Shown: positions 1 through 64,000 of the stretch, one piece after another | Layout of the letters: the number at the start of each line of letters is the position of its first letter | How positions within the stretch are numbered: the first letter of the stretch is position 1 | Sequence record: ON568341.1 | Reading direction: 5' to 3' (one strand) | DNA length: 64,000 nucleotides | DNA from: Escherichia phage UE-S1 | Program-made: the position numbers and the translations under genes | Notes under the pieces: generated by a model | Databases searched by the model: none | What the model saw: the letters and a program-made list of their open reading frames with translations, nothing else | What the model was told of the DNA's origin: nothing

Positions 1-70
1 TACGCACAGATCAAGCTGTTGGTCATGCACATAATACTCGTATATGGGTATAAGTACTTAAAGGTTATTT

Positions 71-144
71 GGTCAGTTAGTTCAGTTGGTAGAACGCTTC
101 ACTTCATAATGAAGAACTTACAGGTTCAAATCCAGAACTGACCA
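71..144 (+). tRNA. tRNA-like element, atypical (possible pseudo-tRNA or variant tRNA)
   Basis: Acceptor stem GGTCAGT/ACTGACC, D-arm GTTC..GAAC, T-loop TTCAAAT; but anticodon stem CTTCA/TGAAG encloses an 8-nt loop CTTCATAA and T-stem has 2 mismatches. Confidence 0.3.
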
Positions 145-151
145 CAAAAAA

Positions 152-1849
<1,698 letters not shown>

Positions 1850-2108
1850 AATATTCTCCTGAATTTGCTAAAAGTTATAATAATATTTAGTTACAATATT
1901 TATGAAATAGATTAAAAATTTGAAATGTGTTCAAAAATATTATAATAAATTTATAAAAAAAAATAAATGATTTTTTTTGAAACGGTTCAAAAAAATGTGG
2001 TATAATATATATGTTGTTCACGGAAAGATTAAGCGGGGATGCATGAGTTTGCTTAACGGAGATGATTGCAAATCCGATGTTAGTGGGTTAGAATCCCACA
2101 CTCACTGT

Positions 2109-2206
<98 letters not shown>

Positions 2207-2207
2207 C

Positions 2208-2257
<50 letters not shown>

Positions 2258-2330
2258 CTTTTTAATTTAAAAGTACTTTACTGTAGTGTTTAGTACCGTA
2301 TAATGTAAACAAAAGGATAAAATAAAACTC

Positions 2331-2855
<525 letters not shown>

Positions 2856-2897
2856 TTAAAAAAATCAGTACTTTATTATTGACTAAATAGTTCAGTG

Positions 2898-3263
<366 letters not shown>

Positions 3264-3280
3264 TTCACATGATATAGGGA

Positions 3281-3542
<262 letters not shown>

Positions 3543-3550
3543 GAATTTAA

Positions 3551-3952
3551 ATGAAAAAGAATGACTTGATCAAAATGCTTCAAGAAATTGACGGCAATCC
3601 AGAGATTGTTATTTGGAATGGATACGTCGATGATTATATGAACATCGAAAAAGGCTTGACTAAAATCACTCTAGTCAAAGAAACCGAACAGTTTCTTCAG
3701 AGTGCATTAGAGCACGAATGGTGTGAACGTAACAATACATTCGACATTCCAGAAGACCAACGAACCAAGATTGCAGAACGTGCTAAAGAACTGCATAAGA
3801 AACGCGAATACGATTTCCAGAACCCATATGTCACTGAAGACGAATTCAATCGCTGGTACGGTAAAAAGAAATTGACAAAGTATGTCCTTTCACCTAAACT
3901 ACGTGGTAAGACTTCACTTGGTGTATTCAACGCCGCAGACTTAAACTACTAG
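3551..3952 (+). CDS. hypothetical protein (133 aa)
   Basis: Track ORF, AGGA RBS; N-terminus MKKNDLIKMLQEI paralogous to next gene. Confidence 0.55.
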   Translation: MKKNDLIKMLQEIDGNPEIVIWNGYVDDYMNIEKGLTKITLVKETEQFLQSALEHEWCERNNTFDIPEDQRTKIAERAKELHKKREYDFQNPYVTEDEFNRWYGKKKLTKYVLSPKLRGKTSLGVFNAADLNY

Positions 3953-3961
3953 CGGGTATTA

Positions 3962-4229
<268 letters not shown>

Positions 4230-4273
4230 GATTCCCGATTCAGTAGTTTTAAAGCTGACCCGTATGTGCCTAT

Positions 4274-4373
<100 letters not shown>

Positions 4374-4374
4374 T

Positions 4375-4508
<134 letters not shown>

Positions 4509-4510
4509 TA

Positions 4511-4592
<82 letters not shown>

Positions 4593-4593
4593 G

Positions 4594-4626
<33 letters not shown>

Positions 4627-4631
4627 GTGCT

Positions 4632-4753
<122 letters not shown>

Positions 4754-4774
4754 TATCTTACTTTTAAACAAACT

Positions 4775-4848
4775 GCCTCAATAGCAAAATTGGTAATGCA
4801 CACGATTTGTAATCGTGAGATTTTTCCGTTCGAGTCGGAATTGGGGCA
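4775..4848 (+). tRNA. tRNA-Thr (anticodon TGT)
   Basis: Acceptor GCCTCAA/TTGGGGC (one G-U), anticodon stem CACGA/TCGTG with loop TTTGTAA, T-arm TTCCG-TTCGAGT-CGGAA; 6-nt variable loop. Confidence 0.65.
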
Positions 4849-4864
4849 CAAATAAAGGCACATT

Positions 4865-5290
4865 ATGAAATACAACATCGTTGAAATGGTGAACTATGTA
4901 TTAAAAAACAACGCATGGTCACTGCATGATGTACAATTAGAAGATATTGGTGAAGTTAGAGTATTTTGCTATGATCCAGAGTTGAATCAAACCACAGATT
5001 TGAGTAAATGTTTTAATATTTTTCTTGGTTATGAATTCAATAATCATTTTTATTCATTTGATGTGTATTTTGAAAAAGTTATATTCAGAAGTTATGAATG
5101 TGATAATGAAGATTATGATTATGATGACGAATCAATTGAATTGAATGTTAACGACATTGATACTGAAGAAAAATTCTTCCAGTACTGCCTCGTTAACAAC
5201 ACATTAGGATTGTCATTTAAGGACATTGAATCTATACTTAAAGTTCAAAAGTTGATTCCAGAAGAGGTACTAAATCCATTAAATGACTAG
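4865..5290 (+). CDS. hypothetical protein (141 aa)
   Basis: Track ORF; C-terminal region paralogous to 5283-5648 and 6777-7205. Confidence 0.55.
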   Translation: MKYNIVEMVNYVLKNNAWSLHDVQLEDIGEVRVFCYDPELNQTTDLSKCFNIFLGYEFNNHFYSFDVYFEKVIFRSYECDNEDYDYDDESIELNVNDIDTEEKFFQYCLVNNTLGLSFKDIESILKVQKLIPEEVLNPLND

Positions 5291-5648
5291 TCTAATAGTA
5301 CGTATAATGCAAGATGTTTGTAATAACCTTTATACAGGTAATTTTGACGATCCGAACATAAAAATATTATGTTATGATGGTTTTACAATGGTACATCCAG
5401 CCTATTCAAATAATATCTACGTAGCATATACAGGTGAAAATCTATTGTATCAATTTGATATATATAGTACAATGACAAAGATAATTTTGGATGCATCTAA
5501 ACCAGCAATTATTATTGCTTCTCATGATTATCATTACACTGAAGAATCACTATTTCAGTACTCAATGATTAATGACATTGGTGGGTTGACATTGGATGAG
5601 GTTAATGCTATACTAGCTGTCTCACGTTTGGTTAAAACTCACAATTAG
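5283..5648 (+). CDS. hypothetical protein (121 aa), paralogue family
   Basis: Track ORF overlapping previous stop; shared C-terminal motif GLTLDEVNAIL. Confidence 0.55.
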   Translation: MTSLIVRIMQDVCNNLYTGNFDDPNIKILCYDGFTMVHPAYSNNIYVAYTGENLLYQFDIYSTMTKIILDASKPAIIIASHDYHYTEESLFQYSMINDIGGLTLDEVNAILAVSRLVKTHN

Positions 5649-5657
5649 GAGATTCAT

Positions 5658-5849
5658 ATGTTCTGGAATTTATTATGCTTGTTTGGTCGCACATTAGTTC
5701 TTGCAATTATTCATACACCTGGCATTCGTAATTATGTTTCTTATGAATTTAAGAAAGATTATCACAACGGTACTGAAGCACGTGCTACTAAAATGTGCAA
5801 AGACTTCAATGTATCAGTACCACCATTTAAGAAATACGAGGATGAATAA
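5658..5849 (+). CDS. hypothetical protein (63 aa)
   Basis: Track ORF with GGAG RBS. Confidence 0.45.
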   Translation: MFWNLLCLFGRTLVLAIIHTPGIRNYVSYEFKKDYHNGTEARATKMCKDFNVSVPPFKKYEDE

Positions 5850-6133
5850 TGGAATTCATTGTTGCCCCTGATGATATTAAAACATTTACGTTCAGAGATA
5901 ATAATAATTATCCTTATACAAATCATTCATTGAATTCATTACATGTTATTTCAATCATTGCATCTGAATACAGAGAAAATCCCTGTATTGATTTTAAAAC
6001 CACTGATGGTGAATATACATGGGTAATCCCAAAAGATAAATATAGTTATCAAGGGGCAGTAGAAATTCGCGACTTGATTCTAAAACAAATCGAAGATGGA
6101 AATACTCATCCTAAACTAAACACTCAGTACTGA
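5849..6133 (+). CDS. hypothetical protein (94 aa)
   Basis: Track ORF; ATG overlaps previous stop (TAATG coupling). Confidence 0.5.
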   Translation: MEFIVAPDDIKTFTFRDNNNYPYTNHSLNSLHVISIIASEYRENPCIDFKTTDGEYTWVIPKDKYSYQGAVEIRDLILKQIEDGNTHPKLNTQY

Positions 6134-6319
6134 AAATGTTCCCTCTGATAGCTTTTAATCAGTACTGATTTTCTCCTTATGTGTAGAAGCTATCACCATT
6201 ACAATGATATTATTATCAATTCATTATATTCTTTACCCTCCTAACAGTATCTAGATAAATTTATATTAGATACTGTGATTTTAGAAGTTGCATTTTAACT
6301 TCTTTCCTGTTATACTTAA

Positions 6320-6349
6320 GGCTGATTCATGTTCGAATCGGCCTTTTTT
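6320..6349 (+). terminator. intrinsic terminator
   Basis: Hairpin GGCTGATTC-ATGTTC-GAATCGGCC followed by TTTTTTC. Confidence 0.6.
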
Positions 6350-6358
6350 CTTATATAG

Positions 6359-6784
6359 GTGAATACAATGAATGATTTGTTTACTTTGATCGATAAGTAT
6401 GTTGACATTGTATACCATCAAGTTGGTAGTGATACGTTTGAAACAAAAAACCCAATTAGAGATGGCAATTTTGATGTTGTCGTTGGTTCATTTTTGAATG
6501 GATACACCGAGACATTATACAATAGTAATAATATTTTTATTTCAGTTCAATCCAGACATACATCAGACTATTCTGTTAGCATTGATATTTGGGAAAATAA
6601 TATAGAAATAGATATAACGGAATCTACTAATATTTGTGTTGATGATTCATTTAATCAATTAACTGAGGAAATGTACTTGCAGTTGAATTTTGTACATGAT
6701 CTTACAAATATCAGTTATAAAACATTAAGGAAAATATGTTTTCTTAGTGGGGTGATACGTAGTAATATGAATAAGGATGATTAG
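6359..6784 (+). CDS. hypothetical protein (141 aa), paralogue family
   Basis: Track ORF (GTG start; in-frame ATG at 6368 is an alternative). Confidence 0.5.
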   Translation: MNTMNDLFTLIDKYVDIVYHQVGSDTFETKNPIRDGNFDVVVGSFLNGYTETLYNSNNIFISVQSRHTSDYSVSIDIWENNIEIDITESTNICVDDSFNQLTEEMYLQLNFVHDLTNISYKTLRKICFLSGVIRSNMNKDD

Positions 6785-7205
6785 AGAAATGATAAAAATT
6801 CCACCTGATTCACTAACACATCTTATTGAATGTGGTGTAAAATTTTGCGAAGGAGATATCTCATCTTATACATCAGTTGATGAACCTTATAAATTTTTAT
6901 ATCAATCTTATAAAAATAATTCTAAAGTTTCTTGTAGAGAGGCTGACAACATATTAATTGATGTTTCGTTACATAATGTACCTAAATTTTATATTGATAT
7001 CTTTGGTGATTCTTTAACAATTCGAACATATGATTATTTTATTAATAAAGATCTCTTGAATCTTTCAATCGATCATGATACTATAGATTCAGAACTTTTC
7101 TTTCAACTATCAACGGTTTCTGATTTACAGGGTTTAACTGTTGAACAGTTGAATGGTCTGTTTGAGATTTCAAGAAACATACGAAGTAGGAACACAAATG
7201 TCTAA
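6777..7205 (+). CDS. hypothetical protein (142 aa), paralogue family
   Basis: Track ORF; C-terminal motif LQGLTVEQLNGLFEIS matches 4865 and 5283 genes. Confidence 0.55.
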   Translation: MIREMIKIPPDSLTHLIECGVKFCEGDISSYTSVDEPYKFLYQSYKNNSKVSCREADNILIDVSLHNVPKFYIDIFGDSLTIRTYDYFINKDLLNLSIDHDTIDSELFFQLSTVSDLQGLTVEQLNGLFEISRNIRSRNTNV

Positions 7206-7614
7206 TATTTTAAATGAAAAAACAGTTGATGTTGTCATTGATGTACTTGAGAACAGTAATACATTTGAGAAAAAATACAGAACAGTATACTTTGGTGAAT
7301 ATTGTTGGCTAAATTATACTTCAGAAAATTTATTTATAATTCGTGTTGAAACGGATGATATTGGATTAACTATACATAATGCACTTAATAAAAGTGGTAA
7401 GAAAATAACTATTATTTTGGATAAATCAAGTACATCTTCTTTCTGTGATAGAATTGATGATTGTGAACACTTCACGTCAACATTTTATGATACCGAAGAA
7501 GAACATTTTATGGCTAGTACTGTTAAAGAATTACCTATTCCATTCAAATTGATGAAAGCGACAAGGGATTTTATCTTAAAATATAAAAAATCAGGAGTTT
7601 ATAATGACATTTAA
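7198..7614 (+). CDS. hypothetical protein
   Basis: Track ORF 7153-7614 trimmed to internal ATG preceded by AGGAAC. Confidence 0.5.
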   Translation: MSNILNEKTVDVVIDVLENSNTFEKKYRTVYFGEYCWLNYTSENLFIIRVETDDIGLTIHNALNKSGKKITIILDKSSTSSFCDRIDDCEHFTSTFYDTEEEHFMASTVKELPIPFKLMKATRDFILKYKKSGVYNDI

Positions 7615-8053
7615 TGGTAATGTTTCTAAAGTTGGTTTAGTTTTTGAAAATTGTGAATTTGTTGAGATTGATGTAGAGAATGTTTTATGGATGCATATTG
7701 CTGATGAAAAGACACTTTGTAGTCGTTTTTCAAATGGACTGACAATTAATACTGGTATCGGTGAGTTTGGTATTGCATTACGTAGCAATACACCATCTGA
7801 TTTCATGGACAACTCTACATTATTGGAACGTTTGAAAATGCGTGACGTGACACACGTTTATCTTTATGATACTAACGGTGTTATTCAACGTTATGTAGTT
7901 GAATGGGCTGATTACAACCTTAATGGTCAATATTCCATCAACCAGCGTGTTCAACTGACACCTGGTGGTAATATTGTGTTTGTTAGTTCAACTGGTAAAT
8001 TAATCAGTGTAGATGATAAAAATATTGATCTGTTCACTTCATACAATCAATAA
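7604..8053 (+). CDS. hypothetical protein (149 aa)
   Basis: Track ORF, overlapping start/stop with previous gene. Confidence 0.5.
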   Translation: MTFNGNVSKVGLVFENCEFVEIDVENVLWMHIADEKTLCSRFSNGLTINTGIGEFGIALRSNTPSDFMDNSTLLERLKMRDVTHVYLYDTNGVIQRYVVEWADYNLNGQYSINQRVQLTPGGNIVFVSSTGKLISVDDKNIDLFTSYNQ

Positions 8054-8086
8054 GATGTTATTCTTCATTTAGGTTGAGGGTAAAAG

Positions 8087-8449
8087 ATGAGCTTTATAAC
8101 ATTTACGATTATTTGTTGCATCACTATTGTACTTTGTCGTCTAATTCATGCATACTCATATCACAAAGCGTTACGAATTGAGCAAGAGACTTATATTGAA
8201 AACCAACCAAAGAAAAAACCACCATCACCTTATGGATTAAAGCGTGAGATGCACTCTCAAAGTAAAGAGTGGGGGTATGCAATCACAAAACATGGTTACA
8301 TTTATACAGCAAGTAATGGTTATTTTCAAATTCATCACAAGTTAGATGTAGCTGTTAAGATTTTGTGGGAGATGGAGGATATTGGTGGTTATGAGCGTAC
8401 TAAGTTTGAATTCATATCAAATGATACAGGAACTTCACCAGAATCATGA
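8087..8449 (+). CDS. hypothetical protein (120 aa), N-terminal TM helix
   Basis: Track ORF; hydrophobic N-terminus ITFTIICCITIVLC. Confidence 0.5.
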   Translation: MSFITFTIICCITIVLCRLIHAYSYHKALRIEQETYIENQPKKKPPSPYGLKREMHSQSKEWGYAITKHGYIYTASNGYFQIHHKLDVAVKILWEMEDIGGYERTKFEFISNDTGTSPES

Positions 8450-8594
8450 TATAATTATTGATATTAATAAGAAGGAAGTTGTGATGAAAAAGGAAGTATA
8501 CCGTATGTTAGAAGACTTCCATTTAAAAGCATTTATAATGAAGTTCTGTACAGATGAACATCTTACGGGACGAGTAATACGTAAGGAGTTGTAA

Positions 8595-8936
8595 ATGAAC
8601 TTAAGTTCAACAATTCAGTTCTTGAGCAATAATTTCGAGAAAATTATTTCTCGCGGTGGAATGATTGTACATCCAGACACAGATGAAATGTACATCATTG
8701 GATTTGATAAAAATTCTTATGATCAAGTACTTGTAATTTCAAAGTTAGAACGTTATAATGAAGTGGTTCAGTTTTGTTGTACCGAATTTGGTATATACAT
8801 CAAAGACGCTGAAACAAATACCATTTCACATTATTTTTACCATACGCTGATGGGTACTAAAGACTTTGGATTGAAGTTTGATGATTTAGTGCAATGTCAT
8901 TATATGTTTAAAACCTTTCCTGCTAGTGGATACTAA
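8595..8936 (+). CDS. hypothetical protein (113 aa)
   Basis: Track ORF with AGGAG RBS. Confidence 0.5.
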   Translation: MNLSSTIQFLSNNFEKIISRGGMIVHPDTDEMYIIGFDKNSYDQVLVISKLERYNEVVQFCCTEFGIYIKDAETNTISHYFYHTLMGTKDFGLKFDDLVQCHYMFKTFPASGY

Positions 8937-9735
8937 GGAGTATTTCAATATGAACAACATTTTCTTCAAAACTATTTCTTTCAAAAAATCATCTTATTCT
9001 TACGCATATGTTGATGGTAAAGTACTCAATATTGTTCTTGATGGGGTTGATGTACCAGTCCAATTCAATTCACATGAAGAAGCAATTGATGGAGCAAAAG
9101 AATTGAATTCCATTCTTAATGGGGAAGTAAGTCTAAAACAAAATGTAAAATCTGATTTAGATGTACTTTTGGAAAAAATTAAAAGTGGGGAAGTTCTAGA
9201 AATTTTGGAAAATTGCAATGAAAAGTTATCTAATGTAGTAAATAATGTCCGTGAACATATTCAAGAAAAAGCACTAGACCAAGCATTCAAACATGTATCA
9301 AAGAAAGCTGAATCACGCATCGATAGTATGGTTAAAAATATTGATGATGTTCTATCCCATCTCTTTACTAAAGAATATGAACACGAAACCGAAGAACCAA
9401 AAGAAGAAGTCAAAAAAGAAAAACGTAGTTTTGGTTCAGGTGATGATGTGTTTGGTTTCACTAATGTACGAACAAGTTCAGATGAACCAAAGGAAATCAG
9501 TGAAATGCTTATTGGTGATATGACAACTACACAACTTCGTAAAGAAATTGATAAGTTTGTAACCACTTCGGTTCAATCAGAACGTGCACAAAATATGTTT
9601 AAAAGTATTAGTGATAATTTTGGACCAGAAGCAACTGAACAAGCACTAACTGCATTTAAAGAATTGATTTATAATGTAGCTATTCGTAATCCAGAAAAAA
9701 CGCTTGAAGAAGTACTGCGTGATAATTTCAAATAA
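8926..9735 (+). CDS. hypothetical protein (269 aa), K/E-rich, predicted coiled coil
   Basis: Track ORF; charged low-complexity composition. Confidence 0.55.
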   Translation: MDTKEYFNMNNIFFKTISFKKSSYSYAYVDGKVLNIVLDGVDVPVQFNSHEEAIDGAKELNSILNGEVSLKQNVKSDLDVLLEKIKSGEVLEILENCNEKLSNVVNNVREHIQEKALDQAFKHVSKKAESRIDSMVKNIDDVLSHLFTKEYEHETEEPKEEVKKEKRSFGSGDDVFGFTNVRTSSDEPKEISEMLIGDMTTTQLRKEIDKFVTTSVQSERAQNMFKSISDNFGPEATEQALTAFKELIYNVAIRNPEKTLEEVLRDNFK

Positions 9736-9750
9736 TTAGATAAAATTAAA

Positions 9751-9775
9751 GCCACTACAATGTAGTGGCTTTTTT
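9751..9775. terminator. bidirectional intrinsic terminator between convergent genes
   Basis: Hairpin GCCACTAC-AAT-GTAGTGGC flanked by A-run and T-run. Confidence 0.65.
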
Positions 9776-9776
9776 A

Positions 9777-10931
9777 TTATTCGTTATAGCCAACAATAAC
9801 TACTGAGCAGTCAAGTGGTTCACCAACTTTTACAATTACGTTATCATCTTCATCAACTTGTAAATCACTATGAATTACCTGTTTATCAGAAGAATACAAT
9901 TGAACTTGTGGAAGTGCTTTACCATGTTCAGTTGCAGGAATGGATAGAGAATACATTGAGTCTTCATCATGTTTCCAATCACTTAACGCATATTCCTTGT
10001 GGAACGGTGTAGTATGTAGAGTTTTACCCATAATACGTAAAGATATAGGAGAATTATCAGTTTGTTGTACTGTAATATTACCTTTATCATCAACTGACAT
10101 ATCAACGCCTATTTGATGGGAATCCCCATTATATGTTTGGAGAACCAATTTATGTCCACGTTTATGAACATCATATGGTACTACAGCAGAGAATGCACCA
10201 TCAGGTGATGGTTGAAAATCTGACAAGTGAACAGGTGTAACAAAATCTACATCTTCACCATGTTCCTGAACATCAAACTCAACAACTTTAGTATTATAAT
10301 ATGGAGAAGTTAGGGTAGCAGTACCTTTTCCTTTTTGTGTAATTGCATCAACTTGGATTGTAAATGTATCACCAGCAAATTGAGTAGTAGTGTATTCTGT
10401 TCCTTCAGGTAAAACAATTTTGATTTCCATTGAATTGGTATCAATTTCGGAACCAGCATTGAATAACTTACCACTAATTGATTTGTCACCAACAAATACA
10501 GGTGAAATAATAATATTATCTATATCACGATCAATAATACTACATTCAGGTGTGTACATATTGTAAAGAGTTTTTGAACTTCCTAATATTGTTTTATGTA
10601 ATAGGAATTTATATACAAAGCCAGTATCAGCCTCTTGATGGTCATCCGAATGTCCACGAACAAAGAAACTATTTTTATTAATTTCACTTAATAGTTCGTC
10701 AGTTGATTTACTATAATTTAATAGATAACCTTTATTATCTTTTGTTGTTAATTGGACTTTACGATAGATTATATTAGTTCTAGGATCAACTAAATCATAT
10801 AATTTATGACTTCTCTGACGATAGATTCTAATATTTTTTAGTTTAGATCCGTCATTAAGAATCGCACCATCAACGATATAACCACATTCACCAAACTTAT
10901 ATCTTCCAGCCGCTGCAATTGATCTTGACAT
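9777..10931 (-). CDS. hypothetical protein (384 aa)
   Basis: Track ORF on minus strand, GGAGGAAT RBS, convergent with 8926-9735. Confidence 0.6.
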   Translation of the reverse strand: MSRSIAAAGRYKFGECGYIVDGAILNDGSKLKNIRIYRQRSHKLYDLVDPRTNIIYRKVQLTTKDNKGYLLNYSKSTDELLSEINKNSFFVRGHSDDHQEADTGFVYKFLLHKTILGSSKTLYNMYTPECSIIDRDIDNIIISPVFVGDKSISGKLFNAGSEIDTNSMEIKIVLPEGTEYTTTQFAGDTFTIQVDAITQKGKGTATLTSPYYNTKVVEFDVQEHGEDVDFVTPVHLSDFQPSPDGAFSAVVPYDVHKRGHKLVLQTYNGDSHQIGVDMSVDDKGNITVQQTDNSPISLRIMGKTLHTTPFHKEYALSDWKHDEDSMYSLSIPATEHGKALPQVQLYSSDKQVIHSDLQVDEDDNVIVKVGEPLDCSVVIVGYNE

Positions 10932-11047
10932 TTATTCCTCCATTGATATAATTATTATAGCGTATTTATTAGGTATATCAAAAAAGTGCTTGACTGGTGC
11001 ATAACAAAGTGCTACTATATAGTGAATGAATAAATGAGGCGTTTTTT

Positions 11048-11632
11048 ATGAATGTTATTGACGATAGATTAGTACTGAAAAATGGAAAAATGACAGTTAA
11101 GTTATACAAAGACGAAGCTGATTCATTTATGGCAAAAGCTATTGAGAAATCAGAGCGATATAAACTACTAGCACCTGCAAGTAGATCACCCTACGGTTTT
11201 AATCATGCACATAGTCATTTTGTTGGTATGGTGTGTGAACATGCATCTTTAGTACTTTTTAATGAAATAGAAAATAATACCGGTATTAAACTTAACATCG
11301 ATGCAGCATTTCAGAATGAAGCACGTGATGGTGAATGTGATATTAAAGTAAACAATCTTCGCATAGAAGTTAAAGGTATTAAGTATAAATCTTGGACGGA
11401 CTTTGGACCATGTGTTAGTACTCGACAACTAAAAAATATTCAGAAAAAAGCTGACGTGATTCTATGGGTGTTGTATAATGAGAAAAAACAAGAGTTCACA
11501 TTTGAAGGATTTAACTATGTAAAAGATATTAGTTCTATCCCTGTTATTCTTACTGGTGTTCCTGGGCGACCAATGATTGAAAATCACCCAGTGCTAAGTA
11601 TTATGAAACCACTACAGGAGTTACCATTATGA
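11048..11632 (+). CDS. hypothetical protein (194 aa)
   Basis: Track ORF; upstream TTGACT and TACTAT promoter-like hexamers. Confidence 0.55.
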   Translation: MNVIDDRLVLKNGKMTVKLYKDEADSFMAKAIEKSERYKLLAPASRSPYGFNHAHSHFVGMVCEHASLVLFNEIENNTGIKLNIDAAFQNEARDGECDIKVNNLRIEVKGIKYKSWTDFGPCVSTRQLKNIQKKADVILWVLYNEKKQEFTFEGFNYVKDISSIPVILTGVPGRPMIENHPVLSIMKPLQELPL

Positions 11633-11856
11633 TTACTGCAACTGTATATCAGGATATTAATGAAGAATTTAATTCTAAAATTGCTTTTTTGTCATTTCCA
11701 GTACTACCCGAAATTGGTTCATCTTTAAATTTAAAAATTTGTGGGTTTGAAAAATATTATGAAGTAATAGATATTGAGTACTGTGCTGATGTTTATTCAT
11801 GTAATAGTGAATTTGCCATTCCGGTATCAATCGATATTATCGTAAAAGAGGTTTAA
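11629..11856 (+). CDS. hypothetical protein (75 aa)
   Basis: Track ORF, start overlaps previous stop. Confidence 0.45.
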   Translation: MITATVYQDINEEFNSKIAFLSFPVLPEIGSSLNLKICGFEKYYEVIDIEYCADVYSCNSEFAIPVSIDIIVKEV

Positions 11857-11859
11857 AAT

Positions 11860-12315
11860 ATGTTTAAAAATTTTATTGTTATTGTAGCAGTGCTTTTTGG
11901 TGTATCATATTTTATTTCCCCTGTACATGCAGAAGAACAACGACAAACAATTAAAACAATAGGTACTGGGAAAACTCCACCTAAACGCACTGCTGAAGAA
12001 TATATGCCTGAGATGCGTGAACGTTATCGCCAGACATATAGAGAAAAACATGCAAATGATAAACCAATCAAGAAACACAAATGGGAAGTCGTTAAATCAC
12101 CTTCATTTTGTGCTGGGTATGCTAAAGTAAAAGTTGAGCAACACAAAAACCAGTACTACAAAGATATGTATTATTTCTATAACTCCAGAATCTCAGACAC
12201 TGATATGATGGCAGGGAAAGTTAACAAAGAAGAGTTTCTTCAAGGTTATGATATGATGGATGATGATAAGATTATGGAATGTGTGGAAGTATATGAGAAA
12301 TACAGAGGGTTCTAA
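11860..12315 (+). CDS. secreted hypothetical protein (signal peptide)
   Basis: N-terminus MFKNFIVIVAVLFGVSYFISPVHA then charged region. Confidence 0.55.
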   Translation: MFKNFIVIVAVLFGVSYFISPVHAEEQRQTIKTIGTGKTPPKRTAEEYMPEMRERYRQTYREKHANDKPIKKHKWEVVKSPSFCAGYAKVKVEQHKNQYYKDMYYFYNSRISDTDMMAGKVNKEEFLQGYDMMDDDKIMECVEVYEKYRGF

Positions 12316-12788
12316 TGATAACAATGGTATTATTTTCAAGCCCGTTTGCTTATTTTATTCTGTATAATATTTTTAGTAATGCTCATCATTTTAAATACGC
12401 ACAAACAATTGCAAAACATGAAGGATTTTGGAATTTTTTCCCAGCGTTATTATGTTCCTACCAATATCATGAACGCTATTTTATATTTCCAGAATATCAA
12501 AAATATGGATATGATTCTAAAGTAAATGCACTAATTGAGTACTGTACACGAAACTATTTGAATAATAGTAATGATAATGTTCAGATACTAATAGGGAATG
12601 GAAGGATTCCAAGAATAGTTTTTATATCTGATATACAAGACCCGATTTACTTATATCTATATGAATATTGTATCAAGGCTGGTGGTTCTATGCACGGAAG
12701 TAGGTCCATGTATGAATACTTCATATTGCCACCAACGCATATCAGGCTAATAGAAAAATACTTAAAAAATATTGACAAAAATGATTAG
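12315..12788 (+). CDS. hypothetical protein (157 aa)
   Basis: Track ORF, ATG overlaps previous stop. Confidence 0.5.
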   Translation: MITMVLFSSPFAYFILYNIFSNAHHFKYAQTIAKHEGFWNFFPALLCSYQYHERYFIFPEYQKYGYDSKVNALIEYCTRNYLNNSNDNVQILIGNGRIPRIVFISDIQDPIYLYLYEYCIKAGGSMHGSRSMYEYFILPPTHIRLIEKYLKNIDKND

Positions 12789-12832
12789 TAGTATTATAAT
12801 CATAATACCATCTAACCAAAGAGGAATGGAAA

Positions 12833-13291
12833 ATGGACGTATTAGCTACCAACTTCAAACGCAATACTGAAGAACGTGAAGGGTATCTTAGTATTAATGA
12901 TGTTGTTGCCGACAATTTTAAACAATACATTTTTAATAGTGCAATTAAATTAAAATGCACAAAAGATGCACCTGACCGTAGTTTTACTAAATGGATTGCA
13001 TACTGGGAAGATTCCCCTGTTGCAATTGAAATGACAGTCATTACTACTGTTCTTGAAACTGGTTACATTAAAGCAATTGTAGTTGATAAAAAAGTTCACA
13101 CACTAGATGAAATTAATCCATATCCTGCACGAAATTCTAAAGTTTTTGGTGTATTAGTTGATGGTAAATTTATGGTAGAAAAAGATGCAAAAGAATATGT
13201 AATTAACAAACTTCAATCTACGGCAGAAAAAAAAGAAGTGGTGGACCAAAATTCAGTGGATGCAATTAAAAAAGCATGGGGATTGAACTAA
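12833..13291 (+). CDS. hypothetical protein (152 aa)
   Basis: Track ORF with GGAATGGAAA RBS region. Confidence 0.5.
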   Translation: MDVLATNFKRNTEEREGYLSINDVVADNFKQYIFNSAIKLKCTKDAPDRSFTKWIAYWEDSPVAIEMTVITTVLETGYIKAIVVDKKVHTLDEINPYPARNSKVFGVLVDGKFMVEKDAKEYVINKLQSTAEKKEVVDQNSVDAIKKAWGLN

Positions 13292-13292
13292 T

Positions 13293-13712
13293 ATGTTCAC
13301 ACTAAGTAATACAAAATATCTTTTTCTTATTAGTATTATTGGTTGGGTTATGGCTCCAGTGCTAAATGCACTGGGGTTTTCAGATGAACACAAACTTGTC
13401 ATCGTTTCAGGCGTAATTCAGGGTATTTCATGGTATACATTGATTATATTTTCAGTGTGTATCAATACCTTTGCCCGTGATTATCGACGTTTTTTATATC
13501 TGAAAGTATTCGGTACTACGCGATACAGTTTTGTTTATACTTTTATTTTAGTACCGTGCATGTTATATGCATTTGTATTTGATTACTATACATACCTATG
13601 GGTATGTGGAACTATGTTTGTCATGTTAGAATACATCAGAACAGTACAAAACTCATATGCTGACGAGTATTATGATTTAGAAGTTAAACGACAATTAACG
13701 GAGATAAACTAA
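13293..13712 (+). CDS. small multi-pass membrane protein
   Basis: Several hydrophobic segments. Confidence 0.5.
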   Translation: MFTLSNTKYLFLISIIGWVMAPVLNALGFSDEHKLVIVSGVIQGISWYTLIIFSVCINTFARDYRRFLYLKVFGTTRYSFVYTFILVPCMLYAFVFDYYTYLWVCGTMFVMLEYIRTVQNSYADEYYDLEVKRQLTEIN

Positions 13713-14137
13713 TGAGAGCGTATAATAAGATTTGTATTTTTGTATTTTTAGTTTGTGCATTCAATTCATTTGGATACTACTGCGTTGAAAACAACATTTC
13801 ATATGGTTTAAATCCGTTATGGTTTTCAATTGCCAATGTAGTTCAAATTGGTATTGCTGTCATGTCCGCACTTATGTTCTGTCCAATTGTCACGATAGAT
13901 AGTGAATATGAAAAGCTTGGATTTCTACGTGATACGGGAGATGAACCTTACAATAGATTGATCGTATTGTATCCATTTTTAATGATGTTAGGTATTAATA
14001 TTCAACTAGGTGCAACAACCAACAGTATTACATCAGCAGCCATTGCTGTATTTGCATTCACATTTTTAACGATTCACCGCTCTATAAGTCATTGGTACAT
14101 TGCAAAAATGGCAGAGGAAGGTACTCAAAATACTTGA
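13712..14137 (+). CDS. small multi-pass membrane protein
   Basis: Hydrophobic segments; ATG overlaps previous stop. Confidence 0.5.
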   Translation: MRAYNKICIFVFLVCAFNSFGYYCVENNISYGLNPLWFSIANVVQIGIAVMSALMFCPIVTIDSEYEKLGFLRDTGDEPYNRLIVLYPFLMMLGINIQLGATTNSITSAAIAVFAFTFLTIHRSISHWYIAKMAEEGTQNT

Positions 14138-14199
14138 CATAATTTAGTATTTTATATATAATTATTTCATAAAAAAAAAGAAATTTGAGTGAGGAACTT

Positions 14200-14451
14200 A
14201 TGAACATTGATAAGGTCAAAGAAATTAGTGCTGCACTAATTAAAAATGAAGAGGTTTGTGAAGAACTTCGCAGTACTATCAAATTTGAGTACGCGAGATT
14301 GCAAAGTATGCTTCAAGAATCTGAATGGGTAGTAACTAAATCTATCGAAGCAATCTATAAGGATATCGAATCCCTTTTCAACAAGAAAAGTAAGATTGAA
14401 TCTGATTCATACAATAAGCGTAAAGAATTAAATTCGGCACTCGGTATTTAA
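14200..14451 (+). CDS. hypothetical protein
   Basis: Track ORF (TTG at 14185) trimmed to ATG preceded by GAGTGAGGAA. Confidence 0.45.
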   Translation: MNIDKVKEISAALIKNEEVCEELRSTIKFEYARLQSMLQESEWVVTKSIEAIYKDIESLFNKKSKIESDSYNKRKELNSALGI

Positions 14452-14525
14452 AATTCATTTGACATAATAAAAAACATGGAGTACAATGTACTCCTAATTT
14501 AATTATAAGATAAAAGGAAATAGTT

Positions 14526-14795
14526 GTGAAATCTATTCTTGTAGCAGTTAATCTCATTGCTTCCCCATCTTTTAACTTCAAAAAAGTTGTTGCTGATAAT
14601 CTGAAGAAGATCTGCCCAAACGCTGAATTGACTTTTTGTGTGTTTGATTCAGAAAAAGTAACTAAAGTTGATTTGAACTATATTTTGAACGATGTACAAT
14701 GTATTTCAGGTGAAAGCAACTTAAAAGTTCTTCGTGAGATTGCAGACGATTATGATGACACTTTAGTAATTTCGGAGAAAATCCAAATCAAATGA
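14526..14795 (+). CDS. hypothetical protein (89 aa), GTG start
   Basis: Track ORF; AAAGGAAA upstream. Confidence 0.45.
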   Translation: MKSILVAVNLIASPSFNFKKVVADNLKKICPNAELTFCVFDSEKVTKVDLNYILNDVQCISGESNLKVLREIADDYDDTLVISEKIQIK

Positions 14796-15211
14796 TTAGA
14801 TTCATTCAGTACTTAATCATTAAATTTTTTGGCTGTTATACGATTGAAGGAAAAGCCACACTTGCACATAAAATTTTTGTAGCATTATGTACAGGTGATT
14901 ATGACGTATTGAATAAGTACTGTAAATCTCAAGCATGTATTGATATAATGGCACTTCGTATCTATGAGTGCCAGTTCTTTAGATACAATTTTTACAAGTA
15001 CAGATTTGATAAACAAGAATTTGATAGTTTTGAAATGTTAAAAAATTTATGTAACAATAAAAAGAATATGCATATATCAGAATTTGTTGCTTTGTATTTT
15101 TATTTAAAAAGTTCATTGTTTATGAACACGAGTAAACTTTTTGATACTAGATTTAATGTATTCGAAGGTAAAGAATTTTACATATATGATAAATTCTTAG
15201 ATAAGGTGTAA
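14792..15211 (+). CDS. hypothetical protein (139 aa)
   Basis: Track ORF, ATGA overlap with previous gene. Confidence 0.5.
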   Translation: MIRFIQYLIIKFFGCYTIEGKATLAHKIFVALCTGDYDVLNKYCKSQACIDIMALRIYECQFFRYNFYKYRFDKQEFDSFEMLKNLCNNKKNMHISEFVALYFYLKSSLFMNTSKLFDTRFNVFEGKEFYIYDKFLDKV

Positions 15212-15212
15212 T

Positions 15213-15710
15213 ATGACAACTGTTTATATTGATAAACGATTAAATTTGTTGATTACCGATTCTAGAGTTACATCAACTATACCACGAAACTTATTTGGTC
15301 TTTTTCCACTAAGACCAAAATATCAATATGGAGTTGTTAATCAAAAAACTTTATATGTACATGACCGTTTATTCAGTGCTAGTGGATCAGTAAGTGAAAT
15401 TGATAAAGTACTTAATTGGTTGATTAATAAAGTATCAATTATTCCTGACAGAAAATTAAGTTGTCATTGTATTTTACTTTCCAAAGATTATATCATTCAT
15501 TTGATTTTATCTAATGGTGAGTTTACTAAAAAACTTGAGTATCTACATAAAGACTACACATTCTTTATGGGAAGTGGTGGAGAATACATGATAGATGCAG
15601 CTATTCATGAAGAGTATACAACTTTATATGATAAAGTACTTAGAACTTTTATGGATGTGCATAATCATGATTGTTTCACCGATGATAATATTAATGTATA
15701 TCGTTTTTGA
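15213..15710 (+). CDS. hypothetical protein (165 aa)
   Basis: Track ORF. Confidence 0.5.
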   Translation: MTTVYIDKRLNLLITDSRVTSTIPRNLFGLFPLRPKYQYGVVNQKTLYVHDRLFSASGSVSEIDKVLNWLINKVSIIPDRKLSCHCILLSKDYIIHLILSNGEFTKKLEYLHKDYTFFMGSGGEYMIDAAIHEEYTTLYDKVLRTFMDVHNHDCFTDDNINVYRF

Positions 15711-15732
15711 TTTTTTTCATTAGGAGACGTAA

Positions 15733-16686
15733 TTGAAAAAACTAGATTTGAATGCAATTGCAGATGAAGTACTGGACGAATGTTTTTCTAATGAAGAAGT
15801 CAATACACTTGATGCATTAGATTCAGTACAAGATGAAGATAAAGTTCAAAGTAATTTCAAGTTTAATATTAGTCTTAAGCGTCCACATAATGTAACAAAT
15901 GAAGATCTAATCCGTGATATTCAAGCTGGTATCAATGTTAAGAAAAACACTGAACTATTAGTTCGTTATAATTATGGACTAATTGTTGATGTTGCAAGTA
16001 AATGCACGTGTTATATCCCATTTGAAGATAAGATATCATATGGTATTGAGGGATTCATGCGAGCACTAAAAACATTTGATCTTAGTAAGAATGTTAAGTT
16101 CGTTACATACGCATCTTCCAGCATTTATATGACAGTATACAATGAAAGTTCAGATGCCAATCATCTGGTACATTTTCCACGCTATATGAGTGTTAATAAG
16201 ATACAAGTTAAACGCTTTTGTCATGAATATGAGCGTAAGCACGGTTGTCGTCCAACACCTGAACTAATTTCAGAGGGGACGGGAATTGAAATTCAACATG
16301 TAAAGAATTGTTTGTTATTCCAAAGTGAATATACTGCATTGGATGCACCATTGGATGGTGTTTCGGATGGTACGTTAAGTGATATTCTTCATACATCTGA
16401 TTGCGATTACAATCTTAATGTTGATAGTATTCGTGCACCTTTGCGTTATGTCATTAATGATCTAACACATGAATTGAGTACGAAAGAACGTGAAATTATC
16501 CAGCGTGTTCATGGTTTAGGTGAATTTAATCCTGAATCACTTCGTGAAATTGCTGATAGTGGTTTTGTTGATGACAATGGCAAATGTGTTAAATCAAGAT
16601 CATCTGTACACCGTAAATATAGTGAAGCTATAAAAAAACTTAAGAAATTAGTACTTGAAAAAGGGTACGAATACGAAGATTTCTAA
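15733..16686 (+). CDS. sigma-70-family-like protein (regions 2 and 4 recognisable)
   Basis: LVRYNYGLIVDVASK...GIEGFMRALKTFD...VKFVTYASSSIYM resembles sigma region 2; C-terminal SLREIADS..KSRSSVHRKYSEAIKKLKKL resembles region 4.2; TTG start after AGGAG. Confidence 0.5.
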   Translation: MKKLDLNAIADEVLDECFSNEEVNTLDALDSVQDEDKVQSNFKFNISLKRPHNVTNEDLIRDIQAGINVKKNTELLVRYNYGLIVDVASKCTCYIPFEDKISYGIEGFMRALKTFDLSKNVKFVTYASSSIYMTVYNESSDANHLVHFPRYMSVNKIQVKRFCHEYERKHGCRPTPELISEGTGIEIQHVKNCLLFQSEYTALDAPLDGVSDGTLSDILHTSDCDYNLNVDSIRAPLRYVINDLTHELSTKEREIIQRVHGLGEFNPESLREIADSGFVDDNGKCVKSRSSVHRKYSEAIKKLKKLVLEKGYEYEDF

Positions 16687-16693
16687 AGAACAA

Positions 16694-16720
16694 GGGTTGA
16701 CTTAGGTCAACCCTTTTTTT
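16694..16720 (+). terminator. intrinsic terminator
   Basis: GGGTTGACC-TTAG-GTCAACCC hairpin plus T7 run. Confidence 0.7.
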
Positions 16721-17348
16721 ATGGGACAAATTATAAAGTTATGATATACTTATTATGTACAATCCTGTTGAATGCAGAAATGCATATAAATGAGAACCTG
16801 ATCCTATCGAAAATGTAGATGGCAGATGAGCAGTTCAACAGTGCGATGAGCAGAAGAAACCCGTCAGATGTGGGCATAGTTTGAACCCCTCACGGCAATG
16901 CGGCTCAATAAAGAACCATGTTAGGATAGCTGATGGTTCCTTGATAGACATATAAGGATAACACCTTACGAATTATCTAAGGGAGAGTACTCAAATTTTG
17001 TACAAGAAAGTTGCGTCCAAAATTTGAGTACTCACATTAAGTATTTGATTGCATAGATACTTAATGAAGATACACTATGTTTAAAAGTGTAGACCGTCAT
17101 ATGAAACTGAAGTAGAGAGAAACAGGATGACCCGCTTTCGCACTCGTTATGAGTAATCTTCAATGCAATAGCTCTGATACCATCAGCGTCAAATTTCCCT
17201 CCGCAGTGGGGGGAAGAAAAATCACCTCCTCAAATCCCGTCAATATTAAAAGTCCTTGACAGTTATTAATCATTCGCGTAGAATACGTAGTATTAGAAGC
17301 GAACAGACATCTCGAAGAGATGGATGATTAACTATTGAGGAATTTCCA

Positions 17349-17558
17349 ATGAATTCAGTAATCTTTTTAGTAGTCGCTCTTTCAATTCAATCCGGTGTAC
17401 AAATTACCCCAATGAACTCAATGAACCAATGTTTTTCAGTACGTGACAGTACTTATGAACAAGTAAACCACATGTCACTTATGACAGTTAGTAAAGAAAG
17501 TATGTGGTGTTACAATAGTAATACTAACACAAAGCTTATTGTAGGACAAAATCAATGA
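17349..17558 (+). CDS. hypothetical protein (69 aa), hydrophobic N-terminus
   Basis: Track ORF; upstream TTGACA-17-TAGAAT promoter-like. Confidence 0.45.
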   Translation: MNSVIFLVVALSIQSGVQITPMNSMNQCFSVRDSTYEQVNHMSLMTVSKESMWCYNSNTNTKLIVGQNQ

Positions 17559-17785
17559 GTTATGGTGTTCGTTTTGAGATTCGTTCTATTATTATCAATG
17601 GCGAGAAACAAGCATCGTTGGATGGAGATATACGAGAAAAATATCTATCATGTATCCGTGCAAAATCTGAAGCAGATGCATTAGCACAAATGTATAGTTT
17701 TAACTTTTTTCATGGATACCATTTGGTACGAGTTATCGAAGTTACAAAAATAATTATAGATTGTAGCATGGAAGGATTAATGTAA
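17555..17785 (+). CDS. hypothetical protein (76 aa)
   Basis: Track ORF, ATGA overlap. Confidence 0.45.
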   Translation: MSYGVRFEIRSIIINGEKQASLDGDIREKYLSCIRAKSEADALAQMYSFNFFHGYHLVRVIEVTKIIIDCSMEGLM

Positions 17786-17786
17786 A

Positions 17787-18575
17787 ATGAGCACTATAGA
17801 TGAACTGATTCGACGGAATTCAAAATACTACAAACCATCAGAAATTGTAGGTAACATTACCAAATCAGAGTTTGGTCCAAATACTCGAAAACTAATTCAT
17901 GTAATGTCACGTGATGGCTTTAAATGTGATTGTTGTGGTGAATCCAATGTGGTATTCACTTTGCATAAGCACAGTACTAAAGACCGTTATAAATTCAGAC
18001 CTTATGTACTTAAAGGGAAACGCCTTGTACGCATGACGTTAGACCATAATGTACTGGACTGTCTTCAGGGTGGTAATGATAAAGAGAACATGACTGCATT
18101 ATGTGAAGATTGTAACGCATTACGCCAACATAAGTTTGCTGAGTACAGTGAGTTTAAACACTGGTATCATAATGCGGAACGTTCAATCGAGCCGGACGTT
18201 AACTACTGCTTCATTGAGTACATTAAGAATGCTAAAGATACATATATTCTTAAATCTATGGAACCAATTACCGTGTTTCCAATGAACCTATTCACTACAT
18301 TAAAGAATAGTTTTATGGTAGGTGATATTGATGCATTCAAGTATTTTGACAAAGGTGCAAAACATTTTGAAGTTCAATGTCTTAGTACTGCACTATGTGA
18401 ACTTATTAAAATTTACATAAAAGATTATTTGGGTATTGACAATGTACGCGTACCAGAGTATACTTTTTCTATTGATTTCGATTGTGAATCAATCAAAGAG
18501 TTTGGGATTCTTTTCAATAAACAAATAGAACTTGCAATTCAAAACGAAATCAAGTACTATAATACTAACATTTAA
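17787..18575 (+). CDS. HNH-motif nuclease-domain protein with Cys cluster
   Basis: CDCCGE and LDHNVLDCLQGGNDKENMTALCEDCNALRQHK match the HNH D-H..GG..N..C..C..K pattern. Confidence 0.55.
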   Translation: MSTIDELIRRNSKYYKPSEIVGNITKSEFGPNTRKLIHVMSRDGFKCDCCGESNVVFTLHKHSTKDRYKFRPYVLKGKRLVRMTLDHNVLDCLQGGNDKENMTALCEDCNALRQHKFAEYSEFKHWYHNAERSIEPDVNYCFIEYIKNAKDTYILKSMEPITVFPMNLFTTLKNSFMVGDIDAFKYFDKGAKHFEVQCLSTALCELIKIYIKDYLGIDNVRVPEYTFSIDFDCESIKEFGILFNKQIELAIQNEIKYYNTNI

Positions 18576-18590
18576 TCAGAGGAAATTATT

Positions 18591-18773
18591 ATGCAAATCA
18601 TCATTCTTATCGTAGGTATCATTCTTGGTGTATATGGTCACTCCTGGATGAACGAGAAGTTCCCTAATACCCGTCCTGAGTATTGCAGTACTAATGTATT
18701 TCAGAATGGTGAGAAACCAAAGGAAAGTATTGGTAAAAAGCTGGACAAAGTACTTGATGTGATCAATGAATAA
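18591..18773 (+). CDS. small membrane protein (60 aa)
   Basis: N-terminal TM helix IIILIVGIILGVYG. Confidence 0.45.
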   Translation: MQIIILIVGIILGVYGHSWMNEKFPNTRPEYCSTNVFQNGEKPKESIGKKLDKVLDVINE

Positions 18774-18984
18774 GGGCCATAAAATGTTTAAACCGAATTC
18801 AAATGTTGGTAAGAAAGTCCAATTACTTGAAGATGTATCCACTATGAGTGGAACCTTCACTAAAGGCCACATCATGACTATTATTGCCGAAACATCCCGT
18901 GGTTGGGACTTGGAAGATGCTGATGGTAATCGCATCCTTGAGGCTGGTTTTTATGGTCATCGTGAATATAAAATCATCGATTAA
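18766..18984 (+). CDS. hypothetical protein (72 aa)
   Basis: Track ORF. Confidence 0.45.
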   Translation: MNKGHKMFKPNSNVGKKVQLLEDVSTMSGTFTKGHIMTIIAETSRGWDLEDADGNRILEAGFYGHREYKIID

Positions 18985-19080
18985 GGATATAAAATGATGT
19001 TAGAGGCTATCTTTGGTATTGTCAGTTTAGTCATCTGTGTTGGTTGGTTTGGGTATCTGATGATTTTTGGTGATTAATAC

Positions 19081-19108
19081 TTGACATAAGATATCAGTAC
19101 TGTATAAT
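19081..19108 (+). promoter_or_regulatory. sigma-70-type promoter (TTGACA-16-TATAAT, TG-extended)
   Basis: TTGACATAAGATATCAGTACTGTATAAT. Confidence 0.6.
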
Positions 19109-19153
19109 GTTTATATCAAACGAAATCCACTTTAACAAATGATAGGAAATATT

Positions 19154-19432
19154 ATGTCTTTTTCTAAAGAAGAACGTGACCTTATTAAAAAAGCAATCTG
19201 GTTTTATGCTAATGAAGGGAAGTGCGATGAAGAAAAAGCACGTGAACTGTGTAATATCTTTGAGAAGAAACAAGATCTGAAAGTGTATCGTATCCGTGAT
19301 TTGGATGAAGGGGATCGTATTGTCCTAGCTGAAACAAAAGAAGAAGCAGAACAAATCTTCACTGATAAAAACGAAAATCCACATTGGATGGAAGAAGTCT
19401 GTGATGTTAAAAAAGGTACTTATATCGATTGA
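19154..19432 (+). CDS. hypothetical protein
   Basis: Track ORF 19139 trimmed to ATG after AGGAAA. Confidence 0.45.
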   Translation: MSFSKEERDLIKKAIWFYANEGKCDEEKARELCNIFEKKQDLKVYRIRDLDEGDRIVLAETKEEAEQIFTDKNENPHWMEEVCDVKKGTYID

Positions 19433-19457
19433 CAGAACTGAATAATAGCAGTATAAT
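19429..19457 (+). promoter_or_regulatory. sigma-70-type promoter (TTGACA-17-TATAAT)
   Basis: TTGACAGAACTGAATAATAGCAGTATAAT. Confidence 0.6.
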
Positions 19458-19549
19458 GTTTATATCAAAGGGAATGCAGTGAAAGGAAAGACAGCATAAT
19501 CGTACTCGTCACTGCGTTTCCAACCTATTAATTAAATGAGGAATTAACT

Positions 19550-19858
19550 ATGTTTCAAACTAACACTCAAGGTTTTGTAATCATAGATTTGAATCAAAAC
19601 AGCGGTTATTGGATGAAACCTACTGACGCATGTATGCAGTTTGATTTCTTAGGTTACAGAATTAGTGTAAGTACTGGTGCTTCTGTACTGAGAGGTGGTT
19701 GTATCGTTGAACATCTGGTAACTGATCCAGAAGGTCGTGAGTATGAAATCGCAGGTTCAGTACAAGATGCCATTATGTTTGTATGTCAGCGTGAAATGAA
19801 TGGTTCGAATTCAAATGCACTGACTCATGCTCTTTCTCAAGAAGTGGAGATTCGTTAA
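19550..19858 (+). CDS. hypothetical protein (102 aa)
   Basis: Track ORF with GAGGAA RBS. Confidence 0.5.
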   Translation: MFQTNTQGFVIIDLNQNSGYWMKPTDACMQFDFLGYRISVSTGASVLRGGCIVEHLVTDPEGREYEIAGSVQDAIMFVCQREMNGSNSNALTHALSQEVEIR

Positions 19859-20109
19859 TGAAATACATTGTAGCAGTACTCGTCGCATTTTTACTCACTG
19901 CATGTGATGCTTCAACCAAAGAACGCACAAGTGATTTTGAACTCCCTACTGAATTAAAAGAAGCAGGATGTAAGATTTATCGTATGCAACAGGAAGGTGC
20001 TGGTGCAACGTTGTATACAGTTTATTGTCCTAATGCAAACACCAGTACTGGATACACTAGTGGAAAAACACGAATCAACACTTCAGTGATTAATGGAGTA
20101 CAACAATGA
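19858..20109 (+). CDS. putative lipoprotein (83 aa)
   Basis: MKYIVAVLVAFLLTAC signal peptide with lipobox LTAC. Confidence 0.55.
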   Translation: MKYIVAVLVAFLLTACDASTKERTSDFELPTELKEAGCKIYRMQQEGAGATLYTVYCPNANTSTGYTSGKTRINTSVINGVQQ

Positions 20110-20474
20110 GCCTTGATACAACCCGTGCAACAGATTTATTAACTCGTCTGAATGATGAAGAGTATCTTGCTGAAATAAAATACAAGCTTGATAAACTGGT
20201 TCGAAGTGCTGAAGTAATTGAAGTTGAAGGTCACTTACCAATGGATCAATTCCATACGTTCAACGAAGATATGGTTTATTATCCTAATGAAATTTGGATT
20301 GAGTGGCAACATTGGACTGGTAAAACACTACGTATTGAAGGGTATTGTGTGAAGTATGAACGTGATCCTGGTTATGTGACAAAAACTTTGTCAATTTGGT
20401 GTACAAAAACACATGAACTCGTTGAGGTGAATTTGAATTATATGAATGGCTTCCGTTGGGGTGATGTTAAATGA
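20106..20474 (+). CDS. hypothetical protein (122 aa)
   Basis: Track ORF, ATGA overlap. Confidence 0.5.
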   Translation: MSLDTTRATDLLTRLNDEEYLAEIKYKLDKLVRSAEVIEVEGHLPMDQFHTFNEDMVYYPNEIWIEWQHWTGKTLRIEGYCVKYERDPGYVTKTLSIWCTKTHELVEVNLNYMNGFRWGDVK

Positions 20475-20746
20475 TTAAAAAACTCTTGACGGTGTTCTTT
20501 GTATTCAGTATAATGTTTCTTACCGCATGTAATGACGATGGCACGTTAAGTGCAAAAGACTTAGCTCGATATGATTGTACATTCACAGGTAAGTCTTTTA
20601 TTAACGAATATGAAATATGTACACAAGCAGGACGTATCTGTGGTGGTTGGGAGAAACGTCAAGAGAAGTTGTATGTATACGAATGTCCCGGAAAACACAA
20701 TAAAGTTCTAAGTAAACAAAAACTTGTTTATGATAAGGTTGAATAA
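20471..20746 (+). CDS. putative lipoprotein (91 aa)
   Basis: MIKKLLTVFFVFSIMFLTAC with lipobox; Cys-rich mature part. Confidence 0.55.
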   Translation: MIKKLLTVFFVFSIMFLTACNDDGTLSAKDLARYDCTFTGKSFINEYEICTQAGRICGGWEKRQEKLYVYECPGKHNKVLSKQKLVYDKVE

Positions 20747-20961
20747 TGACTACCAATGAAATGATGCAGGTTATTTGGGATAAAGGATGTGATATTAAAA
20801 TCACTAGCACTGATGTTCGTGTGTTCAAAACTGAATACCTAGAGTACTTGGACCTTGATACTTATAATAATATTGTATCAATTGAACACAAAGGTGCAGT
20901 ACTTGAAACTATTGATGTGGTTCTGAAGAAAGCAACAGACCTATTAGGTGCGTCAGTGTGA
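20746..20961 (+). CDS. hypothetical protein (71 aa)
   Basis: Track ORF, TAATG coupling. Confidence 0.45.
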   Translation: MTTNEMMQVIWDKGCDIKITSTDVRVFKTEYLEYLDLDTYNNIVSIEHKGAVLETIDVVLKKATDLLGASV

Positions 20962-21111
20962 ATAATAAAGAGTGGGAAGAATATAGAAAAAATGCCGAGA
21001 GTTTGATAAAGAACTAACTGGTACTATTAATGCAATAATGGGTGTATCTGTTTTTATTGCAGTTGTGTCATTATTTTCTGTTATTATTAATAAATTTTTA
21101 TAGGAACTCCC

Positions 21112-21309
21112 ATGTTTACTTTATATCTTGCAGTGGTTCTTACTAATGGTGACATAACTCGAACTATTGGTGAAGGTGTATATAAAACTCCTGAGCAATG
21201 TTACTCTGCTACACATTGGCCTCGTGATAGTGATGATACTCGTACCGAATTTAAATGCATGAAAGTAAAAGGTGATTTTGTTAACCTTAAAGTTATCGAG
21301 GCTAAATGA
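21112..21309 (+). CDS. hypothetical protein (65 aa), hydrophobic N-terminus
   Basis: Track ORF. Confidence 0.45.
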   Translation: MFTLYLAVVLTNGDITRTIGEGVYKTPEQCYSATHWPRDSDDTRTEFKCMKVKGDFVNLKVIEAK

Positions 21310-21827
21310 TGAATATTAATGAGTTGTTAATATTATTGTTTAATCGTGAACGCCGCGATACAAGACCAATTGAATATCAAGATGTGATACGTATTGAAAC
21401 GGATTTCTGTTATGGTAAAACAACTCATGATCTTTTGAATCCATCTGGAAAACGCTATGCTGATGTTTGTTTTTCTGAAAGAAGTGATGGTTCAGAAATA
21501 ACAAGTACTGAAATTGTGTTTTATGATAGATCCTCGGCAGGTTCGTATGAAATAGAACTTATATATTGTCCTTGTTCAGAAACACACAATAAACATCAGA
21601 TATTATATGATGTTTATTCACCCCCAGGTATTGCTGAATATTTTGTTATTGATTACAGTACTGAAGAAAGTGTGTTTCAACAGAGCTTGATTCATAACTT
21701 CCAGTTGAATGATCCATTAGTACCGAAGATTTTCAAACTACTTGACACAATCGATGTTGATTTTGAATTTGTTATGTGCATTAGAACTTCTTTATTCAAT
21801 GAATTCATGGAACTTTTTAATATATGA
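21306..21827 (+). CDS. hypothetical protein (173 aa)
   Basis: Track ORF, ATGA overlap. Confidence 0.5.
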   Translation: MMNINELLILLFNRERRDTRPIEYQDVIRIETDFCYGKTTHDLLNPSGKRYADVCFSERSDGSEITSTEIVFYDRSSAGSYEIELIYCPCSETHNKHQILYDVYSPPGIAEYFVIDYSTEESVFQQSLIHNFQLNDPLVPKIFKLLDTIDVDFEFVMCIRTSLFNEFMELFNI

Positions 21828-22045
21828 ATAGATACTATGTTGTGTATGAACACGTTTCTGAATTTAATAACATACGAGGTTATTCCAGAGTTGTCACAAA
21901 GATGGATGTATTCATTCGTGCTCTTAGTGAAGTAGATGCACTGTTTAAATTGTTTGATGAAATTACAAAGTATAACACACCCAAAACACACCGCTATGTG
22001 GAAACTGTACATAGCATTATGCTAACTGAAAGTGATGAGGAATGA
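21824..22045 (+). CDS. hypothetical protein (73 aa)
   Basis: Track ORF. Confidence 0.45.
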   Translation: MNRYYVVYEHVSEFNNIRGYSRVVTKMDVFIRALSEVDALFKLFDEITKYNTPKTHRYVETVHSIMLTESDEE

Positions 22046-22048
22046 TAA

Positions 22049-22267
22049 ATGAATTTATATCTTGTTGAAGGATTGGTACAAGTCTATAAACTTGAATGTG
22101 AAGGGCAGCGTTTTTCACACGTAGAAGATTTTAAGTACGTTGTAAAGGCATCTTGTCAAAACGATGTTGAAATTCAAGTTCGAGAATCATTTCGTAATAA
22201 GAATGCAATTGGAAAATTCAAATATCAGCACTTACAATTCAAAGTATGGCCTAGCATAAATGACTAA
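22049..22267 (+). CDS. hypothetical protein (72 aa)
   Basis: Track ORF. Confidence 0.45.
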   Translation: MNLYLVEGLVQVYKLECEGQRFSHVEDFKYVVKASCQNDVEIQVRESFRNKNAIGKFKYQHLQFKVWPSIND

Positions 22268-22475
22268 GATGTGGTGGTGTCATGGTGTCTATAACGTGTA
22301 TGTAAATGGTCGATATAAAATGTCTAGTACCTATGCTAGACGTGTTCATGCGAAGAATAAAGTTGATGCGGCGTGTGATATCATTGAGTGGTATGCTGAG
22401 TTTAATACATTTGACTATATGTACGAAATAGTTACAATAAATGTTGTACAAATTGACACGTCTCTGATACAATAA
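22260..22475 (+). CDS. hypothetical protein (71 aa)
   Basis: Track ORF. Confidence 0.4.
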   Translation: MTKMWWCHGVYNVYVNGRYKMSSTYARRVHAKNKVDAACDIIEWYAEFNTFDYMYEIVTINVVQIDTSLIQ

Positions 22476-22508
22476 CTACATCAAAAAACAACTGCAACTG
22501 AGGATACT

Positions 22509-23171
22509 ATGTTAGTAAATCTTAATTTCATCACTTCTCCTGATTGGGCATTACGTGGTGTTTCTTTGAACTTTAAAGAAACTAATTTCGACTACATTGG
22601 GGATTGTACTTTAGTTAATGCTACATTTGATCCTCATCATCCTTTTTGGGCTAAGATTCATGATCCTAATGTAAACAATAGTGTATCTGTTATGACTATT
22701 GTACAGACGAAATATCCTGGCATTCTCGCAGGAGAACATCCTAAAGTTGCAATTAATCATTTCACTGATTATGATGTAGTAGATGAGTATCCAATGATTC
22801 ATAAAGATGGAAGTTTATACACATCTGAAGACGTTCGTGCTATCTTTAATAGTACTGATGATATTCTACCAAGTGGACGAACACGTCCTAAGTCTTATCT
22901 TATGCATTCATCTTATGGTGTAGCAGATACGCTTGAGCAGATTATGAAGAAGTACAAGAACCTAATTGAAGGTCCAGAAGAAGTTGTCATGTGCTATTAT
23001 CCAGTACTGAAATCAGACCAGCCAAAGAGTGGTGGGTGGCGTTGGCATAAAAACGGTGAGTACATTGGAAATAAACGTAGCAAAGAACGTTTTGAGTACT
23101 TGTATGATGAACCCGATATTGATGTTGTTTTGTGTTATAACTTCCTTAAGGTGAAAAAGAAATGTATCTAG
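22509..23171 (+). CDS. hypothetical protein (220 aa)
   Basis: Track ORF with GAGGA RBS. Confidence 0.55.
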   Translation: MLVNLNFITSPDWALRGVSLNFKETNFDYIGDCTLVNATFDPHHPFWAKIHDPNVNNSVSVMTIVQTKYPGILAGEHPKVAINHFTDYDVVDEYPMIHKDGSLYTSEDVRAIFNSTDDILPSGRTRPKSYLMHSSYGVADTLEQIMKKYKNLIEGPEEVVMCYYPVLKSDQPKSGGWRWHKNGEYIGNKRSKERFEYLYDEPDIDVVLCYNFLKVKKKCI

Positions 23172-23398
23172 TATTGAGTATTGTAACTGCACTATTGTTT
23201 ATGTTTTACCCTACACTAGTAGCACTAGTTACAAGACGAACTGTTGGAGATATCACTACAGTATTCTTGTTAAACGTGGTTCTGGCACTAGTGTCTATTA
23301 AAATCCCAGTAACCCCCACTGTTATTGATACGGTAACAGTATTTCTCTTTGTTTTCAGTTATCTTATGCTTATCGATGAGAAACCTGTTGACAAATAA
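23162..23398 (+). CDS. small membrane protein (78 aa)
   Basis: Two hydrophobic helices. Confidence 0.5.
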   Translation: MYLVLSIVTALLFMFYPTLVALVTRRTVGDITTVFLLNVVLALVSIKIPVTPTVIDTVTVFLFVFSYLMLIDEKPVDK

Positions 23399-23457
23399 TC
23401 TTAGTGCTGTATAATAATTCTTGAAATGTAAAAAACTTAAACATGAGGGTATAAAAT

Positions 23458-23778
23458 ATGTTATCAGTATTGTTTTCAATTCCATCTTTAATTCTAATTT
23501 GGATTATTGTGTATGAATGTTTTATTGTAGATGATACGGAGAAAAAAGAATTCAATGAGTTATTCATGCTTGATACGCCAGTTGTCCGCATTTTCTATTC
23601 TGTAGTTATCGTTTCAGTACTTGCATGGATTGTAAGTTTTATCTTCCCAATGGGTGCAATCATTAATGTATTGAATTTGGTTGAAAACACTATTGCTATT
23701 CTATGGCTTATCAAAGCGTGGTATGTAGGAAATGTTAATATTTGGATTGATATTGTTAAATCTAAATTTACAAAATAA
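23458..23778 (+). CDS. small membrane protein (106 aa)
   Basis: Hydrophobic segments; GAGGG RBS. Confidence 0.5.
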   Translation: MLSVLFSIPSLILIWIIVYECFIVDDTEKKEFNELFMLDTPVVRIFYSVVIVSVLAWIVSFIFPMGAIINVLNLVENTIAILWLIKAWYVGNVNIWIDIVKSKFTK

Positions 23779-23870
23779 GATGTAATAAGTAATAGTGAAA
23801 CAACCTAGATATGATTAAATACTTCTGTACATACATATAGTACAGAAGTATTTCTTAGTAGAGGTTTGTT

Positions 23871-24230
23871 ATGAATACTTATATAAAATTAATAGCACTT
23901 ACTTGCTTGTTATTGTCTTTTTTTAGTTACGGTTCGTCATCTGAAACACAATGTCGTAGTACTAATGGAACGATGTATTCATTAACTAACGATCCGGGAA
24001 ATGGTAAAAATATTGTTATTGATGGTGAAACTTATCGTTTTAAAGTACAAAGCACTATTGGTAATAAAAAGATAACGACTTATATTAATGATTCTGGAAC
24101 ACTTGCAAATGTTATATTAATTGTTAATCCAAAAACAGGTCGTGGTGATATCTATATAGTAATTTATTTAGATTCAGCACAACAACGAGAATTAGATATA
24201 GATGAATTAAATCTTCATTGCAAAATATAG
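23871..24230 (+). CDS. secreted small protein (signal peptide), paralogue of 24615-24971
   Basis: Signal-peptide-like N-terminus; shared motif DGxxYxF..TIG. Confidence 0.5.
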   Translation: MNTYIKLIALTCLLLSFFSYGSSSETQCRSTNGTMYSLTNDPGNGKNIVIDGETYRFKVQSTIGNKKITTYINDSGTLANVILIVNPKTGRGDIYIVIYLDSAQQRELDIDELNLHCKI

Positions 24231-24240
24231 GGTATAAAAT

Positions 24241-24618
24241 ATGATAGATTCTATTGTAATTGGGTTGATAAGTATTCCATTTATTTTGTCTTTTATAATT
24301 TCCATATGCATGATTGTGTATTTTATATTTGCTGGAATGTATTTTGTTTTAACAAACAAGTATATTTTTATTTCTAAGCTTGATTCAATATTTGCATGTG
24401 AAACTTTAGCTTACAACTTATGGATAATCTGCTCTAGTATTATGGGGTTGACTTACCTTTTATATAAATTTGATTTTATTAATGTAAATATTGTATATAT
24501 TAGTGCTGGATTAGCATTATATCCTGCTACATGGTACTTGATTTATGTTGTGGACATATGGTATAGTACTTACAAAGAATACCAGTGTAAGAAATCATTA
24601 AAAGTTGAGAGGAATTGA
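24241..24618 (+). CDS. small multi-pass membrane protein (125 aa)
   Basis: Hydrophobic segments. Confidence 0.5.
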   Translation: MIDSIVIGLISIPFILSFIISICMIVYFIFAGMYFVLTNKYIFISKLDSIFACETLAYNLWIICSSIMGLTYLLYKFDFINVNIVYISAGLALYPATWYLIYVVDIWYSTYKEYQCKKSLKVERN

Positions 24619-24971
24619 TTATGAAAATTATTTTATTTTTTGTATCTATGTTATTGAGTGGATTTGTATATGCTGAACCACTTGAAGGTTTAGTTTGCAC
24701 AGACGGACACATCAAACATATCTATCAAGGTGATAGTTATGATCATGATATTGTTTATATTGATGGTCAACAATATAACTTTGTTAAAGAGCATACTATT
24801 GGCGACATTAGCTTCAATGAGTTTTCAAATGATGAAGATCCTAACGCCTTGGCATTTATGGAAGTTGATTTGTATGAAGATAGTAATGGTACACAATATG
24901 CTAAACTTGTTATGATGCGTCGTGGTGCTAAAGAAACAAGTTTCGGTGGTTTATGTAAATATAAGGATTAA
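24615..24971 (+). CDS. secreted small protein (signal peptide)
   Basis: MIMKIILFFVSMLLSGFVYA then EP. Confidence 0.5.
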   Translation: MIMKIILFFVSMLLSGFVYAEPLEGLVCTDGHIKHIYQGDSYDHDIVYIDGQQYNFVKEHTIGDISFNEFSNDEDPNALAFMEVDLYEDSNGTQYAKLVMMRRGAKETSFGGLCKYKD

Positions 24972-24976
24972 TTATT

Positions 24977-25168
24977 ATGCTGATTTATAAATGTGATAAT
25001 ATTCGTGTTCTACAACATCCTTATCTTCAAATCTTTGATGTGCAGATGTTCATGGAAGGTGATAATCCGAGAACCTATGGACGTAAGTATGATTATTTCA
25101 CGGTCAAGCAGTGCAACAACATTGATGAAGTACGACGATTAGTACATGAACTCCAAAACAAAGGTTGA
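24977..25168 (+). CDS. hypothetical protein (63 aa)
   Basis: Track ORF ending inside terminator stem. Confidence 0.45.
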   Translation: MLIYKCDNIRVLQHPYLQIFDVQMFMEGDNPRTYGRKYDYFTVKQCNNIDEVRRLVHELQNKG

Positions 25169-25194
25169 CTTCGGTCAGCCTTTTTTGTTATAAT
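25163..25194 (+). terminator. intrinsic terminator overlapping promoter-like hexamers
   Basis: GGTTGAC-TTCG-GTCAGCC hairpin plus T6; the stem TTGACT and a downstream TATAAT are spaced 18 nt like -35 and -10. Confidence 0.65.
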
Positions 25195-25222
25195 TATTTT
25201 ATATTCTAATGGATTTTAAATT

Positions 25223-25663
25223 ATGTTAGTATATCGTTTTGAACTTAAATTTAGTTACATTGAACCTGATTTGAAACCAGCAACAAATGTTGGTCCATTT
25301 GCACGGTATTCTTCAAAATACAGTACTAAAAATGGTTTTGACCGTTTGTATATGTCTACGCCTACGCAGTTCCAACCTGAACCAACTGATGATGGAATCT
25401 ATTCAATCAAATATGGATGGGCATTTGGCTGTCAAAGTTTGAATGATTTGTTTCGGTTCTTTACTATGGACTTGGGTAAATTACATCGTGCTGGGTTTGC
25501 TATTTCCGTATATGATGTACCTGATAATCATGTGGATATTGGTCGTAATCAGGTTCAGTACTATTGCGGTAGTGCAACATTGGTTCGTATCATGTCAGTT
25601 AAGGATGCAAAGGTGGAGTACAGTCAAAGTAAAAGAGTAATACATGAGGCTATATATGGATAA
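25223..25663 (+). CDS. hypothetical protein (146 aa)
   Basis: Track ORF. Confidence 0.5.
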   Translation: MLVYRFELKFSYIEPDLKPATNVGPFARYSSKYSTKNGFDRLYMSTPTQFQPEPTDDGIYSIKYGWAFGCQSLNDLFRFFTMDLGKLHRAGFAISVYDVPDNHVDIGRNQVQYYCGSATLVRIMSVKDAKVEYSQSKRVIHEAIYG

Positions 25664-26000
25664 GACACAAATAGAATTGAAAAAATTTGTATCATTCTAT
25701 CTACCAAATGATCCACGTACTTCACAAAAAGATTTTGAATATTATAATATTCTAAGTAAACAGTTAATGAGAAAGTTTCAACAGTGTTTAAGTATATTCA
25801 ATACCGATGGTAGACGTAGATACCGAATCATTTCAATGAATGATGAAAACGCAAACTACTTTGATTATGATGTTGTTTTTAGAGCATATAATGATGACCG
25901 AATTAAATTAAATTATGATCAAATAATATTTGATCTAAGTGCTATATCTGTTATAATCACGCATATCGCCGAGATTAATGGTTTTAAAGAGTGGTATTGA
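25644..26000 (+). CDS. hypothetical protein (118 aa)
   Basis: Track ORF. Confidence 0.5.
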   Translation: MRLYMDKTQIELKKFVSFYLPNDPRTSQKDFEYYNILSKQLMRKFQQCLSIFNTDGRRRYRIISMNDENANYFDYDVVFRAYNDDRIKLNYDQIIFDLSAISVIITHIAEINGFKEWY

Positions 26001-26014
26001 TTAGAGGACAACAT

Positions 26015-26281
26015 ATGAAGCTTAAATTGCAATATAACGGATTTACTTTACGTAATGATACTGAGTTTGTAAATCGTTCACCTGGTGCTGAACTTTTTTT
26101 GCGAGAGATGAACATTCCTTTCATTGTCACCACTGTTGGGGATCGTGAAGTTTTACAATACGCAGAGCATCCTATTATTGATGTTCCTTGGTATTCTGAA
26201 CATATGTACATGGATATGGCACGTCGCTACAACTGTAAGTTCATAGTAGAAGGTGATAAAATTACAGTACAATTTAAATGA
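26015..26281 (+). CDS. hypothetical protein
   Basis: Track ORF 25991 trimmed to ATG after GAGGACAACAT. Confidence 0.45.
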   Translation: MKLKLQYNGFTLRNDTEFVNRSPGAELFLREMNIPFIVTTVGDREVLQYAEHPIIDVPWYSEHMYMDMARRYNCKFIVEGDKITVQFK

Positions 26282-26421
26282 TGTGAATTGAAATGAACAG
26301 TACTACACTCAATTTAAGCATCATCGCAAATGTAGAAATATAATATAAAAAGGGAAATCATATATGGTTCCCCCTTTTTCTTATTACGTACAATTAAGTA
26401 CATATATTAATTGAGGAAATT

Positions 26422-26994
26422 ATGAATCGTAAAGGCCGTTTTAAGGTATCAAAGAAGAATAAGAGTTCTAGGTTTAAACCTATAGTGTTAACAGTTAAAG
26501 CTAAAGAAGAATTAACTGCACTTAGTAAAAAGATCATTTCATCTAAGATCAAAATATCATATATAAATTCAGTAAAATATCAAAATGTAAAACCACGAGA
26601 TCAACTTATTTCACTTATATTTGAACGTAATGATTTTGAGATATCAGTAGATGATTATAGAGCCTATAATGCTGGCTTCATTAATGTTACTTGTAATAAA
26701 GAACTAACTGCATTAGAAAATTTGTCATGTATAATAAATCTAGATAAAGGTGTTGTGAAATACCATTTTGTACATTTCACTAATATCAATAATGGAATGG
26801 GCGTAGAATCCAGACCTATAGTGCCTACGTGTGATGTTACTAAATTAGCAAAACTCAATGATGAAGAATATTTTCAAGAAAGCATTGTAACTGAGCATTT
26901 AGATGATATAATAGCAACTTACAAAGAATGCATATGGGTTTTGAATGCCATTAAGCCTAAATTGTGTTTAATGAATATTGTTCGTGATTTATGA
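26422..26994 (+). CDS. hypothetical protein (190 aa), basic N-terminus
   Basis: Track ORF with GAGGAAA RBS. Confidence 0.55.
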   Translation: MNRKGRFKVSKKNKSSRFKPIVLTVKAKEELTALSKKIISSKIKISYINSVKYQNVKPRDQLISLIFERNDFEISVDDYRAYNAGFINVTCNKELTALENLSCIINLDKGVVKYHFVHFTNINNGMGVESRPIVPTCDVTKLAKLNDEEYFQESIVTEHLDDIIATYKECIWVLNAIKPKLCLMNIVRDL

Positions 26995-27007
26995 ATGGGA
27001 AATTAAA

Positions 27008-27451
27008 ATGGGTTGGGTAAATGTAAATAGTATTGAACTTAACGAACAAGATATTTTTGCATTTGTGAATTTGACCAATAATACAGTACTGAAAGGGCGT
27101 TTGTTCAGAGCGAGTGATGGATATAAATGGATCTCTTTGATGGATGATTGTGGTGTGATTTATAATGCAATGCAATTGCCACAGTGGGTATATAGTAATA
27201 CTTCTGACGATGTTCTTGCCGCTGTTATGCGTGAGTTTGAAAAACTACCAGGTGGTGATATGAAAAACAAAGTTTTTAATGCAGAACGTCATAATTATAC
27301 AGCACAGCAATTGGAATCACTTGCCATTGCTGCATATCAAGCTGCTATTAAGAAGCCAGAGTGTGTTATTCTTAAGTACGTCCCAGACTTAAAACTCACG
27401 TTGGAAGATATGGATGCATTCATTTTTACATCTGAACTTGAACAGTACTGA
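27008..27451 (+). CDS. hypothetical protein
   Basis: Track ORF (TTG at 26978) trimmed to first ATG. Confidence 0.45.
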   Translation: MGWVNVNSIELNEQDIFAFVNLTNNTVLKGRLFRASDGYKWISLMDDCGVIYNAMQLPQWVYSNTSDDVLAAVMREFEKLPGGDMKNKVFNAERHNYTAQQLESLAIAAYQAAIKKPECVILKYVPDLKLTLEDMDAFIFTSELEQY

Positions 27452-27565
27452 TTTAACTTTGGGACAAACTTTTCTATAATGATATAATTTTCTTGTCTGA
27501 TTATTTAAATGACATGTTGAAGTATAAATATTATTGTAAAGTTATCTCTTATAGGAGTTATAAAA

Positions 27566-27949
27566 ATGGTTGATAAATGGAATAAGAAAGATCCATCCCA
27601 TGATGTTGATATTTCTGATCTAGATGATGCACATAAGCATAAGTATCTAGATTCACTAGGTCTTCTCAAACCGGACCAAAGTCTTGCACACGAACGCCCA
27701 TCACGTGAAAAAGCATTCAGTCTAGAATCACTTGGTCATGAGCTAAATCGTGTGTTTGAAGAACACCCAATTTATGTACGTGATATTATTGAGAAACTTA
27801 AAGTAACTCCTAAAGAGCACTTTAAAGCAACTGTACATTCTGCATTCCGTGCATTGCATGATTCTCTCAAGAAAACTCATAATCTTCGTAAAATTCATGA
27901 TGAAATTGTGAATGCAATCGAAAGTGAAAAGCATAAGTTCAAGAAGTAA
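27566..27949 (+). CDS. hypothetical protein (127 aa), K/E-rich
   Basis: AGGAG RBS; shares LDSLGLL motif with next gene. Confidence 0.5.
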   Translation: MVDKWNKKDPSHDVDISDLDDAHKHKYLDSLGLLKPDQSLAHERPSREKAFSLESLGHELNRVFEEHPIYVRDIIEKLKVTPKEHFKATVHSAFRALHDSLKKTHNLRKIHDEIVNAIESEKHKFKK

Positions 27950-27957
27950 TAGAAAAT

Positions 27958-27983
27958 GGGTTGACTTCGGTCAGCCTTTTTTT
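27958..27983 (+). terminator. intrinsic terminator
   Basis: GGGTTGAC-TTCG-GTCAGCC plus T7. Confidence 0.7.
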
Positions 27984-28014
27984 ATATACTATAAATATAG
28001 TCATAGAGAAAAAC

Positions 28015-29289
28015 ATGAAATCTATGGAGAGAAATCAAATGCCAAGTAATTTTACTGATAAAAATGGTGGTAACATGGCAGGTCACTCGGATAAATGGAG
28101 TGAACGCAACCGCCGACCAAATAGTTACCAAGCAGGTCAAGGTTCTCGTGGCTCCAGAAACCAAGGAACTGGTCTAGCTGGTAAAGCAAATGCTGAACCT
28201 GGTGAAGTTAAAAGTACTGAGAACATGACTGAGCTAGAAAAACTACGCTACGTTAATTCATTGGGACTTCTTAATGCTACACAAAAACAACGTCTAGCTG
28301 ATATGGAACGTGAAGAAAAAGAAAAGACTGCTCCTGCGAAAGAAGAACCAAAACAAGAAGCACCAAAGGCGGTTAACCCTGTCAAAGAACTGTCTGATAA
28401 GTTAGGTAAGATCTTTGCAAATAAACCCCAACTTATTCAAGGTATTGTCAAAGAATTGCAATCTGTACCTAAAGAAGAATTAAAAGCCAAAGCACAAGCT
28501 GTTCTGGATGCAATGAAAGGAAATACCAGTACTGAACCAACCGAAGTATTCAGTACTATTATGCGTGCACTGGAAGGTAAACAACAAGGTGAAGAACGTG
28601 GTGATGAAGTAAGTCTTGAACGTGTTCTTAAAACATTTGATAGTATTGGGAAAGAAGACCGTGTTAATGCACAACAGGTTAAAAATGTACTAGCAAAATT
28701 GGAAAACCGTCTAGAAGGTAAAGATGATAAGATTAAATTGGTATCCGATGCAGTTGAAAATGCACTTAAATCTTATGTACAAGGTGAAAAGAGTCGTTTT
28801 GTAACTGCTATGGATGCTGCATTCAATACTATGAAAAAGTACGAAGCGGATCATGGAGAGAAGGTAACACGAGATGGTTATTTAATGCGTGATGATGAAG
28901 AAGGTGCAGTGGAACAGAATGATGCTCATTCTGACGAAGATATTGATGACATGGAAGCAGAACTGTCACAGGACCGCCAAATGACTGAAAAATCTCACAA
29001 TGAACTACAGAAATTAATGCAGTGGGTTGCAGAAGTAGGTGAAAAGGCTGGTGAAGATAAGAAGAGTATCAACCGAAACCTAAGTTGGATTAAAGATAAG
29101 GTTGGTAATAACGCTCGTAAACTACAAAAAGCATGGACTGATGTAGTGAATGGTGCGGTAGATATTGATGTTGAGTCTGGTGAAGCATATGATTATGCAT
29201 TGACTACACTTGATGATTCTTTTCGTGACTACGAAAAAGGAAACGTTACTCCTTGGGAAAAGGACATAATGAGTAAATATGGTAAATGA
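28015..29289 (+). CDS. hypothetical protein, highly charged K/E-rich
   Basis: Track ORF 27961 trimmed to ATG downstream of the terminator; paralogous motif SLGLL. Confidence 0.5.
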   Translation: MKSMERNQMPSNFTDKNGGNMAGHSDKWSERNRRPNSYQAGQGSRGSRNQGTGLAGKANAEPGEVKSTENMTELEKLRYVNSLGLLNATQKQRLADMEREEKEKTAPAKEEPKQEAPKAVNPVKELSDKLGKIFANKPQLIQGIVKELQSVPKEELKAKAQAVLDAMKGNTSTEPTEVFSTIMRALEGKQQGEERGDEVSLERVLKTFDSIGKEDRVNAQQVKNVLAKLENRLEGKDDKIKLVSDAVENALKSYVQGEKSRFVTAMDAAFNTMKKYEADHGEKVTRDGYLMRDDEEGAVEQNDAHSDEDIDDMEAELSQDRQMTEKSHNELQKLMQWVAEVGEKAGEDKKSINRNLSWIKDKVGNNARKLQKAWTDVVNGAVDIDVESGEAYDYALTTLDDSFRDYEKGNVTPWEKDIMSKYGK

Positions 29290-29298
29290 TAACAAAAA

Positions 29299-29322
29299 GG
29301 TTGACTTCGGTCAGCCTTTTTT
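29299..29322 (+). terminator. intrinsic terminator
   Basis: GGTTGAC-TTCG-GTCAGCC plus T6. Confidence 0.7.
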
Positions 29323-29358
29323 GTTATCATAGCTTTCCTAACTACAAAGGATGACGTG

Positions 29359-30000
29359 ATGACTAAGCAAGAAATATTCAAAACATTAATTGACATTTTA
29401 CGTTCATCTAAAACTCGTTGTGCAATGGAGTTTGATATTCCTTACGCTGAACGAGTCATCTTTCCACAAGTAAAAGCGGCAGGTCTTACTTTACTTGGTA
29501 TGGGGATGTACTCTGTAGTAGTTGAACATAAAAACTATCCAGGTCGTGCATTTAAAGTAACCACGTCACGATGGGATGGTTTTCGTGCTTATGCAAAGTA
29601 CTGTATTGATAACACAGGAACTAAGTTTCTTCCTGTAATATACAGTGCAAATGAACAAGGAAACTTTGGATGGTATGAAATGGATAAGTACTACCCTATC
29701 ATTAAACAAAAAAATAATTATGATGACTTTGTTAGTACTAAAATTGGAGATTTGTATTCGTATGCACATGCTGGTCAGTACGCAACTTCAGTGAATGAAC
29801 TGCGTGGAAATTCAGAAGAGATTGCCATTGCAACTGTTGCAGCTAACATAATGAAAGAGTTTCATGGTCGTTTTGTACCAGACATTCATTCCAGTAATGT
29901 GATGATGGATAAAGATGGAAATTTATTCATCACTGACCCTATTTCGTGTGATGTACGTCGAGAAATACCAATCACTGAAGAAGACCCAATTTTTTATTGA
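29359..30000 (+). CDS. protein-kinase-fold protein (putative kinase or phosphotransferase)
   Basis: DIHSSNVMMDKDGNLFITD matches catalytic-loop D..N and DFG-like spacing of eukaryotic-like kinases. Confidence 0.45.
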   Translation: MTKQEIFKTLIDILRSSKTRCAMEFDIPYAERVIFPQVKAAGLTLLGMGMYSVVVEHKNYPGRAFKVTTSRWDGFRAYAKYCIDNTGTKFLPVIYSANEQGNFGWYEMDKYYPIIKQKNNYDDFVSTKIGDLYSYAHAGQYATSVNELRGNSEEIAIATVAANIMKEFHGRFVPDIHSSNVMMDKDGNLFITDPISCDVRREIPITEEDPIFY

Positions 30001-30063
30001 CAGAACTTGTGTTCTGGTGTATATTAAGTGAATTATAAACAAATTGTGACACAGGATTAAATC

Positions 30064-30345
30064 ATGCGTTCATTTGAAAACTTAATAGGTAAACTTCTTT
30101 TATCTGAAATTGAAGAAGACGTTAAGGAATTATGCAAATCAAAAAGTTACATTCATTTGGATGAACTGTTTGTTAAGTACGGAGAGATTAGTTTTAAATC
30201 ATTATTTGTTTTTACTATGAAAGTACATAGTTTAAAGCACTTCGATTTAAGTTATAAAAATGATCAACCAAATCTATATCATATGTATTATCTCAAGAAT
30301 ATAGAAGAAGCTCATGCATTATTTTCTGAATATCTGAAGGTATAA
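30064..30345 (+). CDS. hypothetical protein (93 aa)
   Basis: Track ORF. Confidence 0.5.
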   Translation: MRSFENLIGKLLLSEIEEDVKELCKSKSYIHLDELFVKYGEISFKSLFVFTMKVHSLKHFDLSYKNDQPNLYHMYYLKNIEEAHALFSEYLKV

Positions 30346-30346
30346 A

Positions 30347-30685
30347 ATGGAACAATATTTTGAATTAATTAATAAAGTGTCATTCTATGTAGTGTCATTG
30401 ATGTGGGTTTATTTCATGTTTTGCTACATTATTGCATTCTTCCGATACACTACTTTATATGAACGTATCTATTATGATGCACCGATTTCATTCTTGGTAT
30501 TCTGTGCGTGTACGTGGGGAATATTAGAAGTACTGATATGTGGATATAGTACTGATGAATTAAATCTGGTATCGGTATTGACTGGGTTATCACTTGGCGT
30601 TATGATATCTTTCTTTCCAGTATGGTTGTTCTTTGAGCTGTTCCATCGCATTGATGTATGGCGTTCTAATATCCCTGAAAAATAA
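30347..30685 (+). CDS. small membrane protein, paralogue family A (1 of 3)
   Basis: 3-4 hydrophobic helices; C-terminal tail R.NIPEK. Confidence 0.55.
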   Translation: MEQYFELINKVSFYVVSLMWVYFMFCYIIAFFRYTTLYERIYYDAPISFLVFCACTWGILEVLICGYSTDELNLVSVLTGLSLGVMISFFPVWLFFELFHRIDVWRSNIPEK

Positions 30686-30688
30686 GGA

Positions 30689-31036
30689 TTGATAATGATT
30701 TATTACACTAACGTGTTTGCCTATGCTGTTGCTTGCATTTACATTGTTTACTTCTTATTTGGTGGAGTGCTTTACTTCTTTAAGTACAAAACACTGTTTA
30801 ATAGGATGTATCCAAATCACCCTATCGTAGTTGTACTTTTGATTCTTTCTGTTTCCCAAATAATCGTTGAAACTACAATGGGTATCAGTAGTGTACATTA
30901 TAGCTTCGGTACTATAGTAATTATTACTATGCTTATTGCATACATTTTAGTACTTGGATATGGTATATTTGGTAATGTTGGAATGAAAATGTATCATCGA
31001 ATTAAAACCTTACGTGATAATCTACCGGAGCGTTAA
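30689..31036 (+). CDS. small membrane protein, paralogue family A (2 of 3)
   Basis: Shared FxYxTLxxRxY motif and tail LRDNLPER. Confidence 0.55.
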   Translation: MIMIYYTNVFAYAVACIYIVYFLFGGVLYFFKYKTLFNRMYPNHPIVVVLLILSVSQIIVETTMGISSVHYSFGTIVIITMLIAYILVLGYGIFGNVGMKMYHRIKTLRDNLPER

Positions 31037-31037
31037 T

Positions 31038-31382
31038 ATGTATAATTTAAACCTAATCTCATATATTATAACAACACTGTTTACATTCTATGCCTTTGTT
31101 GGTATAATCCTACTGTACTTTAAATTTTATAAAGTGTTTAACCGTTTCTATCCTTCAATGGAGAATGAGTTTTTCTTTGTGTTGTACGTAGGTTACACAT
31201 TAATGGCTACATGTTTCACTGTAGCCGATGGTGTCATCGGCATTAAAACTGATGCACCAAATGGTAGTACGCTGGTTGCATTTATTCTTACCGGATTCCT
31301 TGCAACTTATATTGCCTTCATTACAACATGGTCAGTAGTTGAATTTCTCTTGCGACTACGTAAGAATATGCCGAATCGATAG
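31038..31382 (+). CDS. small membrane protein, paralogue family A (3 of 3)
   Basis: Track ORF 31014 (GTG) trimmed to ATG after GGAG; tail LRKNMPNR. Confidence 0.5.
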   Translation: MYNLNLISYIITTLFTFYAFVGIILLYFKFYKVFNRFYPSMENEFFFVLYVGYTLMATCFTVADGVIGIKTDAPNGSTLVAFILTGFLATYIAFITTWSVVEFLLRLRKNMPNR

Positions 31383-31391
31383 GAGACATAT

Positions 31392-31646
31392 ATGTTTGCA
31401 TTGCGTAATAAAGACACTAAAGAATTATTATGTATTGATACCGTATGGGATTGTGCGGGTTCAACTACTGTTCTTGAAGAAGGAACTGGTTGTTGTGTGT
31501 TTGTTGTTCAAGATAAGAATATTCTCGAATCATTACTTGCTGAGTTCAATGCTGGTGATAATCCTAATAGTACTGAATACCCTGAGATTATCAATCCAGC
31601 ACCTCCAGGTTCTTATGAAATCCTACCACTATGGGTGTTGAAATAA
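31392..31646 (+). CDS. hypothetical protein (84 aa)
   Basis: Track ORF. Confidence 0.5.
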   Translation: MFALRNKDTKELLCIDTVWDCAGSTTVLEEGTGCCVFVVQDKNILESLLAEFNAGDNPNSTEYPEIINPAPPGSYEILPLWVLK

Positions 31647-32026
31647 TGCGACAAATGTACAAAGTAACCGAGCTAAACAAGCGTCTGGTTAAACAATCTA
31701 TGTTTGAGGATAAAGAGTCTTACTATAACTTTAAACGTGCTGTAGAGGCTGCTATCCACATTCAGAAGCTTAAAGAACGTGGTTTTATTATTCTGGAAAA
31801 TGGTTCGGAAGTTGTAACGGATGACTTTAGTGTAGCGTTTGATGTTTCACCTGATGGCACGCTATCAATGCCCCGCTTAGGAACTGGAAACATGACTGTT
31901 TGGGTTGGCTTCACTATGGGGAATGTACCTGGTACTGTGTACGTAGATGATGCGGAATTGAAAGACAGTTTCAAAAACTTATCTTATCTGGAACCACAAT
32001 ACGCACATGAAATGAATTTATTTTGA
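31646..32026 (+). CDS. hypothetical protein
   Basis: Track ORF 31631 trimmed to ATG overlapping previous stop (TAATG). Confidence 0.45.
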   Translation: MRQMYKVTELNKRLVKQSMFEDKESYYNFKRAVEAAIHIQKLKERGFIILENGSEVVTDDFSVAFDVSPDGTLSMPRLGTGNMTVWVGFTMGNVPGTVYVDDAELKDSFKNLSYLEPQYAHEMNLF

Positions 32027-32027
32027 G

Positions 32028-32055
32028 TTGACAAACACATTCAGTACTGTATAAT
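32028..32055 (+). promoter_or_regulatory. sigma-70-type promoter (TTGACA-16-TATAAT) followed by stem-loop 32066-32083
   Basis: TTGACAAACACATTCAGTACTGTATAAT then GGGATGA-ACTTC-TCATCCC hairpin before RBS. Confidence 0.6.
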
Positions 32056-32102
32056 GTTTATCAAGGGGATGAACTTCTCATCCCTACAATCGAGGAACGA
32101 CC

Positions 32103-32657
32103 ATGATTACTTTTAAGAAAACTGCTAACCACATCCATGAAATCTACATTAACGGTCACAAAGCTGGCCTTCTTCGTTTACTCAGCCATCATCCTGATGT
32201 TACTGTATCTGATAATGAACCTAAAGATTGGCGTGTCTTTTTCTTTGGGAAGTACAGTGATTTTCAAGTATCAAACCTGAAGAACATTCGTTCAGTATGC
32301 ACGTTAACTGAAATTAAAGAAAAGTTAGTAAAAGCATTGAAAACTAATCCAGATGCAGTTCTTCCACCAGATAATTTTGTAGAGAAAGGTTATGCCTTAG
32401 CTCATTTCAAAGATGGCACTATTCAATCTATCAGTACTGCATATGAATATCAATGGACTGAGTACTTCACTTATGGCTCCCGTGAAACTTTGATGGCTTC
32501 ACGTAGTAAATTGGAAGAAGTAATAACTATTATAAATGAACGTGAACGTCATTTATATGATAAACCTGAAATGTGGAGTTCAACTTACATTGACCGTATT
32601 GACTATGTTATTATGTCTCCAATCTTTGACACTGCTTACTATGATTCTTTGAAATAA
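32103..32657 (+). CDS. hypothetical protein (184 aa)
   Basis: Track ORF, GAGGAA RBS. Confidence 0.55.
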   Translation: MITFKKTANHIHEIYINGHKAGLLRLLSHHPDVTVSDNEPKDWRVFFFGKYSDFQVSNLKNIRSVCTLTEIKEKLVKALKTNPDAVLPPDNFVEKGYALAHFKDGTIQSISTAYEYQWTEYFTYGSRETLMASRSKLEEVITIINERERHLYDKPEMWSSTYIDRIDYVIMSPIFDTAYYDSLK

Positions 32658-32668
32658 GGATAACTTAT

Positions 32669-32845
32669 ATGAAACTTCGTACTCGCAATCGTTTGATGGA
32701 TGCACTGTACCACGAACAATGTACATTGAATGACACAAAGCGTCAGTTAATGTATACATATCAGTTACCAGCCCGTGCTGCGAAACAACGTGCCAAAGAA
32801 TTACTAAAAGAAGCTATCGAGTACTGGGAATCTGATTCGTACTAA
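32669..32845 (+). CDS. hypothetical small protein (58 aa, below track cut-off)
   Basis: ATG after AAGGAT; fills gap between flanking genes. Confidence 0.4.
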   Translation: MKLRTRNRLMDALYHEQCTLNDTKRQLMYTYQLPARAAKQRAKELLKEAIEYWESDSY

Positions 32846-32884
32846 TATTACGTGAAATGTCACGTTAATTAATTGAGGCGATAA

Positions 32885-33136
32885 ATGAAAATTTTATTAG
32901 TTCTAATACTACTAGTTGTTTTACCATTTACTTTAGTATCACCTGAACTTGCATGGAATGTGTTTGTGTACTTAGTATGTACTATTGTAGTAAATGGTAT
33001 CTTGTTCTTAGTTCTATTCATAAATGGAATAGGACACGGTGGAGGATGGACCAATACTGCTGATATTGTACATAAAACCACTATGTCTTTATTTGTTGTG
33101 TGGAATTTATTCTGGACTTGGTTTGTGTTCTTCTAA
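32885..33136 (+). CDS. small membrane protein (83 aa)
   Basis: Three hydrophobic helices. Confidence 0.5.
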   Translation: MKILLVLILLVVLPFTLVSPELAWNVFVYLVCTIVVNGILFLVLFINGIGHGGGWTNTADIVHKTTMSLFVVWNLFWTWFVFF

Positions 33137-33145
33137 TTAAAAAAT

Positions 33146-33517
33146 ATGAATATAGATTTGAAAGGTGCAACCCGAACTGTTATTCTCATTGGGGAATACG
33201 CTATCAAGATTCCAACTTTCAAAAGCTGGAAGTTATTCTTAACGGGAATGATAGCTAACCTAAATGAACGTTCGTGGATGCAGTACTCCAATCGTAGTGA
33301 CAGTAGTATCTGTCCTACGTTGTGGTCATCATGTACTGGACTAGTAACTGTACAGAAACGTTGTAAGCCAATACATCATAGGGGTTTATTTTGGGTGGAG
33401 TTGTGTGCTTTAGCATTGAATTCAGAGTTAAGTGCTGACTTCTTCTATTCAGATGCGAAGCCAGAAAACTTTGGGTATCTGGGTGGTAAGTTAGTTAAAC
33501 TTGATTATGGAGATTAA
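33146..33517 (+). CDS. hypothetical protein (123 aa)
   Basis: Track ORF. Confidence 0.5.
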   Translation: MNIDLKGATRTVILIGEYAIKIPTFKSWKLFLTGMIANLNERSWMQYSNRSDSSICPTLWSSCTGLVTVQKRCKPIHHRGLFWVELCALALNSELSADFFYSDAKPENFGYLGGKLVKLDYGD

Positions 33518-33518
33518 T

Positions 33519-33788
33519 ATGTACGCACTGTATAATAAAGAAAAGAAACAATTTGCTAAGGTTGAAATTTCGATTGATACATTTGATATGTTGGAGTACT
33601 GTATTGTAACGGACCCATATGCTAATTTGTATTACGTTCATGATGACACATCAGTACTGCAACGATTGCTTGAGAGTTCAAAAAGTCAATGTCAGGGAAT
33701 CCATGATGGTTCATCCTATGAAACTCCTGAGTGTTCATATGGCTGTCTGGATGGATATGAGATTGTTAAGTTGGGGATCGTTGAATAA
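33519..33788 (+). CDS. hypothetical protein
   Basis: Track ORF 33501 trimmed to ATG after GGAGA. Confidence 0.45.
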   Translation: MYALYNKEKKQFAKVEISIDTFDMLEYCIVTDPYANLYYVHDDTSVLQRLLESSKSQCQGIHDGSSYETPECSYGCLDGYEIVKLGIVE

Positions 33789-33794
33789 AGAAAA

Positions 33795-33827
33795 GGGTTG
33801 ACTTTGGTCAGCCCTTTTTGTTATAAT
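33795..33827 (+). terminator. intrinsic terminator overlapping promoter-like hexamers
   Basis: GGGTTGAC-TTTG-GTCAGCCC plus T5; TTGACT and TATAAT 18 nt apart. Confidence 0.65.
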
Positions 33828-33855
33828 TTTTTCATCGAAACGTGAGGATGAATAC

Positions 33856-34371
33856 ATGACACGCATTAACTTAGTACACGTTAAAGAACTTGCAGACCAA
33901 CATCTGATGGCTGAATATCGTGAACTACCACGTGTATTTGGTGCTGTACGAAAACACGTTCACGCACGTAAGCGTGTACGTGATTTCAAAATTAACAGTA
34001 CTTATCTGTTAGGTTCAGGTCATGTGACCTTCTTTTACGACAAGTTGCTGTACTTACAGAAGCGTCATATCGATATTGTCAACGAATGTTTGCGTCGTGG
34101 GATGAAGATTCAAAATACTGAAGTAAACGACATTAGCAGCTTCCCTGCTGAGTTTTGTAATGACTATGTACCATCGGAGTCAGAGATTAAAATGTCTCGT
34201 GATCGTTTGATTGAGAAGCTCCAGATGAAGCCTACGTGGTATAAGTTTACTGACGTTGAACGTCCACAGTACGTTAAAGATATTCAGGACGTAAGTAGTA
34301 ATATAGAATCTAGTACGGATATGTTAGACGAAATTGAAGAACAAATCAAAAATGAAATGAATAATTATTAA
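33856..34371 (+). CDS. denV: pyrimidine-dimer DNA glycosylase / AP lyase (T4 endonuclease V homologue)
   Basis: N-terminus MTRINL...[33 protein letters not shown]...[10 protein letters not shown] matches recalled T4 DenV, including catalytic Thr2 and Glu23; ~30-residue C-terminal extension. Confidence 0.85.
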
Positions 34372-34409
34372 AGGAAAGGATTGACTTCGGTCACATAAAG
34401 GAACATAAC

Positions 34410-34604
34410 ATGTTATTAGTATATTCAAAGCGTTTCTGGATTTCTTTTATTGTACTATCGCTAATCGGCTTCGGTGTGAGTATGCTCTTTTCGTGGAATG
34501 AATTGGGCACATGGTATTATGAAGTCCCGTGGTACATGAAGATAGCTCCTTGTTACGCGGCTTTGTTCGTATCATTCCTTATTGTTGTCTTCAGCGAGGA
34601 TTAG
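34410..34604 (+). CDS. small membrane protein (64 aa)
   Basis: Two hydrophobic helices. Confidence 0.45.
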   Translation: MLLVYSKRFWISFIVLSLIGFGVSMLFSWNELGTWYYEVPWYMKIAPCYAALFVSFLIVVFSED

Positions 34605-34711
34605 TTGATGTAGTATGTTCTACATCAAAAGTATTTGGATATTTGAGATATAAACATTGACACATGTTCTATCTTTCTGTATTATGTACATCACCAAATG
34701 AGGAATACAAC

Positions 34712-35071
34712 ATGGCATCTTTAAGTGAAATCGCGGAATACAATCCACTAACAATCTCAACAATTCAACGTACAAAAACTTTTTATTTCCGTCCTGTTGA
34801 TGGATGGAAACGTGGAATGAATAGTGACTATCGAGTACTGGAAGATTCACTCATCGAGCGTATCAACTCTGAACTACAGAAGTATGAAGGTGTTAAAGTT
34901 GTACGTTCAACTTCTCGTTATTTTGAGTACTATATTGAGTCTTTAACAGTAAATGAAAACTCATCATCATCTGTGGATAACACTGATATTCTTCGTAATG
35001 CAGTTGGTCTGTTATGCAACATTGCAGAAGAAATGGGATTAACTATCACAACAATGAGTGAAATAGAATAA
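34712..35071 (+). CDS. hypothetical protein
   Basis: Track ORF 34664 trimmed to ATG after GAGGAA. Confidence 0.45.
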   Translation: MASLSEIAEYNPLTISTIQRTKTFYFRPVDGWKRGMNSDYRVLEDSLIERINSELQKYEGVKVVRSTSRYFEYYIESLTVNENSSSSVDNTDILRNAVGLLCNIAEEMGLTITTMSEIE

Positions 35072-35078
35072 CAAAAAA

Positions 35079-35103
35079 GGGTTGACTTTAGTCAGCCCTT
35101 TTT
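35079..35103 (+). terminator. intrinsic terminator (composite with downstream CTATAAT)
   Basis: GGGTTGAC-TTTA-GTCAGCCC plus T5. Confidence 0.65.
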
Positions 35104-35139
35104 GCTATAATCATTTCATCAACTGATGAGGATAACGAA

Positions 35140-35913
35140 ATGAACCGTACAGAGAAAGCACTCCAAATTGAAAAGAACTTCAACTCCATGATGGCAGCAC
35201 TGGAATGTCTTCTTGATACACAAACTAACTCGATCAACTCGCTGATCGTTTCTGGTAAAGGTGGTGTTGGTAAAACTTACAATGTTGACCAACGGTTACA
35301 GAAAGCTGATGACAACTTTGAAATCGACTACAAGAAAATCAGTGGTAAAGTAACTACTGTAGGTCTGTACGAAGCACTGTATCGTTCACGTCATGCTGCT
35401 TCAGTACTGTTACTTGACGACGTTGATATCTTCTCTGATGAAACGAATATTGATTTGCTTAAAGCTGTATTGGATACTTCTGAGAAGCGTGTAGTGTCTT
35501 ATGCTACATCTGCGAAGTACCTGGAACAGCAGGGTATCCCTAAACAGTTTGAATTCCGTGGTAAAGTAATCTTTCTGACTAACAAAAATCTGTCACAGAT
35601 TGCTAAAGGTAAAAGCAGTTTAGCACCACACATTGATGCACTGATTACTCGTAGTATCTTTGTTGACCTGCAACTGTTCACCAACGAAGAAGTTATGATT
35701 CACATTGAGAATATCATGAACAAAACTAACATCCTTGAGAACAATGGTGTTAACAAAAATGGTTGTAAAGCAATTTTGAACTGGATGTTGAGTAATGAAG
35801 ATCGTCTGCGTTCACCTTCACTGCGTATGCCAGTACTGATCGCTGGACTGTATAATAAATTCCCATATGATTGGGAGTCAATGGCAGAGAATATGTTCCT
35901 TGAGAAAATTTAA
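35140..35913 (+). CDS. P-loop NTPase (Walker A and B motifs)
   Basis: SGKGGVGKTY Walker A and LLLDDVD Walker B. Confidence 0.55.
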   Translation: MNRTEKALQIEKNFNSMMAALECLLDTQTNSINSLIVSGKGGVGKTYNVDQRLQKADDNFEIDYKKISGKVTTVGLYEALYRSRHAASVLLLDDVDIFSDETNIDLLKAVLDTSEKRVVSYATSAKYLEQQGIPKQFEFRGKVIFLTNKNLSQIAKGKSSLAPHIDALITRSIFVDLQLFTNEEVMIHIENIMNKTNILENNGVNKNGCKAILNWMLSNEDRLRSPSLRMPVLIAGLYNKFPYDWESMAENMFLEKI

Positions 35914-35966
35914 TTTCCATATTGACAGTACTAACAATGTGTAGTATTATACACTGGAGACACCTG

Positions 35967-36308
35967 ATGCGTATATTTTTTGAATCTAATATAATGCTTG
36001 GTATTACACTGATATACATGTTTGTATTCTTGTTTTATCATTCAATTGTAATTAGTCTTTGGTATTTTAAAAGGAAAATGGTTTTTAAATTATATTCGTA
36101 TGATAATGTATTCTTAGTTGTATATAGTATCATACAAGGTGGATTTGTTCTATTTGGTGTTATGACGTATGTGATTTATAGATTACAAATTGATAACACA
36201 CCATACATTACACAGTATGTTGTGTTCACAGGACTAATCGTATGGTTGTTGGTGTGTATCATGTATTTCATAATTAAAGCTCGTGATAGAATTAAAGGGG
36301 AGTTCTAA
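35967..36308 (+). CDS. small membrane protein, paralogue family B (1 of 8)
   Basis: Track ORF trimmed to ATG after GGAGA; tail ARDRIKGEF. Confidence 0.5.
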   Translation: MRIFFESNIMLGITLIYMFVFLFYHSIVISLWYFKRKMVFKLYSYDNVFLVVYSIIQGGFVLFGVMTYVIYRLQIDNTPYITQYVVFTGLIVWLLVCIMYFIIKARDRIKGEF

Positions 36309-36646
36309 TGTTAGAATTTTTTAAATCAGATGTGATGCTTAGTATTACATTGATTTATATGTTTGGGTTTTTATTTTATCATATACTAGTTGTAGTTCTA
36401 TGGTATTTTAAAAAGAAAATAGTTTTCAAACTGTATCCACCTAGTAATATTTTATTGTTTCTTTACACACTTATTCAAGGTATGTTTGTGATTGTTGGTG
36501 TTATCACTCACTTAATTTATTGTACTAATCCACATTTAAACTCGATAACACAATATGTTGTTTTCTTTGGGTTGTTCATTTGGTTAGTTGTATACTTAAT
36601 CCATCTCATTATTCATGGTAGAGATAAAATTCGCGGAGACTTCTAA
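36308..36646 (+). CDS. small membrane protein, paralogue family B (2 of 8)
   Basis: Highly similar to previous (ITLIYMFxFLFYH...WYFKRK); tail GRDKIRGDF; TAATG coupling. Confidence 0.55.
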   Translation: MLEFFKSDVMLSITLIYMFGFLFYHILVVVLWYFKKKIVFKLYPPSNILLFLYTLIQGMFVIVGVITHLIYCTNPHLNSITQYVVFFGLFIWLVVYLIHLIIHGRDKIRGDF

Positions 36647-36993
36647 TGTTTGAAGCTTATCTTGAGTTTTTAAGGAGTAGTCCAGTTGCACATTCACTTG
36701 CAGGGATTATTCTAACAACTTATGTAACATTTTGGGTAGTTATGTTTATAGGATGGTATTTTAAACGACAATTCTATAAACGTAATGTTGAAGATTTTAT
36801 GAATTCTGCAATTAATCAATCGTTGTTTGCATCAACATTTATTGCATGTATTGTAGCAACACTCACAGGAAAGGTACTACCAGCTTTTTCCGCAGTTTAC
36901 GGTACACTTGGGATGATATGTTTAACTTTTATATTGACCATTAAAATTTGTTGTGTTATGATTGAACTTCGAAACAAGATACCGGAGGAATGA
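36646..36993 (+). CDS. small membrane protein, paralogue family B (3 of 8)
   Basis: Hydrophobic helices, WYFKRQ motif, tail LRNKIPEE. Confidence 0.55.
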   Translation: MFEAYLEFLRSSPVAHSLAGIILTTYVTFWVVMFIGWYFKRQFYKRNVEDFMNSAINQSLFASTFIACIVATLTGKVLPAFSAVYGTLGMICLTFILTIKICCVMIELRNKIPEE

Positions 36994-37328
36994 TGGAGTA
37001 CTTTATTGATTTACTACCGTGGTATATGAAAGTTAGTACTTTGTACTATATTATTAGTGCTGGATTCTATTTCCTGATGTGGTTCTTTAAACGACCAATT
37101 TCAGTATTCATCTCTGACAACCTACTGCAATTAAAATTACACGCATGGTTTGGTATGTCCATGATTATGCCAATTATTCATTACTCGATGATTAGTAATG
37201 GTTTTCGTTCTAGTGGTGAGCCAGTTGTAATTGTATTTTATTGGGGTTCAACTATAGTATATGTCGGTTTTCTATTGTTCCCGATCATTCATAAATTACG
37301 TGCTAAAGTTCCTGATGCGAGGTACTAA
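36990..37328 (+). CDS. small membrane protein, paralogue family B (4 of 8)
   Basis: WFFKRP motif, tail LRAKVPDARY. Confidence 0.55.
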   Translation: MMEYFIDLLPWYMKVSTLYYIISAGFYFLMWFFKRPISVFISDNLLQLKLHAWFGMSMIMPIIHYSMISNGFRSSGEPVVIVFYWGSTIVYVGFLLFPIIHKLRAKVPDARY

Positions 37329-37642
37329 TGGATATAGTAACATTGATTTACACGTTGTATTCATTCTATTTTATTATGTGTTGGGTTGGATTTGTATTTG
37401 TACTCAAGATGTTTGATTATGTTGAAAGACAGATAAAAGATTTTTGTATTCCTTTTATCGGTTCAACCATTATTAGTGTTTCTTGTGTGTATTTTTTGGT
37501 GTTTGATCCACCAGATAACACTGCGATGATTGACTTCATGTTACTACCAACCACTATTATTTTTTTATGTAGTCTGATGCCACCTATTAGTCGTGGATTG
37601 ACTGAATTTAGACGCAAACAAAAGCGTAAAAGAGGGATGTAA
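37328..37642 (+). CDS. small membrane protein, paralogue family B (5 of 8)
   Basis: Hydrophobic; basic tail RRKQKRKRGM. Confidence 0.5.
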   Translation: MDIVTLIYTLYSFYFIMCWVGFVFVLKMFDYVERQIKDFCIPFIGSTIISVSCVYFLVFDPPDNTAMIDFMLLPTTIIFLCSLMPPISRGLTEFRRKQKRKRGM

Positions 37643-38010
37643 TGGAAATTGCTCTTATTATCTTAACTGCTATGCTGTTTATTAGTACTGTGGTTATAAT
37701 TGGTAAATTCTTTTGTGTATCATTTTTAGAAACGGTATACGATGAAATTGCTGATGATTATGAATTACAAGCCGGATTTTTTATTACGTATTGGCTTAGT
37801 TTATTTTGTCTAGTCATTGCTTGGATTTTGCATATCTTTAAATGGGGTATGGTAGATGGTGATCCTGTCATGGGAATTATTGTTCTAGTGTTTGGTATCC
37901 TTGGTGGTGCAGTGCATAATCTGATGGTTATCTGGCAAACTGTTCAATATGTTTTGGTTCCCTATTTTGAAAAGATGCACAGTACAATTAAAAAACGTAA
38001 ACGAGGTTAG
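37642..38010 (+). CDS. small membrane protein, paralogue family B (6 of 8)
   Basis: Hydrophobic; basic tail IKKRKRG. Confidence 0.5.
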   Translation: MEIALIILTAMLFISTVVIIGKFFCVSFLETVYDEIADDYELQAGFFITYWLSLFCLVIAWILHIFKWGMVDGDPVMGIIVLVFGILGGAVHNLMVIWQTVQYVLVPYFEKMHSTIKKRKRG

Positions 38011-38011
38011 T

Positions 38012-38374
38012 ATGAACGGGATAGAATTATCTTTCATTGGTCAATTACTAGTAATGGTGAATACTTTCATTTTCTCATTTATTGCATTGATGTGCATTGG
38101 AAAGTATTTCCACAAACGACCATTATCAAATTTATATGATGTAATAAAAAAGAAATATAGTCCAGCACACACTGTACTTATTAGTAGTTTCAATTTTGGG
38201 TTTGTTGTATTAATAATTGGATTGTTAACATCAACGTCGAATGTACTAATCTTCGGTCTTATGATTTGTTCATTGGTATTAGCAGCAATTATATGTTGTT
38301 TAGTACTGCACCTTGTAGTACTATTATATATAAAGCTCGTTGAAATCCATCAACGTTTAGGGATGAGGAAATAA
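38012..38374 (+). CDS. small membrane protein, paralogue family B (7 of 8)
   Basis: Track ORF 37949 trimmed to ATG after GAGG. Confidence 0.5.
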   Translation: MNGIELSFIGQLLVMVNTFIFSFIALMCIGKYFHKRPLSNLYDVIKKKYSPAHTVLISSFNFGFVVLIIGLLTSTSNVLIFGLMICSLVLAAIICCLVLHLVVLLYIKLVEIHQRLGMRK

Positions 38375-38375
38375 T

Positions 38376-38747
38376 ATGAGTTACCGTGAGATATTTTCCA
38401 TTATTTCAATTATTATGTTCAGTACTGGAACATTGGTGTGGGTATTATATTTTTTCTGTGTAGCACCAGTGTATAATATGTTATGTAATATTAAATCAAG
38501 TGCTGGATATATTACTTTTATGGTCTTTATGGGATATTATTGTCTAAGCATTTTAGGTGTTGTTTTGGTTGTTATATTAGATGTTGGACCGAATAGGGAT
38601 GGTCTGAAAATGTATGAGTTATTAACTATGTTTGGGTGTATGATACCAACAGCACTAATGTTTGTAGCTATTGGTGGTGGATGCATAAAGTTATACAATT
38701 ATTTAAAATCTATTCATCATTCCATTCACAATAAGCGTATGTCATAA
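38376..38747 (+). CDS. small membrane protein, paralogue family B (8 of 8)
   Basis: Hydrophobic helices; tail HNKRMS. Confidence 0.5.
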   Translation: MSYREIFSIISIIMFSTGTLVWVLYFFCVAPVYNMLCNIKSSAGYITFMVFMGYYCLSILGVVLVVILDVGPNRDGLKMYELLTMFGCMIPTALMFVAIGGGCIKLYNYLKSIHHSIHNKRMS

Positions 38748-38788
38748 TAAAAATCCAGTACTGAATAGTACTGGACTAATAAGGAGTT

Positions 38789-39439
38789 ATGATGAAATCA
38801 AAATTAGGTTTGTTTTATGGAAACTACTTCATTAAACAGCGTAAATTCATAAAAAAATACTTCTCTACAGAGAAATCTAGTCCTCTAATTTTTAAAAGAC
38901 CAAAATATAATTTTTACTTAGCTGGTGCTAAACAGTCTAAGAAATTCATTACATTTTTAAATAAAAACAAAATTAAAGCTTCTTATGTTGAAACCAGAAA
39001 GAACTCATCAATAATTCCTGGTGATTTTATTGAATACGGATGTTTCAATATTAAGCACAATGATAACACATACTTTATGGATATTGATTGTAATACATCA
39101 AATCTTTTTAACATTGTAATAAATCCATCAAAACAATATAATGTTTATGGTGATTCAATTATCAAATTAATAAGAAACAAAGATTGGTTTGATTTTGAAA
39201 TAAATGTTTTAGATGAAAACTTTGATGAAGTTCCAGTTAATCCTGAAATATGTGATATATTAAACAGTTTAAAAGGTAGTAGCTACAATATACCATCTGA
39301 TTTAATGTTCCAGTACTCATTAATCCATAAAGATATTGAACAGTACATTATGTGTGCTAAAATCTTGAATTATCTGTATGATGAATTTAAAATGAGTTCT
39401 AAAATAACAGCATATACTCTTTATAATATTTCTATATAA
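38789..39439 (+). CDS. hypothetical protein (216 aa)
   Basis: Track ORF, AAGGAG RBS. Confidence 0.55.
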   Translation: MMKSKLGLFYGNYFIKQRKFIKKYFSTEKSSPLIFKRPKYNFYLAGAKQSKKFITFLNKNKIKASYVETRKNSSIIPGDFIEYGCFNIKHNDNTYFMDIDCNTSNLFNIVINPSKQYNVYGDSIIKLIRNKDWFDFEINVLDENFDEVPVNPEICDILNSLKGSSYNIPSDLMFQYSLIHKDIEQYIMCAKILNYLYDEFKMSSKITAYTLYNISI

Positions 39440-39450
39440 TTTAAAATATT

Positions 39451-39476
39451 AAAGCCAGCACAAGAGCACTGGCTTT
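39451..39476. terminator. bidirectional terminator hairpin between convergent genes
   Basis: AAAGCCAG-loop-CTGGCTTT with flanking A/T runs. Confidence 0.55.
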
Positions 39477-39480
39477 AATA

Positions 39481-40626
39481 TTATTTTTTCCAAGGAAGTA
39501 ACGAAGTTGGAATCTTGATAGGTATATTTGATGCAGCAACATCAGGAAAATTTGCATCTCCACAAACATACAAATTATCGATTTCGTCAATCAATAATGT
39601 ATAGTTGTAACTTCTACAAAAACCGCTTAAGCCTCTTCCCTCTAATGCAGATAAATTCATTTCAGTGAATTGAGTTATATATGTTTCATTTGAACCAACA
39701 CCACATTGACCATTAGCATTTATACCACAAGTAAGCAATTTATTATTGTTTTGAATTACACATGATGGTCCAGCAAGGTTCGTACCTAGTTCACCTACAA
39801 CATTAACTTCACCTTTTAATGATAAATTTTGGATCACTGTACTCATAGGGACACGCGATGTATTTCCAACACCTGCTTGTCCTGAGCCATTAGTGGATGC
39901 AACTTTAACAGTACCGTCATTAAGAAAAATATAAGATGTTTCGATGGTATTAACTGCTTGTGTAGCTGTTGTTATTGTCGTATCCTGCTTGAATTTAAGT
40001 ACATTTGTTGTTGTTGAACCAGATATAAATGTAGCACCTGCGTACCAATAGGTTCCATCTTGAAGTACTAAACCAGTACTTCTAATTGAACACCCTGCAC
40101 TGCGAACATTTTCTATATGACTATATGTAAAGGTTGATACGATTGAAGATTCACCATTACCGAACACCCCACCAGTACCTGCACCACAGAAAAACCATTT
40201 ACCGTTTTTCAAAAATACACGCATACAAGCAGAAATAACCACACTATCAATATCACTTGCAGCTACACCAAAATCGGTAAAGAAATGAGTTATATCAATC
40301 CAATTACCACCAGTATTTGATGGGAGATGGGGAATTACAACTCTAGTCCCTGTGTACCAGATTGTATCATCATCTTTAATAACAAGAGTACCTTGAACAC
40401 CACCCCAATACCTTGTTACATTTGTATTAACAAGCCTCCACTCAGTAGATGATTCAGTGGAGCCATTACCACCTTGACCATAAGATGATGAGCCGTGCCA
40501 GTATAAATTTCCATTTTTATCTAAATAAAATTTTGCATCAGCCGAACATTGCAATCTGTATTTGAATACGGTTTTTGGTGCTGGTGCAATATTTGCATAT
40601 TTTAGCATTCTACCAAAAGGTAACAT
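39481..40626 (-). CDS. RCC1-like beta-propeller protein with conserved MLPFGRM N-terminus (array member 9, most downstream)
   Basis: N-terminus MLPFGRMLKYANIAP; repeats such as GSSSYGQGGNG, CGAGTGGVFGNG, CGINANGQCGVG. Confidence 0.7.
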   Translation of the reverse strand: MLPFGRMLKYANIAPAPKTVFKYRLQCSADAKFYLDKNGNLYWHGSSSYGQGGNGSTESSTEWRLVNTNVTRYWGGVQGTLVIKDDDTIWYTGTRVVIPHLPSNTGGNWIDITHFFTDFGVAASDIDSVVISACMRVFLKNGKWFFCGAGTGGVFGNGESSIVSTFTYSHIENVRSAGCSIRSTGLVLQDGTYWYAGATFISGSTTTNVLKFKQDTTITTATQAVNTIETSYIFLNDGTVKVASTNGSGQAGVGNTSRVPMSTVIQNLSLKGEVNVVGELGTNLAGPSCVIQNNNKLLTCGINANGQCGVGSNETYITQFTEMNLSALEGRGLSGFCRSYNYTLLIDEIDNLYVCGDANFPDVAASNIPIKIPTSLLPWKK

Positions 40627-40665
40627 AATTTTTCTCCTTCATTCATTATACTGTATTTAATCCAA

Positions 40666-40693
40666 TTAAGAAAAGCTAGTATCAAGTACTGGC
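40666..40693 (-). terminator. inter-cassette hairpin plus T-run
   Basis: GCTAGTA-TCAAG-TACTGGC with T-rich tract on minus strand. Confidence 0.5.
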
Positions 40694-40704
40694 ATTTAAA
40701 AGAA

Positions 40705-41880
40705 TCAAATTGTCGGAAGTGGGAATTCTTTCATCACCGATGAACTGTTTGCTGCAATATTATCAGGAGATTTACCAGCGTAGTATAATTTATTATTAAT
40801 AAACATATATAGCGTTGCATCGTTCCCTGCTACAAGAGAATTACTTTTCTTAAAAATAACCCCTGGGGGTAAAATAGCTTCAACAAATGAACCTGATTCT
40901 CGTGTTGAATTGTTTGCCAATTGACCATTATTATTATAACCAGTACTATAAATTTTACCTGAACTATAATACACAAGACCACGTGTACTAATGTTTTCTA
41001 TACGAATGAATTCACTATCGTCCGGTACTGTAGTTGATAGAACTGGGTATAACTTATAAGCTGATGTTACATTATTATTACCCAATTGACCATAACCTTG
41101 AAAGCCTAGTGCATACATAGGACATGATTCTGGTGTACCTTTTGTTATAATACCAATATAATTCGAACTACAAAAAATATCCACTGCTTCTACAACATTT
41201 GTACCCTTATATTGAACCCAAGGAAATACATATGATTGTTGTTTGCCATTACCCAAAACACCGGAAGTTGTTGTACCTGTACGCCACATTGTATCATCAA
41301 GTTTAATAATCCAGTTAGCAGTTGTTATAGTTGAACAGAATTTTTTAACATTATCAACCAAGTATGTAAATTTATTATAATATGATGCAGTGTTTATTCC
41401 AAATTTAGCACCAGTATTGTCACCTAACAAATATAAACTATTATCTGTACCTAAAATCAAAACATAATCATGACCCACGTATATCTTTTTGATTTTTGAA
41501 ATACCAAATTGTGTAAAATAGCTGGTACATTCAGTGAATATTGTTACATGATTTGATGTATTATTACCTAGCCATTTATCTAAACCACTATAAAAGAACC
41601 TATCATCATTTGTGCGTATTAGACAAAAAGAATTATTTGTACTGCACCAGAAATCTTTGACATTACTATATATTTTTGTCCATTCAGTTACTTGATTAGT
41701 ATGACCTAAACCAAAAATTCCACCATTTTGTAGTCCCATAGCCCATATTGAACCATTTTTATCAAGAAGCATTGTGCATGTAAATGAATACCCACACGCT
41801 GGAGTAACTAATTTAACAAAATTGGGAATATATGGTAAAACTTTATTCCCATAATTCACCATTCTTCCAAAAGGTAACAT
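40705..41880 (-). CDS. RCC1-like beta-propeller protein with conserved MLPFGRM N-terminus (array member 8)
   Basis: MLPFGRMVNYGN; repeats GYGQLGNNN, NNNGQLANNS. Confidence 0.7.
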   Translation of the reverse strand: MLPFGRMVNYGNKVLPYIPNFVKLVTPACGYSFTCTMLLDKNGSIWAMGLQNGGIFGLGHTNQVTEWTKIYSNVKDFWCSTNNSFCLIRTNDDRFFYSGLDKWLGNNTSNHVTIFTECTSYFTQFGISKIKKIYVGHDYVLILGTDNSLYLLGDNTGAKFGINTASYYNKFTYLVDNVKKFCSTITTANWIIKLDDTMWRTGTTTSGVLGNGKQQSYVFPWVQYKGTNVVEAVDIFCSSNYIGIITKGTPESCPMYALGFQGYGQLGNNNVTSAYKLYPVLSTTVPDDSEFIRIENISTRGLVYYSSGKIYSTGYNNNGQLANNSTRESGSFVEAILPPGVIFKKSNSLVAGNDATLYMFINNKLYYAGKSPDNIAANSSSVMKEFPLPTI

Positions 41881-41916
41881 ATTCTCTCCTTATTCATTAT
41901 AATATATATTTAATAC

Positions 41917-41948
41917 AAATAATAATGCCAGTACTCAAATACTGGCAT
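41917..41948 (-). terminator. inter-cassette hairpin plus T-run
   Basis: ATGCCAGTA-CTCAA-ATACTGGCAT. Confidence 0.5.
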
Positions 41949-41953
41949 TATTA

Positions 41954-43144
41954 TTACAATTGTCTAGGTGTATCCAGAACATATCTATTTGTGCTAGGAC
42001 CGCCATCATCATAAGTTCCGGTTGAATATATATTTTTCATATCAGCAGTTAGAAATGTACGATACGAACCTCTATATATTTTTATTTTATCATACATATT
42101 ATATGTAATTTGTGCTGGCATTGGACATATAGTAAATCTTCCAATAGTCCCCACTGAACCTACCCCCAATGAGCCAGCATAACTACTCGCATTTAAACCA
42201 GTTGCATATACACCAGAACTCGTAACTAGTATACTAGATTGTGATGGGTATCCAGTATGAATTGAATACAAAGTTCCAGGTGGTAATGTCGTACTATTTC
42301 TCCCTAATACAGCAAGTGCCGAACTGGATGTGGTATTATTACCCCATGCACCATTACTTGCTAAACCACCAACTAGGAACTGACGTACACCCGTACTTGG
42401 ATTTTCCACCAAAGCACTGACTGAACCCATTGAGCATCCAGTGTATTGTAACGTTTTTGTGTATGTTGTACTTGGCTGATATAAAGTATATTCATTATAT
42501 AAAGTCCATGTAGTACTGGAACTTATACCGGATGTACCACCACCAATATATAAATTATTTTGTTTATCAAACAACATTACACAGTTATTTGTTGACATTA
42601 TTTGTGCAATATCAACATTAGGTGTTACTGCTTTTACAAATGAACCATCTGTTATTTGTTGAGTTTTTCCAGTACCATCAGCGAATTGTCTAGCCCCACT
42701 CCAACCAGTACTCCATATTGTATTATTATCCATTAAGAAAGTAAACCACGTAGTACCTGCATACATCTGTTTAATTGAAGTACTTGAACTTTGTTTGTAC
42801 AAATTTTCAATATATTGGTTATAACTTAAAAATGATGTAGTACTGGTTGGTAAACCAATATGACTACCAAATCCACAATAGAAATAATTTAAGTCATTAT
42901 CTTGAACTAACAAAGTTCCTTGTGTGATCCAGCAATCATTAACGTTTTCTCTAATTAATGTCCATGTTCTTAATGCAGTGTTGTTTCCTCTCCCAAACTG
43001 CCCAAAACTATTATTACCTCGTGCATATAGTTGACCATCAGTATAAAGTACAACAACATCAGTATCGGTTGTTAGTATTTTCTTAATTTGAAGTGGGATA
43101 GGTACAATATTCCCGTACTTAACCATTCTTGCAAAAGGTAACAT
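41954..43144 (-). CDS. conserved-N-terminus family protein, beta-propeller-like (array member 7)
   Basis: MLPFARMVKYGNIVP; G/S/T/N-rich with NSFGQFGRGNN repeat. Confidence 0.65.
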   Translation of the reverse strand: MLPFARMVKYGNIVPIPLQIKKILTTDTDVVVLYTDGQLYARGNNSFGQFGRGNNTALRTWTLIRENVNDCWITQGTLLVQDNDLNYFYCGFGSHIGLPTSTTSFLSYNQYIENLYKQSSSTSIKQMYAGTTWFTFLMDNNTIWSTGWSGARQFADGTGKTQQITDGSFVKAVTPNVDIAQIMSTNNCVMLFDKQNNLYIGGGTSGISSSTTWTLYNEYTLYQPSTTYTKTLQYTGCSMGSVSALVENPSTGVRQFLVGGLASNGAWGNNTTSSSALAVLGRNSTTLPPGTLYSIHTGYPSQSSILVTSSGVYATGLNASSYAGSLGVGSVGTIGRFTICPMPAQITYNMYDKIKIYRGSYRTFLTADMKNIYSTGTYDDGGPSTNRYVLDTPRQL

Positions 43145-43180
43145 ATTTTCCTCCTTTATTCATTATACTATATTTAATCA

Positions 43181-43208
43181 AAAAGAAAAGCCAGTATCAA
43201 GTACTGGC
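43181..43208 (-). terminator. inter-cassette hairpin plus T-run
   Basis: GCCAGTA-TCAAG-TACTGGC; minus strand followed by TTTTCTTTT. Confidence 0.55.
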
Positions 43209-43215
43209 CTATATT

Positions 43216-43953
43216 TTAGACTGAATTGTTAGGATAATATCTCCCCCTTCCCCATATTATTCGCACAGCACCACCACCAGCAGCCGTATAAGAAGAATTA
43301 TCCCATATACTACCACCACCACCATACCTCTTACCAGCACCACCACTACCAGCACCACCATTATATGAACCACCGTAGCTACCACCAATACCATTAGCAC
43401 CTTGAACAATGATACCAGTACCACCACCCGTACCAATGAACGAGGTACTATAGAATGTACCACCCCCACCGCCGCCACCAGCACCATTTTCACCAGTGAT
43501 TGCATCTCCGTTACCACCTTTACCAGTGTAGCCACCAGCACCACCACCAATGACTGCACCACCACTTACACCAGTGTTGCCACCATTACCACCACCATCA
43601 TTAATAGCGTTAGCAGCTTTTCCACCTAGTCCACCAACCGTATATGCACCAGTGAAGCTAACACATAGTTTTTCAGTTCCACGATATAAACCGTTTTCAA
43701 CTGCTGTAGTAGTGTTGGGATGTGTAAGAGAAACACTTAAGTACTCACCACCAGAAACCGGAATATTATTACGCCACGATAAGCCGCCACCAGCACCACG
43801 TTGACCACCCGGCGAAATAACACATACTGATATTTCGGTAACGCCAGCAGGAACTGTAAATTGTGTTGTTCCTATTGTCGTGATTAATTGTTCACCATGT
43901 GGCTTATATTCAATTTTATTCCCGAACTTAACCATTCTTCCAAAAGGTAACAT
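43216..43953 (-). CDS. conserved-N-terminus family protein with glycine-rich body (array member 6)
   Basis: MLPFGRMVKFGN then long GGxGG tracts. Confidence 0.65.
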   Translation of the reverse strand: MLPFGRMVKFGNKIEYKPHGEQLITTIGTTQFTVPAGVTEISVCVISPGGQRGAGGGLSWRNNIPVSGGEYLSVSLTHPNTTTAVENGLYRGTEKLCVSFTGAYTVGGLGGKAANAINDGGGNGGNTGVSGGAVIGGGAGGYTGKGGNGDAITGENGAGGGGGGGTFYSTSFIGTGGGTGIIVQGANGIGGSYGGSYNGGAGSGGAGKRYGGGGSIWDNSSYTAAGGGAVRIIWGRGRYYPNNSV

Positions 43954-43990
43954 AATTCCCTCCTTTATTTGTTATACTATATTTAATACA

Positions 43991-44018
43991 AAAAGAAAAG
44001 CCAGTACTCAGTACTGGC
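43991..44018 (-). terminator. inter-cassette hairpin plus T-run
   Basis: GCCAGTACT-CA-GTACTGGC. Confidence 0.55.
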
Positions 44019-44024
44019 ATAATG

Positions 44025-45167
44025 TCAATAAGTATCCCAAGGTAATGGTGTCTTCCTAAATCCATACCTGGTTGTGCTCGCACCATCACCAGCAATGTAT
44101 CTACCTATACCACATTGGTATAACTCTGTACTACTACATATAGCACCACCTATAGTACCACTACTCCACTGAATTATATTAGAATATGTTATTGGTAAAT
44201 CACTACATTTAGTATATACAGCAACGGTAGAAGCACCACTAATACCACCAAACATACTTCGCTTAGCACCAGTGTAATATATACCATCTGGACTCATAAA
44301 TGCAGAGGTGTAAGTTGTACTGCAATCCACTGGACTTCTTATTGTATTAAGATCGCCTGGATATGTTCTGACACCAAAGGTGTATACATTACCATCAGTT
44401 GTAATACCATTACCTAACTGCCCACTGTTTTGTCCACCACATGTAAGCAACGATGCAGAACCAGAAACAATTGCAGTAGCATTATACGAAGTGCCCATTG
44501 CAATAGAAGCACCAGACAATAGTTTTGGAGTAACAATAGCTGTTGTATTACCCTGGCCTAATTCACCATTTGTGTTTCGTCCCCATGCGTATATGGAAGT
44601 AGTATCCAACCTACATAGTACTGAACCATAACTAAACGTATATCGCATGTCAATTACCGCAGAAGGCAAATTAACCTTAGTTGCAACACTAATAACACCA
44701 CCAGTAACACCACTGTTTGCGTTCATGTTACGACCATATGCATATAAAGAACCATCTGAAGTTTTAATATGCATCATACCATCTGTACAATATAATGCAT
44801 CTATACTCTCCACCGCAACCGGACCCATACTGGTAGTTATATCGGTCCACCCAAGAGTAGTAGTACTAGAAATTAAGTTATTTCCTGCGTATAGTATTCT
44901 ATTATTATTAGTAACTACAACTGTATATCTGGCAGTAACACCAATTAATCGAACATCAGTATATATCTTAGACCACGCACCTAATGAATTGGTGTTTGCA
45001 TCCAAAAAGCCCAACTGCCCATCTGTATTGTATCCAATGCCCCATACATCACCTGCACTGTCCAATAACACTTCATGTGAAAATCCAATCTTAAAATCTT
45101 TTATTGTAGGAACTACCGGATCTGGTGCAATATTCCCGTACTTAACCATTCTAGTAAAAGGTAACAT
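44025..45167 (-). CDS. RCC1-like beta-propeller protein with conserved N-terminus (array member 5)
   Basis: MLPFTRMVKYGNIAP; repeats GYNTDGQLGF, GRNTNGELGQGN, GGQNSGQLGNG. Confidence 0.7.
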   Translation of the reverse strand: MLPFTRMVKYGNIAPDPVVPTIKDFKIGFSHEVLLDSAGDVWGIGYNTDGQLGFLDANTNSLGAWSKIYTDVRLIGVTARYTVVVTNNNRILYAGNNLISSTTTLGWTDITTSMGPVAVESIDALYCTDGMMHIKTSDGSLYAYGRNMNANSGVTGGVISVATKVNLPSAVIDMRYTFSYGSVLCRLDTTSIYAWGRNTNGELGQGNTTAIVTPKLLSGASIAMGTSYNATAIVSGSASLLTCGGQNSGQLGNGITTDGNVYTFGVRTYPGDLNTIRSPVDCSTTYTSAFMSPDGIYYTGAKRSMFGGISGASTVAVYTKCSDLPITYSNIIQWSSGTIGGAICSSTELYQCGIGRYIAGDGASTTRYGFRKTPLPWDTY

Positions 45168-45203
45168 AATTCCCTCCCTTATTCATTATAATATATTTAA
45201 TAC

Positions 45204-45234
45204 AAAAAAGAAAAGCCAGTACTTGAGTACTGGC
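45204..45234 (-). terminator. inter-cassette hairpin plus T-run
   Basis: GCCAGTACT-TG-AGTACTGGC. Confidence 0.55.
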
Positions 45235-45240
45235 ATTATG

Positions 45241-46350
45241 TTATTTTGGTAAATCAATTTTAGTAAAGACTGCAACATCCTCGCTTGCCCCAGGAATGGC
45301 GTAATACGATCCAGTACTATATACATCTCCGTCTTTGGTTAATATTGATGTTAAACCATCACTAAAAAGAACATCCCTAATCTCACTAACTTCAACGGGT
45401 AATTGTAAATTAGTAGCACTATATATTGCACCAGTTTGAGAATTGTTTAATCCCAAACCACGGTTCGCCCCAACACCCTTCTGATATGTACTAGTAATTA
45501 TCATTTGTGTAGCAGTATTTAAGGCAGGTGAATTCGTCATAAACAACGGAGAACTATTAGGCAAAGTACTTGCAGGAACTGCACGAAATGAAGTTGTATC
45601 TGAACTAAGAAAGTTTGGCGTTTGACCACATACGAAATATGATGTACCATTATAGTAATTAAATGCATTACCACCAATGACTGCATCGATTACACCAGAG
45701 CTACGTAATCCCCACGTGTTAATTTGTGTTCGGTTCCCCGTGCCATGCTGACCCCTGTCATTCCACCCAGAACTATATAACTTATTATCTAATGTAATAT
45801 ACATACTGTCATTTGCATTCGTCATTACTTTACGCACATTAGTAGCACATTGAGTTAATGTGTAAATTGATGATGAACCAATACCTAAAGCACCACGATA
45901 TCCATTAGCTCCTGCACCATAGAGTACTGAACTAGTGCTAAGTACAAATATTAAACCATACGAACATACAATATTAGCAATTTCACTCACTGGTATAGCA
46001 CTGGTAAACCAATTAGTTCTTTCAACTAATACTGTGCTGTAAGAAGTAGTTGTAGACGATGTGAACCAATATGTTTCCCCTGATGTCCATATAGTATTAT
46101 CATTTTTAATAATAACAAGTGCACGATCACCTACGAAAAAATTAGAAACATCTGCACTTACTAATATCCATGAAGATACCGTGTTTTTATTACCATTTCC
46201 AGATTCACCACCTTGATTTCTACCTATGTAATATAAATCATGTGAATCAGTTAATAAGAATTGACCCTGTGTAGATGCACCAACTTTAATTATATTTTTA
46301 GGACCAGGTACAATATTCCCATAATCAAACATTCTTACAAAAGGTAACAT
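45241..46350 (-). CDS. RCC1-like beta-propeller protein with conserved N-terminus (array member 4)
   Basis: Track ORF to 46365; start moved to internal ATG (MLPFVRMFDYGNIVP) with GGAG 9 nt upstream. Confidence 0.65.
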   Translation of the reverse strand: MLPFVRMFDYGNIVPGPKNIIKVGASTQGQFLLTDSHDLYYIGRNQGGESGNGNKNTVSSWILVSADVSNFFVGDRALVIIKNDNTIWTSGETYWFTSSTTTSYSTVLVERTNWFTSAIPVSEIANIVCSYGLIFVLSTSSVLYGAGANGYRGALGIGSSSIYTLTQCATNVRKVMTNANDSMYITLDNKLYSSGWNDRGQHGTGNRTQINTWGLRSSGVIDAVIGGNAFNYYNGTSYFVCGQTPNFLSSDTTSFRAVPASTLPNSSPLFMTNSPALNTATQMIITSTYQKGVGANRGLGLNNSQTGAIYSATNLQLPVEVSEIRDVLFSDGLTSILTKDGDVYSTGSYYAIPGASEDVAVFTKIDLPK

Positions 46351-46387
46351 AACTAAAATCTCCATATAATAATTATAATGTATTTAC

Positions 46388-46420
46388 AAAAAAATACCAG
46401 CACATATTTCAGTACTGGTA
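46388..46420 (-). terminator. inter-cassette hairpin plus T-run
   Basis: TACCAG..AGTACTGGTA stem with T7 on minus strand. Confidence 0.5.
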
Positions 46421-46425
46421 TAATG

Positions 46426-47607
46426 TTATGGTAAAATAATAGCTTGTAACGAACTCATACCCAATGTTGGAACACTCGCCTGTGGTGCTGGAGAATTCAA
46501 TTTTGGTGATGAAACCGCATATGACATTCCTGAACCCAAATCTGGATCAAAAACTACAGCACAATAATTCCCACTATATATAAGTCCATTCTTGTATCCT
46601 TGTGCACTTTGAATGCATTTCGTGAACGTACCAATATCTGTAGTGGCATTTATTAAGTTCCTCCCACGATAACCGCAGGTGTATATGAAATTATCATCGC
46701 CTATGTACATACTAGAATCCCCAGAAGAACTACATAGATACGACATATAAGCACGCATGTTTTTAGGAGCAACTGACAATGTACCTGCATAGAATTTATT
46801 ATTCGAACCCGTAATATTACCATCACCCAATGCACCAAAACTTCCCCAGCCAGTACCGTAATATCTCTTATCACTCAAAAATATAATACAGTTGTTATTA
46901 CACATCTTGATTTGATATATCAATGAAGGATCAATCCCAGGGAATGATTCAGTGAATGTTAGAACAGCCGGATCAGTACTAGCATTACATTGATGATATG
47001 TATTAGTACCAGCGGACAAGATTGTTCCATTAGCTAACAGAATTCTCGCAGTACCAGTACCAGCAGTACAAGCAACTGCACTTCCTGCACTTCCGGTGTA
47101 TATTTGTCTGAAAGTAAAGAAACCAACAGTTTTACTTCCCTGCCCACTCCAACCAGTATTATCAACTCCACACGCCCATACTGAACCATCTTGCATGATC
47201 ATCATTACACCAAAGCGTTCTATTGAAATATAAACAATCTTCGTTGTATCAACTGCACTAAATCTAGAAGTTATATCAGTCCATACCTTAACACTTACCG
47301 CCGTCGCACTGGAAGTAGGATCTTCACCAGCTATCATTATCCTCCCATTGTTAGTAAGATACATTGTCTGACTATAACCAGTACTACAAAACTTAACACT
47401 ATCAGTCTCTGGAACTTTTAACCACTCGTTGTAACGTGTTACGTTAGTGTTATTACCTAACTGATAATAGTTATTCATCCCAGATACATATAACACACCA
47501 TCCTTTATTAAACTATAAGTCGCACTATAGTCACTACAGGTATAACGTGTACCCACAGGTGGCTCAACGACGTTCCCGTACTTAACCATTCTCCCAAAAG
47601 GTAACAT
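46426..47607 (-). CDS. RCC1-like beta-propeller protein with conserved N-terminus (array member 3)
   Basis: MLPFGRMVKYGNVVEP; repeats NNYYQLGNN, DNTGWSGQGS, GSFGALGDGN. Confidence 0.7.
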   Translation of the reverse strand: MLPFGRMVKYGNVVEPPVGTRYTCSDYSATYSLIKDGVLYVSGMNNYYQLGNNTNVTRYNEWLKVPETDSVKFCSTGYSQTMYLTNNGRIMIAGEDPTSSATAVSVKVWTDITSRFSAVDTTKIVYISIERFGVMMIMQDGSVWACGVDNTGWSGQGSKTVGFFTFRQIYTGSAGSAVACTAGTGTARILLANGTILSAGTNTYHQCNASTDPAVLTFTESFPGIDPSLIYQIKMCNNNCIIFLSDKRYYGTGWGSFGALGDGNITGSNNKFYAGTLSVAPKNMRAYMSYLCSSSGDSSMYIGDDNFIYTCGYRGRNLINATTDIGTFTKCIQSAQGYKNGLIYSGNYCAVVFDPDLGSGMSYAVSSPKLNSPAPQASVPTLGMSSLQAIILP

Positions 47608-47642
47608 AATAAAATCTCCGTAATTAAATTATATAGTATTTA

Positions 47643-47676
47643 CAAAAAATACCAGTACATATTTCAGTACTGACCT
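47643..47676 (-). terminator. inter-cassette hairpin plus T-run
   Basis: CAGTAC-loop-GTACTG palindrome with T-run. Confidence 0.5.
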
Positions 47677-47680
47677 ATTA

Positions 47681-48802
47681 TTAAAAGGGCAACGGTAACT
47701 CAGTAAAAGTACTTACGTCCGGTAAACCATACATTAAATTAGCATCACCACAGTAATACCACTTCGTAGAATCATGTACCACCGATAAACGCTGTGCACA
47801 TAACACTTCCTGTATGTCATTAAACACCATCGGGACTAACTCATATGTATCTGCAAATGAAGATTCACTACCACTCGCATGAAAAGTATTTGTCCCAGCA
47901 TAAAATAACTGATTAGTGTTCTTACCCACAGCAAATGTTATCAAAACCCCATCATTCTCCCATAAAGAAGAAAACTTATCAACACTACCAGAAAGCTCTG
48001 TGTAAGTACTCGTAATGGCACTCGCCGCCGCCGCATTACCCATCTGTTTATTCAAGTTCTGTCCAGCAATAAAATATCTCGTTCGTGCACTAGAATCAGT
48101 ATATAATAACCCAGTGTTCGTAGTCATCATTCCAATGTCCTTAATCGTCATATCAGTCTGTGAATAACTTAGATACGAAGTTAAATTAACATTATTACCC
48201 AACGAACCGTTAGAACTCATGCCACAACGATGTAATATACCACTTGTATCAACGTAGATAGTACTAACTAAACTCGTATACAACTCTTGTACATTATTCG
48301 CAATAAACACAGCAGTCGCCTTATTACTAACCCCACCAAATGATAGGTTATTATCAAATCCCTTAGCGTATAATTGATTATTAGTAGTCAATAATCCAAT
48401 CGTGTAATAAGACATTTTCATATCCCTTACTGTACTCAAATCTACTGCCCCAAATTGATACGTAACATCTGTCCATTTGAAAATCTGTGCACTACCAACA
48501 CCACCCGTTTCAAACCATTTGTCACCACAGTACAATATGCGATTATCCTTAGTAAAGATAACTGTTAACAATCCACTACCACACGCAAACTTTACATCAC
48601 TTCTAACCTTCGTCCAATCAAGTACATAGGTAGTGGTGTTATTACCTATACCTAACTTGCCATAACGGTTATAACCACGCACCCATAAATCACCACTCTT
48701 AGTAATTAATAGTAATGCGTCTCCTGTACTTATTATTCGAAATCCCGAACTAGGATCAGGGGCAATATTCCCGTACTTAACCATTCTCCCAAAAGGTAAC
48801 AT
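47681..48802 (-). CDS. RCC1-like beta-propeller protein with conserved N-terminus (array member 2)
   Basis: MLPFGRMVKYGNIAPDP; repeats GYNRYGKLGIGNN, SSNGSLGNN. Confidence 0.7.
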   Translation of the reverse strand: MLPFGRMVKYGNIAPDPSSGFRIISTGDALLLITKSGDLWVRGYNRYGKLGIGNNTTTYVLDWTKVRSDVKFACGSGLLTVIFTKDNRILYCGDKWFETGGVGSAQIFKWTDVTYQFGAVDLSTVRDMKMSYYTIGLLTTNNQLYAKGFDNNLSFGGVSNKATAVFIANNVQELYTSLVSTIYVDTSGILHRCGMSSNGSLGNNVNLTSYLSYSQTDMTIKDIGMMTTNTGLLYTDSSARTRYFIAGQNLNKQMGNAAAASAITSTYTELSGSVDKFSSLWENDGVLITFAVGKNTNQLFYAGTNTFHASGSESSFADTYELVPMVFNDIQEVLCAQRLSVVHDSTKWYYCGDANLMYGLPDVSTFTELPLPF

Positions 48803-48837
48803 ATTTTCCTCCTTTATTCATTATACTATATTTAATA

Positions 48838-48869
48838 CAAAAAGAAATGCCAGTATCAAGTACTGGCAT
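48838..48869 (-). terminator. inter-cassette hairpin plus T-run
   Basis: ATGCCAGTA-TCAAG-TACTGGCAT. Confidence 0.55.
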
Positions 48870-48875
48870 ATTAAT

Positions 48876-50024
48876 TCATTGTATAAATGACATATCTACT
48901 TCTGTATAATTAAGAACGTTCTGTCCAGAAATACCACCCATTACTACTATTGCAAGGCCACAATAATATAATTTTCCAGTATCCGTAAGTATAAGTGATC
49001 CAGATGGACTGCGTACCAAATCACACGAACTATTAAAAGAAGTATAAGAAGGAGTATAGGAGTACTGATTATTATTATTACCAACACCTAATTGCCCAAA
49101 CCCATTCGATCCAGAAGCATATAGAACTTCATCTGCTTTGACAATATGTGATGCCATGTTACCAACACAAGTATATAGAGTATAAACTCCTGAACTCAAT
49201 AATGTCGGAGTTTTATATTGTATATCTGTAGATGTAGAAGTACCACCTGTACCAAATTCGTTCCCATATTGTGCACCGAACTGTTTGCCACAAGCGTACA
49301 AATTATTATCCGATTTGATAAAAAATGTACTCTGATAACTTACATTAAAATCTATAACATCCGAAGAAATCATCGTCACCCCAGTAATAGAAGTTTGATT
49401 ACCCGTGCCCAACTGGTAGTAATAGTTAAAACCACAACCCCATAAAGTATTATCTTCTCGCAAATAAATGTTACCAACTGCCTTTTTAACCGAAGTTATA
49501 GTATCTACTCTTTTGAATGTGTTAAAAGAATTAATGTTTGTACCATCACCAAATGATGATATGTTCGATATATTGTTAACTCCACAACAATACAATGTAC
49601 CATCTTTTGTTATCAAATTCACCTTCATATCATAAAAACTACTCATGTATTTTATATCAGAAACATTAACACCACTTGATGTTATCCACGTAGTACAGTC
49701 CGTCCACAAAGTTTTTCTATCAGTTACACCAGTGAATGCCTTCGTGTTACCAGTGATAAAAACTTTTCCAGTACCTTTCTCTTCATACAATTGACAATCA
49801 CTACTGTTATCTTCCAATAGAACTCGTTTAACATTCTCCGCACAAAGAATAAATTTACTCGATGCTACACCTGTACCAGTACCCCAATTCGTCGCAGAAG
49901 ATGCATACAACTTATCAGTATAAGTATCATGAAGATACATAGAATCACTGGAATATATTTTAAAACGCCCTTCTTTCTCAGGTATAATATTCCCGTACTT
50001 AACCATTCTCCCAAAAGGTAACAT
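48876..50024 (-). CDS. RCC1-like beta-propeller protein with conserved N-terminus (array member 1, most upstream)
   Basis: MLPFGRMVKYGNIIPE; repeats GFNYYYQLGTGN, GSNGFGQLGVGNN. Confidence 0.7.
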   Translation of the reverse strand: MLPFGRMVKYGNIIPEKEGRFKIYSSDSMYLHDTYTDKLYASSATNWGTGTGVASSKFILCAENVKRVLLEDNSSDCQLYEEKGTGKVFITGNTKAFTGVTDRKTLWTDCTTWITSSGVNVSDIKYMSSFYDMKVNLITKDGTLYCCGVNNISNISSFGDGTNINSFNTFKRVDTITSVKKAVGNIYLREDNTLWGCGFNYYYQLGTGNQTSITGVTMISSDVIDFNVSYQSTFFIKSDNNLYACGKQFGAQYGNEFGTGGTSTSTDIQYKTPTLLSSGVYTLYTCVGNMASHIVKADEVLYASGSNGFGQLGVGNNNNQYSYTPSYTSFNSSCDLVRSPSGSLILTDTGKLYYCGLAIVVMGGISGQNVLNYTEVDMSFIQ

Positions 50025-50066
50025 ATTCCCTCCTTATTCATTATATCATATTTACCCAAAAAACAC

Positions 50067-50095
50067 TTGACACCCTTTCAGTACTGTTGTACAAT
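50067..50095 (+). promoter_or_regulatory. sigma-70-type promoter (TTGACA-17-TACAAT)
   Basis: TTGACACCCTTTCAGTACTGTTGTACAAT in divergent intergenic region. Confidence 0.5.
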
Positions 50096-50120
50096 AGAAG
50101 GAATATTAGGAGAACTACAT

Positions 50121-50348
50121 ATGACAAATACCCTTAAGTACTACCTCAATACTCTGCCCGACCTAGAGTACGGGAAGTTTCTCGCAGATAGTTCGTGGCT
50201 GATTGAGCTAAAAAAATATAATAGTCCCGGATGCACCCTTATGATGAACAATGCAATTGATACCCTTATAGTGAGTATTTTACATAGCAACATCTACGGG
50301 GATAACAATAAACAATTAACAAAAATCTTAGTACTGCTATCTCTATGA
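50121..50348 (+). CDS. small protein, tandem paralogue family C
   Basis: Track ORF trimmed to ATG after AGGAG; N-terminus MTNTLKYYLNTLP. Confidence 0.5.
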   Translation: MTNTLKYYLNTLPDLEYGKFLADSSWLIELKKYNSPGCTLMMNNAIDTLIVSILHSNIYGDNNKQLTKILVLLSL

Positions 50349-50557
50349 ACACTATGAGCACTGAACAGTTCTACATCAATGCACTACCAACTAAAAGTCT
50401 TCAAGAAAGCTTACTGTATACACAAAAGAATTTTAAAAACTTCAAACGTTGCCCTAAACTACTGAACTCGTACAGGAATAATATTATAAGAAATGTTTTA
50501 CAAGGAGAAGAAAGTATGCAATACTATCACATCCTTATACTTATATTGGAGTACTAA
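50345..50557 (+). CDS. small protein, family C
   Basis: ATGA overlap; ends LILILEY. Confidence 0.5.
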   Translation: MNTMSTEQFYINALPTKSLQESLLYTQKNFKNFKRCPKLLNSYRNNIIRNVLQGEESMQYYHILILILEY

Positions 50558-50558
50558 T

Positions 50559-50768
50559 ATGAATACTGAACATAAAGAATTCTACACCAAATACCTCAGT
50601 AACGAAGAACAATTGTTTCTAAGAAGTGTATCACCGGTAAGTACCAATACTCAATTCGGTAGAGATTGCTTTAATAATTGTATACGTAGTACCCTAGAAG
50701 CAATCGAATATAATAACAAAAATATTATGTACTCAGGTTTAATAGGACTAATATTCTTCTATGAATAA
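50559..50768 (+). CDS. small protein, family C
   Basis: Start in TACTAATATGAATA junction; MNTEHKEFYTKYL ... LIFFYE. Confidence 0.55.
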   Translation: MNTEHKEFYTKYLSNEEQLFLRSVSPVSTNTQFGRDCFNNCIRSTLEAIEYNNKNIMYSGLIGLIFFYE

Positions 50769-50955
50769 TCATAAAGATTTCTATGGTAGTAAACTACACA
50801 AACATGAACAGCTATCATTCTCTTTAGCACCACCTATGAGAAAGGATAATCTATATTATAATTACGATTTCAGGATGGCGACACGTTATGCAATAGAACA
50901 TCAGTTCCCTGAAACTAAGTACCGCTCTATCCTGAACCTCATCTTTAAGTTCTAA
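50761..50955 (+). CDS. small protein, family C
   Basis: MNNHKDFYGSKL ... LIFKF. Confidence 0.55.
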   Translation: MNNHKDFYGSKLHKHEQLSFSLAPPMRKDNLYYNYDFRMATRYAIEHQFPETKYRSILNLIFKF

Positions 50956-51002
50956 AAACAGCACCAGGGTCCGAGTACTTTAACATAGTAAGGCTAATTA
51001 CA

Positions 51003-51188
51003 ATGAATCATATACGCTACTATTACCAACAACTATCCGACAGGGACAAGTACAGCCACAATTCCCATGTATGGTACTACAAACGCGGCAGTATAAGAGA
51101 CAAACAACATTACTTCTGTATTTCTATTAAAGAAGCACTAACAACTAAGTACACGTACAGAGCAGTACTTAAACTAATCTCTATCTAA
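51003..51188 (+). CDS. small protein, family C-like
   Basis: Track ORF in array. Confidence 0.45.
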   Translation: MNHIRYYYQQLSDRDKYSHNSHVWYYKRGSIRDKQHYFCISIKEALTTKYTYRAVLKLISI

Positions 51189-51196
51189 GGAATACT

Positions 51197-51376
51197 ATGC
51201 AAGAATTCTATATAGAACATATAACCATAAAAGACCGTTTCATGTACCACACCTTCGTGAAATACTACAAACTGGGAACAAAAAGTACTAAAAATATTAA
51301 TCTCAATAGCTGCATTCATTCTGCACTAACAAAAGATAATCCCTTCAGGGAAATCCTCGCACTAGCATCTGTATAA
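51197..51376 (+). CDS. small protein, family C (59 aa, below track cut-off)
   Basis: ATG after AAGGAATACT; MQEFYIEHI. Confidence 0.45.
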   Translation: MQEFYIEHITIKDRFMYHTFVKYYKLGTKSTKNINLNSCIHSALTKDNPFREILALASV

Positions 51377-51386
51377 AGGAAACCAA

Positions 51387-52046
51387 ATGAAACTTAATGC
51401 ACACAGCAAACAATACCTTAAGCACTTTAAGTACCTCAACAGTATTCAAGCAGAATCTTTTACACCAGCATATACGTATCACCCTAATGTACTAAAGAAA
51501 CGAAATAAAAAGAAAAAATCCAGAAATGTTCTCGTATCTAAGAACCTCAAATCGTACTTGAAGAAAAATAATATAGCTCTTGCTTTTATTAATATCTATA
51601 ATACTGATTTAAAAGTATTGAGTACTAATACCAGCACAAAAGCACTAAAGAATGCATCTATCTATATACACATGGATAATATCCCGTGCACTATAATTCT
51701 ATCTTCCGGGAATGTATACTTCTTCGGGAATTGTAATAGCACCCATGATATCAGTACTGCACAATTCCAAATCGGAGATATGTACTGCATGGGTTCAGAA
51801 AAAATACACGATAATATGCACTTCTTCCAAAAGCAACGTACTAACGAAACTGATACAGTACTGCAATTCCTCAAAGAACTAGAACACAAAGAATTATCCG
51901 AGGAAGAAGAATTCATGTACAGTACTGTAATCGATAATCCAGGACTCTATAAAAACGCGTACAAACTAACAAAACATGTACAGGAACTTATCAGTACTGA
52001 TAAGAAAATTCATCACCTCATTACGTATATTTCAAACTATGTATAA
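51387..52046 (+). CDS. hypothetical protein (219 aa) within family C array
   Basis: Track ORF; basic N-terminal region. Confidence 0.5.
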   Translation: MKLNAHSKQYLKHFKYLNSIQAESFTPAYTYHPNVLKKRNKKKKSRNVLVSKNLKSYLKKNNIALAFINIYNTDLKVLSTNTSTKALKNASIYIHMDNIPCTIILSSGNVYFFGNCNSTHDISTAQFQIGDMYCMGSEKIHDNMHFFQKQRTNETDTVLQFLKELEHKELSEEEEFMYSTVIDNPGLYKNAYKLTKHVQELISTDKKIHHLITYISNYV

Positions 52047-52221
52047 AGAATACTACATAGAGAAACTCCCAATGCATCTACAACACCATATACCAAACGT
52101 TGCATTGGGCATAACCGAGCACGCAAAGATAATGTTCCAACAATGTACTAAGTACACGCTCATATACGATGATAATCCATATATGCTGTACTACGTAGTA
52201 ATGCTAACATTCAGGTACTAA
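52039..52221 (+). CDS. small protein, family C
   Basis: Track ORF trimmed; MYKEYYIEKLPMHL ... TFRY; ATGTATAA overlap. Confidence 0.55.
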   Translation: MYKEYYIEKLPMHLQHHIPNVALGITEHAKIMFQQCTKYTLIYDDNPYMLYYVVMLTFRY

Positions 52222-52222
52222 T

Positions 52223-52402
52223 ATGAATACTTATAAAGAATTCTACCTCTCGTACCTTAATTCCGATATAGTAACATCCAATACATTCAGTACTAAAATT
52301 ATCTATAATGAAGTAATGAAAGAATGTATTAAAGGTGCTATTAACCCTAAAGATACGTATGACTTGTACTATGCAGTACTAACCCTTGTTTTCACGAAAT
52401 AA
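52223..52402 (+). CDS. small protein, family C (59 aa, below track cut-off)
   Basis: TACTAATATGAATA junction; MNTYKEFYLSYL. Confidence 0.5.
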   Translation: MNTYKEFYLSYLNSDIVTSNTFSTKIIYNEVMKECIKGAINPKDTYDLYYAVLTLVFTK

Positions 52403-52410
52403 CACATAAT

Positions 52411-52602
52411 ATGAATAACCACAAAGAATACTACATAGAGAAACTCCCAATGTATCTCCAACACCTTCTACCAACAGAACCATTGCGTATAGAAAAAAAC
52501 TACGAAAAAGACTACTTCATTCAGTGCACTAAATCCTCGATATATATTGAAGACTATAATCGAGTACTGTATCACATCCTTTTACTAATATATAAGTACT
52601 AA
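52411..52602 (+). CDS. small protein, family C
   Basis: MNNHKEYYIEKLPMYL ... LLLIYKY. Confidence 0.55.
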   Translation: MNNHKEYYIEKLPMYLQHLLPTEPLRIEKNYEKDYFIQCTKSSIYIEDYNRVLYHILLLIYKY

Positions 52603-52603
52603 T

Positions 52604-52792
52604 ATGAATAACCACAAAGAATACTACACACAATTTCTCCCCAGCATTTTGGAACAATACGCCAGATATAAAGTCCCCCTCGATAACGATTTGGCAGTAC
52701 TGGGATTCAATAACTGCATAGAACGAAGTATAGAAAATAGTAATAGCTATGAACAATTATATAACACTATCCTACTTATATTCAGGTACTAA
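52604..52792 (+). CDS. small protein, family C
   Basis: MNNHKEYYTQFLP ... LLIFRY; TAATATG coupling. Confidence 0.55.
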   Translation: MNNHKEYYTQFLPSILEQYARYKVPLDNDLAVLGFNNCIERSIENSNSYEQLYNTILLIFRY

Positions 52793-52793
52793 T

Positions 52794-52982
52794 ATGTATA
52801 AAGAATACTACGCAAAATATTTCCCAATGTATCTCAGAACTAATCTATTAGATAAACCTCGCGATATCAATGCACAAAACGATAAAGTGTACTTTATTAT
52901 GTGCACTAAAGCATGTATACTAGATCATGACAGCTACCATCGAGTACTGTATCATACACTGTACCTAGCTTTCGTATACTAA
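52794..52982 (+). CDS. small protein, family C
   Basis: Track ORF trimmed; MYKEYYAKYFPMYL ... LAFVY. Confidence 0.55.
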   Translation: MYKEYYAKYFPMYLRTNLLDKPRDINAQNDKVYFIMCTKACILDHDSYHRVLYHTLYLAFVY

Positions 52983-52983
52983 A

Positions 52984-53042
52984 ATGTACTCCGGTTTAAT
53001 AGGACTAATATTCTTCTATGAATAATCATAAAGATTTCTACA
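52984..53042 (+). repeat. 59-bp near-identical direct repeat of 50728-50786 (gene-junction duplication)
   Basis: ATGTACTC(A/C)GGTTTAATAGGACTAATATTCTTCTATGAATAATCATAAAGATTTCTA present twice. Confidence 0.8.
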
Positions 53043-53197
53043 TAAGCCATCTGGATATAAACTCCCAAATGCTTATACTACTAAACACAATAGATTTCAA
53101 GGATAAGAAAAAGATCCAACAATTCATTGACCATACGGACCGTGCTGTGAACCAAAATTATATGTACTACATTCTCGCCCTAATATACAGGTACTAA
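53018..53197 (+). CDS. small protein, family C (59 aa, below track cut-off)
   Basis: MNNHKDFYISHL ... LALIYRY; preceded by duplicated junction. Confidence 0.5.
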   Translation: MNNHKDFYISHLDINSQMLILLNTIDFKDKKKIQQFIDHTDRAVNQNYMYYILALIYRY

Positions 53198-53198
53198 T

Positions 53199-53384
53199 AT
53201 GCATAGAGAATACTATATACAATTTGTTAAAGAAAACTACAAACACGCCGTCCCCGTAAACCCTTTAAATTCTAATGACCCAAGTACTATATTCTTGTTC
53301 CATGACGCAATACGTACAGTACTCAATACTAAAGATGAACAAGTGCAGTACGTATTCTTACTTTTACTTATATACAGACACTAA
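53199..53384 (+). CDS. small protein, family C
   Basis: MHREYYIQFV ... LLLIYRH. Confidence 0.55.
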   Translation: MHREYYIQFVKENYKHAVPVNPLNSNDPSTIFLFHDAIRTVLNTKDEQVQYVFLLLLIYRH

Positions 53385-53397
53385 AGCACTAACTAAT

Positions 53398-53598
53398 ATG
53401 AATAAAGAATATAAAGACTTCTATATAAGTAAACTAAAAGAAAATGAACAAGCATGGATTCAACCACTAATAATACTTCCATTTAATAGATATTCATTGA
53501 ACCGATGTACCGAGATTGCTATAGACCCTTGTCCTATTAAAGAGAATGTACAATACAATCAGTACTACTATATCTTAATGCTTATATATAGGAAGTAA
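53398..53598 (+). CDS. small protein, family C
   Basis: Track ORF trimmed; MNKEYKDFYISKL ... LMLIYRK. Confidence 0.55.
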   Translation: MNKEYKDFYISKLKENEQAWIQPLIILPFNRYSLNRCTEIAIDPCPIKENVQYNQYYYILMLIYRK

Positions 53599-54285
53599 TT
53601 AAACACATATAGACAGGGGAAGCTCCGTAGTGGAAGCATTATACAGGCTTTAACATATGTTGCATATGTTAAAATTCAGCCTGGACAAATGCGATCACTA
53701 GGATTCTCCCCAGGCTAAACCCCGTAACTCTACAGAGAAGCCAATAGCTTCTCTTTGTCATAGGTAGTCATAAGTAATCATATATAAACATTTAAGTAAT
53801 CATTCATACGCACGGTAGTGATTAGTATTGAGTACTAGAGTACAGGAATGTTCACGTTTAATCAAGAACGTAGCAGTACTGCCCCAAAAGTATTCAGTAC
53901 TGAAGGTGTCGATATCCCACTAAGTAGGCAGAGGAAGTCTGCCGTACTTTGTAGTTTCCAAGCTCCTTTTCCATTTTTCAAATTACATCAAATGTATTCA
54001 AAAGTAATCACGTAATGATTAGTACTGAATTATTACTTTCACCTTAATTCCAAATACTCTTTTACCCTTCGGGGAAAATCCCATTACCCCTTGAGGCTCC
54101 AGCAAAAAGTTGGAAAGTACTCCATCGTAAATCTGGATCGTAAAAATTTTGGAGTACCTATGAAATAAAAGTTGGATCTTCGAAAGTTGAAATTTACGTT
54201 GGGACATATAGGATTGATGGGATATAATGAGTTTTGTAGAGATACAGATTATACGATTTCAGTACTGAATAATGAAAGAAAGCTA

Positions 54286-54313
54286 TTGACTTTATGATTC
54301 AGTACTGTATAAT
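54286..54313 (+). promoter_or_regulatory. sigma-70-type promoter (TTGACT-16-TATAAT) with no downstream ORF
   Basis: TTGACTTTATGATTCAGTACTGTATAAT inside ORF-free region. Confidence 0.5.
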
Positions 54314-54689
54314 GTTCTATATAGAGAGATGAGTTGCCGCAAACAATTCATTCACTCTACCTCCTGTCGTGAGACAGTACAGAAAAGATAGTTCCTCCTA
54401 TGGGTGGTACATCTTTTTATAACCTCTTTTTTCGTAATATAAACAGTACTGATATTAACAGAATGGTGTCAGTACTGATTTTAATCTAATACAATACACC
54501 CACCAGCTTGTGCTGGTGGATTATCCACTAACAGTATTCAGTACTACATGATAGTCTTCATCCTCCTAGGGTAACATAGTGAGGGCTATTGTGGGAGTAC
54601 TGAATACTCCTTTCACAAGATAGATCTATGGTATAGTACTGACGGATTTTGGGCGTAGTAAGCCTAGGTTAAATTTAGACGTAGAGATG

Positions 54690-54835
54690 TCTAGACCTCC
54701 AGATGGTTGGAAGTAAAGATGGCTATCCCTCTAGGCGGCTGGATGGCTAGATTTCTAGATGGCTGTACTGCTAGACGTTTGGACGGCTAAACGGCTAGAT
54801 GGTTACACGTCTGGAAGTATAGACGGCTAAATCAA
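54690..54835. repeat. iteron-like cluster of short degenerate direct and inverted repeats
   Basis: Recurring CTAGATGG, GGCTAGAT and AGACGGCTAAA units. Confidence 0.6.
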
Positions 54836-55452
54836 AATTTTTATTCTGTTTTTTCCAATAGTTCCCCTACCGCGTGAGGATGTTTTTCCCCGCAGTATCT
54901 GGTGTTAGATTTTTCTGAATCTGGAATCATTATCTAATAAACTGGGGGCAATGTCAACGGCCTGGATGAATATTTTTAAAAAATAATCTAGTACTAAATT
55001 TTGGGCGTAACTATGCACCCGGTGGGCTTGAGTCTTTCTCGACTTGATGAAATAATTATATCAGTACTGGAAAAATAAAGCAATACCATGGAAGCAAAAA
55101 AGTTTTAATTAATTTGCTTGCTATCCTGGGCCGGACTATGGTACTATATTTCAGTACTGAGAAAGTGCGTTTACCTGCTAGGGTGCGGGAGTGTATCCTT
55201 TTTTTATATCTTGAATTTTGGGCGTAATTCCGCACCCTCTGGGGTTTCCGCTTTCTCGCGTCTATGTAGTAATTATACGCTTTTTTAGTACTGAGTCAAT
55301 AGCCAAAAACAAAATAATTGAAAATAATTTAACGCGTTTAAACGGCCTGTAAAGCCCTGAAATGATTAGAATGGTGCAAATGTATAGCTTAGGTGTATTA
55401 ATGCGTTAGAATGCGTCTGAGGCCGTTTTACGTGGTATAGGGATGATTTAGT

Positions 55453-55548
55453 GGATTGATTCAGTACTGAATAATAGTACTCCTATATAGAAAGATAGTT
55501 CCCCTGGATTGATTCAGTACTGAATAATAGTACTCCTATATAGAAAGA
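55453..55548 (+). repeat. tandem direct repeat (~43-bp unit, 2 copies, period ~53)
   Basis: GGATTGATTCAGTACTGAATAATAGTACTCCTATATAGAAAGA twice. Confidence 0.8.
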
Positions 55549-55579
55549 AAACTATTTTAAAAGTATTTGTAGAAAGTAC

Positions 55580-55607
55580 TTGCACAGTACTGAAAAAAGC
55601 GTATAAT
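55580..55607 (+). promoter_or_regulatory. early-type sigma-70 promoter (TTGCAC-16-TATAAT) followed by 5-prime stem-loop 55624-55636
   Basis: Conserved AGTACTTGCA..GCGTATAATGTTTTACATC module then GGGAA-CAC-TTCCC. Confidence 0.6.
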
Positions 55608-55661
55608 GTTTTACATCGAGAGCGGGAACACTTCCCTACTCACTTTTAAGAGATTAAAACG

Positions 55662-56024
55662 ATGGCGACTCAAATCACTAAAATCATTGCTAACCTGGTT
55701 AACTTCCGCGACGATATGAAAGATCTTCCGGCGGCAACGGTTAAAACTCACATTGACGCATACCGCGAACTGATTAAAATGTTGCCGCTTAAGCGTGAAC
55801 AATACGCCGCTAAACTGATGCTTGATGCGATGATCCATAAGATGATCGCCAGTGATTTGACGATGGTTTATCAGTATATGGGCGAAAATTTCGCGGTGTA
55901 TAGTAAACCAGTACCAGGAATGGAAAGTACAGAAGTATTACACGGTTTAAATTTAAAACAAGATGCATGGGATAATATGCCTCGTTTCCTGGTATGGGCT
56001 GACAGTGGCAAAATTTACGAATAA
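55662..56024 (+). CDS. hypothetical protein (120 aa)
   Basis: Track ORF; own promoter and 5-prime hairpin. Confidence 0.6.
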   Translation: MATQITKIIANLVNFRDDMKDLPAATVKTHIDAYRELIKMLPLKREQYAAKLMLDAMIHKMIASDLTMVYQYMGENFAVYSKPVPGMESTEVLHGLNLKQDAWDNMPRFLVWADSGKIYE

Positions 56025-56037
56025 GTTAAAAATTAGT

Positions 56038-56065
56038 TTGACAGTACTGAATAAAAGCGTATAAT
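56038..56065 (+). promoter_or_regulatory. early-type promoter (TTGACA-16-TATAAT) followed by stem-loop 56078-56096
   Basis: TTGACAGTACTGAATAAAAGCGTATAAT then GTGGGGAA-TAG-TTCCCCAC. Confidence 0.6.
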
Positions 56066-56116
56066 GTTTTACATCAGGTGGGGAATAGTTCCCCACTATA
56101 TAAGAGGATTAAAAAA

Positions 56117-56356
56117 ATGGCTAAATCAAAAATGTTCTTAGGTCACAAAAACAAAACTCATTGGAATGTAAGCCTGTGGATTAATAACGATGAGGGATTG
56201 TATCGGTTGGCCCTGGACTTTATTGCCGCCCATACTAATCGCAATGATGCGGCCCGTCATATGATGTTATTTTTAGAACAGACTGGACAAGATAAAACAC
56301 CGGACGGATTCAAATATAGCACTACTGCGATCCGTGCGGCGATGGTTGGAATGTAA
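56117..56356 (+). CDS. hypothetical protein, paralogue of 58157-58396
   Basis: Track ORF trimmed to ATG after AGAGGA; conserved GHKNKTHWNVSLWINN and PDGFKYSTTAIRAAMVGM. Confidence 0.55.
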   Translation: MAKSKMFLGHKNKTHWNVSLWINNDEGLYRLALDFIAAHTNRNDAARHMMLFLEQTGQDKTPDGFKYSTTAIRAAMVGM

Positions 56357-56442
56357 TAGAATTTATTTAAAGTACTATCATTTTTTTGCGATAGTACTTT
56401 ATAATAGTGTTTTATTCATACACCAACGATAAGGGCAACAGC

Positions 56443-56709
56443 ATGAATATTAAGTATTTTGCGACGCGTGAACAAGCTCGGATCGCCGCACGCCAGGACG
56501 GGGCAACGTTTAAAGATATGGGCGTACAATCGGAACGTGGTAAACGTTGGGCCATTGTAAAGCGTAGTACCGCCAGATCATTACAGTACTGGTTAGCGGC
56601 CTTAAAAAGTCCCGATAGTGTATCGCGTCGAGTGGTAGAAATAAAGCTCGACCGAAAGGGCAACCGCGTGACTGTGTACCGTACTAAAAAGATTGCAGTA
56701 CTTGAATAA
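56443..56709 (+). CDS. hypothetical protein
   Basis: Track ORF trimmed to ATG at MNIKYFATRE. Confidence 0.45.
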   Translation: MNIKYFATREQARIAARQDGATFKDMGVQSERGKRWAIVKRSTARSLQYWLAALKSPDSVSRRVVEIKLDRKGNRVTVYRTKKIAVLE

Positions 56710-56716
56710 AAAGTAC

Positions 56717-56744
56717 TTGCAAACTATGTTTAAAGGCGTATAAT
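56717..56744 (+). promoter_or_regulatory. early-type promoter (TTGCAA-16-TATAAT) followed by stem-loop 56759-56775
   Basis: TTGCAAACTATGTTTAAAGGCGTATAAT then GCGGGAA-CTC-TTCCCGC. Confidence 0.6.
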
Positions 56745-56796
56745 GTTTTACATCGAGAGCGGGAACTCTTCCCGCCTATAACCTGGAGTAATAAAA

Positions 56797-57027
56797 ATGA
56801 CTAATATGTATATGACTGAAGTTAAAACCGTAAAAGATACTACCACGAATAAAACTACTTACTTACAGCGGATCTGTGGTGTATGGCAACGTATCAGCAA
56901 ATCAAAGTACTTTAAATTAACATCATATGCAAACCGTTCGGATTCATTCAGTACTGAAATAAAAGGTAATAAAGTACACCAATACGGCACTTATTATTAT
57001 TACAGCCTGGACGCGATTGCAGTATAA
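56797..57027 (+). CDS. hypothetical protein (76 aa)
   Basis: Track ORF after promoter, hairpin and GGAG RBS. Confidence 0.55.
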   Translation: MTNMYMTEVKTVKDTTTNKTTYLQRICGVWQRISKSKYFKLTSYANRSDSFSTEIKGNKVHQYGTYYYYSLDAIAV

Positions 57028-57278
57028 TCATATTTTTTGAAAAATTTACAATTGCCGGTATTGACTTATTTTGTCAGTACTGGCATAATGTATTCATTGG
57101 CAGATAAGCCGTAGCCCATAGGGTGCGGGAGTGTATCTATAGAAAAATTAGTTTAGTATAGTTACAATTGTGCACCCGGTGGGTTAGCTGTTGTCATGGG
57201 GTATATTATGCCAGTACTTGATAATGCTGTCAATACTTTTTTTACTATTCAGTACTGAAAACTATTTTTAAAAAGTAC

Positions 57279-57306
57279 TTGCTAACTATGTTTAAAGGCG
57301 TATAAT
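57279..57306 (+). promoter_or_regulatory. early-type promoter (TTGCTA-16-TATAAT) with stem-loop but no ORF
   Basis: Promoter and ACGGGG..CCCCGT hairpin with no ATG before the next promoter. Confidence 0.5.
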
Positions 57307-57394
57307 GTTTTACATCAGGACGGGGAACGAAATAAGTAACCCCGTTAAGTAGTCCAGGAGTAAGACATACGAAAAACTCCCCTGATAAAATAGT

Positions 57395-57422
57395 TTGACA
57401 AATGTTTTTAAAAGCGTATAAT
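57395..57422 (+). promoter_or_regulatory. early-type promoter (TTGACA-16-TATAAT)
   Basis: TTGACAAATGTTTTTAAAAGCGTATAAT upstream of 57455 gene. Confidence 0.6.
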
Positions 57423-57454
57423 ACTTACATCAACTACTGAATGAGGGTTACAAA

Positions 57455-58066
57455 ATGAAAACTATCACTACTACTACTTTTGTTATGGCTTTTTCTGAAC
57501 TGAACGCAGAACAAAAAACGGCGGCTATCGAACTGGTTCGGGATCGTGAGCGTTCATGTGAGGATAATTTCTTTGCTGAGGGCGTTATCGAGTACTATAA
57601 AGAAACAGTACTACCAGAATACGGCATAGATGAAGCTGAATTGCAATACAGTGGTTTTTGGTCGCAAGGTGACGGTGCATCAATCAGTACTGACAGCGTG
57701 GACGCGGAGAAGTTTTTACGCAAGATTAAAGCGTTAACGAAATATCGTTCTATCCGTCACTTGTTGAATGAAGATGATTTGGCAATGAGTGTAGAACGTT
57801 CACACTCTCGCTACGCACACGAAAACACGGTAAGCGGTTGCGTTGATACTCGCTACACTGATTTAACTGTAAAACAAGCGGCACTTGCTGATGACCTGGA
57901 AAACTTACTGACTGATGCGATCCGTGAATTATCTCGTAAGTTGTACCGTGATTTAGAGAATGCATATGAGGATCAATTCACTACTGAAAACATTACTGCA
58001 CTGATTGAGGGTAACGAATATCAATTCAATGTTATTGATGGCGTAGTGGAATCAATCGAATATTAA
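57455..58066 (+). CDS. acidic hypothetical protein (203 aa)
   Basis: Track ORF with GAGGG RBS; D/E-rich. Confidence 0.6.
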   Translation: MKTITTTTFVMAFSELNAEQKTAAIELVRDRERSCEDNFFAEGVIEYYKETVLPEYGIDEAELQYSGFWSQGDGASISTDSVDAEKFLRKIKALTKYRSIRHLLNEDDLAMSVERSHSRYAHENTVSGCVDTRYTDLTVKQAALADDLENLLTDAIRELSRKLYRDLENAYEDQFTTENITALIEGNEYQFNVIDGVVESIEY

Positions 58067-58156
58067 TTCAAAAAGTACTTGTAAACTAAGTTTAAAAGCG
58101 TATAATACTTTACATCAAGGCGGGGAGTGGTTCCCCGCTCAAACGAGGATTTAAAA

Positions 58157-58396
58157 ATGGCTAGTACTAAAACTTACAACGGACACAAAAACAAAACTCA
58201 TTGGAATGTAAGCCTTTGGATTAATAACGGTGAGTCATTGTATCGGCTTGCACAAAGTTGCATCGCACAAAGTAGAACTAAAGATATTGCTGCGGAATGT
58301 ATGTACCGCAGATTAAAAGCCAACGGTACTACTACAACACCGGACGGATTCAAATATAGCACTACTGCGATCCGTGCTGCAATGGTTGGAATGTAA
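58157..58396 (+). CDS. hypothetical protein, paralogue of 56117-56356
   Basis: Track ORF trimmed to ATG after GAGGA; conserved N- and C-terminal blocks. Confidence 0.55.
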   Translation: MASTKTYNGHKNKTHWNVSLWINNGESLYRLAQSCIAQSRTKDIAAECMYRRLKANGTTTTPDGFKYSTTAIRAAMVGM

Positions 58397-58453
58397 TATT
58401 CAGTACTGAGATAATGGCGGGTAATAGTTCCCGCCTTTACTGAGGGTTATCTA

Positions 58454-58714
58454 ATGAGTAAAGTAATTAGCTATACAGCACTAAGCAAGACATTATCTAT
58501 TAGCCAGTGCACCGATGGTTATTGGCTATTTGATGAAACGCGTGGCATGAATTTAGCCATGCGTGCAAAAACTGCTGAGGCGGCGTATCTTGAAGCATTG
58601 GAATACTACCAGGAACGTTTAAAGGAAGTAGAAGAAGATTATAAAAGCCTCAAAGCGAAAGTAGATCATTTCGTCGGTCAATTCATCGAGGAAGACGACG
58701 ACAAACAATATTGA
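58454..58714 (+). CDS. hypothetical protein (86 aa)
   Basis: Track ORF after GCGGG..CCCGCC hairpin and GAGGG RBS. Confidence 0.55.
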   Translation: MSKVISYTALSKTLSISQCTDGYWLFDETRGMNLAMRAKTAEAAYLEALEYYQERLKEVEEDYKSLKAKVDHFVGQFIEEDDDKQY

Positions 58715-58800
58715 AAAAGTACTTGCAATTAGTTTTCAGTACTGTATAATGGTTTACATCAAAGGGAGAAATGGTTCTCCCTGGTAATGAGGAAAATAAA

Positions 58801-59022
58801 ATGGCTAATATCACTACTCTTTCCCAACTGGAAGCACTGGTGAAATCTATGCGGGAACATGCCGACAAAATCGGCGTACAAGATCCAGCCGTTTGCTTCT
58901 GCGACGAATTGAATGATGATACACTGGTAATAGCAGAAGTCCAGGACGTTTCTAACTATTCCTCGCGTTACACTGGCGGCGTAGCAAATAAAGGCGACTT
59001 CTGTTTATACCTTACAAAATAA
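58801..59022 (+). CDS. hypothetical protein
   Basis: Track ORF trimmed to ATG after promoter, GGGAGAAATGGTTCTCCC hairpin and GAGGAAAA RBS. Confidence 0.55.
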   Translation: MANITTLSQLEALVKSMREHADKIGVQDPAVCFCDELNDDTLVIAEVQDVSNYSSRYTGGVANKGDFCLYLTK

Positions 59023-59265
59023 CAACGCGGGGAGATAATAACTCCCCGTTACTTTTTCAGTACTGAATCATTTAATAGACGGATCTCGGCACCCGGTGGG
59101 TTAGTGACTGTTTCGTCTTGATGTAGTAATTATGCCAGTACTGGATGCACTTGTCAACAACTATTTTTCAAATACTTTTTATTAAAATACTTGCAATTAG
59201 TTTTTAAACGCGTATAATGTTTTGCATAGGGGGAGCGGTTCCCCTGGTAACTAAGGAATAAGAAA

Positions 59266-59502
59266 ATGCTCGAACAAATCAAATCAACGTCTGCGAATGT
59301 AACGGGAACTGTATCACACTTTACTAGTGATGAATCGCGTGGTGTTCCTTATTGTGCTGTACATGTAAACACTGATGGCAACTACTGGTTTACGGTTTAC
59401 GGATCATATTCATTTGGTCGGCCAGGACATCAAAAAATCCTGGATAAAGTACAGCCAACGGGTAAAAATATCACTGCTGAAATGTTTTATAAAAAATCAT
59501 AA
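59266..59502 (+). CDS. hypothetical protein (78 aa)
   Basis: Promoter, GGGGGAGCGGTTCCCC hairpin, AAGGAA RBS. Confidence 0.55.
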   Translation: MLEQIKSTSANVTGTVSHFTSDESRGVPYCAVHVNTDGNYWFTVYGSYSFGRPGHQKILDKVQPTGKNITAEMFYKKS

Positions 59503-59586
59503 AGTACTTGATAATAGTTTTTAGTACTGTATAATATTTTACATCGCAAGGGGGAGCGGTTCCCCCTGGTAACTAAGGATAATAAA

Positions 59587-59886
59587 ATGAAAATTGCAAT
59601 CATCGCCCTGGCTTTATCTGTTTCCTCTTTCGCTGTTAATGCGTCATTAGATGTAAGTAGTGAAAAATTCATTCAGTGCACTGTTGCAATGACCGATGAA
59701 AGTACTGGCGAGATTGTATTAAAGGATTTAGAGATCCAGCCGGAAGCATTTAAAAACGGCCCGTTCCATGAAGAAGACGAAAACGGTAGCACATCAATTT
59801 ATTATGATGCCAGTACTAAACGCGGTTCGGTCACTGTAATGGATACTGAGAAAGTAACGCATACCGGCGTTATTAATTGCCGTTGA
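59587..59886 (+). CDS. secreted small protein (signal peptide)
   Basis: MKIAIIALALSVSSFAVNA; promoter and hairpin upstream. Confidence 0.6.
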   Translation: MKIAIIALALSVSSFAVNASLDVSSEKFIQCTVAMTDESTGEIVLKDLEIQPEAFKNGPFHEEDENGSTSIYYDASTKRGSVTVMDTEKVTHTGVINCR

Positions 59887-59907
59887 TAGATACTACGGGG
59901 TAACATC

Positions 59908-60138
59908 ATGACTAAGCGAATTGTTTTACTTAACGAAAGCAGTACTACACAACTACTTAACGCCGTGCATTATGATATTGAAACGAGCGTTAATCTTATC
60001 AGTACTGTAGTACTGTTGGACACTGGAAAGGTCGCCAATGATAAAGCGATTGCAGGTATATTAACGGATCTTGAGCCTGGTAGCAGTGCACCAATAACGT
60101 TAAATGGTAAAGTGTTTAATATTTTACTCACTGATTAA
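59908..60138 (+). CDS. hypothetical protein (76 aa)
   Basis: Track ORF followed by terminator. Confidence 0.5.
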   Translation: MTKRIVLLNESSTTQLLNAVHYDIETSVNLISTVVLLDTGKVANDKAIAGILTDLEPGSSAPITLNGKVFNILLTD

Positions 60139-60144
60139 GTACAT

Positions 60145-60166
60145 AGCCCACCTGGTGGGCTTTTTT
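60145..60166 (+). terminator. intrinsic terminator
   Basis: AGCCCAC-CTG-GTGGGCT plus T6. Confidence 0.7.
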
Positions 60167-60371
60167 GTTTTTGTAGTATCGTAGTACTGAGATACTTTGA
60201 AAATAGTTTTAAGAAAGTAGTTGACATTACCGCAGAAAAGCGTAGAATGTATTACATCAAGACGGGGAGCACTAAGTAGACCGCCAGTAAGTCGAACGAA
60301 AAACTGGACACGTCGAGAAAACTTTGATACACTAATAAACGTAAACTAAACTTTAATTGAGGATTTATAAA

Positions 60372-60854
60372 ATGGCTAATGTAAAATCATTTCTGAAAGC
60401 ACTGATTTCTAACGACACTGCTATTGCGGCTGAATTGCTGGCGGATCTGGATAGCGATACCATGAAAGCAGTACGCAACAATTTTAACATTGCGTACAGT
60501 GAAGCTAAAGAACTGCAAGCCAAAAAGATAGCAGAACTGGAAGAACAGAAAAAAGCCCGTGAAGAAGAACTACAAGCAACGATTGAAAGTATTCAGGCGG
60601 CGGTTGCAGGGTTGGATCTGGAAGTAGTTATTGAAATGGCACATAAAGCACTGGCAGTTAAGTACGGGGAAGATAAGCCAGTAACTAAACCTAAAAAATG
60701 GATTCAGGAACGCGTAACGGTTGTTCTTGATAATGGCGAGGAACATTTAATTCCCGTGCGTGGTAACTGCATTGCGGTAGTTCTGGATGCTATCAAAGAA
60801 AGCGGATTGACTCGCGAGGAATGGATCGAAGCTCACCGCAAAATTGAAGCATAA
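60372..60854 (+). CDS. hypothetical protein (predicted coiled coil)
   Basis: Track ORF trimmed to ATG after GAGGA; promoter TTGACA..TAGAAT upstream. Confidence 0.55.
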   Translation: MANVKSFLKALISNDTAIAAELLADLDSDTMKAVRNNFNIAYSEAKELQAKKIAELEEQKKAREEELQATIESIQAAVAGLDLEVVIEMAHKALAVKYGEDKPVTKPKKWIQERVTVVLDNGEEHLIPVRGNCIAVVLDAIKESGLTREEWIEAHRKIEA

Positions 60855-60875
60855 CAATTAAAGTACTGAATCACT

Positions 60876-60902
60876 AGCCCACTTCTTATAGTGGGCTTTT
60901 TT
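60876..60902 (+). terminator. intrinsic terminator
   Basis: AGCCCAC-TTCTTATA-GTGGGCT plus T6. Confidence 0.65.
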
Positions 60903-61129
60903 GTGTTTATCGTTTACCAGTCCACTAGCACCGCCTAGAATCGATTCTAACGCATTAAACTGATTATCTGATGAATAGCCCTAGCTGGTGGCGTTAATGC
61001 CGTTAGAAAGCGATTGAGGACGTTTAAAGTATTTTGCAAAAAGTAATAAAAAGTACTTGCACGATTAAGAGATTAGAGTATAATTAATTACATCAAGACA
61101 AGACACCTTAACTAACTGAGGATATAAAG

Positions 61130-61282
61130 ATGAATACTTATGAACTGGATTGTTTCACTTTACAAGTAATGTCAGTATGCAGTAAAAAAGATTGGTCATC
61201 AAAGGAATTTAAAGCAGTTATTGCGTGTGCAAAACACGGCAAGACTATCAATGAAACGGCATCAATCATTGATAAACTTTAA
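61130..61282 (+). CDS. hypothetical small protein (50 aa, below track cut-off)
   Basis: ATG after GAGGATATAAAG; own promoter upstream. Confidence 0.45.
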   Translation: MNTYELDCFTLQVMSVCSKKDWSSKEFKAVIACAKHGKTINETASIIDKL

Positions 61283-61290
61283 AAAATAGT

Positions 61291-61319
61291 TTGACAATAG
61301 TTTTAAGTACTGCGATAAT
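61291..61319 (+). promoter_or_regulatory. early-type promoter (TTGACA-17-GATAAT)
   Basis: TTGACAATAGTTTTAAGTACTGCGATAAT. Confidence 0.5.
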
Positions 61320-61354
61320 ACATACATCAACTACTGAATAGGAATAAAAAAACA

Positions 61355-61582
61355 ATGGCTATCATCATTACTTACGTATCTGGTACTACTGGCACTGCTT
61401 CAACTGTTGCTGTAATTACTAATAAGAAAGGAGCGGAATTACATTTTGCAATGGATAATTGGGCCGTGAAGGAGTTCGGACCGTGGGCAAGTGTAGCATA
61501 CATTGAAACCTATCAAGTGCCATCGATTAGCTTAACTGATTTAGGTGTAGATCGAATCTTATGCCTGGATGAATTAATTTAA
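61355..61582 (+). CDS. hypothetical protein (75 aa)
   Basis: Track ORF. Confidence 0.5.
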   Translation: MAIIITYVSGTTGTASTVAVITNKKGAELHFAMDNWAVKEFGPWASVAYIETYQVPSISLTDLGVDRILCLDELI

Positions 61583-61668
61583 AAAAGTACTTGCAAAGTA
61601 AATCGAATAAAGTATAATACATTACATCAAGGGGAGAAAATGGTTCTCCCCACTAAGAGGAAACTAAT

Positions 61669-61812
61669 ATGAAAACTTGTCAATGTGGTAAAAAATCTAT
61701 TACTGGTTTGAAACGGGGCGTTGCACTTTGCCAGTACCATTATAATTTACAAGTATGGGGTAAAGAATGGGCCGATCAAGTGGAAGCAATTAAGAAAGCA
61801 AAAAGTAAGTAA
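61669..61812 (+). CDS. Cys-rich small protein (47 aa), possible zinc ribbon
   Basis: MKTCQCGKK...ALCQYHYN; promoter, GGGGAGAAAATGGTTCTCCCC hairpin and AGAGGA RBS upstream. Confidence 0.45.
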   Translation: MKTCQCGKKSITGLKRGVALCQYHYNLQVWGKEWADQVEAIKKAKSK

Positions 61813-61893
61813 AAATATTATCACAGTACTATTGACATAGATTGATAGTACTGGCATAATAGATTTTATCAAGACAACTAAGAGGAAATTAAA

Positions 61894-62238
61894 ATGGCTA
61901 ACATCAATACTATAGCAGCACAAAATATTAACCTGTCTTCTGTTGAAGTTGTACACATTGCCGCCCGGCGTTGGTTCCAGGCGTCTTATGGTAATACTTA
62001 TTTCTCTTTAACGGTAGATGTTGAAATCAATGGCGAATTTATTGAAGTAGTAAACGTGCCGTTCCAATATGGCTACGGGGATCATTTTGACACTGTAGCA
62101 ATGGAAGAATTTAGCAAGGTTATTAATATGGAAGGTAAAGAGTTTTTACGCGGTTCTTATCTTTCCCGTTTTTGCCGTGATAATAATATTACTGTTTATA
62201 GTTCTGTTAGTGATGTTAAACGCAAAAAAGATCTTTAA
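61894..62238 (+). CDS. hypothetical protein (114 aa)
   Basis: Track ORF; promoter TTGACA..CATAAT upstream, AGAGGA RBS. Confidence 0.55.
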   Translation: MANINTIAAQNINLSSVEVVHIAARRWFQASYGNTYFSLTVDVEINGEFIEVVNVPFQYGYGDHFDTVAMEEFSKVINMEGKEFLRGSYLSRFCRDNNITVYSSVSDVKRKKDL

Positions 62239-62318
62239 TTAGCTTTACTTTATGCAGATACTTTGATATAGTGTCTGCATAGGGGAAAGAAATTAAATCA
62301 ACTTAAGAGGATAGTAAA

Positions 62319-62588
62319 ATGAAAAATATCAGTACTTTAATCGATGCAGGCACACATGTTCGTCGGTCTATGGTTGCAACCAGTTCTACAAAACAAGTAG
62401 CGAGCGGTTATCTTGTATTTGTGCACGATGGAAAACTCCTGGAACGTTCAATCAATTTTGATGTTAAAAACAATTGCCGTTTTATTATCTTTAAGCGTGA
62501 GCAATATAAAATTGATTTACCAGCAAAGCCCATTAGTGGGGCGTACAACGTGCAATCATTGTTTGAGCGTCAACCATACACCTATTAA
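62319..62588 (+). CDS. hypothetical protein (89 aa)
   Basis: Track ORF after hairpin and AGAGGA RBS. Confidence 0.55.
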   Translation: MKNISTLIDAGTHVRRSMVATSSTKQVASGYLVFVHDGKLLERSINFDVKNNCRFIIFKREQYKIDLPAKPISGAYNVQSLFERQPYTY

Positions 62589-62639
62589 TCAAAACAACGT
62601 TAGCGGTCGATTTAGGCCGCTTATACTGGGGATTATATA

Positions 62640-62810
62640 ATGAATACTAATCAAGTACTGAACGAGATTGAAAGCATCATTAAACCGATGAAGCGTACTG
62701 ATGCAATGTTAACACCGGAAGAATGCCGCTTATATGAGCGTTACAGCGTCGAACAAGTCCAGGCAATGGCCCGTATCCGTCCGGTTGCCAGTACTGATAA
62801 GGCGGCGTAA
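62640..62810 (+). CDS. hypothetical small protein (56 aa, below track cut-off)
   Basis: ATG after GGGG; followed by TAATATG-coupled next gene. Confidence 0.4.
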   Translation: MNTNQVLNEIESIIKPMKRTDAMLTPEECRLYERYSVEQVQAMARIRPVASTDKAA

Positions 62811-62811
62811 T

Positions 62812-63021
62812 ATGCTTACTGTACAGGATAAGATCGACATCTTAAAGGTTAATATGTATGTGATTGATGCCGTACCTGGTAAAGTATTTGCATACGATGA
62901 CACCACTGTAAGCAATTTCTACTATAGCCAGGACGTGGGGGATCTTTCTGTACAGTCGGTTATTGAAAATGTAGTTAATGCAGCGTATGAGCATTTACTT
63001 TCAAATAGTACTTGCAATTAG
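62812..63021 (+). CDS. hypothetical protein
   Basis: Track ORF 62734 trimmed to ATG coupled to upstream stop. Confidence 0.45.
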   Translation: MLTVQDKIDILKVNMYVIDAVPGKVFAYDDTTVSNFYYSQDVGDLSVQSVIENVVNAAYEHLLSNSTCN

Positions 63022-63090
63022 TTTTCAGTACTGTATAATGTTTTACATGAAGGGGAGAAATAGTACTCCCCACTAATTAAGGAATATGAA

Positions 63091-63237
63091 ATGAAAGCAT
63101 CAAAAAAGAGTAATACTAAGAAAGCATGTTCACCTTTCGCTGGGGTATTCCCTTTACGTTTCGTTGATGAAGTGGTTTCCTACCCGCCGGGCCTTACTCC
63201 TGAGATGGTAGAAAGTTTGCGTAAATCTAAAAAATAA
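63091..63237 (+). CDS. hypothetical small protein (48 aa, below track cut-off)
   Basis: Promoter, GGGGAGAAATAGTACTCCCC hairpin and AAGGAA RBS upstream. Confidence 0.45.
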   Translation: MKASKKSNTKKACSPFAGVFPLRFVDEVVSYPPGLTPEMVESLRKSKK

Positions 63238-63318
63238 TACTTGCAATTAGTTTTTAGTACTGTATAATGTTTTACATGAAGGGGAGAAATGATTCTCCCC
63301 AAGAACAGGAGAAACAAA

Positions 63319-63471
63319 ATGAAACAATACAACGCTCGGTTTGATGTTACTATCGGCAACGGCAAAGGTCAATTCTCTTTCAGTACTCGTAAGAGTTATA
63401 CAGAAAACTTCTTGCGTAATTGTGCACTGACCGCCGCACAAATTAAACATTATTTTCAGGCTAAAAAATGA
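63319..63471 (+). CDS. hypothetical small protein (50 aa)
   Basis: Track ORF 63289 trimmed to ATG after AGGAGA; promoter and hairpin upstream. Confidence 0.5.
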   Translation: MKQYNARFDVTIGNGKGQFSFSTRKSYTENFLRNCALTAAQIKHYFQAKK

Positions 63472-63557
63472 AATCATTAGCTTATTATAGTTCGGCCCTG
63501 GTCGGTGCATTGATCGCGGCATTGTTAGTAGCTTATCTATTCTTTATGGTGATTTAA
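63468..63557 (+). CDS. possible 29-aa hydrophobic micro-protein
   Basis: ATGA overlap with previous stop; single TM-like helix. Confidence 0.3.
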   Translation: MKSLAYYSSALVGALIAALLVAYLFFMVI

Positions 63558-63695
63558 ATGAATCCTAACGGTATAATTTACAGTACTCCTAAAACGAAAG
63601 CAGATAAAGCTAAAGCACGTAAAGCGAAAGTAAAGGAATACATCAAGCAAGGCATGACACGAAAGGCGGCGATTCTAAAAGCTAAAAATAAATGA
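63558..63695 (+). CDS. hypothetical small basic protein (45 aa)
   Basis: ATG directly after previous stop (TAAATG); K/A-rich; followed by terminator. Confidence 0.4.
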   Translation: MNPNGIIYSTPKTKADKAKARKAKVKEYIKQGMTRKAAILKAKNK

Positions 63696-63702
63696 AAAAA
63701 GT

Positions 63703-63726
63703 GGTTGACTTCGGTCAGCCATTTTG
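63703..63726 (+). terminator. intrinsic terminator (weaker T-run)
   Basis: GGTTGAC-TTCG-GTCAGCC then ATTTTG. Confidence 0.55.
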
Positions 63727-63916
63727 CTATTATATAATCATTGAGAGATAGCTCACTAGCCCACGGGGTGCGGGAGTGTATCTATTATATAAGCATTGAG
63801 TACTGAAAACTATTTTAAAAGTATTTGCAGAAAGTACTTGCAAACTATCTCAATTGGCGTATAATGTTTTACATCGCAAGGGGAAACGGTTTCCCCTAGT
63901 AATAAGGAATAAAATC

Positions 63917-64000
63917 ATGACTATTGCAATTGTACAATCTAACTTTGAAAATGAAATCATCGCCCAAGCACTGCGTTTAAATGATGGTCGGGCCGAAATT
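63917..64000 (+). CDS. hypothetical protein, 5-prime partial (runs off window)
   Basis: Promoter TTGCAA..TATAAT, GGGGAAACGGTTTCCCC hairpin, AAGGAA RBS, ATG at 63917. Confidence 0.5.
   Translation, partial: MTIAIVQSNFENEIIAQALRLNDGRAEI

What the first reader, a model, noticed from the sequence alone, without database searches (positions are those of the whole stretch)
39481..50024. Nine tandem minus-strand genes share an identical 13-residue N-terminus but have divergent RCC1-like beta-propeller or glycine-rich bodies
Nine consecutive ~250-400-aa genes begin with nearly the same peptide (MLPFGRMVKYGNI, then A/V-P-x-P), after which the sequences diverge completely. Most bodies carry the RCC1-blade signature (G-x-N-x-x-GQLG-x-G). 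This layout (short invariant N-terminal tag plus diversified body) resembles capsid-targeted internal proteins of T4 (short targeting peptide) or a diversified lectin-like adhesin set; the tag is too short for a structural anchor domain and lacks the L-x-E cleavage motif of the T4 targeting sequence. Nothing in the sequence decides between a packaged anti-defence repertoire, a receptor-binding set, or something else.
Basis: partly seen in the sequence, partly recalled or inferred. Interest (0 to 1): 0.88.

Follow-up and report, generated by a model that had tools for sequence, protein, structure and literature searches.

The report
Shared docking peptide on jumbo-phage adhesins
Nine neighbouring genes of a giant E. 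coli phage start with the same 12-residue peptide, which most likely plugs interchangeable sugar-binding-type "heads" into a common site on the virus particle, and this had not been noticed in genes long mislabelled "DNA condensation proteins".

Summary
Nine minus-strand genes (39481-50024) begin M-L-P-F-x-R-M-x-x-[YF]-[GA]-N. Eight bodies are RCC1-like propellers about 22% identical to each other, and one is a polyglycine-rich domain.

The window is an Asteriusvirus-type jumbo coliphage (121Q/PBECO4/phAPEC6 group). The tag occurs across the Rak2-like jumbo clade except RaK2 itself, on at least four unrelated folds: RCC1 propeller, Kelch propeller, LamG/ConA jelly roll and polyglycine "brush" domain. 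Outside Asteriusvirus its codons vary while the amino acids hold.

Each gene carries a repeated terminator-promoter-Shine-Dalgarno-tag leader. Tags and leaders are exchanged among paralogues, and cassette order and content differ between relatives.

Best reading: a retained N-terminal docking peptide, like the 7- to 29-residue peptides of K1-5 and KP32 tailspikes, that loads a shuffled adhesin repertoire onto the virion. The acceptor site and an external location are inferred, not shown.

The parts
48876..50024 (-). Cassette 1 (first transcribed): tagged RCC1-like propeller protein, 382 aa, MLPFGRMVKYGNI...
   Evidence: ORF. Pfam PF25390/PF00415/PF13540 and phrog_4219. Orthologues are 93-97% identical in 121Q and phAPEC6 (gp549, detected by MS).
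47681..48802 (-). Cassette 2: tagged RCC1-like propeller protein, 373 aa.
   Evidence: AF2 model m727a38a5340a: propeller, pTM 0.84, residues 1-17 pLDDT below 50. Foldseek top hits are UVR8 and RCC1, TM 0.75. Absent from 121Q and phAPEC6; 95% identical in fEgEco12.
46426..47607 (-). Cassette 3: tagged RCC1-like propeller protein, 393 aa.
45241..46350 (-). Cassette 4: tagged RCC1-like propeller protein, 369 aa. It carries the alternative tag allele MLPFVRMFDYGN. The true start is probably 46350, not 46365.
44025..45167 (-). Cassette 5: tagged RCC1-like propeller protein, 380 aa.
43216..43953 (-). Cassette 6: tagged polyglycine-rich ('brush'/ALK-GRD-like) domain protein, 245 aa.
41954..43144 (-). 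Cassette 7: tagged RCC1-like propeller protein, 396 aa.
40705..41880 (-). Cassette 8: tagged RCC1-like propeller protein, 391 aa.
   Evidence: No close orthologue in the fetched array stretches of 121Q, phAPEC6 or fEgEco12; the fEgEco12 stretch ends inside the array.
39481..40626 (-). Cassette 9 (last): tagged RCC1-like propeller protein, 381 aa.
48803..48875 (-). Representative intergenic leader: terminator-like hairpin ATGCCAGTACTTGATACTGGCAT plus T-run (48869-48847), then TAAATATAGTATAAT (48834-48820), AAAGGAGG, ATG. Equivalent leaders lie at 40627-40704, 41881-41953, 43145-43215, 43954-44024, 45168-45240, 46351-46425, 47608-47680 and 50025-50060.
   Evidence: Alignment of nine leaders. Hairpins. 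Motif positions. The leader occurs 8-17 times in most Asteriusvirus genomes.
49986..50024 (-). Tag-coding 39 nt (codons 1-13) of cassette 1. The same element opens every cassette (starts at 48802, 47607, 46350, 45167, 43953, 43144, 41880 and 40626).
   Evidence: Synonymous sites are invariant within the window (TTA CCT TTT AGA) but vary freely in other genera.
10954..10968 (-). The same TAAATAnnnTATAAT promoter-like motif upstream of another minus-strand gene (9777-10931, virion structural protein phrog_10468). It is not part of the array; it was used to classify the promoter.

Best explanation
**What it is.** The nine genes belong to a clade-wide family of virion-associated accessory proteins of Rak2-like jumbo phages. 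Their first 12 residues, M-[LI]-P-F-x-[RQI]-hydrophobic-x-x-Y-[GA]-N, are usually followed by a short Pro-containing linker.

**How it most likely works.** The peptide is a retained N-terminal docking peptide that inserts into one common acceptor site on the particle. Any ligand-binding 'head' fused behind it is thereby loaded onto the virion. The heads seen are RCC1 propeller, Kelch propeller, LamG/ConA jelly roll and polyglycine brush domain. They are most likely displayed outside, on the hair-like fibres or capsid and tail decorations seen in phAPEC6 and CBB, and act as accessory adhesins.

**How the locus evolves.** Each gene is its own unit: terminator hairpin, late-type TAAATA..TATAAT promoter, Shine-Dalgarno sequence and tag. 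This repeated leader of about 130 nt is a substrate for homologous recombination. Recombination there homogenises tags within a genome and shuffles, adds and removes cassettes between relatives.

**Shown:**
- the tag exists and is under protein-level conservation;
- it sits on several unrelated folds;
- tagged proteins are in virion proteomes of three phages;
- tag residues 7-13 are retained in the particle;
- the tag has low AF2 confidence (pLDDT below 50) in both models, consistent with a flexible extension;
- leader repetition, concerted evolution and cassette permutation.

**Inferred:**
- the docking function;
- an external location;
- an adhesin role;
- late timing of expression.
For: **The tag is conserved far more strongly than the bodies.**
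- Among 63 RCC1-type paralogues from several genera (about 20% identical), 5 of the 6 invariant columns are tag residues: M1 P3 F4 Y10 N12. R6 and G11 are at least 90% conserved.
- Outside Asteriusvirus the codons vary (CCA/CCT/CCG/CCC, AGA/AGG/CGT, TAT/TAC, GGN) while the amino acids hold. Many of these genes are translationally coupled and lack the leader.

**The tag sits on unrelated folds.**
- 95 distinct tagged proteins fall into 11 BLAST clusters.
- They include RCC1, Kelch, Laminin_G_3 and polyglycine-rich bodies.
- Xanthomonas phage XbC2 alone has at least 11 tagged genes.

**Tagged proteins are in virions.**
- phAPEC6: gp003, 005, 006, 007, 009, 010, 549 and 551 (PMC7247149 Table 1). 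All eight are tagged ORFs.
- CBB: CBB_536, 537, 548, 549, 551, 552 and 553, plus the tagged singleton at 173 kb annotated 'structural protein' in the CBB GenBank record (no peptide data checked for it) (PMC5259590).
- GAP32: gp001 (tagged).

**The tag is retained.** The CBB peptide report lists LFEYANVIIPPNYK, YANVIVEYATK and LLQYGNK, all within or spanning tag residues 7-13.

**The tag has low model confidence.** AF2 gives pLDDT below 50 for residues 1-17 (RCC1 model) and 1-10 (polyglycine model), while the bodies are confident. This is consistent with a flexible extension that does not pack against either body.

**The bodies look like external binders.**
- Composition is 41% G+T+S+N, 6% K+R and 6% D+E, with median pI 6.9.
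- An RCC1-like gene with an MFPFAII N-terminus lies directly after a tail-fibre gene in phage PBES02.

**There is precedent.** Docking peptides of 7 to 29 residues attach K1-5/SP6 and KP32/KP34 tailspikes to the virion.

**The promoter resembles the late class.**
- The same motif precedes two other virion genes in the window.
- Its TAAATA core resembles the ATAAATA motif upstream of phAPEC6 and CBB structural genes.

**Cassettes are shuffled.**
- Cassette order and content differ between the window, 121Q, phAPEC6 and fEgEco12.
- Orthologous bodies are 96-99% identical at nucleotide level in four of five pairs (91% in the fifth), whereas tag codons are only 74-85% identical in 3 of 5 pairs.
Against: - No acceptor has been identified. 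Pfam finds no T4gp10-like branching domain in the few structural proteins tested.
- No experiment localises any tagged protein on the particle. The phAPEC6 authors instead suggested an inner-body, DNA-organising role.
- The first six residues (MLPFxR) were never seen in the CBB peptide report, so partial N-terminal trimming is not excluded.
- The polyglycine paralogue is not annotated in the phAPEC6 or CBB records and has no MS evidence.
- Known docking-peptide systems involve trimeric tailspikes and one to four proteins per peptide. They do not involve 9-17 apparently monomeric heads sharing one peptide.
- Lectin-like proteins could co-purify with virions on host envelope debris.
Confidence: 0.55

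Rival explanations
1. Internal cargo. The tag is a capsid-targeting sequence that recruits the proteins to the prohead core, as the T4 CTS does for IPI-III and Alt, but it is not cleaved. The proteins are packaged with the DNA (inner body) and ejected into the host as an anti-defence or host-takeover repertoire.
For: - Virion association is shown in three phages.
- The layout of a short shared N-terminal peptide on diversified bodies in a hypervariable locus parallels the T-even internal-protein genes (PMC3012670, PMC9026906).
- A T4 CTS mutant that cannot be cleaved is still targeted to the capsid.
- phAPEC6 has an inner body of unknown composition, and its authors proposed the RCC1 proteins for it.
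Against: - The tag is retained, and there is no L/I-x-E site.
- The proteins are 24-43 kDa, neutral and low in charge rather than small and basic.
- The folds are extracellular-type binders. The polyglycine body matches tail fibre and brush proteins.
- Seven-bladed propellers would have to unfold to pass through the tail tube (inference).
Confidence: 0.15
2. The peptide is a recognition motif for something other than a virion acceptor, for example an assembly chaperone, a modifying enzyme or an oligomerisation partner. Virion incorporation would then be mediated by another part of the proteins.
For: - The tag has low AF2 confidence and does not pack against either body in the models, which suits any linear-motif recognition.
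- MLPFxR was not observed by MS, which could reflect modification.
- The RCC1 bodies share a weak C-terminal L-P(-W) motif.
Against: The unrelated folds (LamG, Kelch, RCC1) have nothing else in common, yet representatives of all three are detected in virions. The only shared element is the tag.
Confidence: 0.12
3. There is no protein-level function. The N-terminus is conserved only because it is part of a repeated promoter and translation-initiation cassette that is homogenised by gene conversion.
For: - Within Asteriusvirus the tag codons are nearly invariant even at synonymous sites.
- The tag variant tracks the genome rather than the cassette.
Against: - In Munch, CBB, XbC2 and other genera the codons vary freely while the residues are conserved.
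- Many tagged genes there have no leader at all.
- Cassettes without a leader in 121Q and fEgEco12 still keep the tag.
Confidence: 0.04
4. The proteins are non-structural, envelope-binding proteins that merely co-purify with virions on host membrane fragments.
For: - The folds are lectin-like.
- Membrane patches are seen on phAPEC6 tails.
- Peptide counts are low.
Against: - Detection is consistent, covering nearly all tagged proteins in three independently purified phages.
- This reading gives no explanation for a conserved N-terminal peptide.
- There is no signal peptide with which to reach the envelope (sequence).
Confidence: 0.06

Closest known systems
N-terminal 'conserved (docking) peptides' of secondary receptor-binding proteins: K1-5/K1E/SP6 (heptapeptide MAKLTKP, undecapeptide MIQRLGSSLVK), KP34 (MALxxLV), KP32 gp38 (29 aa), and the PhiK64-1/RaK2 tailspikes
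   Same: - A very short conserved N-terminal peptide sits on otherwise unrelated virion proteins, stays in the mature protein and is responsible for attachment.
- The heads are modular and swappable.
- Deleting the KP32 peptide abolishes incorporation, and fusing it to a foreign head confers incorporation.
- RaK2, a sister genus, shows its own shared N-terminal peptides on its tailspikes.
   Different: - There is no sequence similarity between the peptides.
- Here one peptide serves 9-17 paralogues, not 1-4.
- The heads are small propellers, jelly rolls and a brush domain rather than trimeric beta-helix depolymerases.
- No T4gp10-like acceptor was found.
- The genes lie in a separate array, not in the tail-fibre module.
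T4 capsid targeting sequence (CTS) of internal proteins IPI, IPII, IPIII and Alt
   Same: An N-terminal peptide of 10-19 residues is shared by highly diverse virion proteins encoded in a plastic locus, and it determines incorporation into the particle.
   Different: - The CTS is a propeptide removed by gp21 at L/I-x-E. Here tag residues 7-13 are found in mature virions and no such site exists.
- T4 internal proteins are described as basic (PMC9026906) and are small (background knowledge). These are neutral binding-type domains of 24-43 kDa.
PeSLs (promoter-early stem-loop cassettes) of T4-like phages
   Same: A composite terminator stem-loop plus promoter is repeated between genes of a hyperplastic region and serves as a point of homologous exchange that shuffles unrelated ORFs (PMC2839356, PMC4122927). 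The leaders here have the same anatomy, and cassette order and content differ between close relatives.
   Different: - The promoter here is late-like (TAAATA core, no -35) rather than an early sigma-70 type.
- The repeat extends into the coding region (Shine-Dalgarno sequence plus 39 nt of tag), so recombination preserves a functional fusion point.
Polyglycine-rich / 'brush' adhesin domains (Salmonella phage S16 gp38, mycobacteriophage Bxb1 gp33, cyanophage Pam3 fibre) and the ALK glycine-rich domain
   Different: Here it is a free-standing 245-aa protein with the MLPF tag, not the tip of a long fibre or hub. Homologues in 145-150-kb contigs, including phage PVP-SE1, carry a different N-terminus, M-[LI]-E-[LM]-[LM].
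Eukaryotic RCC1 / RCC1-like domain proteins (the source of the 'DNA condensation protein' annotation)
   Same: Seven-bladed RCC1-type propeller (Pfam; Foldseek TM about 0.75 to UVR8 and RCC1).
   Different: - Only about 15% identical.
- Nothing indicates Ran-GEF or chromatin binding.
- Sister proteins with the same tag have LamG, Kelch and polyglycine folds, so the 'chromosome condensation' label is a fold name, not a function.

Membership tests
T4-type capsid targeting sequence (CTS) proteins | Short N-terminal peptide shared by otherwise divergent virion proteins | tested here: met
T4-type capsid targeting sequence (CTS) proteins | The peptide is a propeptide removed by the prohead protease at an L/I-x-E site | tested here: not met
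   There is no Glu or L-x-E in the tag. Tryptic peptides LLQYGNK, YANVIVEYATK and LFEYANVIIPPNYK from inside the tag are present in CBB virions.
T4-type capsid targeting sequence (CTS) proteins | Small basic internal proteins located inside the head and ejected with the DNA | tested here: inconclusive
   Size and charge do not fit: 24-43 kDa, median pI 6.9, K+R 6%. Location cannot be tested with these tools.
RBP docking ('conserved peptide' / branching-domain) systems | Short conserved N-terminal peptide on divergent virion-attached binding proteins, retained in the particle | tested here: met
   Virion proteomes.
RBP docking ('conserved peptide' / branching-domain) systems | A partner protein with a T4gp10-like branching domain or adaptor that receives the peptide | tested here: inconclusive
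   A Pfam scan of nine structural or large proteins from the window and phAPEC6 found no gp10-like domain. Only a small part of the proteome was tested, and published detections of these domains relied on HHpred.
RBP docking ('conserved peptide' / branching-domain) systems | Bodies are trimeric tailspikes or fibres, usually depolymerases | tested here: not met
   The bodies are propellers, LamG jelly rolls and a polyglycine domain, modelled with confidence as single chains (oligomeric state not tested).
RBP docking ('conserved peptide' / branching-domain) systems | Deleting the peptide abolishes incorporation, and the peptide confers incorporation on foreign heads | not testable with these tools
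   Requires phage genetics, as was done for KP32.
RCC1-like repeat propellers (PF00415 / PF13540 / PF25390) | Repeated RCC1 blades forming a seven-bladed propeller | tested here: met
   Pfam hits in 8 of 9 proteins; PDB profile hits; AF2 plus Foldseek.
RCC1-like repeat propellers (PF00415 / PF13540 / PF25390) | Chromatin or Ran binding ('DNA condensation') activity | not tested
   No evidence was found. The annotation is transferred from the fold name only.
PeSL-type mobile regulatory cassettes | Composite stem-loop terminator plus promoter repeated between ORFs of a hyperplastic region | tested here: met
PeSL-type mobile regulatory cassettes | The promoter is an early sigma-70-type promoter | tested here: not met
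   There is no -35 element. The invariant TAAATA core resembles the late ATAAATA motif of structural genes.
PeSL-type mobile regulatory cassettes | Indels and swaps between close relatives have their boundaries at the cassette | tested here: met
   Cassettes are present or absent and permuted between relatives. Identity breaks at the leader and tag in orthologue pairs.
Polyglycine-rich / brush adhesin domains (PF21722-type) | Glycine-rich domain fold shared with phage fibre and brush proteins | tested here: met

The most novel reading that the evidence does not exclude
A 'plug-and-display' system. One universal 12-residue docking peptide lets Rak2-like jumbo phages load a recombining library of up to about 17 unrelated lectin-like heads onto a single class of acceptor sites (the hair fibres, or the capsid and tail decoration sites). 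Each virion then carries a mixed, strain-specific adhesin coat. This would be combinatorial host or environment binding, distinct from the baseplate receptor-binding proteins.
Probability: 0.3. Interest if true: 0.85.

Novelty: new variant of a known kind. Interest (0 to 1): 0.66.

Why it matters
**Re-annotation.** The dozens of 'DNA condensation / regulator of chromosome condensation / HERC1 / RPGR' annotations in Asteriusvirus, Mimasvirus and related jumbo-phage genomes would be re-interpreted as a family of virion-displayed binding modules.

**The hairy appendages.** It gives a concrete molecular candidate for the unexplained hair-like appendages of phAPEC6 and CBB.

**Reach of the docking-peptide principle.** The principle is so far shown for one or two tailspikes in podoviruses. 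This would extend it to a multi-fold repertoire of 9-17 members in myoviruses with 350-kb genomes.

**A practical handle.** A 12-residue tag that might load arbitrary proteins onto a jumbo-phage particle would be useful for engineering.

**Evolution.** The leader cassette shows how a regulatory repeat that reaches into the coding sequence can keep a fusion point intact while shuffling the bodies behind it.

Tried and rejected
- **Solved phage structure containing these proteins.** Sequence searches of the PDB found only eukaryotic RCC1-like domains for the propellers and nothing for the polyglycine protein.
- **Literature.** Searches for RCC1 plus jumbo phage, Asteriusvirus, and 121Q/PBECO4 found no paper that mentions the shared N-terminus.
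- **phAPEC6 peptide-level MS data.** No supplement is held.
- **Exact DNA pattern of the tag in IMG/VR.** It was too narrow and also gave unrelated chance hits (L001, L005, L006). The degenerate pattern worked better.
- **A second tagged family in PVP-SE1.** The M-x-E-M-M N-terminus of polyglycine homologues in PVP-SE1 was checked as a possible second tagged family. PVP-SE1 gp19 is a singleton among replication genes, so the idea was not pursued.
- **Acceptor search.** The Pfam scan for T4gp10-like domains in candidate structural proteins was negative and uninformative.
- **RaK2.** It has no MLPF tag in its last 46 kb; its tailspikes share other N-terminal peptides.
- **Signal peptide or lipoprotein.** Rejected: the tag has no hydrophobic core and no Cys.
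- **N-degron.** Rejected: Leu at position 2 should block removal of Met1. This rests on background knowledge of methionine aminopeptidase specificity.
- **Propeller 'velcro' strand.** Rejected: the tag has pLDDT below 50 and does not pack against the propeller in the model, and it also occurs on non-propeller folds.
- **Antisense ORFs.** The ORFs inside the polyglycine gene (43257-43565 minus strand, 43550-43804 plus strand) are treated as by-products of the GGN-rich sequence.

Full report
**1. Observation**

Nine consecutive minus-strand ORFs occupy 39481-50024. All begin MLPF[GATV]RM[VLF][KND][YF][GA]N.

The 21-nt pattern ATGTTACCTTTTNNNAGAATG occurs nine times in the 64-kb window, only at these starts. 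It occurs 0 times in 100 dinucleotide-preserving shuffles.

The N-termini are very similar but not identical. Only 3 of 9 read exactly MLPFGRMVKYGNI; M1 L2 P3 F4 R6 M7 N12 are invariant. Behind the tag the bodies are 22-24% identical to the first paralogue.

Eight bodies match RCC1-like Pfam families and phrog_4219. The 245-aa gene (43216-43953) is glycine-rich, has no Pfam hit and matches phrog_4474.

The sixth gene most likely starts at 46350.

**2. What the window is**

The region matches Asteriusvirus jumbo coliphages (121Q, PBECO4, phAPEC6, fEgEco12 and others, 348-386 kb) at 87-98% identity. Only 25-38% of the array is covered in any one relative. The locus is therefore mosaic among close relatives.

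**3. Anatomy of one cassette**

Each gene is preceded by a conserved leader of about 85 nt:
- a G+C-rich hairpin (GCCAGTACTnnnGTACTGGC) followed by a T-run;
- then TAAATAnnnTATAAT;
- then AAAGGAGG and the ATG.

There is no -35 element.

The same TAAATAnnnTATAAT motif precedes the only two other large minus-strand genes in the window. One is a virion structural protein (phrog_10468, 9777-10931). The other is a tail-fibre/hydrolase-like protein (152-1849).

Structural genes of phAPEC6 (major capsid protein, gp226, gp231, gp232, gp238, gp242, gp244 and others) carry a T4-late-like (T)ATAAATA motif. The CBB paper reports ATAAATA before structural genes. The leader's invariant TAAATA core is therefore consistent with late transcription. 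This is an inference.

The leader occurs 8-17 times in most Asteriusvirus genomes.

**4. The tag is clade-wide and sits on unrelated folds**

A degenerate DNA pattern for the tag hit only contigs of 348-378 kb in IMG/VR, plus one 109-kb fragment.

Arrays were fetched from these phages:
- 121Q, with 12 tagged ORFs (two of them short fragments);
- phAPEC6, with about 14;
- fEgEco12, with at least 12;
- Salmonella phage Munch, with at least 14 (MIPF...);
- Pectobacterium phage CBB, with 10;
- Xanthomonas phage XbC2, with at least 11 (MLPFPQLVxYGN);
- GAP32-size and other contigs.

Together they gave 95 distinct tagged proteins in 11 BLAST-level body clusters.

Pfam names the bodies as RCC1 propellers, Kelch propellers and several Laminin_G_3/ConA-like jelly-roll subfamilies. 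There is also the polyglycine family, and several classes of 170-220 aa have no hit.

The consensus tag is M-[LI]-P-F-x-[RQI]-hydrophobic-x-x-Y-[GA]-N. Among 63 RCC1-type paralogues about 20% identical to each other, five of the six invariant alignment columns are M1, P3, F4, Y10 and N12.

**5. Protein-level or DNA-level conservation?**

Within Asteriusvirus the tag codons are almost invariant, even at synonymous sites.

In Munch, CBB and the other fetched non-Asteriusvirus loci the codons vary freely (CCA/CCT/CCG/CCC; AGA/AGG/CGT/CGA; TAT/TAC; GGN; AAT/AAC) while the residues are kept. Many of those genes are translationally coupled and have no leader. The peptide itself is therefore under selection.

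In Asteriusvirus there is also concerted evolution:
- The tag variant follows the genome, not the cassette. 121Q is mostly ...ARMVKYGN, the window mostly ...GRMVKYGN, and fEgEco12 has ...VRMFDYGN in 7 of 12 genes.
- In window-fEgEco12 orthologue pairs the bodies are 96-99% identical at nucleotide level in four of five pairs (91% in the fifth). The 39 tag nucleotides are only 74-85% identical in three of five pairs, and the leaders 70-81% in four of five (100% in the fifth).
- Cassette order is permuted. The window has E-Gly-F, fEgEco12 has E-F-Gly, and 121Q has F-Gly-x-E.
- Cassettes are gained or lost. Window cassettes 2 and 3 are absent from 121Q and phAPEC6. Cassette 8 has no close orthologue in any of the three fetched arrays.

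This is the behaviour described for PeSL promoter/stem-loop cassettes of T4-like phages (PMC2839356, PMC4122927). Here the promoter is late-type and the repeat runs into the coding sequence.

**6. Where the proteins end up**

Published ESI-MS/MS virion proteomes give three independent lines:
- In phAPEC6 the 'DNA condensation proteins' gp003, 005, 006, 007, 009, 010, 549 and 551 are virion-associated (PMC7247149, Table 1). All eight are tagged ORFs of the array.
- In CBB, CBB_536, 537, 548, 549, 551, 552 and 553 are detected (PMC5259590). All of them carry the tag. A tagged LamG singleton at about 173 kb is annotated 'structural protein' in the GenBank record. That makes 8 of 10 tagged proteins.
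- GAP32 gp001, a tagged RCC1-type protein, is also MS-confirmed.

The CBB peptide report (supplementary file 6) contains three peptides from inside the tag:
- LLQYGNK (CBB_553, residues 7-13);
- YANVIVEYATK (CBB_548, residues 10-20);
- LFEYANVIIPPNYK (CBB_536, residues 7-20).

Each follows the tag's Arg or Lys. The tag is therefore retained in the mature particle, at least from residue 7. No peptide containing MLPF was found. The six-residue tryptic peptide may simply be too short, so this is uninformative.

**7. Structure**

AlphaFold2 on a 63-sequence alignment models cassette 2 as a seven-bladed propeller (mean pLDDT 81.7, pTM 0.84), with residues 1-17 below pLDDT 50. Foldseek finds UVR8, RCC1 and HERC2 at TM about 0.75 and no phage structure.

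Polyglycine-rich or 'brush' domains are described as phage antireceptors.

The low pLDDT of the tag in both folds is consistent with a flexible extension. At least one body belongs to a class so far seen only on the outside of phage tails.

The family is low in charge (K+R 6%, D+E 6%), has a median pI of 6.9 and is 41% G+T+S+N.

The polyglycine body also occurs on 145-150-kb contigs and in phage PVP-SE1 without the MLPF tag. There it carries a different N-terminus, M-[LI]-E-[LM]-[LM]. This shows that the tag was grafted onto a pre-existing body.

**8. Mechanism**

The only feature shared by RCC1, Kelch and LamG proteins that all end up in virions is the 12-residue peptide. The peptide is retained and has low AF2 confidence, which is consistent with flexibility.

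The simplest explanation is that it is a docking peptide for a common acceptor on the particle.

Precedent exists:
- K1-5/SP6 tailspikes attach through a 7-residue and an 11-residue N-terminal peptide.
- KP34-type second RBPs attach through MALxxLV.
- For KP32 gp38, deleting the 29-residue conserved peptide abolishes incorporation, and grafting it onto a foreign enzyme confers incorporation (PMC6872550, PMC13352976).
- RaK2, a sister genus without MLPF tags in the 46 kb examined, has its own shared N-terminal peptides on its tailspikes (MxNxLIQPKGSVSKE; MSLSNLxSxN).

External display as accessory adhesins is inferred from four things:
- the folds;
- the hair-like fibres on phAPEC6 capsids and tails and on CBB tails, whose proteins are unassigned;
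- an RCC1-like gene with an MFPFAII N-terminus directly after a tail-fibre gene in the 150-kb phage PBES02.

Not shown: the acceptor (Pfam found no T4gp10-like domain in nine candidates), the location, any ligand, and the timing of expression.

**9. Rivals**

- *Uncleaved capsid-targeting signal for internal or ejected cargo.* This is the phAPEC6 authors' 'inner body' suggestion and the T4 CTS analogy. It is not excluded. It fits poorly with tag retention, the absence of an L/I-x-E site, protein size and charge, and the fibre-type fold.
- *Chaperone or modification motif.* Possible, but it does not explain why the tag is the only common element of virion-incorporated proteins.
- *Pure DNA-level conservation.* Refuted.
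- *Co-purifying envelope-binding proteins.* Unlikely, given three independent proteomes.

**10. Comparison and novelty**

The paralogue arrays and their virion association are in the literature under the label 'DNA condensation / RCC1-like proteins'.

None of the papers found describes any of the following:
- the shared N-terminal peptide;
- its presence on unrelated folds across the clade;
- its retention in virions;
- the leader cassette;
- the concerted evolution.

It works like the known RBP docking peptides. It fails two of that group's usual features: the bodies are not trimeric tailspikes, and no gp10-like partner has been identified. It also differs in scale, with one peptide serving 9-17 heads.

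It is not a T4-type CTS, because the cleavage feature was tested and not met.

I class it as a new variant of a known kind. Interest is 0.66. The finding is real, non-trivial and testable. It has a clear engineering angle and corrects a widespread misannotation. The principle of short docking peptides on swappable heads is, however, already established.

Noticed in passing
window 35922-38747 (+ strand): There is a tandem run of about eight paralogous ORFs of 104-141 aa that look like multi-pass membrane proteins, directly next to the array on the opposite strand. The same neighbourhood exists in CBB (CBB_539-547, 'putative membrane protein', lying between tagged genes 536/537 and 548-554). Any functional link to the tagged family is unknown.
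   Followed up: partly
window 71-145 (+ strand): ARAGORN calls a tRNA of undetermined identity with a 4-base anticodon 'tcat' (an 8-nt anticodon loop), at the edge of a tRNA cluster (Ser, Met, Asn, Thr at 2918-4849). It could be a frameshift-suppressor-like or degenerate tRNA.
   Followed up: no
window 10954-10968 and 1939-1953 (- strand): The TAAATAnnnTATAAT motif of the array leaders also precedes the two other large minus-strand genes in a mostly plus-strand region of small ORFs. These are a virion structural protein (9777-10931, phrog_10468) and a tail-fibre/hydrolase-like protein (152-1849). Virion genes therefore appear to be scattered as late-promoter islands.
   Followed up: partly
L010 (fEgEco12) 10855-23797; window 46350: Two tag alleles coexist within one genome: MLPFVRMFDYGN (7 of 12 genes in fEgEco12, one gene in the window) and MLPF[AG]RMVKYGN. 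They differ by a charge switch at position 9 (K to D). This could mean two acceptor sites or be neutral.
   Followed up: partly
proteins P0005, P0007, P0010, P0028, P0034, P0050 (PVP-SE1 gp19; L026 9001-9843): Homologues of the polyglycine body on 145-150-kb contigs and in phage PVP-SE1 (the identified examples are rV5-like) lack the MLPF tag but share another short N-terminus, M-[LIF]-E-[LM]-[LM]. In PVP-SE1 the gene is a singleton among replication genes.
   Followed up: partly
L027 (Cronobacter phage PBES 02) 6001-7197: A 150-kb Vequintavirinae phage encodes an RCC1-like protein beginning MFPFAIIPPF... directly downstream of 'tail fiber protein 2'. This is a partial look-alike of the tag (M-x-P-F-x-I-I) in a tail-fibre module.
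   Followed up: no
L029 (RaK2) 22765-45683: The RaK2 tailspike and fibre genes gp526, 527, 529 and 530 share M-x-N-x-L-I-Q-P-K-G-S-V-S-K-E, and gp531-534 share an MSLSNLxSxN-like N-terminus. No MLPF tag is present in this 46-kb end of the genome.
   Followed up: partly
window 43257-43565 (-), 43550-43804 (+), 44380-45252 (+): Long ORFs lie in other frames or on the opposite strand, overlapping the polyglycine gene and an RCC1 gene. They translate to low-complexity V/L/P-rich strings and are most likely compositional artefacts.
   Followed up: no
L008 (phAPEC6) 2360-3506, 5992-7716; L025 (CBB) 6475-8361: Public records leave tagged ORFs unannotated. In phAPEC6 these are tagged ORFs at 2434, 6063 and 7325, the last being the polyglycine orthologue. 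In CBB a frameshifted polyglycine-type remnant ends ...GAVRIIYGDDRSFPN just upstream of CBB_554. These proteins could not have been found in the published MS searches.
   Followed up: partly

Follow-up and report, generated by a model that had tools for sequence, protein, structure and literature searches.

A tagged glycine-rich protein with a predicted TNF-like/polyglycine fold in the RCC1-like gene array of Escherichia phage UE-S1

The tagged gene array and its glycine-rich member

The DNA analysed here, referred to as the window, is a 64,000-nt stretch (one strand) of the genome of Escherichia phage UE-S1 (ON568341.1), a jumbo coliphage of the Asteriusvirus (121Q/phAPEC6-like) group. It contains an array of nine genes, oriented head-to-tail, which all start with the same 12-residue tag. 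Eight of these genes match RCC1-like families, whereas the ninth, the subject of this work, has no RCC1 match in Pfam or PHROG and encodes a glycine-rich protein with the N-terminus MLPFGRMVKFGN. The features of the locus are:

39481..50024 (-), whole array of nine tagged genes, eight RCC1-like plus the glycine-rich gene
43216..43953 (-), CDS of the tagged glycine-rich protein, 245 aa, stop codon included (ORF list)
43918..43953 (-), first 12 codons, encoding the tag MLPFGRMVKFGN, common to nine window genes; pLDDT below 50 at residues 1-9
43897..43917 (-), variable linker, residues 13-19; pLDDT about 75 (residues 11-20), outside the family profile
43642..43896 (-), main part of the predicted TNF-like beta-sandwich, residues ~20-104, including the conserved motif GGGLSWRNNIPV.GE
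43219..43641 (-), predicted glycine-rich (polyglycine-type) lattice, residues ~105-245
43958..43966 (-), Shine-Dalgarno-like AAAGGAGGG, 4 nt upstream of the ATG, conserved before all nine array genes
43971..43988 (-), promoter-like box TATTAAATATAGTATAAC (TATAAT in the paralogues), from the alignment of the nine junctions
43990..44018 (-), hairpin GCCAGTACTGAGTACTGGC plus T-run, the terminator-like end of the upstream RCC1 gene (terminator scan)
43188..43210 (-), terminator-like hairpin plus T-run just downstream of the stop codon of the glycine-rich gene (terminator scan)

Glycine makes up 29.4% of the whole protein and 39.7% of residues 105-245, whereas, for the 74 ORFs of the window that reach 100 aa, the median is 4.75% and the runner-up has 12.4%. 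The protein is 99% identical to its counterpart in Escherichia phage Turkey3 and 95% identical to the 121Q and phAPEC6 orthologues. An initial sequence-only reading had reported that this array member keeps the tag of its neighbours while the beta-propeller is replaced. This observation is confirmed: the ORF begins with the tag, of which the window holds nine copies, and neither Pfam nor PHROG detects RCC1 repeats or a seven-bladed propeller in it.

The junction that separates the array genes is itself repeated, with a mean column identity of 77% over 131 columns. It consists, in order, of a terminator-like hairpin with T-run, which recurs between the array genes, the box TATTAAATA..TATAAT, the ribosome-binding site AAAGGAGG and the tag. 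Within the box, TAAATA and TATAA are invariant across the nine junctions, and a promoter role is suggested by this conservation. Each array gene would form its own transcription unit with a common terminator, promoter-like box, ribosome-binding site and tag junction. Junction DNA this similar probably also promotes recombination, by which genes would be duplicated and cassettes exchanged. At the other end of the genes, the C-termini of most RCC1-like members (39481-50024 (-)) share a second conserved element, a motif of the approximate form ...(T/K)x(P/D)LP(W/F/K)..., exemplified by KTPLPWDTY, LLPWKK, ELPLPF and KIDLPK, which the glycine-rich member lacks.

Reading frame and overlapping ORFs

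The glycine-rich gene overlaps three further entries of the ORF list:

43257..43565 (-), ORF of 102 aa in another frame, Val-rich
43402..43629 (+), antisense ORF of 75 aa, Thr- and Pro-rich
43550..43804 (+), antisense ORF of 84 aa, Thr- and Pro-rich

The frame of 43216..43953 (-) is the right one, because it has 186 homologues in a collection of 5.8 billion proteins (many carrying PF21722), its family profile retrieves 8285 representative clusters, mostly terminal domains of proteins of 500-5000 aa, and its non-glycine motifs are conserved, namely GGGLSWRNNIPVTPGE, INDGGGNGGN, GGGAGGYTGNGG and GAVRIIWG.GR.YP. The outcome that would have overturned the initial reading, a wrong frame with one of the antisense ORFs as the real gene, was checked against these same homologues and motifs, and the frame holds. 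GGT accounts for 55 of the 72 Gly codons, and the antisense ORFs arise because these GGT-rich codons are read on the opposite strand; like the alternative-frame ORF, they are by-products of a coding sequence rich in GGT. The antisense ORFs had been called long artefacts; artefacts they are, as is the alternative-frame ORF, but at 75 and 84 aa their length is modest.

The same overlap has affected the annotation of a related genome. In phAPEC6 (MK817115.1), the annotated gp004 at 7716-8018, Val-rich and ~100 aa long, is the equivalent of the alternative-frame ORF, and the tagged glycine-rich ORF (7325-8059, 244 aa) is intact and unannotated. Since the gene was annotated in the wrong frame, the phAPEC6 virion proteome could not detect the glycine-rich protein.

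Fold and family of the glycine-rich body

The AlphaFold2 (AF2) model of the protein, built from a 121-sequence alignment, is compact, with a mean pLDDT of 93.3 and a pTM of 0.89; values below 50 are confined to residues 1-9, and residues 11-20 reach about 75. According to this model, residues ~20-245 would fold as a TNF-like beta-sandwich with a polyglycine-rich 'brush' lattice, and the first 12 residues lie outside the fold as a flexible tag. The modelled beta-sandwich bears the glycine-rich lattice in three dimensions, and the C-terminal strand AVRIIWGRGRYYP goes back to the sandwich. The lattice contains the motifs INDGGGNGGN, GGGAGGYTGKGG, G7, GGGTG and YGGGG and shows the ~40% Gly (39.7% in residues 105-245) and the conserved GGGxGG motifs with invariant Gly columns that go with this architecture, and the location of orthologue differences in variable columns fits its variable loop tips.

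The top structural relative is the tail fibre gp24 of cyanophage Pam3 (7ypx_A; score 12.8, 172 residues aligned), followed by the 'tail wing brush' gp33 of Bxb1 (score 9.2, 26% identity), the Bxb1 tail spike gp29 (8.6), human and invertebrate ALK glycine-rich domains (8.0), T4-type gp38 (3.8) and TNF ligands (about 3.5-4). A Foldseek search against the PDB likewise puts the Pam3 fibre at the top, followed by the ALK domain, and a BFVD search gave 70 viral matches named 'glycine-rich domain-containing protein'. The sole match by sequence in the PDB, to an antibody light chain (E 0.4), was dismissed as chance.

On the sequence level, the protein matches PHROG 4474 (E 9e-66), and the family profile begins near its position 24. 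An hmmscan of the protein against Pfam (E<=1) gave no match to any family, PF21722 (Gly_rich_2) included, and a search of NCBIfam gave no match. Homologues found at E 1e-15 to 1e-6 do carry PF21722. Furthermore, a tagged relative from an Erwinia phage, linked to the UE-S1 protein via a paralogue (32% identity), matches PF21722 directly. Membership in PF21722 is thus supported by transitive homology and the predicted fold. The identity of the body therefore rests on a high-confidence predicted structure plus homology, by which it is a conserved globular domain of the predicted TNF-like plus polyglycine-rich type and a new member of a known family.

The initial reading had described the body as low-complexity, with glycine tracts reminiscent of fibre or collagen. 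The first description does not survive a pLDDT of 93, a pTM of 0.89 and 8285 homologue clusters. Of the second, the likeness to fibres stands in the form of the predicted TNF-like/polyglycine fold, and the likeness to collagen falls: composition and repeat analysis found no long G-X-Y repeats, the longest run being 4, and together with the globular predicted fold this rules out a collagen-like identity. A fibrous segment of collagen-like or low-complexity type is accordingly hardly credible as the nature of the body, and so is a wrong frame with the real gene among the overlapping ORFs. The high glycine content, the alternative ORFs that overlap the gene and the annotation of one of them in the phAPEC6 record would favour such a reading, but G-X-Y periodicity is absent, the AF2 model is confidently globular, thousands of same-frame homologues keep non-glycine motifs and the tagged ORF is intact in phAPEC6.

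Pam3 gp24 consists of an N-terminal helical docking domain, a TNF-like domain and a glycine-rich domain with 39% Gly, the stem of the latter being conserved and its receptor-binding tips variable (PMC9608196). [quoted passage not shown] However, the alpha-helical shaft by which Pam3 gp24 trimerises and docks to the baseplate has no equivalent, as the AF2 model, a monomer prediction, contains no helical or coiled-coil trimerisation segment. Only the 12-residue tag and a 7-residue linker precede the fold, and sequence identity to Pam3 gp24 is 16%. The tail-wing brush gp33 of Bxb1 (PDB 9D93) shares the beta-sandwich/polyglycine architecture, but belongs to a siphophage of a Gram-positive-type host, lacks the tag and has other attachment partners. 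Further close systems are PF21722 (Gly_rich_2), the fold of the ALK/LTK glycine-rich domain and the polyglycine-rich domain of S16 gp38. The glycine-rich member can be regarded as an enterobacterial jumbo-phage case of the predicted TNF-like/polyglycine fold shared with ALK, reduced to a minimal tag and head.

Compared to 121Q, 21 nt differences lead to 13 aa differences, and compared to Turkey3, 12 nt differences lead to 6 aa differences. The residues that set the protein apart from its 121Q orthologue, 13 in all, lie in family columns of low conservation (mean 0.30 versus 0.54), and the nucleotide differences show no bias toward the third codon position. Although the numbers are small, this column placement and the absent third-position bias fit a diversifying binding surface, and the location in poorly conserved columns fits the conserved-stem, variable-tip design of Pam3 gp24. 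The mostly non-synonymous nature of the differences hints at relaxed or diversifying selection, although the sites are few.

Conservation of the tag within the genome and across jumbo phages

The tag DNA ATGTTACCTTTTNNNAGAATG occurs nine times in the window, each copy at a gene start in 39481..50024 (-), with 0 copies expected by chance (100 shuffles). Among the nine array genes, pairwise nucleotide identity is 87.5% over the first 36 nt and falls to 37% over the next 36 nt, and the RCC1 bodies share 20-25% aa identity with a reference paralogue. As in the glycine-rich protein, the tag of an RCC1 paralogue appears in the AF2 model (pLDDT 90) as a low-confidence extension outside the propeller. 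Within this genome, the synonymous sites of the tag are over-conserved, with the same codon in 247 of 293 pairs versus 134 expected from codon usage, and the uniform codons include the rare GGG and AAG. The conservation within the genome is therefore partly at the DNA level.

The distribution of the tag across phages was surveyed by degenerate DNA scans of IMG/VR, in which matches were found in only eight contigs of 348-378 kb, all of them jumbo phages. Tagged arrays occur in Pectobacterium phage CBB (Mimasvirus), Xanthomonas phage XbC2 and Erwinia phage pEa_SNUABM_12 (Eneladusvirus), where the tag precedes Kelch, Laminin_G_3/ConA-like, RCC1, fused RCC1 and Kelch and Gly-rich bodies and several without an assigned fold. 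The tagged set was defined by the pattern M-L-P-F-x-[RIQ]-[IML]-x-x-[YT]-[GN]-N at a true gene start in a tagged array, with which the UE-S1 glycine-rich protein also begins, and comprises 69 non-redundant proteins from sampled Rak2-like jumbo phage genomes. MLPF is invariant in all 69. Two variants can be distinguished, MLPF-x-[RQ]-phi-phi-x-Y-[GA]-N (54 proteins) and MLPFPIIS.T (15 proteins), both of which occur on several folds. The bodies fall into 13 BLAST clusters and include 36 RCC1-like, 9 Kelch, 8 Laminin_G_3 and 3 Gly-rich proteins, the rest being without an assigned fold. The earlier proposal that the tag is attached to at least two unrelated folds can hence be widened to at least four (RCC1, Kelch, Laminin_G_3 and Gly-rich), and the bodies that carry it are ligand-binding folds.

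Three tagged proteins, of 667-688 aa, are encoded at 359-2425, 6416-8416 and 1903-3930 of loci L010, L018 and L023, respectively. In the first of them, from XbC2 and the one that was scanned individually, one N-terminal tag precedes an RCC1-like propeller and a Kelch propeller joined in a fusion, so that two heads can share a tag.

The tag codons differ between genera (CCT/CCA/CCC, GGG/GGA/GGC, TAC/TAT, TTA/CTA), and the tagged genes of CBB and XbC2 abut or overlap and lack the promoter cassette. Because of these codon differences and the missing cassette, the conservation across genera is at the level of the peptide. In addition, metagenomic relatives with bodies that are 28-67% identical retain MIPF/MLPF..YGN. 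These data bear on a reading that is very unlikely and already largely refuted by the cross-genus codons, in which the peptide has no function and is the by-product of a repeated DNA junction, maintained by duplication, gene conversion or selection on the mRNA. The 131-column junction with its 77% identity in the window and the over-conserved synonymous sites, rare GGG and AAG included, are what such a process would leave behind; against it, the peptide is kept with different codons in other genera, in CBB and XbC2 arrays that have no promoter/terminator cassette, and in the metagenomic relatives mentioned above. The peptide is thus a portable element, selected at the protein level and located outside the folds. 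This bears out the initial suggestion of a portable N-terminal module, which gains support from its occurrence in Asteriusvirus, Mimasvirus and Eneladusvirus and from the synonymous codon variation. A literature search for MLPF together with phage found no description of the tag.

Virion association and a proposed docking role

Mass spectrometry of phAPEC6 virions detected the RCC1 array proteins gp003, 005, 006, 007, 009 and 010 (PMC7247149), and several tagged Kelch/LamG array proteins were detected in purified CBB virions (PMC5259590). The tagged proteins detected in virions are thus RCC1 (phAPEC6) and Kelch/LamG (CBB) proteins, and do not include the glycine-rich protein. Detection in virions does not distinguish between an external and an internal location. 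Both phAPEC6 and CBB have unexplained hair-like appendages, which are a plausible location for tagged heads.

On balance, we favour the reading that the gene encodes a small virion-associated binding module and that the tag docks unrelated binding heads onto the particle. The tag would plug these ligand-binding heads into a common acceptor site, probably in the tail, the fibres or the 'hair' network, and the phage would thereby display a diversified panel of adhesins. The common acceptor is putative: within the 64-kb window no obvious candidate is present, and neither of the flanking genes (38789..39439 and 51387..52046) matches a Pfam family or gives a clue to an acceptor.

An internal location would follow if the tag were a capsid-targeting signal of the T4 type, with the proteins loaded in the head and ejected to act on host targets. 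The peptide is indeed short and N-terminal, several tagged proteins are present in virions, and phAPEC6 has an inner body; the authors of the phAPEC6 study also suggested that RCC1 proteins might organise DNA (PMC7247149). We nevertheless consider this unlikely, as the bodies are lectin- or adhesin-type folds, the nearest solved relatives of the glycine-rich protein are external fibre tips, and the peptide counts in mass spectrometry are low, unlike those of bulk internal proteins. Moreover, the prohead-protease site ((L/I)-x-E) is not conserved in the tag, in which position 9 is K in the window and K, Q, N, E or another residue in the whole set (E in only 12 of 69 tags), and a T4-type protease-site reading is rejected for this reason.

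Similarly improbable is another role at the protein level, for instance that an assembly chaperone recognises the peptide, that it acts as a signal for folding or processing, or that it determines expression or stability. The peptide is conserved as protein without a known partner, and Pam3 gp24 does require a dedicated chaperone (PMC9608196). That chaperone, however, binds the distal domain rather than the N-terminus, a chaperone shared by four unrelated folds is unlikely, and docking explains more simply why many tagged proteins are incorporated into the virion together.

In GenBank and in papers the array goes under the label 'chromosome condensation regulators', and for the glycine-rich gene the annotation gives a hypothetical protein or a wrong frame. 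A role in DNA condensation finds no support in the present findings, which favour virion-displayed binding modules with one shared short N-terminal tag. The glycine-rich gene lies in the same array as the RCC1-like 'chromosome condensation regulator' genes of Asteriusvirus and has the same tag and junction cassette, but differs in its predicted fold. Recent papers still use the label for the array and list two of its members among the most divergent proteins between near-identical phages (PMC13070987). If the tag docks the heads as proposed, this would help to explain the high divergence of array members between such phages, would offer a concrete candidate for the assembly or decoration of appendages in the 'hairy' phages 121Q, phAPEC6 and CBB, and would provide a 12-residue handle for the display of foreign binding domains on jumbo phages.

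Comparison with branched receptor-binding protein systems

In branched systems (KP32 gp38, G7C gp63.1, CBA120 and phiKp24), a short conserved N-terminal peptide incorporates unrelated receptor-binding proteins (RBPs) (PMC13352976; PMC9700779). The first 29 residues of KP32 gp38, the 'conserved peptide', are needed for incorporation via the T4gp10-like branching domain of RBP1 and also accept an enzymatic domain of foreign origin as cargo (PMC13352976). Docking domains of this kind underlie the hyperbranched fibre system of phiKp24, a Rak2-like Klebsiella phage (PMC9700779). A short conserved N-terminal peptide on unrelated virion proteins is likewise found in the tagged set. However, the KP32 peptide extends over 29 aa and starts with MLDNFNQPKGSTIG (MLDNFNQPKG...), whereas the MLPF tag MLPFGRMVKYGN comprises 12 aa, and the two have no significant similarity, with only M-L in common. 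Homology of the tag to the KP32 peptide was rejected on these grounds, and the tag therefore represents an analogy to these systems rather than membership in them. The cargo also differs, small lectin-like heads being carried by the MLPF tag and large beta-helical depolymerases by the branched systems. Furthermore, the branched systems use a T4gp10-like acceptor, whereas the acceptor of the MLPF tag is putative, and a genome can hold up to 10-14 tagged genes.

A second N-terminal motif and other features of the window

Another short N-terminus, M-[LIF]-E-x-[LM]-[LM] (MFELLL, MLEMIM, MIELLA and others), occurs on the same folds in unrelated large myophages and is present on about 40 of the 120 homologues listed for the glycine-rich protein. 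It is found on Kelch and LamG proteins of Pseudomonas phage D6 (6863-13095), on LamG and Gly-rich (Gly_rich_2) proteins of Erwinia phage RAY (12001-12840 and 22966-23682), on the products of two tandem Gly-rich genes adjoining the terminase gene of an rV5-like contig, and at 9176-10744 of locus L003. A structural paper on phiTE does not mention a glycine-rich protein and gives no location for the MLE-tagged homologues. The motif may constitute an analogous tag system, and its presence on the same folds suggests that the tag-plus-head design is more general. We tentatively extend this to a broader reading, held with less confidence than docking in the present array, in which MLPF-x-R-phi-phi-x-Y-G-N would be a universal docking tag of Rak2-like jumbo phages that loads small lectin-like heads (RCC1, Kelch, ConA-like and polyglycine brush), combinatorial and fast-evolving as a set, onto the 'hairy' appendages or the fibres, with M-[LIF]-E-x-L-L as its analogue on these folds in other large myophages. 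If so, the two motifs would represent a previously unrecognised general system for adhesin display by short peptides, usable in phage engineering.

Three other regions of the window deserve mention. A lone minus-strand ORF of 384 aa at 9777-10931 (-), located among plus-strand genes, resembles the RCC1 paralogues in size and has neither the tag nor a Pfam match. A cluster of five tRNA genes at 71-4849 (+) includes one four-base anticodon call (tcat) and one tRNA-Ser with the anticodon ACT. Finally, the region 50067-53600 (+) holds a tandem array of about a dozen small paralogous genes, encoding proteins of 59-107 aa with common sequences at the N-terminus (MNNHKE[FY]Y...) and at the C-terminus (...L[IA][FY][KR][YF]).

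Follow-up and report, generated by a model that had tools for sequence, protein, structure and literature searches.

Gene Content and Layout of the Array

The window analyzed here is a 64,000-nucleotide stretch of DNA from Escherichia phage UE-S1 (ON568341.1), a member of the Asteriusvirus (PBECO4/121Q/phAPEC6) group. Positions 50,121 to 53,598 of its plus strand are occupied by 15 consecutive, back-to-back ORFs (Table 1), 14 of which are small genes encoding proteins of 59–75 aa. An earlier sequence-only reading had placed an array of about 14 genes here, and its coordinates are exact and the array real; the locus comprises 15 ORFs, however, of which 13 are firm members of one family, and the reading had overlooked the unrelated g7. 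It was right that three members fall just under a 60-aa cut-off, these being g6, g9, and g13, at 59 aa each. The g7 product has only 23 relatives, all at least 66% identical to it, and is unrelated to the family by hhalign (probability 0.3%). Its AF2 model was unusable (pLDDT 38). The gene sits midarray in all 11 genomes compared and in the more distant phage A4.

Table 1. Features of the small-gene array and its flanks in the window
Feature	Position	Strand	Description
Predicted σ70-type promoter	50067..50095	+	TTGACA-N17-TACAAT; AGGAG 8 nt ahead of g1 ATG
g1	50121..50348	+	75 aa, ortholog type B; opens the operon; doubtful family member
g2	50345..50557	+	70 aa, type C; member, leave-cluster-out E 5e-7
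g3	50559..50768	+	69 aa, type D; member, phrog_11711 E 9e-13, leave-cluster-out E 1e-15
g4	50761..50955	+	64 aa, type E; member, phrog_11711 E 2e-22; 8-nt overlap with g3
g5	51003..51188	+	61 aa, type F; divergent member, leave-cluster-out E 9e-9; basic, pI 9.7
g6	51197..51376	+	59 aa, type G; divergent member, leave-cluster-out E 1e-8
g7	51387..52046	+	219 aa; unrelated to family; phrog_29152 E 5e-114
g8	52039..52221	+	60 aa, accessory type P; leave-cluster-out E 6e-14; 8-nt overlap with g7
g9	52223..52402	+	59 aa, accessory type Q; leave-cluster-out E 7e-9
g10	52411..52602	+	63 aa, type H; phrog_11711 E 7e-27; member chosen for AF2 model
g11	52604..52792	+	62 aa, type I; family and phrog_11711 match
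g12	52794..52982	+	62 aa, type J; leave-cluster-out profile member
Type-D gene 3′-end remnant	52983..53017	+	Within 57-nt repeat
g13	53018..53197	+	59 aa, type K; chimeric 5′ end; leave-cluster-out profile member
g14	53199..53384	+	61 aa, type L; leave-cluster-out profile member
g15	53398..53598	+	66 aa, type M; closes the array; family and phrog_11711 match
Structured noncoding element	53616..53728	+	Directly 3′ of array; RNA fold z-score −4.7
Terminator-like hairpin	53734..53754	+	AGAGAAGC-CAATA-GCTTCTCT, then TTGTC; fold and alignment

The putative promoter, identified by consensus match only, agrees with the consensus at 11 of 12 positions and is the best plus-strand site near the array. 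The elements TTGACA-N17-TACTAT and AAGGAG are kept upstream of the array in all 10 relatives, and scanning 50.1–53.6 kb revealed no second strong promoter and no terminator-like site within it. Stop/start junctions, which had been described as joining adjacent genes, are present at 8 of the 14 window junctions, as five TAA-N-ATG arrangements and three overlaps of 4 or 8 nt (the g2 ATG overlaps the g1 stop codon as ATGA); the other six junctions have gaps of 8–47 nt. Among 181 junctions from the 11 genomes, 55 have a 1-nt gap and 32 overlap (together 87), while 83 have a spacing of 5–15 nt. One promoter, the lack of internal terminators, and overlapping or abutting stop and start codons are the expected hallmarks of a translationally coupled operon, and many neighboring genes of the array are probably coupled in this way.

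Directly downstream lies a conserved structured element for which no Rfam match was found and whose 3′ part (about 53,676–53,728) is invariant in an alignment of 10 genomes. It may either be part of the operon, as a 3′ end or stability element, or belong to the nearby terminal-repeat boundary. The hairpin that follows falls within a 30-nt insertion unique to this window. The array ends ∼300 bp short of the 21-kb terminal repeat, the boundary of which was mapped from fEgEco12 (repeat of 20,993 bp) and vB_Ec-M-J (repeat of 21,525 bp), and its surroundings beside that repeat are rich in perfect σ70 promoters (PMC13070987). In the related phage CBB, short ORFs grouped in this way behind RpoD-like promoters have been interpreted as early genes for host takeover (PMC5259590).

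A Small-Protein Family Restricted to Asteriusvirus

Leave-cluster-out profiles built from the 11 genomes place 13 of the 14 small genes in a single family, with scores of 26–65 bits (E 5e-7 to 3.5e-19) against a background maximum of 11.6 bits. With a profile of the window family, members score 54–84 bits and none of the other 958 ORFs in this AT-rich window exceeds 10.6 bits, which dismisses the concern that the apparent family is just AT-rich codon bias. The PHROGs family phrog_11711, of unknown function, matches g3, g4, g10, g11, and g15 at E values of 9e-13 to 7e-27 over profile positions 1–62. No PHROG match at E ≤ 0.01 was obtained for g1, g2, g5, or g6, and of these g2, g5, and g6 enter the family by way of the wider, leave-cluster-out profile. 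The PHROG scan covered g1–g7, g10, g11, and g15; the membership of g8, g9, g12, g13, and g14 comes from the family profiles. Membership of g1 is doubtful from its sequence: it reaches only 7.1 bits (E 0.38) in the leave-cluster-out profile, its first 16 residues alone align to the family by hhalign (probability 3%), and it has only the N-terminal motif (LKYYLNTLP) in common with the family. Orthologs of g1 are present in 11 of 11 genomes and in phage A4.

Sequence comparison bore out both elements by which the genes had originally been grouped, an N-terminal HKEYY-type motif, (M)NxHKE[YF]Y..L, and a hydrophobic C-terminal tail, Y..IL.LI(Y/F)(K/R)Y. The residues common to all types are K-E-[YF]-Y..L, F..C....I, and Y..IL.LI. 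The family is restricted to one phage genus. Searches recovered 58 family proteins among 5.8e9 clusters, all confined to Asteriusvirus, and 30 representatives among 1.84e9 proteins, none beyond the genus, and tblastn matches fell in 33 records, all Escherichia or Salmonella Asteriusvirus. No structural or sequence relative of the family was found outside the genus, no homology to anything characterized was detected that would speak for or against the anti-defense decoy or regulator suggested by the sequence-only reading, and neither sequence nor fold matched characterized anti-defense or defense protein families, including solved anti-defense structures. All database entries for the family read "hypothetical protein," and the literature searched contained no description of it.

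The AF2 model of g10 is all-α, with a pLDDT of 90.3 and helices at residues 3–10, 14–17, 30–45, and 49–62, such that a family member is confidently predicted to be a three-helix protein of ∼60 residues. Between types, conservation is limited to about 12 hydrophobic or aromatic columns at helical spacing, whereas within types it is 0.85–1.0 at all positions. We infer that the shared, helically spaced residues form the hydrophobic core. A shared core with a type-specific remainder is what one would expect if a common scaffold carried specialized binding surfaces. In g10 numbering Y8 is invariant and L59 nearly so, and tyrosine is very abundant (10.9%). Member pI ranges from 5.1 to 9.7 with no consistent charge; g4, g5, and g2 are basic (pI 9.2–9.7). 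The C-terminal hydrophobic stretch, of ∼10 residues, corresponds to the last helix of the model (49–62). An integral membrane or secreted small protein was rejected as a candidate, there being no ∼19-residue hydrophobic segment (19-residue Kyte-Doolittle windows peak at 1.18, with no transmembrane segment) and no signal peptide.

Divergence, Cassette Variation, and Selection

The genes had been described as near-identical, which the alignments contradict: pairwise amino acid identity between array paralogs has a median of 22% and a maximum of 48%, TRF detected neither a DNA-level tandem repeat nor a ∼190-nt period in the array, and DNA repeats are confined to the junctions. Copy number across related genomes, a comparison that the sequence-only reading had proposed, proved to be 14–22 members in each of 11 Asteriusvirus genomes, with 24 ortholog types in all. 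The UE-S1 set is the smallest (14, compared with 15–22 in the others). Twelve types occur in 11 of 11 genomes in near-constant order, from which it follows that the duplications are old and that each copy is individually maintained. Indels between genomes are of whole genes, that is, cassettes gained or lost. In phage A4, which has 17 members, the right half is reshuffled and types H, I, and K are missing.

Of the two possibilities raised for the array, dosage amplification or diversification of a small effector, the first is contradicted and the second fits, given the 24 types, the variation between types outside the helically spaced residues, the purifying but relaxed selection, and the range in copy number. 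A recent "genomic accordion" expansion of one effector gene would explain the tandem layout and the differences in copy number between isolates. It predicts near-identical DNA copies, however, which the median identity and the lack of a tandem repeat contradict; each type has its own ortholog in every genome, and copy number shifts through distinct ortholog types rather than by repeated gain or loss of one unit. We regard this explanation as refuted and almost certainly wrong. From its sequences, the array is a lineage-specific multigene family.

How cassettes are exchanged may be seen at g13. A 57-nt repeat (52,984–53,040) matches the g3/g4 junction (50,727–50,783) at 98% identity, and a complete D gene occupies the position of the type-D remnant in WPEC5, EC.P1, and vB_Ec-M-J. 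The first eight codons of the window type K gene are type-E-like, unlike those of all other K orthologs. The repeat and the chimeric gene together have the makeup of a recombination scar.

Pooled dN/dS for orthologs is 0.48, with most types at 0.18–0.77 and two, H and R, at 1.0–1.1. These values indicate that selection on the array is purifying but relaxed (dN/dS of about 0.5). All 203 family domains detected by HMM lie on one strand, in ORFs with a recognizable start.

Possible Roles of the Paralogs

Our leading interpretation, which we hold tentatively and at somewhat less than an even chance, is an early operon of diversified small cytoplasmic binders, probably serving host takeover or anti-defense and remodeled by recombination at its junctions. 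The single conserved host-type σ70 promoter would drive a polycistronic transcript of ∼3.5 kb, probably early, encoding 13 (perhaps 14) diverged paralogs of a soluble three-helix protein and the unrelated 219-aa protein. The last codons of each preceding gene, (A/C)AGG-TAC-TAA, may provide a weak Shine-Dalgarno sequence for the next. Early in infection and within the host cytoplasm, the paralogs would most likely bind or inhibit a range of host factors stoichiometrically, in the service of host takeover or counterdefense, and homologous recombination between conserved junction sequences would add, delete, move, or chimerize whole-gene cassettes.

The paralogs could instead work together in one assembly, as its subunits or as adaptors that can replace one another, with the conserved face (KE[YF]Y and C-terminal helix) homo- or hetero-oligomerizing or docking on a hub (g7 or a host machine) and coupling setting stoichiometry. 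The 12 types in near-constant order in 11 genomes, g7 always embedded midarray, the invariant Y8 and nearly invariant L59 within an otherwise variable protein, and the high tyrosine content are all compatible with such an assembly, and frequent stop/start coupling with a fixed gene order could mean that the paralogs build one complex together. Yet accessory types vary freely, phage A4 dispenses with types H, I, and K, and the helical-core spacing of the conserved residues suits a folding core better than an interface, making this reading unlikely. Ranking next, and also unlikely, are small nucleic acid-binding proteins with a regulatory or architectural role on the DNA or RNA of phage or host, possibly by recognition of the palindrome AGTACT, which is ∼10-fold overrepresented in the genome and densest around the array and terminal repeat. 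Several members are basic and the neighboring RCC1-like proteins have been proposed to organize DNA, but other members are acidic or neutral and no basic patch is conserved between types. A more far-reaching reading, to which we assign a lower probability still, is a combinatorial repertoire in which KE[YF]Y and the C-terminal helix form an invariant face that docks every paralog onto one hub while type-specific surfaces capture different host defense or housekeeping proteins. The hub would be the coencoded g7 protein or a host machine, for example a protease or RNA polymerase. Were this the case, the array would be a bacterial-virus counterpart of the African swine fever virus (ASFV) and poxvirus terminal multigene families, the shuffling of cassettes at conserved junctions would generate its diversity, and host range would be tuned by which accessory types are present.

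Genes under weak selection and partly dispensable would likewise show a dN/dS of about 0.5 and lose cassettes often, and one could regard the array as largely dispensable filler that contributes little function and persists because duplication and recombination keep renewing it. The dN/dS of types H and R, the loss of whole cassettes without obvious consequence (the window having the smallest set), and the lack of homologs beyond one genus agree with this. It is nevertheless quite improbable given that 12 types are intact in 11 of 11 genomes, that all 203 domains lie on the same strand in open frames with a recognizable start, that pooled dN/dS and within-type conservation indicate constraint, and that the promoter and Shine-Dalgarno sequence are conserved. 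Placed below even this is the idea that the paralogs are packaged inside the virion and enter the host with the DNA, T-even style, their common N terminus being a capsid-targeting sequence. The T4 capsid-targeting sequence is MKTYQEFIAE, which the N-terminal motif resembles (MNTYKEFYLS in g9); Asteriusviruses are distant T4 relatives, 121Q has an inner-body-like feature, and T-even internal-protein loci are likewise hyperplastic. But no member is among the 62 virion proteins of phAPEC6, though a 4.7-kDa protein was detected there; its mass-spectrometry table includes the RCC1-like gp549 and gp551 and lacks gp540c–548c, a weak negative for small proteins (PMC7247149). Nor is there a conserved (L/I)xE cleavage site (between-type conservation is 0.33 and 0.29 at columns 9 and 10), the motif forms helix 1 of the AF2 model (block pLDDT 83–93), as would suit part of the fold better than a leader to be cleaved off, and the promoter is of host early rather than late type.

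The T-even internal-protein (IP) loci consist of small polymorphic genes with a conserved capsid-targeting leader that undergo recombinational shuffling, and IPI acts in anti-restriction. The UE-S1 array likewise comprises small polymorphic genes with a conserved 5′ sequence that would favor shuffling, but differs in lacking a conserved cleavage site, in being undetected in phAPEC6 virions, in its early-type promoter, and in conservation that extends into the middle and C terminus. Terminal multigene families with a role in immune evasion include MGF110/360/505 of ASFV and the terminal host-range families of poxviruses. The array resembles them as a set of diverged tandem paralogs by a terminus or terminal repeat (here ∼300 bp away), with member content and copy number differing between isolates and recombinational turnover of cassettes; its proteins, however, are unrelated and much smaller, its host is bacterial, and immune evasion is here only a hypothesis. 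Anti-defense islands (anti-CRISPR and other counterdefense loci) are similarly clusters of small, fast-evolving, lineage-restricted phage proteins expressed early, as those of the array probably are, but they usually combine unrelated proteins with an HTH regulator, whereas the UE-S1 array is one paralogous family with no HTH gene and no match to a solved anti-defense structure.

Jumbo-phage genomes are considered to grow in part through tandem paralog arrays, as in the RCC1-like array of phAPEC6/121Q, the zinc ribbon present in ∼35 copies in Bacillus phage G, and the ">30 very similar genes" in 121Q and G (PMC5646251; PMC7247149; PMC7824862). The UE-S1 family is a different one from those expansions, of ∼60-aa proteins predicted to be all-α and containing no known domain; divergence among its copies is far greater, and they form a single putative operon with probably coupled junctions. 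The same locus is present in other Asteriusvirus genomes (121Q genes 249–265, phAPEC6 gp540c–548c, PBECO4, JP4, WPEC5, and others), flanked by the RCC1-like array and the terminal repeat; promoter and ortholog types are shared, and nucleotide identity is ∼90%. UE-S1 is set apart from these by its 14-member set, its unique chimeric type K with a type-D remnant, and its 30-nt hairpin insertion.

A divergent family of small proteins

The array comprises 15 consecutive plus-strand ORFs, g1 to g15, and the coordinates, size class and recurrent N- and C-terminal motifs that a sequence-only reading had assigned to it are correct, as is its remark on three members slightly shorter than 60 aa. The same reading had taken the copies to be near-identical, which is contradicted by their pairwise protein identity (median 22%, maximum 48%); DNA similarity among the copies is found only in 50-60 nt around the gene junctions. 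Against their own family profile the 14 small proteins score 54-84 bits, compared with 10.6 bits for the best of the other 958 ORFs of the AT-rich window (at least 30 aa, six frames). Leave-cluster-out profiles, built from 11 genomes and always leaving out the ortholog group under test, recovered 13 of the 14 small genes at 26-65 bits (E 5e-7 to 3.5e-19) over a background maximum of 11.6 bits. By these profile comparisons, the family exceeds chance similarity and is no product of AT-rich bias. Family membership of g1 is unsupported: it is a very distant relative at best, because it scored 7.1 bits in the leave-cluster-out test and hhalign aligned its first 16 residues with the family and no more.

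Three other explanations of the array were ruled out. No other window ORF scored above 11.6 bits against the family profiles, which excludes a composition artefact; TRF reported no ~190-nt repeat, which excludes a DNA-level tandem repeat; and dN/dS below 1 in most ortholog types excludes a non-coding array. The terminal sequence patterns of g7, the long gene in the middle of the array, had raised the idea that it is a family member with an insertion; this was likewise rejected (hhalign probability 0.3%), and g7 belongs to a separate family, phrog_29152.

Coordinates of the array genes and of features in their surroundings
Feature	Coordinates	Strand	Length or content
tRNA cluster	71-4849		
tRNA	71-145		
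tRNA	2918-3009		
RCC1-like paralogues	39481-50024	-	eight full-length, ~380 aa
RCC1-like spacers	40627-48875	-	
ORF among RCC1-like genes	43216-43953	-	245 aa
Candidate sigma-70 promoter	50067-50095	+	TTGACA-N17-TACAAT
Whole array	50121-53598	+	15 ORFs
g1	50121-50348	+	75 aa
g2	50345-50557	+	70 aa
g3	50559-50768	+	69 aa
g4	50761-50955	+	64 aa
g5	51003-51188	+	61 aa
g6	51197-51376	+	59 aa
g7	51387-52046	+	219 aa
g8	52039-52221	+	60 aa
g9	52223-52402	+	59 aa
g10	52411-52602	+	63 aa
g11	52604-52792	+	62 aa
g12	52794-52982	+	62 aa
Remnant of type D gene	52983-53017		35 nt
g13	53018-53197	+	59 aa
g14	53199-53384	+	61 aa
g15	53398-53598	+	66 aa
Non-coding element	53616-53728		
Insertion	53729-53758		30 nt
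Part of window inside terminal repeat	~53900-64000		last 10 kb

The array region is ~90% identical in nucleotide sequence to Asteriusvirus jumbo phages of E. coli and Salmonella (PBECO4, 121Q, phAPEC6 and SP27). Family matches numbered 58 proteins among 5.8e9 clusters, and the 33 phage records matched by tblastn all belong to Asteriusvirus. When 1.84e9 representative sequences were searched exhaustively with the profile, 30 family representatives, all of 41-75 aa, were returned and no relative outside Asteriusvirus. As far as these searches reach, the family is limited to this genus. The locus is already deposited in more than 30 genomes, where it is labelled hypothetical (each of the 121Q array genes 249-265 is annotated as a hypothetical protein), and the core of the family exists in PHROG as phrog_11711, listed with function unknown. 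Tandem paralogue arrays are a recognized feature of jumbo phages (PMC5646251, PMC7247149, PMC7824862); where the papers that we read mention arrays, they refer to the RCC1-like genes or to one of more than 30 genes that is not specified further. The locus itself would be no surprise to a specialist; in the literature on these phages we found no account of the small-gene family, its 24 ortholog types or the cassette dynamics described below.

Whole-gene cassettes, selection and expression

When the family profile was applied to the orthologous loci of ten relatives, copy number varied from 14 in the window, the smallest count, through 15, 16, 17, 18, 19, 20, 20, 21 and 21 to 22, with all members of each compared genome on one strand and in one block. 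Clustering at 60% identity or more gave 24 ortholog types. Twelve of these, in near-constant order (BCDEFG/HIJKLM, where the slash marks g7), are present in all eleven genomes, and twelve more are accessory; the window reads BCDEFG/PQHIJKLM. The genomes differ from one another by whole-gene cassettes, and type D is the only core type that shifts position, lying between J and K in three phages. In the window, a D gene has left its final 35 nt between J and K, within a 57-nt repeat with 98% identity to the window's own D/E junction, and the window K gene carries an E-like 5' end that is absent from every other K ortholog. The D remnant and the chimeric K directly record ectopic recombination at conserved junctions. 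In A4, a more divergent phage with 17 members, the left half of the array is conserved and the right half is reshuffled without H, I and K.

By the Nei-Gojobori method, most types have a dN/dS among orthologs of 0.18-0.77 and two reach ~1.0-1.1 (pooled 0.48), which indicates that the ORFs are coding and under relaxed purifying selection. Only about a dozen profile columns, hydrophobic or aromatic, are conserved between types (K5, E6, F/Y7, the invariant Y8, L12, F37, C40, I/L45, Y54/55, L58, L60 and I61); within types, conservation is 0.85-1.0 at every column. Together, the selection and the within-type conservation mean that each paralogue is individually maintained.

The sequence-only reading had joined adjacent genes through abutting or overlapping stop and start codons. 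This holds for five TAA-N-ATG junctions and three overlaps of 4 or 8 nt, but not for the remaining six, which are gaps of 8-47 nt. Across all compared genomes, 87 of 181 array junctions overlap or leave a 1-nt gap, and in the junction that recurs, (A/C)AGG-TAC-TAA-T-ATG, the last codons of the upstream gene contain a partial Shine-Dalgarno sequence. The near-consensus candidate promoter before g1 is accompanied by a strong AGGAG and is present in all ten relatives as TTGACA-N17-TACTAT with AAGGAG, and no similar promoter or terminator-like site was found within the array. Because of this promoter and its conservation, the lack of such internal signals, the junction Shine-Dalgarno sequence and the frequency of abutting or overlapping junctions, early polycistronic expression by host RNA polymerase with partial translational coupling would be the most economical reading. 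Perfect TTGACA-N16-18-TA(C/T)AAT promoters occur 12 times on the plus strand of the window (at 4452, 10925, 12772, 14134, 14459, 19081, 19429, 23388, 32028, 50067, 56038 and 57395), a set that fits an extensive early region made up of short genes.

Predicted fold and candidate roles

AlphaFold2, given a 64-sequence family alignment, modeled g10 with a pLDDT of 90.3 and a pTM of 0.76, placing helices at residues 3-10, 14-17, 30-45 and 49-62 and a loop at 18-29. The conserved residues have the spacing of a helical core, and the variable positions are therefore probably on the surface. No transmembrane segment was found in the small array proteins, in which tyrosine makes up 10.9% of residues. 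The family has no Pfam, NCBIfam, PADLOC or meaningful PDB-sequence match, the sole PDB-sequence match below E = 1 being a designed repeat protein.

The reading that we tentatively favor is that the small proteins are cytoplasmic binders and form a multigene family that has diversified, is expressed early and is remodeled by recombination at gene junctions; their most likely role is host takeover or counter-defence. Its evolutionary and structural parts are well supported, and the functional part is drawn from genomic context. Dosage amplification, which the sequence-only reading had offered as one of two alternatives, is contradicted by the individual maintenance of the paralogues and by the age of the duplications, which are old; a recent amplification of the array is refuted and keeps almost no probability. 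It is unlikely that the proteins assemble as subunits or adaptors into a single complex, for which g7 could be the hub. A homologue of g7, which is basic (pI 9.3), lies mid-array in every compared genome. With only 23 homologues, all at least 66% identical and restricted to the genus, and an unusable AlphaFold2 model (pLDDT 38), g7 gave no clue to function. That the array encodes nucleic-acid-binding regulators is distinctly unlikely; the pI of the small proteins ranges from 5.1 to 9.7. Largely dispensable filler is an improbable description of individually maintained genes, and the idea that they encode T4-like packaged internal proteins is slightly more improbable, with no small-array protein detected in the phAPEC6 virion proteome (PMC7247149).

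Jumbo-phage genomes hold mainly small early genes of unknown function, and the array is a tractable block among them and a solid lead, with one promoter, 13-22 related proteins, a confident predicted fold and types that divide naturally, over more than 30 sequenced isolates, into 12 that are conserved and at least 12 that are accessory. Should the proteins be specialized binders of host factors, they would form a ready panel with which to find new E. coli and Salmonella targets of host takeover or counter-defence, and differences in host range among therapeutic Asteriusvirus candidates could be explained in part by their accessory types. Should there be no phenotype, the array would be a record of jumbo-phage genome inflation via old duplications beside a terminal repeat.

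Flanking sequence and the AGTACT motif

Direct terminal repeats of ~21 kb are reported for fEgEco12 and vB_Ec-M-J and were experimentally confirmed for fEgEco12 (PMC13070987). Mapping the window onto these two genomes places the repeat boundary ~300 bp past the array, at ~53.9 kb, so that the array closes the coding sequence of the unique region, ahead of the right terminal repeat. Directly after the array lies a non-coding element with strong predicted RNA structure (z-score -4.7). About 53 nt in its 3' half (the GTTAAAATTCAGCCTGGACAAATGCGATCACTAGGATTCTCCCCAGGCTAAACCCCGTAA region) do not vary among 10 genomes, one of them the divergent A4, and the element is thus more conserved than the flanking genes; being invariant, it offers no covariation to read. 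Rfam gave no match to the element or anywhere in the 49.5-58 kb interval. The element could act at the 3' end of the operon or as a signal tied to the nearby repeat boundary. Its inner hairpin varies in a compensatory manner. The insertion that follows, present only in the window among 10 aligned genomes, contains a terminator-like hairpin, AGAGAAGC-CAATA-GCTTCTCT, then TTGTC. The ~2 kb after the array (53.6-55.66 kb) are unannotated in 121Q, SP27, phAPEC6 and vB_Ec-M-J, and other records show only a few very short predicted ORFs there; near-consensus promoters occur on both strands.

Upstream and divergent lie the RCC1-like paralogues, with which the 245-aa ORF among them does not cluster by BLASTP. 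Orthologs of two of these proteins, phAPEC6 gp549 and gp551, are virion proteins (PMC7247149). A terminator hairpin with an AGTACT palindrome as its stem (GCCAGTACT..AGTACTGGC and a T-run; the second arm is degenerate in two) is found in most of the eight spacers that separate the genes, and after each hairpin come a TATAAT-like box and a Shine-Dalgarno sequence.

Over the whole window AGTACT occurs 211 times, compared with ~19 expected, which makes it the most over-represented hexamer (~10-fold); its extended consensus is cAGTACTg, and it is densest at 52000-64000. The motif is present in all three codon phases, and 49 of 124 Ser-Thr dipeptides are encoded as AGT-ACT (18.6 expected from codon usage) and 49 of 125 Val-Leu dipeptides as GTA-CTN (21 expected); the motif is therefore selected at the DNA level. 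We found nothing relevant in the literature on AGTACT as a phage promoter or motif. In the tRNA cluster of the window, the anticodon of one tRNA was called ambiguously as four bases (tcat), and a tRNA-Ser has the anticodon ACT; this tRNA-Ser would read AGT, the codon with which the enriched AGT-ACT pair begins.

What the first reader, a model, noticed from the sequence alone, without database searches (positions are those of the whole stretch)
52984..53042. 59-bp gene-junction duplication leaves a 13-codon gene remnant: a recombination scar inside the small-gene array
The sequence at 50728-50786 (3-prime end of one family member plus the start of the next) recurs at 52984-53042 with one mismatch. 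At the second site it encodes only an orphan MYSGLIGLIFFYE mini-ORF before the next gene start. This is direct evidence that array members have been exchanged or duplicated by recombination at gene junctions.
Basis: seen in the sequence. Interest (0 to 1): 0.55.

Follow-up and report, generated by a model that had tools for sequence, protein, structure and literature searches.

The report
Gene remnant in phage small-gene array
A 57-base repeat in a jumbo E. coli phage marks where one member of a tandem family of tiny genes was lost, leaving its last 13 codons, which were rewritten from a sister copy 2.3 kb upstream; this is an ordinary but clearly documented recombination scar.

Summary
The repeat is real. 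Window 50727-50783 and 52984-53040 match at 56 of 57 bases, where chance predicts no such match.

The window is an Asteriusvirus-type jumbo coliphage. The repeat lies in a tandem array of 59-75-aa genes, most of them phrog_11711 (function unknown).

In 12 related genomes, a full 68-aa gene ("A2") sits exactly where the mini-ORF is, between the same two neighbours. So the 13 codons mark a roughly 174-nt loss of a resident gene.

The surviving 57 nt do not carry A2's own sequence. At all four informative positions they match this genome's A1/g4 junction. From 53041 onward the sequence is the native downstream gene (96% identical to TH47).

Best reading: a gene-conversion or ectopically templated repair patch, combined with a deletion. 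The right edge lies in the conserved gene start. The left edge shows no homology.

The scar is base-for-base identical in at least 10 independent assemblies, so it is fixed in a sublineage and is not an artefact.

It keeps both junction forms used throughout the array (TAA-N-ATG upstream, 8-nt overlap downstream), so it may still relay translation into the next gene. That is untested. This is a known kind of event and of low-to-moderate interest.

The parts
50121..53598 (+). Tandem array of 15 genes, 14 of them small (59-75 aa) plus one of 219 aa, with the remnant. All are on the + strand and tightly packed, with junctions of -8, -4, +1 or +8 to +12 nt.
   Evidence: ORF list and junction table. 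All six tested members of 59-69 aa match phrog_11711 (unknown function). The 61-aa g5 and the 75-aa g1 matched no PHROG, and the 219-aa gene matches phrog_29152. There are no Pfam hits.
50559..50768 (+). A1: full-length 69-aa family member ending ...NIMYSGLIGLIFFYE. It is the donor gene of the repeat.
   Evidence: Orthologs are 91-99% identical in type-I relatives.
50727..50783 (+). Donor copy of the 57-nt repeat: the last 13 codons of A1 plus the first 7 to 8 codons of g4, with an 8-nt ATGAATAA overlap.
50761..50955 (+). g4 (MNNHKDFYGSKL...), the gene that natively follows A1.
52794..52982 (+). g12 (MYKEYYAKYFPMYL...LAFVY), the gene upstream of the scar. Its end, TAC TAA A, is of the type seen in genomes that carry A2.
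52983..52983 (+). A single A, the first base of the A2-type spacer (TAA AGAGGCCAAT ATG in relatives). The left breakpoint lies between 52983 and 52984.
52984..53040 (+). The 57-nt patch, identical to this clade's A1/g4 junction except for a private C at 52992.
52984..53025 (+). Mini-ORF MYSGLIGLIFFYE*, the 13-codon remnant at the position of gene A2.
   Evidence: Full-length A2 occupies this position in L001-L003, L006, L018-L020 and L029-L033.
53036..53040 (+). Right crossover interval (TTCTA), between the last base diagnostic for A1/g4 (53035) and the first base diagnostic for g13 (53041).
53018..53197 (+). g13, the 59-aa allele. Its first 7 to 8 codons are of g4 type (MNNHKDFY) and the rest is the native gene (96.2% identical to TH47).

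Best explanation
The scar is a compound recombination scar at the position of a lost paralog. An ancestor of this phage sublineage carried the arrangement g12 - spacer AGAGGCCAAT - A2 (68 aa) - g13, as many relatives still do. It also carried the paralogous pair A1-g4 about 2.3 kb upstream. In this sublineage two changes occurred. The A2/g13 junction was overwritten from the A1/g4 junction, either by gene conversion or by repair of a break using the upstream paralog as an ectopic template. In addition, the spacer and the first 55 codons of A2 (174 nt in TH47 coordinates) were lost. The right end of the patch resolved by homology inside the conserved gene start (ATGAATAAYYATAAAGAWTTCTAC). The left end is a homology-free join between the base after g12's stop codon and codon 57 of the A1-type sequence. 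This could have been one event (break in A2, invasion of A1/g4, short synthesis, end-joining) or two (conversion, then deletion). The data do not say which. What is shown: the positional orthology, the A1/g4 origin of the 57 nt, both boundaries, and inheritance of the scar. What is inferred: the molecular pathway. A further inference is that the 36 nt upstream of g13's ATG survive because g13's start codon lies inside the end of A2. A deletion that removed that end would therefore also remove g13's start codon. The remnant keeps a stop+1-nt ATG and the 8-nt overlap, so ribosomes could still be passed from g12 to g13.
For: Position. Twelve genomes or contigs have a full A2 directly between a g12 homolog and g13 (TH47, fEgEco12, EC.P1, CMSTMSU, L018-L020, L029-L033). 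Every other carrier of the 59-aa g13 allele has A2 upstream. A close relative, L021, still has the A2 spacer and start after g12. The window's TAC TAA A matches the A2-bearing haplotype, not the A2-less one (TTC TAA G).

Sequence origin. The 57 nt differ from this clade's A1/g4 junction only at position 9. They differ from the TH47-type A2/g13 junctions at positions 9, 13, 43, 44 and 52. At 13 and 52 the scar differs from all seven A2/g13 junctions tabulated, and at all four informative positions it has the state found in all 13 A1/g4 junctions examined. Meanwhile the adjoining g13 body and g14 are each 96.2% identical to TH47.

Reality and age. The scar is identical in L011, L012, L022, L023 and L024, and in the ends of k=31 unitigs L013-L017, which start and stop inside the two repeat copies.

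General mechanism. Thirty-six homology breakpoints lie a median of 18 nt from a gene start, against a random mean of 74 (0 of 20000 permutations did as well). Two other gene losses in the same array are clean joins within 11-15 nt of shared junction sequence.

Grammar. Six junctions have the TAA-N-ATG form and three have an 8-nt overlap. The mini-ORF uses one of each.
Against: No intermediate was found, meaning a full-length A gene at site 2 that already carries the A1/g4-type end. The order and number of events are therefore unknown. The left junction shows no microhomology with any sampled A2-type ancestor, so its origin stays unexplained. The g12-scar-g13 module is almost invariant among carriers: 0 of 189, 0 of 57 and 1 of 157 variable sites. 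Conservation therefore says nothing about selection on the mini-ORF. The mini-ORF has no Shine-Dalgarno sequence of its own. The window clade's A1 carries TTC (F) at position 29, like A2 and unlike other A1 genes. This could be a point mutation or a trace of exchange in the opposite direction.
Confidence: 0.72

Rival explanations
1. Plain in-situ deletion remnant. A2 lost its first 55 codons, and the surviving 13 codons are A2's own sequence. On this view the near-identity to A1/g4 is shared ancestry, not copying.
For: A2 and A1 are close paralogs (83-89% identical over the whole gene). TH47-type A2 already shares 52 of 57 bases with the scar. The nearest sampled A2 carriers are not very close relatives of the window.
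Against: Four of the five differences from TH47-type A2/g13 junctions fall at the sites where A1/g4 differs from A2/g13, and the scar carries the A1/g4 base at each. The flanking g13 is 96.2% identical to TH47, which predicts about 2 random differences in 57 nt, not 4 directed ones. In L019, which has both A1 and A2, the two junctions are not homogenised.
Confidence: 0.12
2. De novo duplication. A 57-59-nt piece of the A1/g4 junction was inserted between g12 and g13 in a genome that never had a gene there.
For: The closest relatives with the same A1 allele (L025-L027) have neither A2 nor the scar at this site. The 57 nt are of A1/g4 type.
Against: Both flanks are of the A2-bearing haplotype. 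On the left, g12 ends TAC TAA A, whereas A2-less genomes have TTC TAA GAGAACAAT. On the right is the 59-aa g13 allele, which everywhere else follows a full A2. The A2-less genomes carry a different g13 allele (61 aa, about 80% identical) with its own spacer and start codon. L021, a close relative, retains the start of A2 at this site.
Confidence: 0.08
3. Selected functional element. On this view the mini-ORF is kept because it relays translational coupling from g12 to g13, or because the 13-aa hydrophobic peptide itself acts. This adds to the origin story rather than replacing it.
For: The remnant begins exactly with an in-frame ATG 1 nt after the upstream stop and ends in the 8-nt overlap with g13. 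Both are the array's standard junction forms. g13's ATG lies inside the end of the A gene and has no well-placed Shine-Dalgarno sequence (AGGA at -17). The scar is unchanged in at least 10 samples.
Against: The flanking genes are equally invariant, so there is no sign of extra constraint. No RNA structure was found (z = -0.51) and no Rfam family. The exact fit of the endpoints was noticed after the fact. No expression data exist.
Confidence: 0.2
4. Assembly artefact: a chimeric join at a repeat.
For: A 48-nt exact repeat does break k=31 assembly graphs (L013-L017 end inside it).
Against: Five independent assemblies from different projects and assemblers read straight through the scar with identical sequence (L011, L012, L022-L024).
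Confidence: 0.01

Closest known systems
Gene-conversion or ectopic-repair tracts between tandem paralogs (concerted evolution of multigene families)
   Same: A short tract is nearly identical to a paralog in the same genome while disagreeing with orthologs in relatives. Its edges are abrupt. One edge lies in sequence conserved among family members.
   Different: Here the tract is coupled to the loss of most of the recipient gene, and its other edge is a homology-free join. Classic conversion leaves both genes intact.
Modular shuffling in hyperplastic regions of T4-type phages through PeSL cassettes (Arbiol et al. 2010, PMC2839356; Comeau et al. 2014, PMC4122927)
   Same: Both involve blocks of small, nonessential genes of unknown function. 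These genes are gained, lost and swapped between close relatives by recombination at short repeated sequences at gene boundaries.
   Different: PeSLs are intergenic promoter-plus-terminator cassettes. Here the recombining sequence is coding: the conserved first 8 or so codons and last codons of paralogous genes. The 57-mer contains no promoter-like hexamer pair (the scan does list one across 52927-52955 and another starting at 53052). No stem-loop was found. The phage is an Asteriusvirus, not a T4-type phage.
Pseudogene remnants left where overlapping, translationally coupled genes make clean deletion impossible
   Same: The downstream gene's start codon lies inside the upstream gene's last codons (ATGAATAA). 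The stub that is kept contains that start region.
   Different: Coupling has not been demonstrated for these genes. The stub also acquired, or kept, its own ATG placed 1 nt after the preceding stop.

Membership tests
phrog_11711 small-protein family (as a truncated member) | Match to the family profile over about 60 residues | tested here: not met
   Six array members of 59-69 aa, including the remnant's neighbours, match (E 5e-6 to 7e-27). The remnant has only 13 codons, identical to the C-terminus of A1. It is a fragment, not a member.
Deletion remnant (pseudogene) of a resident gene | A full-length ortholog at the same position, between the same neighbours, in related genomes | tested here: met
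   A full 68-aa A2 lies directly between a g12 homolog and g13 in 12 genomes or contigs.
Gene-conversion or ectopic-template tract | Identity to a paralog in the same genome exceeds identity to orthologs, at the diagnostic sites | tested here: met
   The tract matches its own A1/g4 junction at 56 of 57 bases and the best A2/g13 junction at 52 of 57. All four informative sites carry the A1/g4 state. The flanking g13 is 96.2% identical to TH47.
Gene-conversion or ectopic-template tract | Both tract boundaries lie within homologous sequence | tested here: not met
   The right boundary lies in the shared TTCTA of the gene start. The left boundary (52983|52984) has no homology to any sampled precursor. 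A deletion or end-joining step is therefore also needed.
PeSL-type regulatory cassette (T4-type hyperplastic regions) | A sigma-70-like early promoter plus a stem-loop terminator in an intergenic repeat | tested here: not met
   No promoter-like hexamer pair lies within 52984-53040, although the scan lists one across 52927-52955 just upstream and one starting at 53052. Promoter-like counts are not above those of shuffled sequence (21 found vs 22.5 expected). The fold z-score is -0.51. The repeat is coding sequence.
Translationally coupled gene pair | Stop and start codons overlap or lie within a few nucleotides | tested here: met
   TAA-A-ATG upstream and the 8-nt ATGAATAA overlap downstream.
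Translationally coupled gene pair | Downstream translation depends on upstream translation | not testable with these tools
   This needs reporter fusions or ribosome profiling.

The most novel reading that the evidence does not exclude
The 13-codon stub is not junk. It would be a selected relay ORF that keeps the chain of termination-reinitiation running from g12 into g13 after the loss of A2. On that view only deletions that recreate the array's junction forms (TAA-N-ATG ... ATGAATAA) can persist. Gene loss in overlapping, coupled phage arrays would then be constrained by translational syntax.
Probability: 0.18. Interest if true: 0.4.

Novelty: new member of a known kind. Interest (0 to 1): 0.25.

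Why it matters
The scar gives a dated, base-resolved example of how jumbo-phage accessory gene arrays turn over. Paralogs are lost, converted and swapped at the conserved first and last codons of each gene, and overlapping starts can force a stub to remain. It is useful as a marker for one Asteriusvirus sublineage. It also warns assemblers, because the 48-nt exact repeat breaks k=31 graphs. Finally, it sets up a simple test of translational coupling in such arrays. It does not reveal a new kind of system.

Tried and rejected
- **Scar junctions in other collections.** The left junction was not found in IMG/VR. The right junction was not found there either. Neither junction was found in JGI metagenome contigs. 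IMG/VR held only phage 121Q as a relative.
- **Search for an intermediate.** I looked for a full-length A gene at site 2 with the converted end, using homologs of g13 and their contigs. Only unconverted A2 genes turned up.
- **Microhomology at the left junction.** I tried TH47-type, A1-type and A2-less precursor sequences. None reproduces CTAAA|ATG without an extra change.
- **Tandem duplication of 50727-52983 followed by collapse.** This would create the same left junction, but no genome shows the duplicated intermediate, so it is kept only as a variant of the main model.
- **Regulatory or RNA readings.** The promoter and terminator scan was not above shuffled sequence. There was no significant fold and no Rfam family.
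- **Protein function.** There are no Pfam hits for the small proteins. PHROG annotates the family as unknown function.
- **Literature.** The papers on fEgEco12 and UE-S1 do not describe this array.
- **Selection on the stub.** Polymorphism among carriers is too low to be informative.

Full report
**Observation.** Reading the two sites and aligning them shows a 57-nt direct repeat at 50727-50783 and 52984-53040. There is one mismatch, at position 9 (TCA vs TCC). The repeat finder reports the same pair at 98% identity (family D3). A pattern search with up to 3 mismatches finds exactly these two sites in the 64-kb window and none in 100 shuffles. Other junctions of the array, taken in the same register, are 61-73% identical. 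The pair is therefore exceptional even for this paralog family. The second copy encodes MYSGLIGLIFFYE* (52984-53025). It starts 1 nt after the stop of the preceding gene and overlaps the ATG of the next gene (53018) by 8 nt.

**Context.** The region matches Asteriusvirus jumbo coliphages (PBECO4, 121Q, SP27, phAPEC6, TH47 and others) at about 88-94% identity. The downstream gene g13 is 100% identical to UES1_223 of Escherichia phage UE-S1. From 50121 to 53598 there are 15 genes on the + strand plus the remnant. All six tested members of 59-69 aa match phrog_11711, a family of unknown function. The 61-aa g5 and the 75-aa g1 matched no PHROG, and the 219-aa gene matches phrog_29152. The small proteins have no Pfam hits. 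Junctions follow a tight pattern: six are TAA-N-ATG, three are 8-nt overlaps (ATGAATAA or ATGTATAA), one is ATGA, and the rest are spacers of 8-12 nt, three of them with an AGGA-like Shine-Dalgarno sequence. The published genome papers for relatives do not discuss this array.

**What sits at this position in relatives.** Short queries across each site against annotated phages showed that relatives fall into classes. I read the sequences directly, with these results:
- **Full gene present.** TH47, fEgEco12, EC.P1, CMSTMSU, the metagenomic loci L018-L020 and the Logan contigs L029-L033 have a complete 68-aa gene (A2, MNEQKEFYTK...YSGV[IM]GLIFFYE). It lies directly between a g12 homolog and g13, preceded by the spacer AGAGGCCAAT.
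- **Neither gene nor remnant.** JP4, ELP-22, SHEFM2K, phAPEC6, WPEC3 and L025-L027 have neither. In these genomes g12 ends TTC TAA GAGAACAAT, and a different 61-aa g13 allele starts with its own ATGCAT.
- **The 59-aa g13 allele.** Every other carrier of the window's 59-aa g13 allele (TH47, L029-L033) has a full A2 upstream.
- **A broken A2 in a close relative.** L021, which carries the window's A1 allele, still has the A2 spacer and start after g12. There it is fused to the body of a third paralog (A3) and has a stop at codon 3.
- **The window's left flank.** It reads TAC TAA A, which is the A2-bearing type.

The mini-ORF therefore occupies the position of the 3' end of A2. Relative to TH47, 174 nt are missing (L001 1632-1805): the spacer GAGGCCAAT plus codons 1-55.

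**Where the surviving sequence comes from.** A variation table covers 13 A1/g4 junctions, 7 A2/g13 junctions and 6 scars. The scar equals this clade's A1/g4 junction except for a private C at position 9. It differs from the TH47-type A2/g13 junctions at positions 9, 13, 43, 44 and 52. At 13 and 52 it differs from every A2/g13 junction tabulated. At all four informative sites it carries the state found in every A1/g4 junction. The five further A2/g13 junctions in L029-L033 also have G13, CT43-44 and A52. From 53041 onward the scar follows g13, not g4. The g13 body and g14 are each 96.2% identical to TH47, which would predict about two random differences in 57 nt rather than four directed ones. 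The 57 nt were therefore copied from A1/g4. The right edge of the copied tract lies within TTCTA (53036-53040), inside the start motif ATGAATAAYYATAAAGAWTTCTAC shared by family members. The left edge (52983|52984) shows no microhomology with any sampled precursor.

**Mechanism.** The data require two things. One is transfer of A1/g4 sequence to the A2/g13 junction. The other is loss of the rest of A2 through a homology-free join. This could be a single repair event: a break in A2, the right end invading the upstream paralog, short synthesis, then end-joining to the resected left end. It could also be a conversion followed by a deletion. No intermediate was found, so the pathway remains an inference. 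A tandem duplication of 50727-52983 followed by collapse would give the same left junction, but it is not supported by any genome examined.

**Is it real and inherited?** The identical scar is read through in two Logan contigs (L011, L012) and three ENA assemblies (L022 of 344 kb, L023 of 342 kb, and L024). Five k=31 unitigs (L013-L017) begin with the last 30 nt of the site-1 copy. They end exactly 31 nt after the scar's private C, which is what a de Bruijn graph does at a 48-nt exact repeat. The scar is therefore not an artefact, and it is fixed in a sublineage sampled in at least 10 runs. The carriers differ markedly elsewhere in the array. The g12-scar-g13 module itself is nearly invariant, with 0 of 189, 0 of 57 and 1 of 157 variable sites, so conservation gives no evidence for or against selection.

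**The general claim about junction recombination.** Thirty-six distinct homology breakpoints between the window and the related loci held at that point (L001-L028) lie a median of 18 nt from a gene start. The random mean is 74 nt, and none of 20000 permutations did as well. One caveat applies: the breakpoints are not independent, and the ends of BLAST alignments are drawn toward conserved motifs. Two other gene-content differences in this array are clean joins inside shared junction sequence. One is GTACTGAAACT at the g5/g6 boundary, where four genes are absent relative to L021. The other is CTATATAAGTAAACT at the start of g15. The scar itself is atypical, because only its right edge follows that rule.

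**Possible consequence.** g13's ATG lies inside the last codons of the A gene and has no well-placed Shine-Dalgarno sequence (AGGA at -17). A deletion of A2 that removes its 3' end would therefore also remove g13's start. The stub keeps a stop+1-nt ATG upstream and the 8-nt overlap downstream, which are the array's two standard junction forms. Ribosomes finishing g12 could therefore reinitiate on the stub and then on g13. This follows from general knowledge of termination-reinitiation coupling in bacteria and phages and has not been tested here. No promoter-like hexamer pair lies within the 57-mer (the scan lists one across 52927-52955 and one starting at 53052). No RNA fold (z = -0.51) and no Rfam family were found there.

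**Verdict.** The feature is a compound scar, consisting of a gene-conversion or ectopic-repair patch plus a 174-nt loss, at the site of a paralog that relatives still have. This is a known kind of event in a family of unknown function. It is of modest interest, mainly as a clean example of array turnover and as a test case for translational coupling.

Noticed in passing
window 53018-53197: The g13 protein is 100% identical to UES1_223 of Escherichia phage UE-S1 (358,076 bp). The window is probably UE-S1 or a near relative. The closest assemblies (L022, L024) are 98.6-99.5% identical up to 53437 and then drop to about 85%.
   Followed up: partly
window 51166-51176 (g5/g6 boundary): Four small genes present in L021, ELP-22, SHEFM2K and WPEC3 are absent here. 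The join lies inside the shared C-terminal coding motif GTACTGAAACT, so this is a clean homology-mediated loss.
   Followed up: partly
window 53398-53437 (start of g15): g15 is a hybrid. Its first 13 or so codons come from the MNKE(Y/H)KDFYI(S/R)KL gene and the rest from the ...KLKENEQAW gene of relatives. The crossover lies in CTATATAAGTAAACT. The third A-type paralog (A3, ...YSGIIGILFLYE), found in most relatives, is missing from the window.
   Followed up: partly
L021 7822-8038: In this close relative, the A2 spacer and start codon after g12 are fused to the body of A3, with g13 and g14 deleted. Codon 3 is a stop (ATG AAC TAA). This is a second, independent broken A-type gene at the same site.
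   Followed up: partly
L013-L017 (Logan unitigs): All five unitigs start with the last 30 nt of the site-1 repeat copy and end 31 nt after the scar's private C. The 48-nt exact repeat fragments k=31 assemblies of these phages.
   Followed up: yes
L008 4056-4259; L022 6853-7056: Homologs of g10 carry small in-frame tandem codon duplications: EYYIEYYIE in SHEFM2K and EKDYEKDYEKDY in L022. Slippage therefore also contributes to variation in this family.
   Followed up: no
window 46426-50024, minus strand: Three tandem paralogs of 373-393 aa all start with MLPFGRMVKYGN. Relatives annotate them as RCC1-like 'regulator of chromosome condensation' proteins. They form a second paralog array directly upstream, and its copy number varies among relatives.
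   Followed up: no
window 50067-50095 and 53924-53943: A near-consensus sigma-70-like site (TTGACA-17-TACAAT) precedes the first array gene, and a terminator-like hairpin follows the array. This fits a single transcription unit, but the counts of such sites are not above those in shuffled sequence.
   Followed up: no
window 50755-50757 (A1 codon ...I-F-FYE): A1 in the window's clade has TTC (F) where other A1 genes have TAC or TAT (Y) and all A2 genes have TTC. This may be a trace of A2-to-A1 exchange, or simply a point mutation.
   Followed up: no
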